A stretch of 64,000 bases of DNA, from assembly GCF_902652985.1 (NCBI RefSeq), contig NC_047019.1:11470001-11534000 (forward strand), given 5' to 3'. Shown in pieces: positions 1 to 64,000 of the stretch (positions are counted from its first letter, which is position 1; each line of letters opens with the position of its first letter). Below the pieces are notes generated by a model. The model was given only the letters and a program-made list of their open reading frames with translations, had not been told where the DNA came from and made no database searches. The DNA is from Pecten maximus (lineage: Eukaryota). Position numbers and translations under genes: made by a program.

Positions 1-13207: not shown

Positions 13208-15932
13208 AAACCAACATACCAGGTCAAATCGACCAACTAAGAAGATGCCTTGGAAATACTTACGAAATCAGTTGTCATATTTAAACAAGAGGCCGATTTG
13301 GCTTGTACTGTACCAATCATAATTCATTACGGGGTGGATGTTTGCTACCTCAAATTGTTTTCATAAAAGCCGCATTAGAAAATCAAAATAGAACGACTTG
13401 TCGAAATCTGTATCTCCAAAATTATCATTTGAAATGTACATTTTTTTATAATTGCATTGCAAAAATAAATACGTACAATGTGCTCCCGAGTTACCTTTTA
13501 AACTATTTTAAAACTAGGATACGCCGCCACACAAAGAACAATGACGTCAATGTCCCCGCCAGCGATCGAACCCATGACCGCTTCACGCATGGCTTAAAAT
13601 TTTCTACTCTACCAAATGAACTACGCTTAAACTCCTTAGCCGAGTCTGTATGTACAATGTTATAAAAGATGCCATTACGAACGTGTCACAATGACAGAAT
13701 TTAACATATATGTTTCAGTGACTGCTTTTTCGTGTTGTTCTGTCACCTTCATCAGGCAAATGACCAATGACGTGTATATGTACACGTGTACTAATGTACA
13801 AGTATGAAGTCTATGGAATTGTAATCAAATCGACAGATCTTTACAGTTACAAGTTGTTTAAACCTGTTCATAGGTATGCGAAACTATGGGCCCCCTCGTT
13901 TCGATATACTCGTAGAACCTCCCCTCTATTGCATTTCCAGATGGTGTTTTCAGATCTCAATAAACACACAACAGATATACTTTTGTGAATTAGACACAGA
14001 TTCATACGCACAAAGCAATGTTAATCATGTTTTAATTGTCAAAATAAAATTGACAAATTCAAATATTCAGCCTGAGAAATAATGTATTTTACAATAATGT
14101 ATTAAAATTTACGTTGTTTGTATTGTTTTAATGTAAGCATTGTGCTGTGTTGTGATATGTTCTGTTATTGCGTCATTTAAATGAAATTTAAAAAACAAAA
14201 ACAAAAAAAAACAATCTTTTCTTTTTTCACTTTAAAACTAATTATCATGAGTCATTTTTGGCACTGAACCATTCCCATGCATACACCGACATGTCATTTT
14301 GTGGGAGAAAAAAGAAATATTTGAAAATTACAATTTAGAAGTAACCATATTCCACAGAATAAGAATTATTTCACAAAACATGTCAACTATCAGAAAATTC
14401 TATGACATCCCAAGCCGTATACCCTGATTTTAAGACATGTGCAATGTTATGGAAACCATTAATCTCTCATATCAAGACCGATCGATCCATTTCTTCTGCA
14501 GAACGAATCTCTTAATGCGCATGGGCGGACACATGCCAATTACCCACAATTCAAGAGGATAGTTTTCTGTTACCCGCTCAAATTTGTCATTTATTCTGAA
14601 TGTGACGGTTGTCTTCCGTCCTGATTTAGACAGAGAACTGTACTATTCTAGAAAGTTCGCCCATACTACAACATCAACAGAAAAAAACAGATAGGAAAAA
14701 TAAAAACGTCTTTTATAAATCTCAATTGAGATGGTTGATTAGATCTATCAGTCGAATTTCGGAAAGTGCAATCGCCATTTTCCTCACATTGGCGCCACAC
14801 GTCTTTTAAAATTTCAAACAATGTACGGATTTTGCATTATACGTTTTTTATTTTATTTGATGACCAAAACATTAACGTCAAATACGTTTTTTTTTGCAAT
14901 ACAAAAAATAATGTAATATTTTTGAATTATTCATTTCAATGTCTTTAAAGATTAAGAAGAAATCTTTGTATGCAACATCTTATGTAATGGATGAAAAAAA
15001 TATCGATGTAAAATTTACAGTGAATGAAACATGACATCTGATTTTTTTGTTTCTGTGACTGAAGAACACACGTAACTGACAAGGGATTTCGATTTCGTGA
15101 ACACGTGATTGATCTTATGTTAATTTCAGGATCACTGTTTCATGAAATGAAATGGACATATTGTATACTACCAAGAAATGTCGGTATTGATGAAGGAGAA
15201 GATTCGGTGTACAAGTGTAGGCTTTGATTAGTTGTAGTTTCCAAACTCCATTGTATATATATATATATTCACTTTTATCTTTTTGCATCATATTTGGTTT
15301 TTATTTTTCATTCAATGATTTAAATTAAGTGTTTTACAGCAAATTTTACTTATGATGACGTATGAGATTATTTCATTAGAAAAAAATAGGAGTATAAAAT
15401 GTTAATGTCGAAGACGACTTTCTGCATTACTATTTGATTGATATTCGATAATTGTTATTTTATTGTATCATAATTATATGAACTCTTTACTTTATAGATA
15501 TATCTTACAAAAATCTTCACAGGGAATGAGTTAAAAGAAAACCAAATTTTAAAGTAGAGACTTTAAACATACATGTAAATATGTACAAAATGTCACGTTT
15601 GTGTACGAATTATATTTAAGTTTAAACTTATTTTATTGTCATTTGGACAAAAGGATAGGGCACAACTTTTCACAACTTATAAAAGCCCTCTCCGAAAATG
15701 GCCTAGACAATATTAATAAATTTACATAACAACACATTTTAAATACATATATAAATATGTGAATGTCTGTATATCTTAAAATCTTTTTCTGGACTTGATA
15801 GGAATTATATGATATGTGTCATTTCAACTTTTAACCGCATTATCCCCACTAACAATCGTCTCGTAGCAAATGAATGAATAATAAATTATATCAATAACTT
15901 GCACTCTTCATGGCTCGACGGAGGGCAGCGTT

Positions 15933-16162
15933 GGGGGCCGCCATGGCCGAGTGGTTAAGGTGTCCCGACACTTTATCACTAGCCCTCCACCTCTGGGTTG
16001 CGAGTTCGAAACCTACGTGGGGCAGTTGCCAGGTACTGACCGCAGGCCGGTGGTTTTTCTCCGGGTACTCCGGCTTTCCTCCACCTCCAAAACCTGGCAC
16101 GTCCTTAAATGACCCTGGCTGTTAATAGGACGTTAAACAAAAACAAACCAAACAAACCAAAA
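15933..16162 (+). mobile_element. Full-length tRNA-derived V-domain SINE with a 12-bp TSD
   Basis: A box TGGCCGAGTGG, B box GAGTTCGAAAC, V-domain GGTTTTTCTCCGGGTACTCCGGCTTTCCTCCAC, tail ..GACCCTGGCTGTTAATAGGACGTTAAAC(AAAC)n. Perfect TSD GAGGGCAGCGTT at 15921-32 and 16163-74. Confidence 0.92.
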
Positions 16163-16849
16163 GAGGGCAGCGTTCCTCTTCACGTCCGATCGGGGAATCG
16201 AACTATGGCCTTTTTGTAGGACTTACCGAAATTTAGTTTTTGTTTGTTGGTTTGTTTAATATTACGTCTGATAATGTTTCCCAACCATTATTACGGAGAC
16301 AACGTATGATACATATATGAATCTCAGTTACCTTAGTAAAGTGTACCCCTGTCGATTCATATTGTTATTTTTATATATCTATTAAGAAAAACAAGTAGTA
16401 TAGATAATACGTGTACAAAAGTATTCTTGTAAAGTAACTCTATTAACGACATTTTAAATGTGAATTCTGAAATATGAAACCATTGGAACATGCACCAAAT
16501 GTTCAAACCAATTGTTATACGTGCCTCAGAAATAATAATAATAAAAAAAAAGAACAAAAATAATTAAGCCTGAGTCTTATATGAAGTCTTTTAAAACCCG
16601 TTAAGGAAAATAGTTATGTTTGTCAGATTGGTTATAGGAGAGTGTTGATTTCCCTATCGAGAACTATTTCGACGCAATTCTAACCTCAAACGAATCATGC
16701 AACGCCCTCAAAGGGTAGACTGAGGCAGAAACACAGGAATCACGAAGTTAAGGTAACGCTTATTGTAACAACTAGGAGTCTCCCAAAAGAAATAGAGCAT
16801 TTTCTTTTTAAATCGCGAAGGCGACAATTTTACCTTTGTAGTGTTTATC

Positions 16850-19800
16850 AGGGTAAATATCACGATTAACAGTCGACCTATGTCACGGATAACAGTACGT
16901 TATAGGGTAAATATCACGATCAACAGTCGACATATGTCACAGATAACAGTACGTTATAGGGTAAATATCACGATCAACAGTCGACATATGTCACGGATAA
17001 CAGTACGTTATAGGGTAAATATCACGATCAACAGTCGACATATGTCACGATAACAGTACGTTATAGGATAAATATCACGATCAACAGTCGACATATGTCA
17101 CGGATAACAGTACGTTATAGGGTAAATATCTAGATCAACAGTCGACATATGTCACGATAACAGTACGTTATAGGGTAAATATCACGATCAACAGTCGACA
17201 TATGTCACGGATAACAGTACGTTATAGGGTAAATATCACGATCAACAGTCGACATATGTCACGATAACAGTACGTTATAGGGTAAATATCACGATCAACA
17301 GTCGACATATGTCACAGATAACAGTACGTTATAGGGTAAATATCACGATCAACAGTCGACATATGTCACGGATAACAGTGCATTATAGGGTAAATATCAC
17401 GATCAACAGTCGACATATGTCACGATAACAGTAGGTTATAGGATAAATATCACGATCAACAGTCGACATATGTCACGGATAACAGTACGTTATAGGGTAA
17501 ATATCACGATCAACAGTCGACATATGTCACAGATAACAGTACGTTATAGGGTAAATATCACGATCAACAGTCGACATATGTCACGGATAACAGTACATTA
17601 TAGGGTAAATATCACGATCAACAGTCGACGTATGTCACGGATAACAGTACGTTATAGGGTAAATATCACGATGAACAGTCGATATATGTCACAGATAACA
17701 GTACGTTATAGGGTAAATATCACGATCAACAGTTGACATATGTCACGATAACAGTACGTTATAGGGTTAATATCACGATGAACAGTCGACATATGTCACG
17801 ATAACAGTACGTTATAGGGTAAATATCACGATCAACAGTCGACATATGTCACAGATAACAGTACGTTATAGGGTAAATATCACGATCAACAGTCGACATA
17901 TGTCACGATAACAGTACGTTATAGGGTAAATATCACGATCAACAGTCGACATATGTCACGGATAACAGTACGTTATAGGGTAAATATCACGATCAACAGT
18001 CGACATATGTCACAGATAACAGTACTATATAGGGTAAATAGCACGATCAACAGTCGACATATGTCACGGATAACAGTACGTTATAGGGTAAATATCACGA
18101 TCAACAGTCGACATATGTCACGGATAATAGTACGTTATAGGGTAAATATCACGATCAACAGTCGACATATGTCACGGATAACAGTACGTTATAGGGTAAA
18201 TATCACGATCAACAGTCGACATATGTCACGATAACAGTACGTTATAGGGTAAATATCACGATCAACAGTCGACATATGTCATGGATAACAGTACGTTATA
18301 GGGTAAACATCACGATCAACAGTCGACATATGTCACGATAACAGTACGTTATAGGGTAAATATCACGATCAACAGTCGACATATGTCACAGATAACAGTA
18401 CGTTATAGGGTAAATATCTCGATCAACAGTCGACATATGTCACAGATAACAGTACGTTTTAGGGTAAATATCACGATCAACAGTCGACATATGTCACGAT
18501 AACAGTACGTTATAGGGTAAATATCACGATCAACAGTCGACATATGTCACGATAACAGTACGTTATAGGGTAAATATCACGATCAACAGTCGACCTATGT
18601 CCCAGATAACAGTACGTTATACGGTAAATATCACGATCAACAGTCGACATATGTCACAGATAACAGTACGTTATAGGGTAAATATCACGATCAACAGTGG
18701 ACATATGTCACGGATAACAGTACGTTATAGGGTAAATATCACGATCAACAGTCGACATATGTCACGATAACAGTACATTATAGGGTAAATATCACGATCA
18801 ACAGTCGACATAAGTCACGGATAACAGTACGTTATAGGGTAAATATCACGATCAACAGTCGACATATGTCCCAGATAACAGTACGTTATAGGGTAAATAC
18901 CACGATCAACAGTCGACATATGTCACAGATAACAGTACGTTATAGGGTAAATATCACGATCAACAGTCGACACATGTCACGATAACAGTACGTTATAGGG
19001 TAAATATCACGATCAACAGTCGACATATGTCACAGATAACAGTACGTTATAGGGTAAATATCACGATCAACAGTCGACATATGTCACGATAACAGTACGT
19101 TATAGGGTAAATATCACGATTAACAGTCGACATATGTCACGATACAGTACATTATAGGGTAAATATCACGATCAACAGTCGACATATGTCACAGATAACA
19201 GTACGTTATAGGGTAAATATCACGATCAACAGTCGACATATGTCACGATAACAGTACGTTATAGGGTAAATATCACGATCAACAGTCGACATATGTCACG
19301 GATAACAGTACGTTATAGGGTAAATATCACGATCAACAGTCGACATATGTCACGGATAACAGTACGTTATAGGGTAAATATCACGATCAACAGTCGACAT
19401 ATGTCACGGATAACAGTACGTTATAGGGTAAATATCACGATCAACAGTCGACATATGTCATGGATAACAGTACGTTATAGGGTAAACATCACGATCAACA
19501 GTCGACATATGTCACGATAACAGTACGTTATAGGGTAAATATCACGATCAACAGTCGACATATGTCACATATAACAGTACGTTATAGGGTAAATATCACG
19601 ATCAACAGTCGACATATGTCACAGATAACAGTACGTTTTAGGGTAAATATCACGATCAACAGTCGACATATGTCCCAGATAACAGTACGTTATAGGGTAA
19701 ATATCACGATCAACAGTCGACATATGTCACAGATAACAGTACGTTATAGGGTAAATATCACGATCAACAGTCGACATATGTCACGGATAACAGTACGTTA

Positions 19801-21898
19801 TAGGGTAAATATCACGATCAACAGTCGACATATGTCACAGATAACAGTACGTTATAGGGTAAATATCACGATTAACAGTCGACATATGTCACGATAACAG
19901 TACATTATAGGGTAAATATCACGATCAACAGTCGACATATGTCACGGATAACAGTACGTTATAGGGTAAATATCACGATCAACAGTCGACATATGTCACA
20001 GATAACAGAACGTTATAGGGTAAATATCACGATCAACAGTCGACATATGTCACAGATAACAGTACGTTATAGGGTAAATATCACGATCAGCAGTCGACAT
20101 ATGTCACGATAACAGTACGTTATAGGGTAAATATCACGATCAACAGTCGACATATGTCACAGATAACAGTACGTTTTAGGGTAAATATCACGATCAACAG
20201 TCGACATATGTCCTAGATAACAGTACGTTATAGGGTAAATATAACGATCAACAGTCGACATATGTCACGATAACAGTACGTTATAGGGTAAATATCACGA
20301 TCAACAGTCGACATATGTCACGATAACAGTACGTTATAGGGTAAATATCACGATCAACAGTCGACATATGTCACGGATAGCAGTACGTTATAGGGTAAAT
20401 ATCACTATCAACAGTCGACATATGTCACGATAACAGTACGTTATAGGGTAAATATCACGATCAACAGTCGACATATGTCGGGATAACAGTACGTTATAGG
20501 GTAAATATCACGATCAACAGTCGACATATGTCACGATAACAGTACGTTATAGGGTAAATATCACGATCAACAGTCGACATATGTCACGATAACAGTACGT
20601 TATAGGGTAAATATCACGATCAACAGTCGACATATGTCACAGATAACAGTACGTTATAGGGTAAATATCACGATCAACAGTCGACATATGTCACGGATAA
20701 CAGTACGTTATAGGGTAAATATCACTATCAACAGTCGACATATGTCACGATAACAGTACGTTATAGGGTAAATATCACGATCAACAGTCGACATATGTCG
20801 GGATAACAGTACGTTATAGGGTAAATATCACGATCACCAGTCGACATATGTCACGATAACAGTACGTTATAGGGTAAATATCACGATCAACAGTCGACAT
20901 ATGTCACGATAACAGTACGTTATAGGGTAAATATCACGATCAACAGTCGACATATGTCACGATAACAGTACGTTATAGGGTAAATATCACGATCAACAGT
21001 CGACATATGCCACGATAACAGTACGTTATAGGGTAAAATATCACGATCAACAGTCGACATATGTCACAGATAACAGTACGTTATAGGGTAAATATCACGA
21101 TCAACAGTCGACAAATGTCACAGATAACAGTACGTTACATGAGATGTATAGGGTAAATATCACGATCAACAGTCGACATATGTCACCGATAACAGTACGT
21201 TATAGGGTAAATATCACGATCAACAGTCGACATATGTCACGAATAACAGTACGTTATAAGGTAAATATCACAATCAACAGTCGACATATGTCACGATAAC
21301 AGTACGTTATAGGGTAAATATCACGATCAACAGTCGACATATGTCACAGATAACAGTACGTTATAGGGTAAATATCACGATCAACAGTCGACATATGTCA
21401 CAGATAACAGTACGTTATAGGGTAAATATCACGATCAACAGTCGACCTATGTCAGAGATAACAGTACGTTATAGGGTAAATATCACGATCAACAGTCGAT
21501 ATATGTCACGATAACAGTACGTTATAGGGTAAATATCACGATCAACAGTTGACATATGTCACGATAACAGTACGTTATAGGGTAAATATCACGATCAACG
21601 GTCGACATATGTCACAGATAACAGTACGTTATAGGGTAAATATCACGATCAACAGTCGACATATGTCGGGATAACAGTACGTTATAGGGTAAATATCACG
21701 ATCAACAGTCGACATATGTCACGGATAACAGTACGTTATAGGGTAAATATCACGATCAACAGTCGACATATGTCACGATAACAGTACGTTATAGGGTAAA
21801 TATCACGATCAACAGTTGACATATGTCACAGATAACAGTACGTTATAGGGTTAATATCACGATCAACAGTCGACATATGTCACGGATAACAGTACGTT
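16850..21898. repeat. 53/54-bp tandem array (GGGTAAATATCACGATCAACAGTCGACATATGTCACGGATAACAGTACGTTATA), about 94 copies
   Basis: Highly homogeneous head-to-tail units with no unique spacers. Confidence 0.98.
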
Positions 21899-21904
21899 AA
21901 AATT

Positions 21905-23545
21905 CTCCTTATCCTTCCATCCTCCTTATCCTCCCATCCTCCCATCCGCCCATCCTCCCATCCTCCTCATCCTCCCTTCCTCCCATCCTCCCATCCTCCT
22001 TATCCTCCCATCCTCCCATCCTCCCATCCTCCTCATCCTCCAATCCTCCAATACTCATTATCCTCCCATCCTCCTTACTCTCCTCATCCTCCCATCCCCC
22101 CATCCGCCCATCCTCCCATTCTCCTTATCCGCCCATCCTCCCATCCTCCCATCCTCTAATCCTCCTTATCCTCCTCATCCTCCCATCCTCCTCATCCTCC
22201 ATTCCTCCTTATCCTCCCATCCTCCTCATCCTCCCATCCTCCCATCCTCCATCCTCCTTATCCTCCCATCCTCCCACCCTCCCATTCTCCTTATCCTTCC
22301 ATCCTCCTTATCCTCCCAACCGCCCATCCTCCCATCCTCCTCATCCTCCCATCCTCCCATCCTCCTCATCCTCCCATCCTCCCATCCTCCCTTCCTCCCA
22401 TCCTCCCATCCTCCCATCGCCCATCCTCCTCATCCTCCCATCCTCCTCATCCTCCATTCCTCCTTATCCTCCCATCCTCCCATCCTCCCATCCTCCCATC
22501 CTCCCATCCTCCTCATCCTCCCATCCTCCCATCCTCCCATCCTCCTTATCCTCCCATCCTCCCACCCTCCCATTCTTCTTATCCTTCCATCCTCCTTATC
22601 CTCCCAACCGCCCATCCTCCCATCCTCCTCATCCTCCCATCCTCCCATCCTCCCTTCCTCCCATCCTCCCATCCTCCCATCGCCCATCCTCCTCATCCTC
22701 CCATCCTCCCATCCTCCCATCCTCCTCATCCTCCATTCCTCCTTATCCTCCCATCCTCCCATCCTCCCATCCTCCCATCCTCCCCATCCTCCTCATCCTC
22801 ACATCATCCCATCCTCCTCATCCTCCCATCCTCCCATCCGCCTCATCCTCCCATCCTCCCATCCTCCTAATCCTTCCATCCTCCCTTCCTCCCATCCTCC
22901 TCATCCTCCCATCCTCCCATCCTCCCATCCTCCTCATCCTCCCATCCTCCCATCCTCCCAACCTCCCGTCATCCCATCCTCCCATCCTCCTCATTCTCCC
23001 ATCCTCCCATCCTCCTCATCCTCCCATCCTCCCATCCTCCTATCCTCCCATCCTCCTCATCCTCCCATCCTCCCATCCTCCCATCCTCCTCATCCTCCCA
23101 TCCTCCTTATTCTCCCATCCTCCCATCCTCCTCATCCTCCCATCCTCCCCATCCTCCCGTCATCCCATCCTCCCATCCTCCTCATTCTCCCATCCTCCCA
23201 TCCTCCTCATCCTCCCATCCTCCCATCTTCCTCATCCTCCCATCCTCCCATCCTCCCATCCTCCTCATCCTCCCATCCTCCTTATCCTCCCATCCTCCCA
23301 TCCTCCTCATCCTCCATCCTCTAATACTCATGATCCTCCCATCCTCTTTATCCACCCATCCGCCCATCCTCCCATCCTCCCATCCTCCCATCCTCCTCAT
23401 CCTCCCATCCTCCCATCCTCCTCATCCTCCCATTCTCCTTATCCTCCCATCCTCCCATCCTCCCATCCTCCCATCCTCCCATCCTCCTCATCCTCCTTAT
23501 CCTCCCATCCTCCCATCCTCCCCGTCCTCCCATCCTCCCCATCCG
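21905..23545. repeat. Pyrimidine-rich simple satellite, (CCATCCTC)n with 9-bp variants
   Basis: About 1.6 kb of 8/9-bp units. It explains the MGGWEDGR ORFs. Confidence 0.97.
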
Positions 23546-24282
23546 TCGGTACATCCCTGGTCCCCTCAGTTCGTGTGATTTACCAAAATAAAGTACAGGG
23601 ATGTCTGAACTGATTCATAAAAATATTAAGTTGATGTTTTTATTCTTTATGTTTTTTGTTTTTGTTTTTAATTATTTGTGTAAAAATGGTACTCATTGTG
23701 ATCATATATGCTATTCCTCAATTTATATATAATGTATTGTGGATAGGGCCTTACTAATGTTGTTATACTTTGTGCCATATCCTTTATGCTTTTGATGAAA
23801 ATGAAATATGTTTAAATTATGGAATTACCTTTTTTTTCATCTCCCTTTCCAGATTTCGATTTTTTTCGACCTATTTTGACTATACATACTGTTGCATTTT
23901 CTACTGTCGATAAACTGTGCAAAGAGGGACAACTCTTAATTACATATCATACCATCCAGATTTGTGATACTATTTTTAAAGCCGCCTGAAAAAATATTTT
24001 GACTTTCTATCTTATAACTTTCCCAGAATAAAATCCGGTTCATAATTAGGTGAAAATAAATAGAAAAATATAAGTGATATCTTATATCTTACTCTTAGAG
24101 AAAACACAAGCTATTTAGATTTCCTAGACGACTTAAAGTGGAAAAAGATACTCCTCAAAGTAACGAAGTTCTACTGAATAATACCACGTAATTCAATCAA
24201 AATAGTGACTTAAATATATTAAAAAGATTGAACATTACATATATTTATTTACATATAATTACTTTCATATATTTATTTATTA

Positions 24283-24579
24283 AAGGGTTAACTGTAATAT
24301 TTTTTTAACGTTATTGAGCAATAACGTAAAAAATAATTTACAGTTAACCCTTATAATTTAATTAACAACGATAAGAAATATTTTCATTAAGTTTAACATG
24401 TTTATTTTGCTCCAGATATTTAAAAACACATCGATAAATACAAAATCCCGTGAACAACGATTACTCCGCTACTTCCGGTATAACTGAAAGTAGTTCCTTT
24501 TATTTTATTTTATGTTATGAGATGATAACATAATTTTTTGAGCCAATGAAAATGCTTGTTACAAGCAAAATTAAATTAT
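24283..24579 (+). mobile_element. Interspersed repeat of about 295 bp with an internal terminal hairpin (non-autonomous element, HINE/MITE-like), copy 1
   Basis: Reverse-complement match to 26686-26969. Internal IR AAGGGTTAACTGTAA..TTACAGTTAACCCTT. Confidence 0.75.
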
Positions 24580-25147
24580 ATACATTTACCTTCATATATA
24601 TTTATTTACAGACATTTACTTTTATATACATATACATGCATTTATATACAAATATTTACATTTATATATCTATCTACATGTACATACACAAATGTATATC
24701 TATTCACGTGTATTTATTTACCTGAAAATATTTTATATCAAGTACAATTAATACAAGTTGTGTTAGCTCAATACTTGGTGTTGATGGTTAGCTTTGATTT
24801 TAGTTGGGAGGAAGATTGCTCAAAATTGTAATGCTCATGATATACCTATGGGTCCTTAAATTAGGATTAAACGTTCGCTGGAATCATTTTAAAGTGGGTA
24901 TTCAAATATATAGTGGTGTATATATCCATTCCCAAAGTCACGCCTACACGTAGATACTGATGACTCAAGCATATCCTTATTTAAGTAGCTAGCATTTCTT
25001 TGCACATAGTCTGTTGTATTTTTCTTTTTCTATGGTATTTAAATGTAATGATGGTCATTGATACTACTACTAGCATTAATTAATTGAATGATTTATTCAG
25101 TTTTTTTTAAATTGTTTCTTATAGCTGGCATCAATTAGATCAAACTC

Positions 25148-25345
25148 ATTAAGTGTTGATATTCGCTGGATGCCTATCACTAAAAAATTGATACTGTAAA
25201 CTTATCAATTTTGGCGCACTGAAATTTTCGCGCATTTCCAAATTATATTAAGTGTTGATGTTCGCTGGATGCGTATTACCAAAAATTGATACTGTAAACT
25301 CAATAATTTTGGCGAACTCAAATTTTCGCGCATTTCCAAATTATA
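25148..25345. repeat. Direct tandem duplication of about 99 bp, including the left end of a TACTGTAAAC MITE-like element
   Basis: ATTAAGTGTTGAT(A/G)TTCGCTGGATGC...TTTTCGCGCATTTCCAAATTAT occurs twice. Confidence 0.8.
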
Positions 25346-26269
25346 ACATATTAGCGCAATGAAGAACTAGCGCATTCTCACATCTTCAGTAAGAATAACA
25401 CATAGAACATGTTATTAGCGCAATCATAACTTATCACAATTCTTCTAGACCGAAAAGCGCTATTATTGTGTTACCGCTAAAATGTGTACGGTTTTAGTTT
25501 GTGATCAGTGAAATAAATTTTCGAGGTGATCCGCCCTTTATCAAGACAAACAGACAAAGAATATGAAACAGGATACATAAAACTAGCAGTTAATCTACGA
25601 ACAATATCATGGAGTGTTGTTTGTGTTAGTGATTCCTTCGGTCGATAATTAGTTCGCCGACGGTGAAGAGTGGACCCTCGATAATCCGAACACCTTCGTT
25701 CCAGGCCCAACTCGTACGGATTACGAGTTTTCCGGACTGCCGAATTTCGTATACAAGGTCAAAAATAATTGTCGTGTAAGAGTTACGTCCCTTGACTATG
25801 TACACTGCGGGACGTTTAAATAAAATACTTACATTTCATAAACACGTCTAACTGCCAAATTGTATAGTTTTTGGCGGTGTAGCATATTGGGTGTTATTGA
25901 ATAACCTCTTAATTTTCAATGGCTTTGGGAGTTTGCTGAAAACTTTCATCACATACTCGACCTGTTATCCTGTGAAATCACCCATGTAATAATTTAACGA
26001 TAATATGTCACTAGTTCAACATATCCAGGAGCAGATTCTTTGGCTGCGCTAGTCAGAAATCGATCGTGACGTCATATATTGATAACGACGTTAGGTCATG
26101 TATTAAACATGGCGCAAAAAGGCAGCTGCCTACGTTTGATTTTGCCCTCCTAGCTTGACTTTAAACCCTATAAAAATGTCAGTTTTCTGAGTAATGTGAT
26201 AAGAAGTATCTTAAATTCGTTTTCATTTCATACGATAAACCTGCAGGTATTGCGTGTATTATAAGAAGC

Positions 26270-26530
26270 GGGATGTCTACCCCCTGGTCGAGACATACTG
26301 GTCTTGAAAAGTGGTAGTCGCTCTCCTGCTCAGCATTTTTGGGAGTGGGACGATGTCAGTATAATGTTACTGGGTGGGGTGTCCTGCTGGGTGTCTTCGA
26401 CAGTATGCTTCAGTGAGGTAGCACTATAAATCGGTAAAAGTACCGCATCCTCCCAAAACACACATACGCACTCGCACGGGAGACCGTCCTGAAATGTCCT
26501 TATCTGTTGATAGGACAAACCTAACCAAAA
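26270..26530 (+). mobile_element. 5'-degraded Meta-domain SINE
   Basis: AAAAGTGGTAG..GGGAGTGGGACGATGTCAGTATAATG..GTGTCTTCGACAGTATGCTTCAGTGAGGTAGCACTATAAA, with a tail CGTCCTGAAATGTCCTTATCTGTTGATAGGAC resembling that of the V-SINE. Confidence 0.7.
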
Positions 26531-26685
26531 ATGTCATACTAGATTTTAATAAAACTCGTCGCTCGCGAAAATGAAAACTCCTTAAACTCGTTTTTCAGAA
26601 TCTCGTGAAATGGAAACCCATTTAGATCCTCTATATTGTGAGAAATCGAAACCGGCGAGGCATTTTAGACTTTCGTTTTACATAC

Positions 26686-26969
26686 ATAATTTAATTTTGC
26701 TTGTAACAAGCATTTTCATTGACTCAAAAAATTATGTTATCATCTCATAACATAACATGACGTCAGCGGAGTAATCGTTGTTCACGGGATTTTGTATTTA
26801 TCGATGTGTTTTTAAATATCTGGAGCAAAATAAACATGGTAAACTTAATGCAAATGTTTCTTATCGTTGTTAATTAAATTAGAAGGGTTAGCGGTTTATT
26901 CAGAGTACACCCCAGTTTTTTGTGTTATTGCTCAATAACGTAAAAAAAAATATATTACAGTTAACCCTT
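26686..26969 (-). mobile_element. Inverted copy 2 of the repeat at 24283-24579
   Basis: Long reverse-complement identity, for example TCGTTGTTCACGGGATTTTGTATTTATCGATGTGTTTTTAAATATCTGGAGCAAAATAAACATG. Confidence 0.75.
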
Positions 26970-28647
26970 AAATAATTTGAACGTCATGTATGGTGAATTA
27001 GACTGGGAGTTGCACATTGGCTTGAATACTGTTAGTATTCTTTCATTGGATTATGCTGTTGATTAAAACTTATATCGATATTAGTGACAGTAGTCTTCGT
27101 CAGACCTGGTTATTTGGCCGAAGTCTACTGGTGTGTTGTATGCTTAGCAAATTTACATTGATATCATAAGTTATTATAATATCTATCGCGGCGTTACACG
27201 CGTTATCAAGATCTTAGTCCAATATATTCCAGAAAACAGCATCTATATACATATCATAAAAATATATACTTATTAATTAACACTTAGTGGTATACGCGAA
27301 CCTGGTGCAATGTGATGCAATTATTAACGTTGAAGAACATTCATGAAGGCATTAATTACAACGTAAATTCTATGCTGTCACAGAAGAAAAAATCGAACAT
27401 ACCGGAAACCCATTATTTAATGAATACGATATTTCAAAGGTGCTAAGTCTGTGACAAAGAATACTTATGATCAATTGAAAACAAGAATATTCTGTTGTTT
27501 ATTATTTACAATGCAAAAAGTTACATACATTACCACCCTCCAGCCGTCTGAGTGCAATACTTACTTATAAATATCTGTGCTACCCAGTCGTAGAGAATAT
27601 CAAAATATTAACCACACTCGGGAAATATATTTTGTATTACTGAAGACACGGTTAGACATCCTCTCTATATATACATTGTATATATCTATATACCTACACA
27701 TATATTTTTTTTTTGGAGAGATCCTGATTGAGCACATGAGCACATATTCCATCATATCTACATTTGAGGTATATAATTATACAGTTATATATTTGTGTCA
27801 ATATTTGATATTTGTATTCCATGTTTTATATTTCAACCTGATATTTTGCTATTAATATTATATAAATATATTAAAATGGCATTATAATAAACGTTCGGGA
27901 AATTGAAAGTTTATGTTGTATGGTTTGTAAGTCTATTTTAAATAAATACTCTTAACTATGCTAATTTGTAAACATTTGCAGATCTAAATAACAGTAACTT
28001 ATCGCACACACTGGTTTTTTTTTTTTTGGGGTGGGGTGGGGGGGGGTTGTTTGTTTGTTTGTTTTTTTTTTTTTTTTTTTTTTGAATTATCATTCGTATA
28101 TGGTCTCTAAAAGTGGCTTAATTATAATCATGATTTTACATTTATCACAGAGCGAAGATAATGTTTATTTTGGGAAGAGAGCAAAATCATTGAAGCGAGA
28201 TCTCGCTTATTAATTAAATAGCTTAACGATAATAATATACCTGAAATGAAAATTTGAAGGGAGATAACTACGCAGAGCTTACGCAAAAGTAATGCGACTG
28301 TTAGTGTGAGTTTTAATGCTAACGGGGGATAACTCCGTCGAACTTAGAGTATTCATCAACCAGTTTCCATTCATTAACATGTCTCGTCGATGTTTAAAAA
28401 GCACTCTAAAATATTTGCTATCCTCAAAAAAAAAAATAATATTTTCTTCATTCCCTGCAAGTTGATGATGTTATATGAGAATGTATTCAGCTGAACAGCA
28501 ATACGTGTACTATGAGTAATCATATTAACTGGATTTATATTTTTCCTTTTTATTATTTTCCTGAAAGTTATAGAATTAAAAAAGACAATAACTTTCCCCC
28601 ATTCTTTTTCATTTCATTGTCCTTCCGTCTGCCAAATATAGACTTCA

Positions 28648-29150
28648 TTTTATCCCACCTATCATCATCAGATGGTGGGCTATTCAAATCGCGCGCGCCC
28701 TACGTCCGTCGACCGTCCATAAACAATCTGGTACTGGAAGGATATTTCTCAAACTTCACATCTTGCTTTTTACAGTCTTTATTTGTGTTCATTTAACTTT
28801 GAGACTTTGAAACTGGTCTTGAAAGAAATCGACAGGCAGTCATTTTTGATTATGGACGGTTTAGGATTGCTGTTTTTATATCTCAGGAAGTTCTTCTTAT
28901 GTAGACCTTCCTTAGATTTCACAGAAATGTTTTCTTTGTTATAAATTCATTAAGAGGAAAAAGAAAAGTAGAGAAATAGTCAGTCTGATATAGAATTCAT
29001 AGAAATATTGAAATGAGGGCGTCAAAATGCCTCTGGAATATCATGTGATCCTTTCCAGCATGTTGTAGATTGAAGATTTAAAAATAAATAGTTTGACAAG
29101 ATTTGATATCATTGGATTCGATGTAGTATTTCTAAAGTTTCCTCAATAAT
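28648..29150 (+). mobile_element. Degenerate Helentron-associated non-autonomous element (HINE-like)
   Basis: Starts at a T-run with a CCCACC..ATCAGATGGTGGGC short IR and a GTCC-type microsatellite remnant, the typical HINE 5' layout. Right boundary is approximate. Confidence 0.5.
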
Positions 29151-29161
29151 CAGGAAATTGT

Positions 29162-29524
29162 CAGTGTGTGCCTTTATCGGGTTCGTACCAGTTCTACCAA
29201 ATAGGTACGGTATTGTATAATGGGACGCAATTGAATCTCAGTGAGCTCCCAAGATGGCGGCCGTCGCTCGCTTAAAAAAATAAAAGCTACTCATAATTTT
29301 CCTTGTTTAGAACCCAACAGATGTAAATATTGACATTTTTTTTCTTTAAATCTCCTCAAATGTGTGACCGTCTCGTTTTTAACAAAATGTACAATATGAC
29401 GAATGAGGCATCATAGTTGCGCCATCTTGGATCTGAATGGTACGTTTCAGGAAACGAACCACAGGTACTAATACAGCGGATTCGTTCCGGTAAACCGGTA
29501 CGAACCCGATAAAGGCACGCACAG
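29162..29524. mobile_element. 363-bp MITE with TIRs of about 30 bp and a 3-bp TGT TSD
   Basis: CAGTGTGTGCCTTTATCGGGTTCGTACC pairs with GGTACGAACCCGATAAAGGCACGCACAG. TGT at 29159-61 and 29525-27. Confidence 0.8.
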
Positions 29525-30789
29525 TGTCTTCCATCTACCCTAGCGGCCTTCATTGGAAGTGGAATGCTTTATGCACCTCCACACGAAAGAACGCCAAGAC
29601 ATTCCACTACCAAAGTTTTAGATTCAGGCATGACAAAAAGCATTCACTACAGCTTTTATTCGAAGCTAACAAGTGGATAAAAACACCAAGTACGAAAATT
29701 ACAGCTCAGCATAGAGAAGTTTTCAAAGCAAGCTAACGTTAGATTTTTTTTTTCGTGAGTCGTATATTAATGTCATACAGGTTATCAAAGCAGTTTTACG
29801 GATGTTATTTGAAATTGTCAAATATAAACTCCATATAAGAAAGTGGTCAAAAATGTCAAATGTCAACTCATTATCACCAATATTGATGTCACCATATATC
29901 TAACCTTTGCGGGTCATATCAAGGTTAAAAGGTTTTTAAGGGACATCAAGTACACCAACCTTATATCAGATTGTGACAGTCTATGCTACATACTGTATCA
30001 ACATTCTCGTAAAACTTTTGTATTTTATTTTCTTCCAAAATGTTTTGTTTCTATCTCCGTGTATATTGAAGATGATTAGGTATTGGCATTGTCATGATCG
30101 GATAGGCCTGACGAAATCAGGGGAACCTACAGAATGGGCAAGATTGCGTTAAACGTTTTATTCTTTAGGGGAAGTGGTATCTTTAAAATTAAATGAACAT
30201 TGATTTTACCCTATTTTTGTGCATTATTATCTTTTTTTTTAAACCTTATTTGATATTTAACGTATCGTTTCCTTGTAGGAGGGTGTGTGACAAAATATAC
30301 ATTATTCTTTAAAAATGATTTTAAATACGCACTTTATATCATTTTTATTCTCATTTATATTACTTTTTCCAGGAAATTGTAGCTAATTTAAATCCCATTT
30401 TTCACCATTCCAAGAATCACCAAATTCTAATTGCGTCGAACAGTGCACATTTGAGCGTTGTCACCATGTGGTGATATTAAATGGTAAGTAGTAATCAGTG
30501 GTAATGAATATTAAAAAAAAATAAAAACATGTCTAAGAAAATTTGCATTCGCATAAAAAATAAAAACAAAAATATTTTTTCGATTGTTGCTACAGTACCT
30601 ACGTCATAGCTGTATATATTTAGTAGACCTCTTGCCGTAACTGTAAATAACCCTTGATTGTTTCACCTGGCTTAGCGGCCTACCTGACAGGTAAAAACCT
30701 CACAGGTGATCAATTCACATCTCGTTATTCAGTCATGACAGGCGAGAACTATAAAACGATTCATATCTAGTATACGAACAGGTCAGCTC

Positions 30790-30903
30790 TGATGTCATCA
30801 CCCATGGCCACCGTCAGTTGTAAGACGAACGCTGATTGGTCAAGAACTCACATTTCCTTGTCAAGGATGTATAAAATAGCAGAGCTCCACATTTGACTTC
30901 AGA
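30790..30903 (+). promoter_or_regulatory. Core promoter of gene A
   Basis: TATAAAA at 30870-76, Inr-like TCAGA with its A at 30901 (31 bp downstream), inverted CCAAT (ATTGG) at about 30835, CRE/ATF-like TGATGTCA at 30790. Confidence 0.7.
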
Positions 30904-30934
30904 CTTCATGTGCTTCCAATACAACTCAGCTAAA

Positions 30935-33900
30935 ATGAAGGTAAGATTTTCGCCATGTAGTTTAGGATATTCTTTAAATATCTATGTTTTTTTATCTTAA
31001 TGATTTATGGTAATTTCAGAAAGTTCAAGTAATATCATCGATACAATATTTGGAATTTCTTATTTATATTTACTGTAACTATTAAAAAACAACAAATCTA
31101 GACAAAGAAAAACATAGCCACTAGTGATTAACGCCTTTTCAATTAAGAATGCAATATCATGTTTGCTGAAAAACAAATCGATAGTTTAATTTGATTACCA
31201 CCTCGCATTAAAATACTCTTCATCAAGATTATCAAAAATGGTATTTCTAAACCCTAATAATTAACGCTTATTATGTACGATACTTCCTCACAAAAACATC
31301 GTCTGTCTTTATTGATTTAATCACATAATGTTATGACAAAAGTATGATTTCTTTTATCGTGAATATTACACAAGCAATTCGATTTTTATATGTTGAAAAT
31401 CGGTCAGTAACTACTATCGGTATGATGGTGATGAGCTTAACTCCTAAATTAGTAGTGAAAACAATTAACTCCTAAATTAGTAGGGAAAACAATTAACTCC
31501 TTAATAATTAGTGAAAACAATTAACTCCTAAATTACAGTAGTAAAAACAAAATGTAATGTAGTTTTTAGTTCTCTTGTTTATTAATTGTTGAGACTGAAA
31601 CATTCTAATCTAGATTAAAACAAGGCTAACAAGTTAGTGATGAATGTATCGTCAGCGTAACTTGATCATTCCCTAAATTAAATTTACCTGTATACTGTTT
31701 TCTATAATGCGCGGATCTGTTGTGTATCATTATCATTTTAGATCATCGTTACTCTAGTTTGCTTTGCTTTGCGATGAAGTAGTCATATCACTCGAAAGTG
31801 TCCGCAGGTACCTTGTAAATACTAGAACAGAGTTGTAATCAATGGATTGGTCTTATTTGTGCTCTGTTTAGCTTATTTGGTCAGATTTCTGTTGTGTTTT
31901 ACTTGACAGAATGTTGTCCAGTAATAGGCGCTGTATTTAAGTCATGTTTCTTGACGCATGTAACAAGAGGCCAAATACAACGAGGCTCTCGACTGGAAGA
32001 AAGTTTCTTACTCTTTATTCGCTTAGTATATTTTCTTCGTATTATTTGGATTTGCGATACATTTTCTCACTCATAACTCGAAATGGTCTTTGGCCTGGCC
32101 TTAATTTCTTGTCATATCATGACCACCTAGCCTCAAAGTATCTACTTATGCAAAATATCGTTGATAGCAACTAGAGGTCCTACAATGACACTCTCCGTTT
32201 GATCAAATAGTTGTGAGTTGTATATTGATATTATAACAAAATTAATATGATGAATCTCCGCCACTGATTAAATGATTAAAATCAATTTGCTAGAGACCAA
32301 CGAGGCCTTTTGCATCTTGTTAAATTAACTGATTCAATTTGAGTGTTGTTTCTCTGAAAACTTGATAAATATTTGTCACGTGATTATAGGTCCTATAACT
32401 TAAAGAAATGCAAAGGTTTCCATTTTTTAATTATAAGAACCTATAGAAAGCAAAAACAACTGGGAAATAAATAAAGAAATGATTTAATAACTAATTAAAT
32501 AAACACATAGATAAATAAAGAAATTAACTTTTTCTTGCTTCTTCCTCAGGTAGTGCTGGTCATTTCCGCCCTGCTGGTGGTGGTTCTTGGACAAGAGGAA
32601 ATCTTAAACGCCCCAGGAATCATAGAGCCTGACATACAACAATGCGAGAAAGAACTATATAGATACCAAACGTGGGATGATGGGATTATGTTCCCCTTGG
32701 GCGTAGTTGCTCACATTCATAAATAGTAAGTATATTGTATATTAAAGCATGCTATTCATGATCGACAGAAAAAAGAATAGTATGTTTTATATATTACCAA
32801 ATCTAGATACAATTTATACTAACACCACCCTCCTAACAACACCCTCCTAAAAATGAAGATCATCTTTTTATCTTTTGAATCTGAAGTGATAGAATGATTA
32901 ATTTCATCTGGAAAAAAAATCTATCGCGGCCGCCTCATTTATTTGTAGGTAGTTTTGGTCTCATATATGCGATCATTTTGGAAGCTATTTTTATGGTTTC
33001 CAATTTTTGTATCGTTGATGCCATTTTTATTCTCAGAAGCAATTAGAAAAATTGTTTTTATTTTGTTATTCTTATTTTCAAAATGAGACATATTTCCACG
33101 TAATGTGGAAAACACAAAACTAAACATAATTCTTTATAATTGGTCAATATGATATGATCCTGTTATGTATAAAGCTTCACGTATATGATGAAACTCGATG
33201 TTGTGCATTTCACTCTTGGTTGTCTAAAATGTCCATGACCATAACAAACATTTTCAAATAGTAGCGTCATTTGATTAACGATTTAATGTATTTAAAAGCA
33301 TCTGTTGTTTTTATAAGTATATTGAGTATAATGTTTGACACCTGATTACAGCTACAAAAAAGAAATCGACAGATCATTCACCATGGATAAGCATCAGCTT
33401 CTCCTTCAAAAGATGGACAACTATTCCAACTACCAAAATTTCGTTCCGGACTTTAGAGGAGAAGGGTAAGTTCGACTCCACTGAAAGTTAAATTAGTTAT
33501 CTTTTGTATACATGTTTGTTTGAAATTAAAATGAAAAAAAGTCAAAATTGAGTTTAATTCCTACGTGATGACGTATAACTCCAATGACACCTTGCAGTTC
33601 ATTGTCGGTATGATATTATTATTTTGCTATATGAATCTAGGTTGACTACGGGTTAGGTCCCATTTTTAAATTTGTCAAGTCTTTTTTTTTTTTTTTTTTT
33701 TTAAGTTTGAATTTTTCAAGTCTTGACATTGAACAGGATTGATGTAGTATCTACAGAGTTACCTTACACATAGTATCTAATTCTTGGTTGTTTTCGTTAA
33801 TTCTATAACATCAAACGCGGTAGTATTGCTCCTATCAATCAATGTATTCGATACTTAGCTGTGTTACTTCTCTATATATCAAATCTTTCAGGGATTTATG

Positions 33901-34817
33901 TGATCGATGATTATTTGAATACAACATGAACAAGTTAAATGAAATTTTACTGCAGCAGAAGACTGCAGCCAAGCAACATGCAAAGTAATGAAATGAAAAT
34001 AATTACAGTTGACCGTTGATTAAAAATCATTAAAATAGAATTAAAAACAAAACTTAATTCTTTTAAACATATCCACCATATTTGTGTGACTGTTGTTTTT
34101 TGTAATAATATCGCCTTCTGATTATTTCGATAAAAAATCGAGTATCGTTTGAAAAAAAATATGATTTGCATTACAGAGGTTTCGAAGACTGCAAAGACTT
34201 GTGTCCATCAATAAGCGTCAATGTGGGTGCTGTGGCGGTTAATAACGTCACTTACGGCATAAATGGCGAACCTGAATTTGGAATCTGTCTCGTTGTCTAT
34301 CCCGAGTTCCAAAACTTCCGATACCAATCATGCGAGTAAGTATCTATTCATTCATGATTTATTTTCGGTAGTAACGTTTGACTTAAGACTGTTTTGTTAT
34401 GCTATTGAAATCGACAACATTTTAACATTTTAAAAGGTTATAAAGAAAATAAACAGTACCACAATCCTTTTATGGCACCGGTAGATCATCAGATGAATAC
34501 AAATGCAATTTCATTTTCCTTTGAATTTCAGGACTCAGCTTGCTTTAAACGTTCCTTGGACAAATGACTTTCAAATGAAATATGCTTGCGTCCCTGATGG
34601 ATTCATCAAAAGGAAACTGATTGTCTATTGTCCCACTGCCCCGATGGGACAGTGTCGGGAAGTAGAGGTCTCTGTCCCTATGGCGTGCAGTCCAAAGTTA
34701 GCTAAATGTACATTCACTGATGCATATGTTAAAAGGAGGAACAATGAAATAGCACTGAAGGCGAGAGCAAACGCGAAAAAAGGAAACAAGTTCTTCTCAA
34801 AGTTTTTGAGAATATAG
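30935..34817 (+). CDS. Gene A: secreted Spaetzle-like cystine-knot pre-pro-protein with a degenerate knot, 246 aa, 5 exons
   Basis: Exons 30935-30940, 32550-32725, 33352-33465, 34177-34335, 34532-34817; all GT-AG, phases 0,2,2,2; 741 nt open to TAG. Signal peptide MKVVLVISALLVVVLG. C-domain LCPS..CLVV..Q..YQSC..YAC..GF..VYCP..VPMACS resembles the Spaetzle pattern. AATAAA at 35152. Confidence 0.88.
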
Positions 34818-35859
34818 AAACAGATGTATGATTATCACAAGATTGAAGAACTGGTTTTAAAACTACCAACAATATCCTTGATGCTATTTAAATGTGTATA
34901 TAGTATTGCCGTATGAGTGTTAATAAGTTAATAAGTACAAATTAGCATTGTATATACCATCAGATATATCATCTGTTACTTTTTTGCATATTCAATATAA
35001 TCTGTTTATGTAATATTATCAACTCTGGTGTTTATTTACTGTGTGTTGACATTTCTGTAATTATGTGTTTACTTGTGATCGATATTTGTGATTTAAATGT
35101 GACTTGTGTTTTTACCTACCCAACGACGTGATATCCGACAGTGGAAAGTGCAATAAAATGTTTCCTGATATACCAGCTTTTGGGTTGTGTTATTTAGATA
35201 TTTATTCCGGAGCCTTGAACCATTTGCTAAACTTCAAGTATTGGAGGTAACAGAGTGGGAAATGAATTTCTAATTCGAGTAACGTACGATCCACGAGTGA
35301 TCAGAATTCGACATAATGGGGTTTACTGTATAAATATGTACATTGAGGCTTTATTTTGTGTAATACGATAAACTCTTTATCGAAAAAGGTATTGAAGAAA
35401 ATTTACTTAAAGAATAATAATTATTGATCTTTGTAGTCTTTTTTTTATGAACACAACAAGAATTATGAAATCTACTATGTACTATATGAAAACATAGAGA
35501 AATGTCGGGTCTGGAAACATACTCGCTTTTCACCTTGGAAATACATAAAGTCCTCTCCCTTTTTCATCTCGACTAACAGGAAATAAAAATCAGTTTATGT
35601 ACGTCTTATTGCATTGTGTGGACACAATAATGTTTACAGATTTAGGAATTTTCAAGCAACATCATTAGCGGTCTACATAATATTTAATATCACGCAAGTT
35701 ATTAAACTCAAACAATTCCTCAAATTTTCTACAAAATTTGTTAGTTTACTAAACACCCTTAGCCACCCTTCATCAATCAAAATATCCGTACTGTCTCTCC
35801 CAAGTTTATTATCTCGTACAATACTAAAGCGACATTGAGACAATTCCAGATTTCCTATG

Positions 35860-36430
35860 CGACTCTACCCGAAACAATATCCTAGGCGACCTTGAGAGCC
35901 TATTTCCTGAAATGATATCCTAATCTAATTCCCCCGAAACAATATCCAAAACGACTTAACCTGAAATGTATCTTAAGCGACCTTGAGAGCCTATTACCTG
36001 GAACAATATCCTAAGCGATCTTTAAAGCCTTCTACCTGAAACCATATGCAACCTTACCTAAAAGAATAACCCGAGCCGCCTTCAGAACCTTTTACCTGAA
36101 ACAATATCATAAGTGACTCTACCAGAAATAATATACTAAACGACTTTACCAGAAACAATATCCTTAGCGACTTTGATAACCTATTACCTGAATTTATATC
36201 CGAAGCGACCTTACCTGAAACGATATCCCAAGCGACCTTGAGAGTCTATTACCTGAAAGAATATACTAAGCGAGCTTCCCTTAAAAAATGTCCTAAGCGA
36301 CTTTGAGAACTGTTGCCTGAAACGATATCCTAAGCGGCATTGAGTCCCTATTACCTGAAACAATATCCTAAGCGGCATTGAGCCCCTATTACCTGAAACA
36401 ATATCCTGAACGGCCTTGAGAACCTATAAC
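35860..36430. repeat. Degenerate tandem repeat of about 26/38 bp (CCTGAAACAATATCCTAAGCGACCTTGAGAGCCTATTA)
   Basis: Recurring core with a variable spacer. Confidence 0.85.
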
Positions 36431-36919
36431 ATTCGACCTAAACAATTTTTTCAAGAAACCCGAATTGAATGAGACCAGTAAATGTAAATTCGAAACAGAT
36501 ACAGTATATGCCCATTCATGAATATAAAACTGCAGCATACAGCTATTACCTGAACGTCTTTCTTTGAATAATCAGTGAGGCTTTAGGATCAAATACTGAA
36601 ATAAAAAATGGAAGCGTGAACAATCGAAAAGGCCTGAATAAATTCTGAAATATAGCAGGCTTGTTGCATTATCCCTATTATGAAAACATGTTTATATCAT
36701 TAATTAGTCAGAAATATATATTTTCCTCATACTAAAACAGCTTTAAAAAAAAGAAGGGTTTGACAAAGGTTAAATATAAGTGAATATCCCAGTGAGTGTT
36801 GTAGGTGATTGGAACAGTCTGTCAAAAGCAGTGTTCAACTTATCAGTTATCTCATCCGTAAGAGATCTGAAAAATATCTGCCCGATTTGTTTCTAGGATT
36901 ACTCATAGATCAACGCATA

Positions 36920-38635
36920 TATAAACACAGCTCCATTGTAGCTAGAGACAGTGACGTCTAGATACACAAGGCTCCACTGTAGCTGGAGACAGTGACGTCT
37001 AGATACACAAGGATCCACTGTAGCTGGAGACAGTGACGTCGAGATAAACAAGGCTTCACTGTAGCTGGAGACAGTGACGTCTAGATAAACAAGGCTGGAC
37101 TGTAGCTAGAGACAGTGACGTCTAGATACACAAGGATCCACTGTAGCTGGACAGAGTGACGTCTAGATAAACAAGGCTTCATTGTAGCTGGAGACAGTGA
37201 CGTCTAGATACACAAGGATCCACTGTAGCTGACAGTGACGTCTAGATAAACAAGGCTTCACTGTAGCTGGAGACAGTGACGTCGAGATAAACAAGACTCG
37301 ACTGTAGCTGGAGACAGTGACGTCTAGATAAACAAGGCTTCACTGTAGCTGGAGACAGTGACGTCTAGATAAACAAGGCTTCACTGTAGCTGGAGATAGT
37401 GACGTCTAGATAAATAAGGCTCCACGGTAGGTGACAGTGACGTCTAGATAAACAAGGCTTCACTGTAGGTGACAGTGACGTCTAGATAAACAAGGCTTCA
37501 CTGCAGCTGGAGATAGTGACGTCTAGATAAACAAGGCTTCACTGCAGCTGGCGATAGTGACGTCTAGATAAATAAGGCTCCACTGTAGCTGGAGACATTG
37601 ACGTCTAGATAAACAAGACTCGACTGTAGCTGGAGACAGTGACGTCTAGATTCTCAAGGATCCACTGTAGCTGACAGTGACGTCTAGATAAACAAGGCTT
37701 CAGTGTAGCTGGACAGAGTGACGTCTAGATAAACAAGGCTTCACTACAGCTGGAGTTAGTGACGTCTTGATAAATAAGGCTCCACTGTAGCTGGAGACAG
37801 TGACGTCTAGATAAACAAGACTGTACTGTAGCTGGAGACAGTGACGTCTAGATACACAAGGATCCACTCTAGCTGACAGTGACGTCTAGATAAACAAGGC
37901 TTCACTGTAGCTGGAGACAGTGACGTCTAGATAAACAAGGCTTCACTGTAGCTGGAGACAGTGACGTCTAGATACACAAGGATCCACTGTAGCTGACAGT
38001 GACGTCTAGATAAACAAGGCTTCCCTGCAGCTGGAGATAGTGACGTCTAGATAAATAAGGAAATTTAGTTTTGCCTACAGCGCAAAATGGAAGCCCACAG
38101 AAAAGGTAAGATAGCGGAAAAACTTAATTTACAACATATGTCCAAACAAGATTAATTCTGTCTTTGGGATAGAGATATTTAATTTTAAATAGGTTTCAGA
38201 AAAAAAATTGTGTAGAGAATTGTGCCATTTTGGGTCAAATATCATAACATTTTGCAATTTTTGAGAATTTTTTAAGCTGTTACCATGGTATTCACAGCTC
38301 TAAAAATCACAGAAAATATCAGTTTACTTATCCTTCAGAGCTCTATTAAAATTACAAATGTTGTACAGATTTCAAATATATATACTTTATTAGAGGTTAT
38401 ATGTAAGGTTAACTGGCAATGTTTACATATCTAAAACATGTGCCATATTTTTCAGAATTTGGCATTTTTACTGTACACTGCTACCTAGATACACAAGGAT
38501 CCACTGTAGCTGACAGTGACGTCTAGATAAACAAGGCTTCATTGTAGCTAGAGACAGTGACGTCTAGATAAACAACGCTCTGCTGTAGGTGGGGACAGTG
38601 ACGTCCACATACACAAGGCTCCACTGTTGCTAGAG
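36920..38635. repeat. 41-bp tandem array (CTAGATAAACAAGGCTTCACTGTAGCTGGAGACAGTGACGT), about 32 copies, interrupted at about 38061-38484
   Basis: Head-to-tail units with 38-bp variants. The array resumes after the insert. Confidence 0.95.
38061..38484. mobile_element. Insertion of about 420 bp (probable DNA-transposon fragment) inside the 41-bp array
   Basis: Unrelated AT-rich sequence with array units on both sides. No clear TIR pair. Confidence 0.5.
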
Positions 38636-38637
38636 AG

Positions 38638-38737
38638 TAGTTTTTTCCCTGGGTACTCCGGCTAATCTCACACTCCAAAACCAGGCACGTCCTTAAATGA
38701 CCCTGGTTATTGATAGGACGTTAAACAAAATAAACCT
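38638..38737 (+). mobile_element. 5'-truncated copy of the V-SINE
   Basis: Matches about 16050-16145: GGGTACTCCGG..CTCCAAAACCAGGCACGTCCTTAAATGACCCTGGTTATTGATAGGACGTTAAACAAAA. Confidence 0.85.
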
Positions 38738-40050
38738 TAATTCAGATGAAATTGCCTTGAAGCGTGAACTTTAAAAGTCGTTTGATAAAATCACATATGA
38801 AATGAAAACTCGTTACACTTATCTATGAATATTTTAAGATATATTGTGCTAAATTCTTGTTACAAATATCATATTGTTATTATTTTGTTAAACAAGAGAA
38901 TACCTCATTTATATTCAGTCATTAATACAATCAATTTACGAGATCATTAAAGTGGATTTCATTCAAAAACCAGTATAGTTTCATTCATCAACAGTGGACT
39001 TAATTAATGAGATAATTAAAGTTGAATAGTGGATTTCATTACTAAATAATCATCTTTTCTTTGTTTTCATGGTAAATACTCAAATGTGATTGGTCGAAAA
39101 ATTCTTTTCATTCTTCTATGAAAGAACTCCCGAGAATGGCGCGAAAATGTGACGTCACAATACGAAAATTGACGTTGCGTATTGATTTGAGTAGAATTGT
39201 ACATAAAACATTTTTTAAAAACAAATTTTGTTTGCACACTTGACGCGGATTCATACAGTTTCAAACAAAATTTGTTTCATACCCCGATGAAACTAAAAAA
39301 AAAATGACATCAAGGTCATTAGCATCACTGAGGAGTCCTAGAAGGACTAAGCATCTGTATGATGCAGGCTAATTTAAGTGTGTCACTACTCAACCTGGCG
39401 CTGCTAATTCTGTACAATTCTTTGACCACTGGACAGACAGGATGTTAGGGTATTGCTTACATTGGTAATGTTTTCATATACTCAAATTTATATCAGCGTA
39501 TATTTCGTATAATTTTAGCGCCATACATATTCTCTATTTTCTACTTGATTGAATTGGTTTATATAAACTTCCACGTTATATATAACTTTTGTACACTGTA
39601 TGATGGACAGTCCTCGACATCAATTATCCTAGCTTCTTTCTTTACTGTCGACTTTGATGTATAATGCCAATTTACCATCTATAATCCTCATGCTCTAACC
39701 ACAGTTTGAAATATTGTTATATTCAACACGATATATCAAGGAGGCGTCGGGGAAAATCCTCCTTTTTAACTTTTTAACTGACAGATTGGTTATGTCTATC
39801 ATAATACTCTATCACATAGTTTTTCTACCAAATCAAACAGTACAGTCCCCTAAGTTAGACTTTGGAATGAGTTCAGTAACTATTTAGTGCTGTACATGGA
39901 AATGCGTTAATATCTTTTATGTTCTTTATACAGCCTTAATTTGAAACATTGTAAAGAAAGTTAAAAGATGTAAGTATCGGTATTAATCTTTAATAGTCCT
40001 TCATGTGCGAAATACGTGCAAAAGCTTATGTCCATATCTAAACCCGTTGT

Positions 40051-41597
40051 TTGGCTCAATATGTTTTATATTCAGTTTGTTTGACTGCTGAATTGTTGAG
40101 TTTAGCCTGTTTGGCTGATGAATTGTTGTGTACAGCCTGTTTGACTGTTGAATTGTTGTATTCAGCCTGTTTGACTACTGAATTGTTGTGTTCAGTCTGT
40201 TTGACTGTTGAATTGTTGTGTTCAGTCTATTTGATTGCTGAATTGTTGTGTTCAGTTTGTTTGACTGTTGAATTGTTGTGTTTAGCCTGTTCGACTGATG
40301 AATTGTTGTGTACAGCCTGTTTGGCTGTTGAATTGTTGTATTCAGCCTGTTTGACTGCTGAATTGTTGTGTTCAGTCTGTTTGGCTGTTAAATTGTTGTG
40401 TTTAGCCTGTTTGATTGCTGAATTGTTGTGTTCAGTCTGTTTGACTGTTGAATTGTTGTGTTCAGTCTGTTTGACTGTTGAATTGTTGTGTTCAGTCCGC
40501 TTGACTGTTGAATTGTCGTGTTCAGTCTGTTTGACTGTTGAATTGTTGTGTTCAGTCTGTTTGACTGTTGAATTGTTGTGTTCAGTCCGCTTGACTGTTG
40601 AATTGTCGTGTTCAGTTTGTTCTGTTGAATTGTTGTGTTCAGTTTGTTCTGTTGAATTGTTGTGTTCAGTCTATTTGATTGCTGAATTGTTGTGTTCAGT
40701 TTGTTTGACTGTTGAATTGTTGTGTTCAGTCTGTTTGACTGCTGAATTGTTGTGTTCAGTCCGCTTGACTATTGAATTGTCGTGTTCAGTTTGTTCTGTT
40801 GAATTGTTGTGTTCAGTTTGTTCTGTTGAATTGTTGTGTTCAGTCTATTTGATTGCTGAATTGTTGTGTTCAGTTTGTTTGACTGTTGAAGTGTTGTGTT
40901 CAGTCTGTTTGACTGCTGAATTGTTGTGTTCAGTCTGTTTGACTGTTGAATTTTTGTGTTTAGCCTGTTTGACTGCTGAATTGTTGTGTTCAGTCTGTTT
41001 GGCTGTTACATTGTTGTGTTTAGCCTGTTTGATTGCTGAATTGTTGTGTTCAGTCTGTTTGACTGTTGAATTGTTGTGTTCAGTCTGTTTGACTGCTGAA
41101 TTGTTGTGTTTAGCCTGCTTGACTGTTGAATTGTTGTGTTCAGTCTATTTGATTGCTGAATTGTTGTGTTCAGTCTATTTGATTGCTGAATTGTTGTGTT
41201 CAGTCTGTTTGACTGTTGAATTGTTGTGTTCAGTTTGTTTGACTGTTGAATTGTTGTGTTCAGTTTGTTCTGTTGAATTGTTGTGTTCAGTCTATTTGAC
41301 TGCTGAATTGTTGTGTTCAGTCTGTTTGACTACTGAATTGTTGTGGTCAGCCTGTTTTACTGCAGAATTGTTGTGTTCAGTCTGTTTGGCTGTTGAATTG
41401 TTGTGTTTAGTTTGTTTGACTGCTGAATTTTTGTGTTTAGCCTGATTGACTGCTGAATTGTTGTGTTCAGTCTGTTTGGCTGGTGAATTGTTGTGTTTAG
41501 CCTGTTTGACTGTTGAATTGTTGTGTTCAGTTTGCGTGGCTGCTGATCTGTTGTGTTCAGTTGTTTGACTTCTGAACTGTTGTGTTCAGTCTGTTTG
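40051..41597. repeat. 30-bp tandem array (TTGACTGTTGAATTGTTGTGTTCAGTCTGT), about 52 copies with 24-bp variants
   Basis: Direct periodicity. It explains the 464-aa LTVELLCSVC ORF. Confidence 0.97.
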
Positions 41598-42659
41598 TCC
41601 TATCCGATATGTAACACAATATAAAGAATACTGGCATGGAAATAAAACCTTTATTATAACGCCATAAGCCAAAAACCAAAACACCGTTTCATTGAAATAG
41701 CATGACCGTGGTAGGCGTATCTCCTGATTCTTTATGCAGACACTGGAATGGGCTTGTGGTGCTACTTTGTGTATTGCAATCGATACCTAGCGTTACAGGG
41801 AACATTAAGTGCAATTAAAATGACGTTGGTGTACAACGCGGCCTGCTGACATATATCATATTCTCCCTCTAAAAAAAAACCCCCCACTTAACTAACAAGC
41901 CAAGCATAAGGCAGTGTCGAGGAAAACTTTTAGAAGAAGAAAGGTATTTAGACAGAACATATCCAAAAACATCATGAAATATGGGCAACAGGTGCAAATT
42001 TAAGTCTTAATTGATGTTACATAATTATTTGAAAATGAATTGTTTGTACAGAGATTGCATTGGACTATCAAATGTGCAGACAGCGATCAAATTTAGAGCA
42101 GATCAAAATTCCAATTGATATCATTACTGAACCTGTAACTTCAGGTTTATGAGTATATGTCAGTAAATAACTGTGGCCCAAAACCCCTGTATCCAAAAAC
42201 AGAATGTTTTCTATTCATGTGATCAAATAACGATTCATAGAATAGCAACCATCCCTACATTGGGTCTGATAGTTCAGAGGACTATAGATTTTGATATTCA
42301 GATCAATTTTTCATAAAAATGAATTTTTTTTTATATAATTCTTAAATTTATCTTTATTTGTTTTAATTGTGTAAACACAAGGTAAGTGATGGAGATTAAG
42401 GTAATTTAAACAAAACAAATACTAACATCAATTATTTTGACTGACAAGTAGTGCTGAAGAAGTAAGCGATGATGGAGTGATGGAGATTCTGCGAGGTGTA
42501 GATGAGTTGGTTAGTTGATGTATCAGGAGAATGACATTTTCTTTATATCTGTTTACGGTAAGACTAATGTATGCATACAGCGACCACACAGGTAAAAATG
42601 TTTAAATTTGCGCTTCAGTATAACTATGTAAACCAAGCACGCTCCGATTCGCGATATTT

Positions 42660-42823
42660 AAGCAATGAACATTGGTGTTAATGTTGTTATAGTCGATATG
42701 GCAGCAAGATGTATGGTGGGCAAATGGCATGGGAACCCGTTAGGGTGTCCATGCTACATTTGCCAACCATACATCTTGCTGCCATATCGATTATAACAAC
42801 ATTAAAACCACTGTTCAATACTT
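42660..42823. repeat. Imperfect palindrome of about 165 bp (foldback element)
   Basis: TTAATGTTGTTATAGTCGATATGGCAGCAAGATGTATGG pairs with CCATACATCTTGCTGCCATATCGATTATAACAACATTAA. Confidence 0.85.
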
Positions 42824-44194
42824 ATATTTACATTGTCTTACCATTTTCGTCAACTTTGAAAAAAAACTAAACCAACACAAAAAAATCCCGCCTTTTTAAT
42901 GTCACATGACCCACTGGATGTTATAGCCTGAGGCACTGGGTGTTATAGGCGTATGATGGCAACTGCCTCTTAGCATTGTATCAATGGGGAAATGCAGAGC
43001 AAATGTAAATATATTCCTATGAACCGAAAGGACAATGAATATACACGTGATATTGACGTAAATAAATTATACAAAACGTGTTTGACTCTCGCTTGGACGA
43101 AAAGTTGATGAAAACGTAATGTAAACAATTCATTTCACAGTAATTGCAAAATAAGAAACATTTATGTATACAAATTTATAATACCACTGGTAATTACGCG
43201 GATAGAAGTGAGCGAGCGATCTTGCTTTGGGAAGGAAAGTGCGATGAATTTTTTACCATTGTTTCATTATTTAGTTTTTGTTTGTCTACCCCCAACTGTC
43301 CTCAATCTCTAAGCACTGTGAACTCCAAAATGTCAAGAATCCTTCGAGGATTATCGATCAAATCGGAGTCAGTGGCACCAAACTGAAACCGACAATTCAT
43401 ATTAACAACGCAGTTGACAACCAATAGTTTACATCTCACTGGACACTTTAGAGGTCAGTATCTAAAGTTGGTTTCTCCAATTTCCAAACTAGGTAGACGA
43501 AAACATGTTTTCTAAGACTTCATTACTAATTCATCAAAAGTATTCAACATTTGTCGGCATTGTGACGTAATATTCACAGATGTGTCATGTATCACTAAGT
43601 GCTACTTAACTGCCTTTTAGCCAAGAAGAATCTAACAGAGGAAATGATTTACGCTAATTCTTAGAATAATAAAACCCATGTACGTTAGCTGTTGTGCACG
43701 GACTGTATTCAAAAGAATACAGGAGAGTGCGAATGAGTGTTTCATGTCGCATCAAAGGGCCACGAATTCAACATTCCAGAGACTCTTGGAAAGGATTGTT
43801 TTCTGTTTGTAACTATATTTCTGCCTACGGTCAGGCGTTTGAATGTGAATATAATCTCGGTTTCGAAAAATTGAGAAGCAGGCCTACTAGAAAACAGAAA
43901 ATATCACAACATTAAATTTCGGGTAACTTTTTATATCCTATAACCTATTAAAACTCGATTTTTAAGGTTTTAGAATGTAAAGGAATGTTAGAAATAAAAT
44001 GAAAGAAATTGATTCTTTTAAGAAAAACCAGAAAGATGCAAACAACTTTTTATCAATCAAAATTCTTTAATTTTTATGTACATATACAAATATACAAATT
44101 ATATAGAGGATGTTGTATGGTTCCCGTTGGCTATAACACATGTTTAACGAGTATGACAGAATAGACTTTTTGTAACGTTACTGCACGCCAAATT

Positions 44195-44860
44195 AACCGC
44201 GCCATTTTGAAAGGACTGATCAACGCAATTTAAGCGTTTCTTGCTGTTATCAGAGAATCTGTACATGAAAAGCTAATGTAAAAGTGAGGATTTGTCAAAA
44301 ATTAGTCAGAATATTTCACAAATACAGCAAAATAGCCCATTCATACATAATCGCCTCGATTGGAAACATCGGTAAGTTTCAATGTATGAGTGTTCGCTCT
44401 GATTGGTCAAAAACTATTTTTTTTTTAATTTTTACTGCTCATCGCTGCAGTGAAAACGTAAGTTTTATCAATTAGATATTTTTTTATTTCACTAGCAAAA
44501 AGAAAATAAAGCTATATATCTAATAGAGTTATGAAAGTTTAAAGTATTGGGAATATATTGTGAAGGTACCGATTCTAACATATGGAATATTTACATCTCT
44601 CCCTTTTTCATCTACGTAAACTCTGAATGCGAATAAATTAGCGTATATGCAGTGTTGAAAGACACAGCAGATTAATAAGCGCGGGAATTGGGAACACATT
44701 TGTGACGTCGTCTATCTGTGACGTTACCGGAACGTCAATTGGACGGCGCCATTTTGAAAGGACTGACCAACGCAATTTTAGCGTTTTTTCCTGTTACCCG
44801 ATGATCTCTGCACAGAAAGCTAACGTCACGTGATTATTCTGACAAAAACTAAACTGAATA
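44195..44860 (+). repeat. Two dispersed direct copies (about 44195-44320 and 44745-44860) of a CGCCATTTTGAAAGGACTGA..CAACGCAATTT repeat
   Basis: Shared diverged sequence of about 110 bp. Confidence 0.65.
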
Positions 44861-45160
44861 TTGCGGAAATGGGAGCATATTTAACTTCTCCACGAGGTGA
44901 GCTAACAACAAATGGCTGAAGCGTACCGTTTCTAGAGAACTTTTGATAATATTAAAAACGTAATAGGTCTTAATTAAACAAACATATTGAGATGTTTCAT
45001 TCAATTTTGTTCATAATAATTGATATCTTTACGTAGATTCACTGGAACTATATTATCTTAGCAACCACGGCTGTCGTAGTTACCAACGCCGCAAAACATC
45101 CAGCATTTTGTTTTCTTCGAACTGTATTTAAACGATTTGTTTGATGTAGATACATGTGTA

Positions 45161-45320
45161 TAAGGATTGTATCTCATTTTGACTGCGTATACGGTAGTAT
45201 GCCCGAAGTTGGCAACGTACATACCCTACGGCTAACGCTAACGCGCCAACCATAGGGTATGTTCGTTGCCAACTGCGGACATACAACCGTATACGCAGTC
45301 AAAATGAGGTACAACCCTAA
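45161..45320. repeat. Imperfect palindrome of about 160 bp (foldback element)
   Basis: CTCATTTTGACTGCGTATACGGT..GTTGGCAACG..ACATACCCTA pairs with TAGGGTATGT..CGTTGCCAAC..ACCGTATACGCAGTCAAAATGAG. Confidence 0.85.
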
Positions 45321-46208
45321 AGTGTCGATCACTCTTAATCAAGACTGATCTTCGAAATTATCGGAAAAACGATAGAATGTTTTAAGATATTGATTTTCTA
45401 GAATTGTTCTCCTTATGAAGTCAATAACTGTAATCTCGGGCGAAGTTTTGCATTATCTGATGTGTAACGTAACCGTTGTCGAATTGCGACACACCCACAC
45501 TATCGCTATTGTTTAAAACCAATCCGAATAAATTTATGCTATTTTCATTTCACTTAAACGAATTCTCGTCATTACATTAAGCTTACGAACACGACAATTC
45601 ACAAATTTGGCATAAATTTGCAATACGGATGCAGAGGACGTTTCTCCTTCTAATGCACTTTGTCCTATTTCCACGTAAGTTTTAAATGTTCCTTTTGTCC
45701 ACCAACATGTGTTGATATTTTCTCCGTTCAATGATGTATGTGTTGTCATTTGTATAACTCCACATAACCTTTCCATTTGCAATCTTTATCTAATATATAA
45801 AACATGATACAATATAATGCATAATTGGCAAGTTTATTAAGGATGAAAAGTACAAAATAGCATTGCATGTAATACCAACAACATCATGTATTTTAAAAAG
45901 TAAAAACAAAGGAAATATTACAAAATACAAGTTTTTTTTCAGACAATGGTGTTATTTACATTTGTACAATTAAACAACAAACAAAACAATTTACATTATA
46001 CATACAAAAACATTAACATATTGCACCAGCCCAACGACGGTGGTTTAATGACACAAAATGAAACTATTGGCGAAAAAATAATTAATAATGTCAGGAATTT
46101 GCATCATTAAAGTCCATATATTTGGTGGTATCGGGGAGTATCACATAGAGCATGTGGATTTACTTTCGGAGTGTTCATAAGTCTCGATAGATAGGCCATA
46201 TATGACCT

Positions 46209-48826
46209 TTACATGTTGCATCCCAGAGGTTTGGCTTTAATAGGAGTTACAGGCAATTCAAAGCGAGTACCAAGACCTGCCAGTAAATCAGCAAAAAGAA
46301 TATCTGCGCTTTCGCAATGGAAGCATTTCCTGCAGCTACAAGTGGTTGGTACCCTTCTGGTTGTAAAAATGTATTCGTCAGCATCGGGACAATAAACCAA
46401 CACGCGCTTCTCCACAAATCCGGATTGAATGCACCTAAACTCTTCACGTGCTCCGTAGTCCATTTGACATTTGTCATGTGTTTTTTCGACACTGGAAAAA
46501 GGAAGTATGCAACATGGTTATTCTATTATATACTTGAGGAAATGTTTGAAAACGGCCGCCCTGAAACACCTTTATCTTTTCGGATTATATTAGGATTTTT
46601 TTTTTTCATATTTTTGTTTAAACTAGAATACCAGTATTTATATATTACTTTATTATGATTTCAAAGCCAATGATAAAAGAAATTACGAAATCAGAATAAA
46701 TTGCGTGAGCTTTTCATCAACGTGCTCATTTAAAAGGAAACCTAATAAATAAAGGACCTAATGCATGTTGATATTTATTCAACGTGACAATAAATGATAA
46801 AGTTTTGTCTACTTTACAATCAAACAATAAAATAAGTATAAAATATCTCAAATTATAAAACAATTATCAATAGTTAAAAACGTAATACTTACGGGTTCAT
46901 ACACCGGGCGTAGTACAACTCTTGTCGCATCCAGTCGGTATCAATAACTATACATTCAAATTGAGAAGATCGGCCTCCAAAGCTGAGATTTTCGAACACA
47001 TTCCAAATAGGGATTTTTTCCATTCTACACAGCTCCTCAAACTTTATACGTCGATGTCTACAAGAAAAGCAATAGAGCGTTTATGTGAAGGATTATGAAG
47101 ATTGGTTCAAAGGACCTATTGACGTGTGATAAAAAGAGACACTTTCGCGAAACCCAGGAACATTGTAATACCAGACATTAGATTAGATATCCTCATGCGA
47201 TGGAAAAAAAGAGTTTGTGACTCCCACTCGGTAAAAGTTTTCATTAACAATATTGATTAAAAACAAAATTTTGAGACGTTTTAGCAAAAACGATCTTGAT
47301 AATTGTATCGAGTAACATAAATAAAATAAGTGATAATGAAATTCGGAAATAGGTACAATGTCCTAACGCGAGATGATAATGAAAAGGAGTAATATTTCTA
47401 AAAGGAGAAAAAAAAAAGGTTTGTTGTGCCCTGAATTCGAAAAAAACAATGGAATGAAAATAATGCCATACCATAGTTAAAAAAATATGTTTTTTTTTTA
47501 TTAAACATTATGTAAGGTTTTGAAATCGTCAACTACGAAGAAGTAAAACTGAACACAAATAACGAACCTTGTTGCCACTTTGGCAATCACCGGCTTAGGC
47601 TTAGGAATGTCCACGACACAGTCCTTCGTGTCATCAATGTAGGTAAATCCATCATATCGTCTTCTGTTGCTGTTCATACCAGTGATAAGTTCCTTGTTGA
47701 TTTCCAAACTGATAAAAAAGCAATGAATATAACATTATCAATTAAGTTGGAGACGACACATAAATAATCTTTATTAAGTGAATAAATAATCAGTTTATTA
47801 TATATTAAATTATCGTATATTTGTTTTTAAATACTTATGTTGTTTGGTAAAAACCTCTGCAGCTTATATATCAAACCTTACGCGCTTTTTTCTTTATCAG
47901 TTTGATTCGTTAATGCATATATGACTATTACGCAATATTTGAATACATGAAGTTTGTATCTGTAGCCGATATGTGACAGGAGACTAGCATTTATTTCCAA
48001 TTAAGAATCTATCATTATTTTATGTCATTATTGACAAAGCATCCACAAAATTACAAGGAAACTTTGCTCTTGATTATCCCGATGATCTAATATTATGAGG
48101 AGATTAATCATTAAAAACACTTCTGAATTTCCTATTCATTGTTGAAATAGAATACGTATCAAATTTCCTTTATAACGTTTTCAGTGATATTTATCAGAAT
48201 ACCACTGCGTTTAAATCTTGTGGACTTTGATGGGAAAAACAAAAGTTTTAACTTATATCATTACTTCTATGGTTTTCAGACTCACACACCTTATTACACC
48301 AATTTAAGTTAGTTAATTAGATAAACTTTTAAAAATCTGTTCATCCAAACATAAATGCTTACGGATTAAATTTGTTGTTTTCGCAAATCCAGTCGCTGAC
48401 AAAGGGTTTGTAGTTGTCACAATTTTTAACCAGTTCCAACCCCGCTGCAGGGGAAAGACTGGCTGCTAGGCCGAGAAGTACGAAGATGGCGAGCTGTAAA
48501 ATAAAACAAAGTTCGCTTTTTATCTTGAAATAAACATCCAACAGCATTTTTAAAAATAAAAAAAAAGATATTATATTTGAACTGGATTATAATGATATTT
48601 TGATTCCGATAATTTTTCATTTTGTATATTACTGATTAAGTATAAACTGCTCATTTTCATTTGAGCGTGAAATTGCCTATCAGCATCGAATAAAACCAGC
48701 AACAAAAACAATTCATTTTGAAAATTAAAGAAATACAAAACAAACGTTACTTAAATGACATATACCTAGACTTTACGCTTTGATATAAACTCTATGGTAA
48801 ATATTTGCTAACAGTGTACCTACCAT
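46209..48826 (-). CDS. Gene B: secreted Spaetzle/neurotrophin-like cystine-knot pre-pro-protein, 240 aa, 5 exons
   Basis: Exons 48826-48824 (ATG only), 48493-48363, 47708-47568, 47057-46893, 46491-46209; all GT-AG, phases 0,2,2,2; 723 nt open to TAA. Signal peptide MLAIFVLLGLAASLSPAAG, furin site RHRR, six knot Cys in LCR..ARC..DKC..RCIQ..VPTTCSC. AATAAA on the minus strand at 45838-33. Confidence 0.9.
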
Positions 48827-48860
48827 ACTACTGCTTACAGTTGCTCTGTGTAAAGATCAC

Positions 48861-49040
48861 ACTGAATGGAAAGTAAAATATCATTCTTTATATACACACA
48901 GTCGTAACGAGGAAATACTCGTCCGGACAACTCGATCTGTTCCATTCTTCATTTCTGACGTCTGCTTACAAACCGCCGTAGGCAAATCCCGTCATAGCTG
49001 CTTATTTAGATTGACAATTGCTATTCATGACGTCAGGGTT
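48861..49040 (-). promoter_or_regulatory. Core and proximal promoter of gene B
   Basis: TATATAAA at 48894-87, Inr TCAGT at 48865-61 (31 bp spacing), perfect CRE TGACGTCA at 49028-35, kB-like GGGATTTGCC at 48990-81 (one mismatch). Confidence 0.7.
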
Positions 49041-51004
49041 CGCTTGACTGCGGTTTATATTAATAGCGGTATTGTTTTAGAGACAGGATGATATTTTTAA
49101 TGAAAAAAAAGATATTTACAAAATAATGTTTTGCGGTTTAGCGGTAATCCTTTAGAATACTGACATGCACATGTATTATATAATACATTATATCTGATAT
49201 GGTGAGGGTTTGCGAGTAAAACAGAGATATGATTCTGGAAATGTGCACAGCATTTGTATTAAAATTGAAGTGGGGTTTTTTTTTACTAATTTTCAGCAAA
49301 TAAACAGATTTTGTATACAAAGTAATTGACTTATGATGAGCTTTATGTATTTGCATACACCTGATATGCCCCATAATCACATATTTTTAACATATAAGTA
49401 TTTATTTTAACATTGTAGTTTCACGTTTGTTTTGTCTGAAACATATAATTATATTCTATTTAAGAGATAATGTAGACTTCCAAAAATGATAGGTATATCA
49501 AATACGTCTAACATACAATAAGCATTCGATAAATGTTACTGTACCATAAATCCTTTTGTAAACTTAGACATGACCACAAGTGGAACAATGACTTGAGAGT
49601 GTATATATTTTGGTGTACCGTCTTTTGTGACATCGGTAGTATATATGGTCTGGCATTCAGAGCTGAGTTGTCCAAAAGCTTTAAGCTTGTTTCTAAATCC
49701 CTCACCAATGTATAATTTGCAATGGATATGTACACTTGTCTTGAATATAAATAAATATTGTTTAAACTAAAGTTTAACATCGATTTTAAAATCTCATAAA
49801 ATCATTTTGGGTAAATCTAACTCTTCCGGTTCCACCTGCCTTTAGTATGGAATACACAGACAAAGGTTTTGAAGTAAAAGTAAAAAGAGACTTTCATTGA
49901 TAAAGTGTTAAAGATAACCACCTATTGAATAATTGGGACCAGAAGATTATACTTATCCTTTCGTACCATAAGTTAAATATAATTAAGGATTTTGTCATGG
50001 TAAAATAAACAGTTTCGATATTTTGTATTTTTCAAACAATGTACACAATATCGAAATAATTTCTTTCTGTCTATCTCGGTAATGTTAGAAAAGAATTGTT
50101 TTGAATATCTTATTTTGTTCTATTGTCCTTTAGTTCCAGAAGGATATTTGATAAAATAATTTCTTAGTTTTCTCTTAAAATCGTAAGTTTTGAATACTTT
50201 ATTTTATGGTTACTGTGACCTAGTGAGATAAACGTTAACTTAGGGGTATGTCAATATACCCCGGCTCTCATTAACTACTCTACGAATAGGGATTCCTCCT
50301 TCTGGATAAATTGGCTGATGTCGAGTCTACAACATGGCAGTATTGTAGTATATTGTAGCTGATGTGTAACCTACGGGTATCCGAAACAACCAGTATTCTG
50401 TGATGAAATCATTTTGTTTCCTTGATGGGGACTGTCTTTAGTTATAGACAGGTGTGTACAGGTGCGACTACAGATGTAAACTAGAATATTCTCTGTTCAT
50501 TTTCCTGAAACTGCATATCATTCTATATCAACTGTATTTTTCATTTCGATAATGCACTCAAAAATAAGGGAAAATTATTTATTCGCGACAGCGAATCTTG
50601 TTTCAGTGACTCCTCATGAATGCTATTAAATACATGTTTTCGTATGTCAATGCTGGTGACAATATTTGTTATGCATGGAAAGCGGCGTTTCCAAAACATT
50701 TCAACTTGTTCACAATAGTATTGAAAATCTTTCCAATTTGACAGCATATTCCAAAGCTTTTAACCTTAAATACCTATCATAAAACATGAAGTGAATGTGT
50801 TTTTAGTGTTTACATGTACAATATTGATGACAAATAGAAAGAATAGCTGATTTTTTTTTATGACACCGTCATTATAGCTTTAGAGCGATGAAACGAGGGC
50901 AAGACGATGAGCAAATGATTGGTTTACAAAAACGGAAAGCATGCGATTAACGAAAATGTGTGTTTAATGAGGCACTGATATAGTCAAATCTTCCTCCTTA
51001 TGAG

Positions 51005-51660
51005 TGTCTTTATAGTGCGGTCTCACTGAATTATATTGAAGGATATCTTACACGCATTATGCTAACAACGGGTGCACTAGCTGCGATAACGTAGCTCTAG
51101 ACGACGGACGGACAATTTCTGACCGTTGGTCGTCGTCAGAGCAGTGCCGGAAAGCAGTGTAGGCAGGGTATGAATATTCGTTCTACGGGTGCACCAGTCG
51201 TCTCACTCCGTAAAATACTGAGTCCTACACAGGCAAAATGTCTTCATGTCTATTTTACTTTAAACAAATTGACATGAAATTGATCTGAAATCAACCTGAA
51301 AATGACCTGAAAATGAGGTCAATTTCACATGAAGAAATTTTTAGATTATTATCATATCATTTTTAGGTCAATTTGACCTGAACAAGTCTTCATATGCAAT
51401 TGAGGTGAAATTTTCATGTCAATTTCATGTCAATTTCAGGTCATTTTCAGGTCAAATTTAGGTCTAGATTTTCAGGACCTGAAAAGAGCAGATTAGTCAA
51501 TTCAAGTCAACAAATTGACCTGAATTTGACCTGTATTGACATAAAGACAGTTTGCCTGTGTAAGCAGAATCAGCAGTTGCCATTTCATTAAACGTGTCTC
51601 GGCCTGGAGACAGAGCCCAAAGCCTTCATCACAGGGGCGGATGCTCTACTACAGACCCAA
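51005..51660 (-). mobile_element. Degenerate Meta-domain SINE interrupted by two insertions
   Basis: Reverse-complement similarity to 26270-26430 (TTTATAGTGC..CTCACTGAA; CAGTCGTCTCACTCC; GTCTCGGCCTGG). Confidence 0.6.
51228..51560. mobile_element. 333-bp MITE with CACAGGCAAA TIRs and a TA TSD
   Basis: TA|CACAGGCAAAATGTCTTCATGTC ... GACATAAAGACAGTTTGCCTGTG|TA, with internal inverted TGACCTGAA subrepeats. Confidence 0.85.

Positions 51661-64000: not shown

Follow-up and report, generated by a model that had tools for sequence, protein, structure and literature searches.

Two neighbouring genes of the scallop Pecten maximus, A and B, were found to encode what are probably paralogous, secreted pre-pro-proteins of a small family so far known from bivalves only. 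Their C-terminal domain appears to combine a ring of the NGF/Spaetzle/coagulogen class with a second finger that ends like those of DAN/CTCK proteins, and on balance we favour a role as a ligand or modulator that is cleaved in a linker. The window analysed is a stretch of 64,000 nucleotides, and all positions refer to it. Gene A lies on the plus strand (30935-34817) and gene B on the minus strand (46209-48826), in convergent orientation. Each has five coding exons, with products of 246 and 240 aa, respectively. The first coding exon is 6 nt long in A and 3 nt in B, all eight introns are bounded by GT..AG, and the intron phases are 0,2,2,2 in each gene. This architecture, two five-exon genes on opposite strands with a tiny first exon and products of 240-246 aa, had been claimed in the initial annotation and was confirmed, the products corresponding to database proteins. 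The two 3' ends are separated by an intergenic spacer of 11.4 kb. The features are as follows.

30935-30940, plus strand: gene A exon 1 (ATG AAG); GT..AG joint 30940/32550 in runs X10, X4 and X1.
32550-32725, plus strand: gene A exon 2, coding for the signal peptide and the first part of the helical N-terminal region; joints 30940/32550 and 32725/33352, product equal to P0033.
33352-33465, plus strand: gene A exon 3, remainder of the N-terminal region and flexible linker; joints in spliced contigs.
33455-33460, plus strand: invariant Arg-Gly of gene A, a candidate activation cleavage site on the basis of conservation and a low-pLDDT linker.
34177-34335, plus strand: gene A exon 4, first knot half (extra Cys, Cys I, finger-1 Cys, Cys II); joints 33465/34177 and 34335/34532, alignment with the B family.
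34532-34817, plus strand: gene A exon 5, second knot half (Cys IV, finger-2 Cys, an A-specific Cys and Cys V, without Cys III and Cys VI), basic C-terminal helix and stop codon; spliced contigs.
36921-38060, no strand: minisatellite with a 41-bp unit, in the A-B spacer.
40071-41597, no strand: minisatellite with a 30-bp unit, in the A-B spacer; it yields a spurious ORF of 464 aa.
46209-46491, minus strand: gene B exon 5, Cys III, Cys IV, finger-2 Cys181, Cys V-x-Cys VI, C-x-x-C, tail and stop codon; match to P0001.
46893-47057, minus strand: gene B exon 4, [ST]-R-x-R motif, then Cys I, finger-1 Cys127 and Cys II; the product with the acceptor at 47057 equals P0001.
47568-47708, minus strand: gene B exon 3, continuing the N-terminal region and holding Cys75; match to P0001.
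48363-48493, minus strand: gene B exon 2, encoding the signal peptide, and Cys26 and Cys38 of the N-terminal region; match to P0001.
48824-48826, minus strand: gene B exon 1 (ATG only); the RefSeq model P0001 begins M/LAIF, donor GTAGGT.

Both genes had been described as hidden from the ORF track. They are absent from it because their exons are short, but RefSeq models already exist for both, LOC117327148 (A) and LOC117327149 (B), labelled "uncharacterized". Gene A is real, spliced and expressed. All four of its introns, for which a check against RNA had been proposed, were seen as GT..AG joints in spliced RNA contigs from runs X10, X4, X3 and X1, which represent four studies, and the read depth over the gene was strongly exon-biased in the same runs. 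The 5' ends of its transcripts lie at about 30909-30924, where contig ends abut adaptor sequence, and the 3' UTR extends past 35000, a position reached by spliced contigs. The spliced product is identical to the LOC117327148 protein (P0033) minus its first 9 residues, and the orthologues of A begin MKVVLV or MKLLLV. The spliced product of gene B is exactly P0001 (XP_033739891.1), exon 5 giving a 100% match to residues 148-240; an in-frame ATG at 48547, within intron 1, is an alternative start. In Argopecten the orthologue of B (P0032) is encoded without interruption on Logan transcript contigs of about 1 kb, and mapping these to the genome gave introns in phases 0,2,2,2. The structure of gene B is supported by these orthologue transcripts together with the Pecten RefSeq annotation.

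The relationship between the two genes is distant. All the shared motifs listed in the initial annotation are present in both proteins (LC, N[VL][TS][YF]G, C[LI]V, Q...Y..C, C...GF, VYCP.A and VP..CS), and the pairwise similarity detected by BLASTP is weak: 21 residues of exon 5 align at E 2e-6, and exon 4 gave no match. When profiles of the A-clade and B-family orthologues were compared with hhalign, the probability was 95.4% (E 1.7e-8, 97 columns), and a genome-wide search with a B-only profile recovered exon 5 of gene A at E 2.7e-5. Judged from these profiles, A and B are distant paralogues. The convergent arrangement is common to three scallop genera (Pecten, Ylistrum and Mizuhopecten), and in Argopecten the A and B genes are on one chromosome. 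The family set analysed here has 15 members, of which the A clade comprises four scallop orthologues; B-type relatives are present in oysters, pearl oysters and unionids. As had been suggested, relatives were found in bivalves only, within the reach of the searches.

The sequences support the prediction that A and B encode secreted pre-pro-proteins with a signal peptide. In both, the N-terminal region is mostly helical and spans about 80-95 residues. A linker with conserved Arg residues comes next, and the C-terminal cystine-knot domain, some 105 residues long, is modelled with two long beta-hairpin fingers. The conserved Arg upstream of Cys I takes the form Arg-Gly in A and [ST]RxR in scallop B. 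In A, 4/4 orthologues keep R105 and G106 (P0033 numbering), residues that fall within the model segments of pLDDT<50 (100-102/104-113), while the motif of B is encoded by 47048-47057 together with the end of exon 3 and is kept in four scallops. The domain has 10 cysteines in B and 9 in A. The six knot cysteines of the family are in register with the canonical NGF/Spaetzle domain, which in the scallop is represented by exon L003 elsewhere in the genome. Gene B has a wide ring of the NGF type, and its spacing from Cys I to Cys VI (42, 11, 12, 31, 2) is nearly that of L003 (37, 9, 11, 31, 2); the distance from Cys II to Cys III is 11 in scallops and oysters and 17 in unionids. There is in addition an invariant pair, Cys127/Cys181, which we infer to be bonded from finger to finger, and the domain has a C-x-C-x-x-C end.

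A cystine-knot fold had been proposed for both proteins, with structure prediction and a Foldseek search as the check. AlphaFold models gave long hairpins in each, with a pLDDT of 76-89 over residues 101-200 of B and 73-87 over residues 121-240 of A. The strands of model B (103-129, 140-145, 154-157, 160-181 and 186-202) have equivalents in A, where strands (177-193, 202-218) and a helix (224-253) were seen. Structural Z-scores were modest overall, the models being built on 15 sequences. With VIA-align, all 32 matches to model A with Z of at least 2 are cystine-knot growth factors, coagulogen scoring 7.2 over 144 aligned residues (rmsd 4.6) and NGF 4.9; in Foldseek, NGF chains lead for this model (E 2e-3, probability 0.99). 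The top 15 matches to model B are all cystine-knot proteins, among them coagulogen (5.0), IL-17A (4.8), noggin (4.5) and SOST (4.3). The Spaetzle crystal structure 3e07 was a weak match, with Z of 2.4 and 3.3 across the two models. The modelling supports a growth-factor-type cystine-knot domain in both A and B, and at the level of the fold the proposal holds.

Coagulogen is itself described as an NGF-like knot (Bergner 1996, as cited in PMC2586362). The horseshoe-crab protein (PDB 1aoc) was the top structural match for both models, and the only one that also covered the helical N-terminal part (residues 45-218 of model A against chain residues 1-175, and 27-203 of model B). Coagulogen is a pro-protein cleaved after Arg, and the conserved Arg-Gly of gene A sits in a disordered linker. 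From these resemblances A and B could be pictured as non-signalling, monomeric substrates of a protease cascade, which would polymerise or coat surfaces once cleaved, for example in wound plugging or in the extracellular matrix. We consider this most improbable: no sequence match of A or B to Pfam Coagulin (PF02035) was found at E <=10, Z-scores of such size may arise without kinship, and we know of no coagulogen-type clotting in bivalves. Coagulogen also belongs to another phylum, differs in the number of its cysteines and has no detectable sequence similarity to the family.

The name Spaetzle-like, given to the genes in the initial annotation, stood in part. Pfam Spaetzle (PF16077) is the best family in 7/15 members (E 4.9e-5 to 1.7e-2), with a domain-wide match over HMM positions 18-95 of 96 that spans Cys II-VI. 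The ESM-Atlas neighbours of both A and B are Spaetzle/NGF clusters (score 0.91, 183-188 shared features), and by Atlas model, too, the cluster nearest to A is a Spaetzle one (TM 0.46). Two relatives, from Mizuhopecten and oyster, are labelled "Spaetzle domain-containing protein" in UniProt. The secreted pre-pro layout with its C-terminal knot, the wide ring (C-x10-C with C-x-C), the cysteine spacing and the Arg upstream of the knot are further points of likeness. However, the gathering cut-off of PF16077, 27 bits, was reached by 0/15 members, the best being P0031 at 24.3 bits; gene B (P0001) scored 19.3 bits and the A clade had no Pfam match at all, whereas the positive control, L003, scored about 38 bits (37.7). 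The family profile (A3) was compared by hhalign with the profile of canonical NGF/Spaetzle proteins from molluscs (A6, a set of 12 with PF00243 and PF16077); the result was not significant (probability 1%, E 0.05). Against the PDB, the A3 and A2 family profiles found no Spaetzle or neurotrophin chain, while A6 found neurotrophins and Aedes Spaetzle1C.

There are further differences from Spaetzle/NGF proteins (PF16077, PF00243): the family has the Cys127/Cys181 pair and a C-x-x-C tail, a phase-2 intron interrupts its knot while the canonical scallop domain lies within a single exon, and the A clade is without Cys III and VI. In Drosophila, Spz3 and Spz4 contain two additional cysteines and Spz6 is without two conserved ones (PMC2586362), so such variants exist inside the Spaetzle family. 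The Spaetzle of Paphia undulata, cited as the first mollusc homologue (Yu et al. 2015, via PMC8637286 and PMC7773633), resembles A and B as a secreted bivalve cystine-knot protein discussed as a ligand of the Toll pathway; by its published description it is set apart, with the canonical seven cysteines (PMC8637286), as in L003, compared to 9-10 in the A/B family. True members of the Spaetzle family would be cleaved by clip-domain proteases and their knot dimers would bind and activate scallop Toll-like receptors. Given the sub-threshold Pfam scores, the profile comparisons, the low Z for 3e07 and the canonical NGF/Spaetzle gene that the scallop already has, we regard this as possible but rather unlikely. 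The family resembles Spaetzle, NGF and coagulogen, but a firm assignment to the Spaetzle family is not possible. What survives of the initial interpretation is a pair of paralogous, bivalve-restricted cystine-knot genes with signal peptides; Spaetzle membership is not supported by Pfam cut-off or by profile comparison.

Sclerostin was the sole protein found when the family profile was compared with solved structures (E 1.8e-4 and 4.6e-3), and sub-threshold matches to Pfam DAN and Sclerostin (PF03045, PF05463) were seen in 4-5 members. In the second finger, the family matched the scallop CTCK exon L009 (hhalign probability 87.5%, E 3.6e-6), whereas the canonical NGF/Spaetzle family gave nothing against this exon (E 0.77). 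The spacing from Cys IV on is 14, 17, 2, 3 in the family and 14, 16, 2, 3 in L009. The finger-2 motif, C-[VI]-P...V.L.CP...VP..C.C..C, has the DAN/CTCK pattern C-x13-C-x16-C-x-C, and the order of the eight cysteines is the same, including the putative inter-finger pair. On this evidence A and B could be divergent DAN/sclerostin/CTCK-type knots, that is, secreted proteins that antagonise or modulate ligands of the BMP/Wnt type and not receptor-activating cytokines, but this seems doubtful to us. The likeness is limited to finger 2 (38-45 residues) and stops before finger 1. The eight-membered-ring motif C-x-G-x-C is absent from every family member, the ring spacer being 10 residues and the III-IV loop short as in NGF, and Pfam Cys_knot (PF00007) gave no match in the family. 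In structure searches with A, SOST, gremlin and CTCK rank below NGF and coagulogen. Lastly, the long N-terminal region counts against it, as DAN proteins are unlike a protein with some 95 N-terminal residues carrying conserved Cys.

The favoured reading, a family with an NGF-class ring and a DAN/CTCK-like end to its second finger, suggests the following course of events. The proteins would be secreted and cut at the linker by a trypsin-like or convertase protease, and the freed knot domain may then act as an extracellular ligand or a ligand-binding modulator, for which a Toll-like receptor is one conceivable partner. No known Toll-like receptor repertoires are larger than those of bivalves (PMC10279657), and only one mollusc Spaetzle homologue, that of Paphia, was described earlier, its link to TLR signalling not being shown (PMC7773633). 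A conserved cystine-knot family with pro-protein features provides concrete candidate endogenous ligands; were the DAN-like reading true, A and B would instead be candidate extracellular antagonists. More speculatively, and we think improbably, the family may represent a bivalve-wide class of cystine-knot cytokines with an NGF/Spaetzle-type ring and a DAN/CTCK-type clamped finger, acting as protease-activated ligands for part of the expanded TLRs, with the scallop-specific A as a divergent ligand, a decoy or a partner of B. The practical value is limited because the genes are already annotated and relatives are already auto-labelled "Spaetzle domain-containing".

A mosaic knot, with an NGF-type ring and a CTCK-type finger, informs how cystine-knot families diversify, and so does the coordinated loss by gene A of one disulfide of the knot. 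In the superfamily the knot is defined by the pairs I-IV, II-V and III-VI, of which one passes through the ring. Here the support is indirect: Cys155 and Cys200 (B numbering) are missing together in 4/4 A orthologues, which is what a III-VI bond between them would predict. The A clade appears to have swapped this ring disulfide for other cysteines, so that threading of its knot in the classical way has probably been lost.

Exon models were constructed by reading the three frames around the positions proposed in the initial annotation and applying the GT-AG rule, and the exons were joined in silico for length, phase and identity. Two five-exon genes were obtained:

Gene A (LOC117327148), + strand: exons 30935-30940, 32550-32725, 33352-33465, 34177-34335 and 34532-34817; product of 246 aa.
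Gene B (LOC117327149), - strand: exons 48824-48826, 48363-48493, 47568-47708, 46893-47057 and 46209-46491; product of 240 aa.

The architecture predicted initially was reproduced, with intron phases of 0,2,2,2 in both genes, first coding exons of 6 nt (A) and 3 nt (B), and spliced products matching the proposed sizes of 240-246 aa. The gene B product is identical at every residue to XP_033739891.1 (P0001, "uncharacterized protein LOC117327149"). The gene A product is the RefSeq protein (P0033, 255 aa) minus its first nine residues, as the RefSeq model takes an ATG farther upstream, at 30908, for its start and so includes 30908-30934. The gene A RNA contigs end at 30909-30924, directly abutting adaptor sequence, and the Ylistrum and Mizuhopecten orthologues begin MKVVLV and MKLLLV, respectively; the 246-aa form, with its ATG at 30935, is therefore the better start. 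Both genes are annotated in RefSeq, as genes of Pecten maximus, yet unnamed, and no paper naming either of them or their orthologues was found in the literature searched by locus names and run accessions.

The splice junctions of gene A were confirmed by RNA-seq. All four introns were found in spliced contigs from runs of four studies (X10, X4, X3 and X1), with joints of 30940 to 32550, 32725 to 33352, 33465 to 34177 and 34335 to 34532, all GT..AG, and in the same four the read depth over gene A was higher in the exons by one to two orders of magnitude. One 934-nt contig of X1 (depth 36) had position 32517, which precedes the intron-1 acceptor of gene A by about 30 nt, joined back to 30943 at the very start of that intron (30943-32517). 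Such a joint is compatible with reading through the branch of a lariat or circular intron RNA. In X3, exon 2 was joined to 33355 with CTT between, the reference being CTA (33352-33355). The likely cause is an allele differing by a single base at 33354, changing the second codon of exon 3 from Tyr to Phe, and not another splice site. For gene B the support is good and indirect, coming from transcripts of its Argopecten orthologue (P0032), which is an uninterrupted 723-nt ORF on Logan contigs of about 1 kb in two runs. When one of these contigs was mapped to the Argopecten genome, four introns were seen, all GT-AG, with CDS positions of 15, 146, 272 and 437 and phases 0,2,2,2; those of Pecten gene B are at 3, 134, 275 and 440.

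Compared as a pair by BLASTP, A and B matched weakly, across 21 residues of exon 5 (E 2e-6), and exon 4 gave no match. Their relatedness is clear once the orthologue sets are compared. By hhalign, the B-family alignment (A3, 11 sequences) matched that of the A clade, the four scallop orthologues of gene A (A4) along 97 columns that take in the entire Cys-rich domain (probability 95.4%, E 1.7e-8), and a B-only profile recovered gene A exon 5 in a whole-genome search (E 2.7e-5). The convergent arrangement is old. B-type and A-type genes are also convergent in two other scallops, at a distance of about 14 kb in Ylistrum balloti (JAUZWB010000184.1) and about 27 kb in Mizuhopecten yessoensis (NEDP02000414.1), and in Argopecten both types are on chromosome record CM084264.1. 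Among the database relatives found, the A type was confined to scallops; B-type relatives occur as well in oysters, Pinctada and unionid mussels. In an unrooted tree of the 15 family members the branch of the A clade is very long (4.06 changes per site). The A orthologues share 53-74% identity, with every cysteine invariant, and this conservation argues against decay of gene A. Searches of the 918,306,378-base Pecten assembly (3,983 contigs) with single exons found the query genes alone, so the genome appears to hold no close paralogues; genome-wide profile searches also gave no further paralogue, the one new locus being L009, a CTCK exon with E 0.31. B exon 5 gave 11 hits when searched exhaustively by phmmer, two of them false positives: a zinc-finger repeat protein (P0008) and a TPR protein (P0009).

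Knot cysteines III and VI (Cys155 and Cys200 in B numbering) are both absent from four of four A orthologues. That they were lost together is the strongest indirect evidence in this analysis for their forming a pair. Two invariant cysteines are specific to A, one lying four residues before Cys I and the other in the finger-2 turn.

AlphaFold2 models of A and B were built on the 15-sequence alignment, with the following features:

Model A: mean pLDDT 71, 73-87 over residues 121-240; helices 40-57, 65-78 and 82-100 (pLDDT up to 90), a disordered linker 100-113 and a basic C-terminal helix 224-253.
Model B: mean pLDDT 67, 76-89 over residues 101-200; long hairpins 111-129 and 160-202.

Neither model had a Foldseek match in the PDB with E <=0.001. 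The weak Foldseek lists were almost exclusively cystine-knot cytokines, headed for A by NGF chains (E 2e-3, probability 0.99). In the VIA structure search, which is independent of Foldseek, A aligned with coagulogen at Z 7.2 (144 of 175 residues, rmsd 4.6), then with NGF (4.9), noggin (4.7), IL-17A (4.6), SOST (4.0), VWF-CTCK (3.7) and Spaetzle (3.3), and all 32 chains with Z >=2 were cystine-knot growth factors. The Z values for B were 5.0 for coagulogen, 4.8 for IL-17A, 4.5 for noggin, 4.3 for SOST, 4.2 for gremlin, 3.8 for NGF and 2.4 for Spaetzle, the top entries being exclusively of the cystine-knot superfamily. The single Z values are modest; the real signal in these models is that one superfamily fills the list, entirely for A and at the top for B. 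The models are thus consistent with the cystine-knot fold proposed initially. A shell or byssus matrix protein is unlikely, since every structural and profile signal favours cystine-knot signalling proteins. IL-17 and noggin, which tie structurally at Z 4.5-4.8, were rejected as relatives, being without sequence support.

The initial annotation had also placed the proteins with Spaetzle and the neurotrophins, and this was upheld in part. Pfam Spaetzle was the best family for seven of the 15 members (E 4.9e-5 to 1.7e-2), the match extending over HMM 18-95 of 96, from finger 1 through C-x-C. In the ESM-Atlas both proteins lie closest to Spaetzle or NGF/Spaetzle clusters, and in UniProt the name "Spaetzle domain-containing protein" is already given to the relatives from Mizuhopecten and oyster. 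In B the spacing of the six knot cysteines is 42, 11, 12, 31 and 2, compared to 37, 9, 11, 31 and 2 in a canonical NGF/Spaetzle exon found elsewhere in the scallop genome (L003), so the B-family ring is wide, as in NGF; the C-x-G-x-C motif is absent. Against close kinship, no member reached the Pfam Spaetzle cut-off of 27 bits, the A clade had no hit to it, and hhalign of the family with the canonical molluscan NGF/Spaetzle alignment (A6) reached a probability of only 1% (E 0.05), even with Cys II-VI in register.

L003 (G000:C9:23336152-23336433, - strand), which represents the canonical NGF/Spaetzle-domain gene of the scallop, carries the entire knot on one exon and scores 37.7-38 bits with PF16077 and 28 bits with PF00243. 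Its orthologues (P0039-P0057) are found in bivalves and gastropods, several being named "Spaetzle domain-containing" or "Nerve growth factor-related", and A6, which was grown from it, contains 12 molluscan proteins, every one with PF00243 and PF16077. Among solved structures the A6 profile matched the neurotrophins NT-3, BDNF and NGF (E 1.6e-7) as well as Aedes Spaetzle1C (3.7e-4); that of the studied family matched sclerostin alone, at E 1.8e-4 with alignment A2 and 4.6e-3 with A3. By hhalign the A clade alone matched nothing among the canonical NGF/Spz exon, the canonical family and the CTCK exon. Single exons gave no usable Pfam match, the only one being Sclerostin with B exon 5 (E 0.042). 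In the literature examined, one mollusc Spaetzle homologue, from Paphia undulata, is described with seven cysteines (PMC8637286), as in the canonical type.

Likeness to the DAN/CTCK proteins was seen in the sclerostin match, in sub-threshold Pfam DAN/Sclerostin matches and in hhalign with L009 (87.5% probability, E 3.6e-6). L009 (G000:C15:19939027-19939143, - strand) is a terminal exon with a classical CTCK domain (CSGYC ... CCQP ... CGCSAC; PF00007 Cys_knot, 38.8 bits), and it shows a striking resemblance to the studied family in the second finger. Generic cysteine noise does not account for the match, since E was 0.77 for the canonical NGF/Spz profile on the same exon. It is limited to finger 2, C-[VI]-P..F..R.V.L.CP....VP..C.C..C, where the cysteine spacing is 14, 17, 2, 3 in the family and 14, 16, 2, 3 in L009. 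We read the family as a distinct bivalve one inside the cystine-knot superfamily. Its ring is of the NGF/Spaetzle/coagulogen type, its III-IV loop is short and its N-terminal region is pro-like; its second finger is similar to that of DAN/CTCK and holds an extra invariant Cys181, which probably bonds the extra invariant Cys127 in finger 1. The DAN/CTCK-like finger reflects either common descent or convergence. The family is uncharacterised and akin to known cystine-knot kinds, not a new kind.

Both proteins have a hydrophobic N-terminus and would be secreted. There are conserved Arg residues ahead of Cys I, and the linker may be cleaved. The candidate site in A is an invariant Arg-Gly at 33455-33460, within segments of pLDDT<50 (100-102/104-113), and that in scallop B proteins is [ST]-R-x-R at 47048-47057 (RHRR in Pecten), a motif not kept in oysters or unionids. 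The knot domain could then act as an extracellular ligand or ligand trap, whose putative partner might reasonably be a Toll-like receptor.

The rest of the window includes large minisatellite arrays at 3-3531, 16845-23544, 36921-38060, 40071-41597 and 54710-56448. The units are of 21/42/47 bp, 54 bp (94 copies) and 8 bp (ATCCTCCC, about 197 copies), and also of 41, 30 and 15 bp. These arrays account for strong GC-skew blocks and for several long spurious ORFs, eg 40051-41445 (464 aa). A run of 138 N at 12429-12566 is an assembly gap or mask. An ORF of 151 aa at 53897-54352 (- strand) has many Ser, Arg and acidic residues and no Pfam match; it may belong, as an exon, to a further gene that lies downstream of gene B's promoter side.
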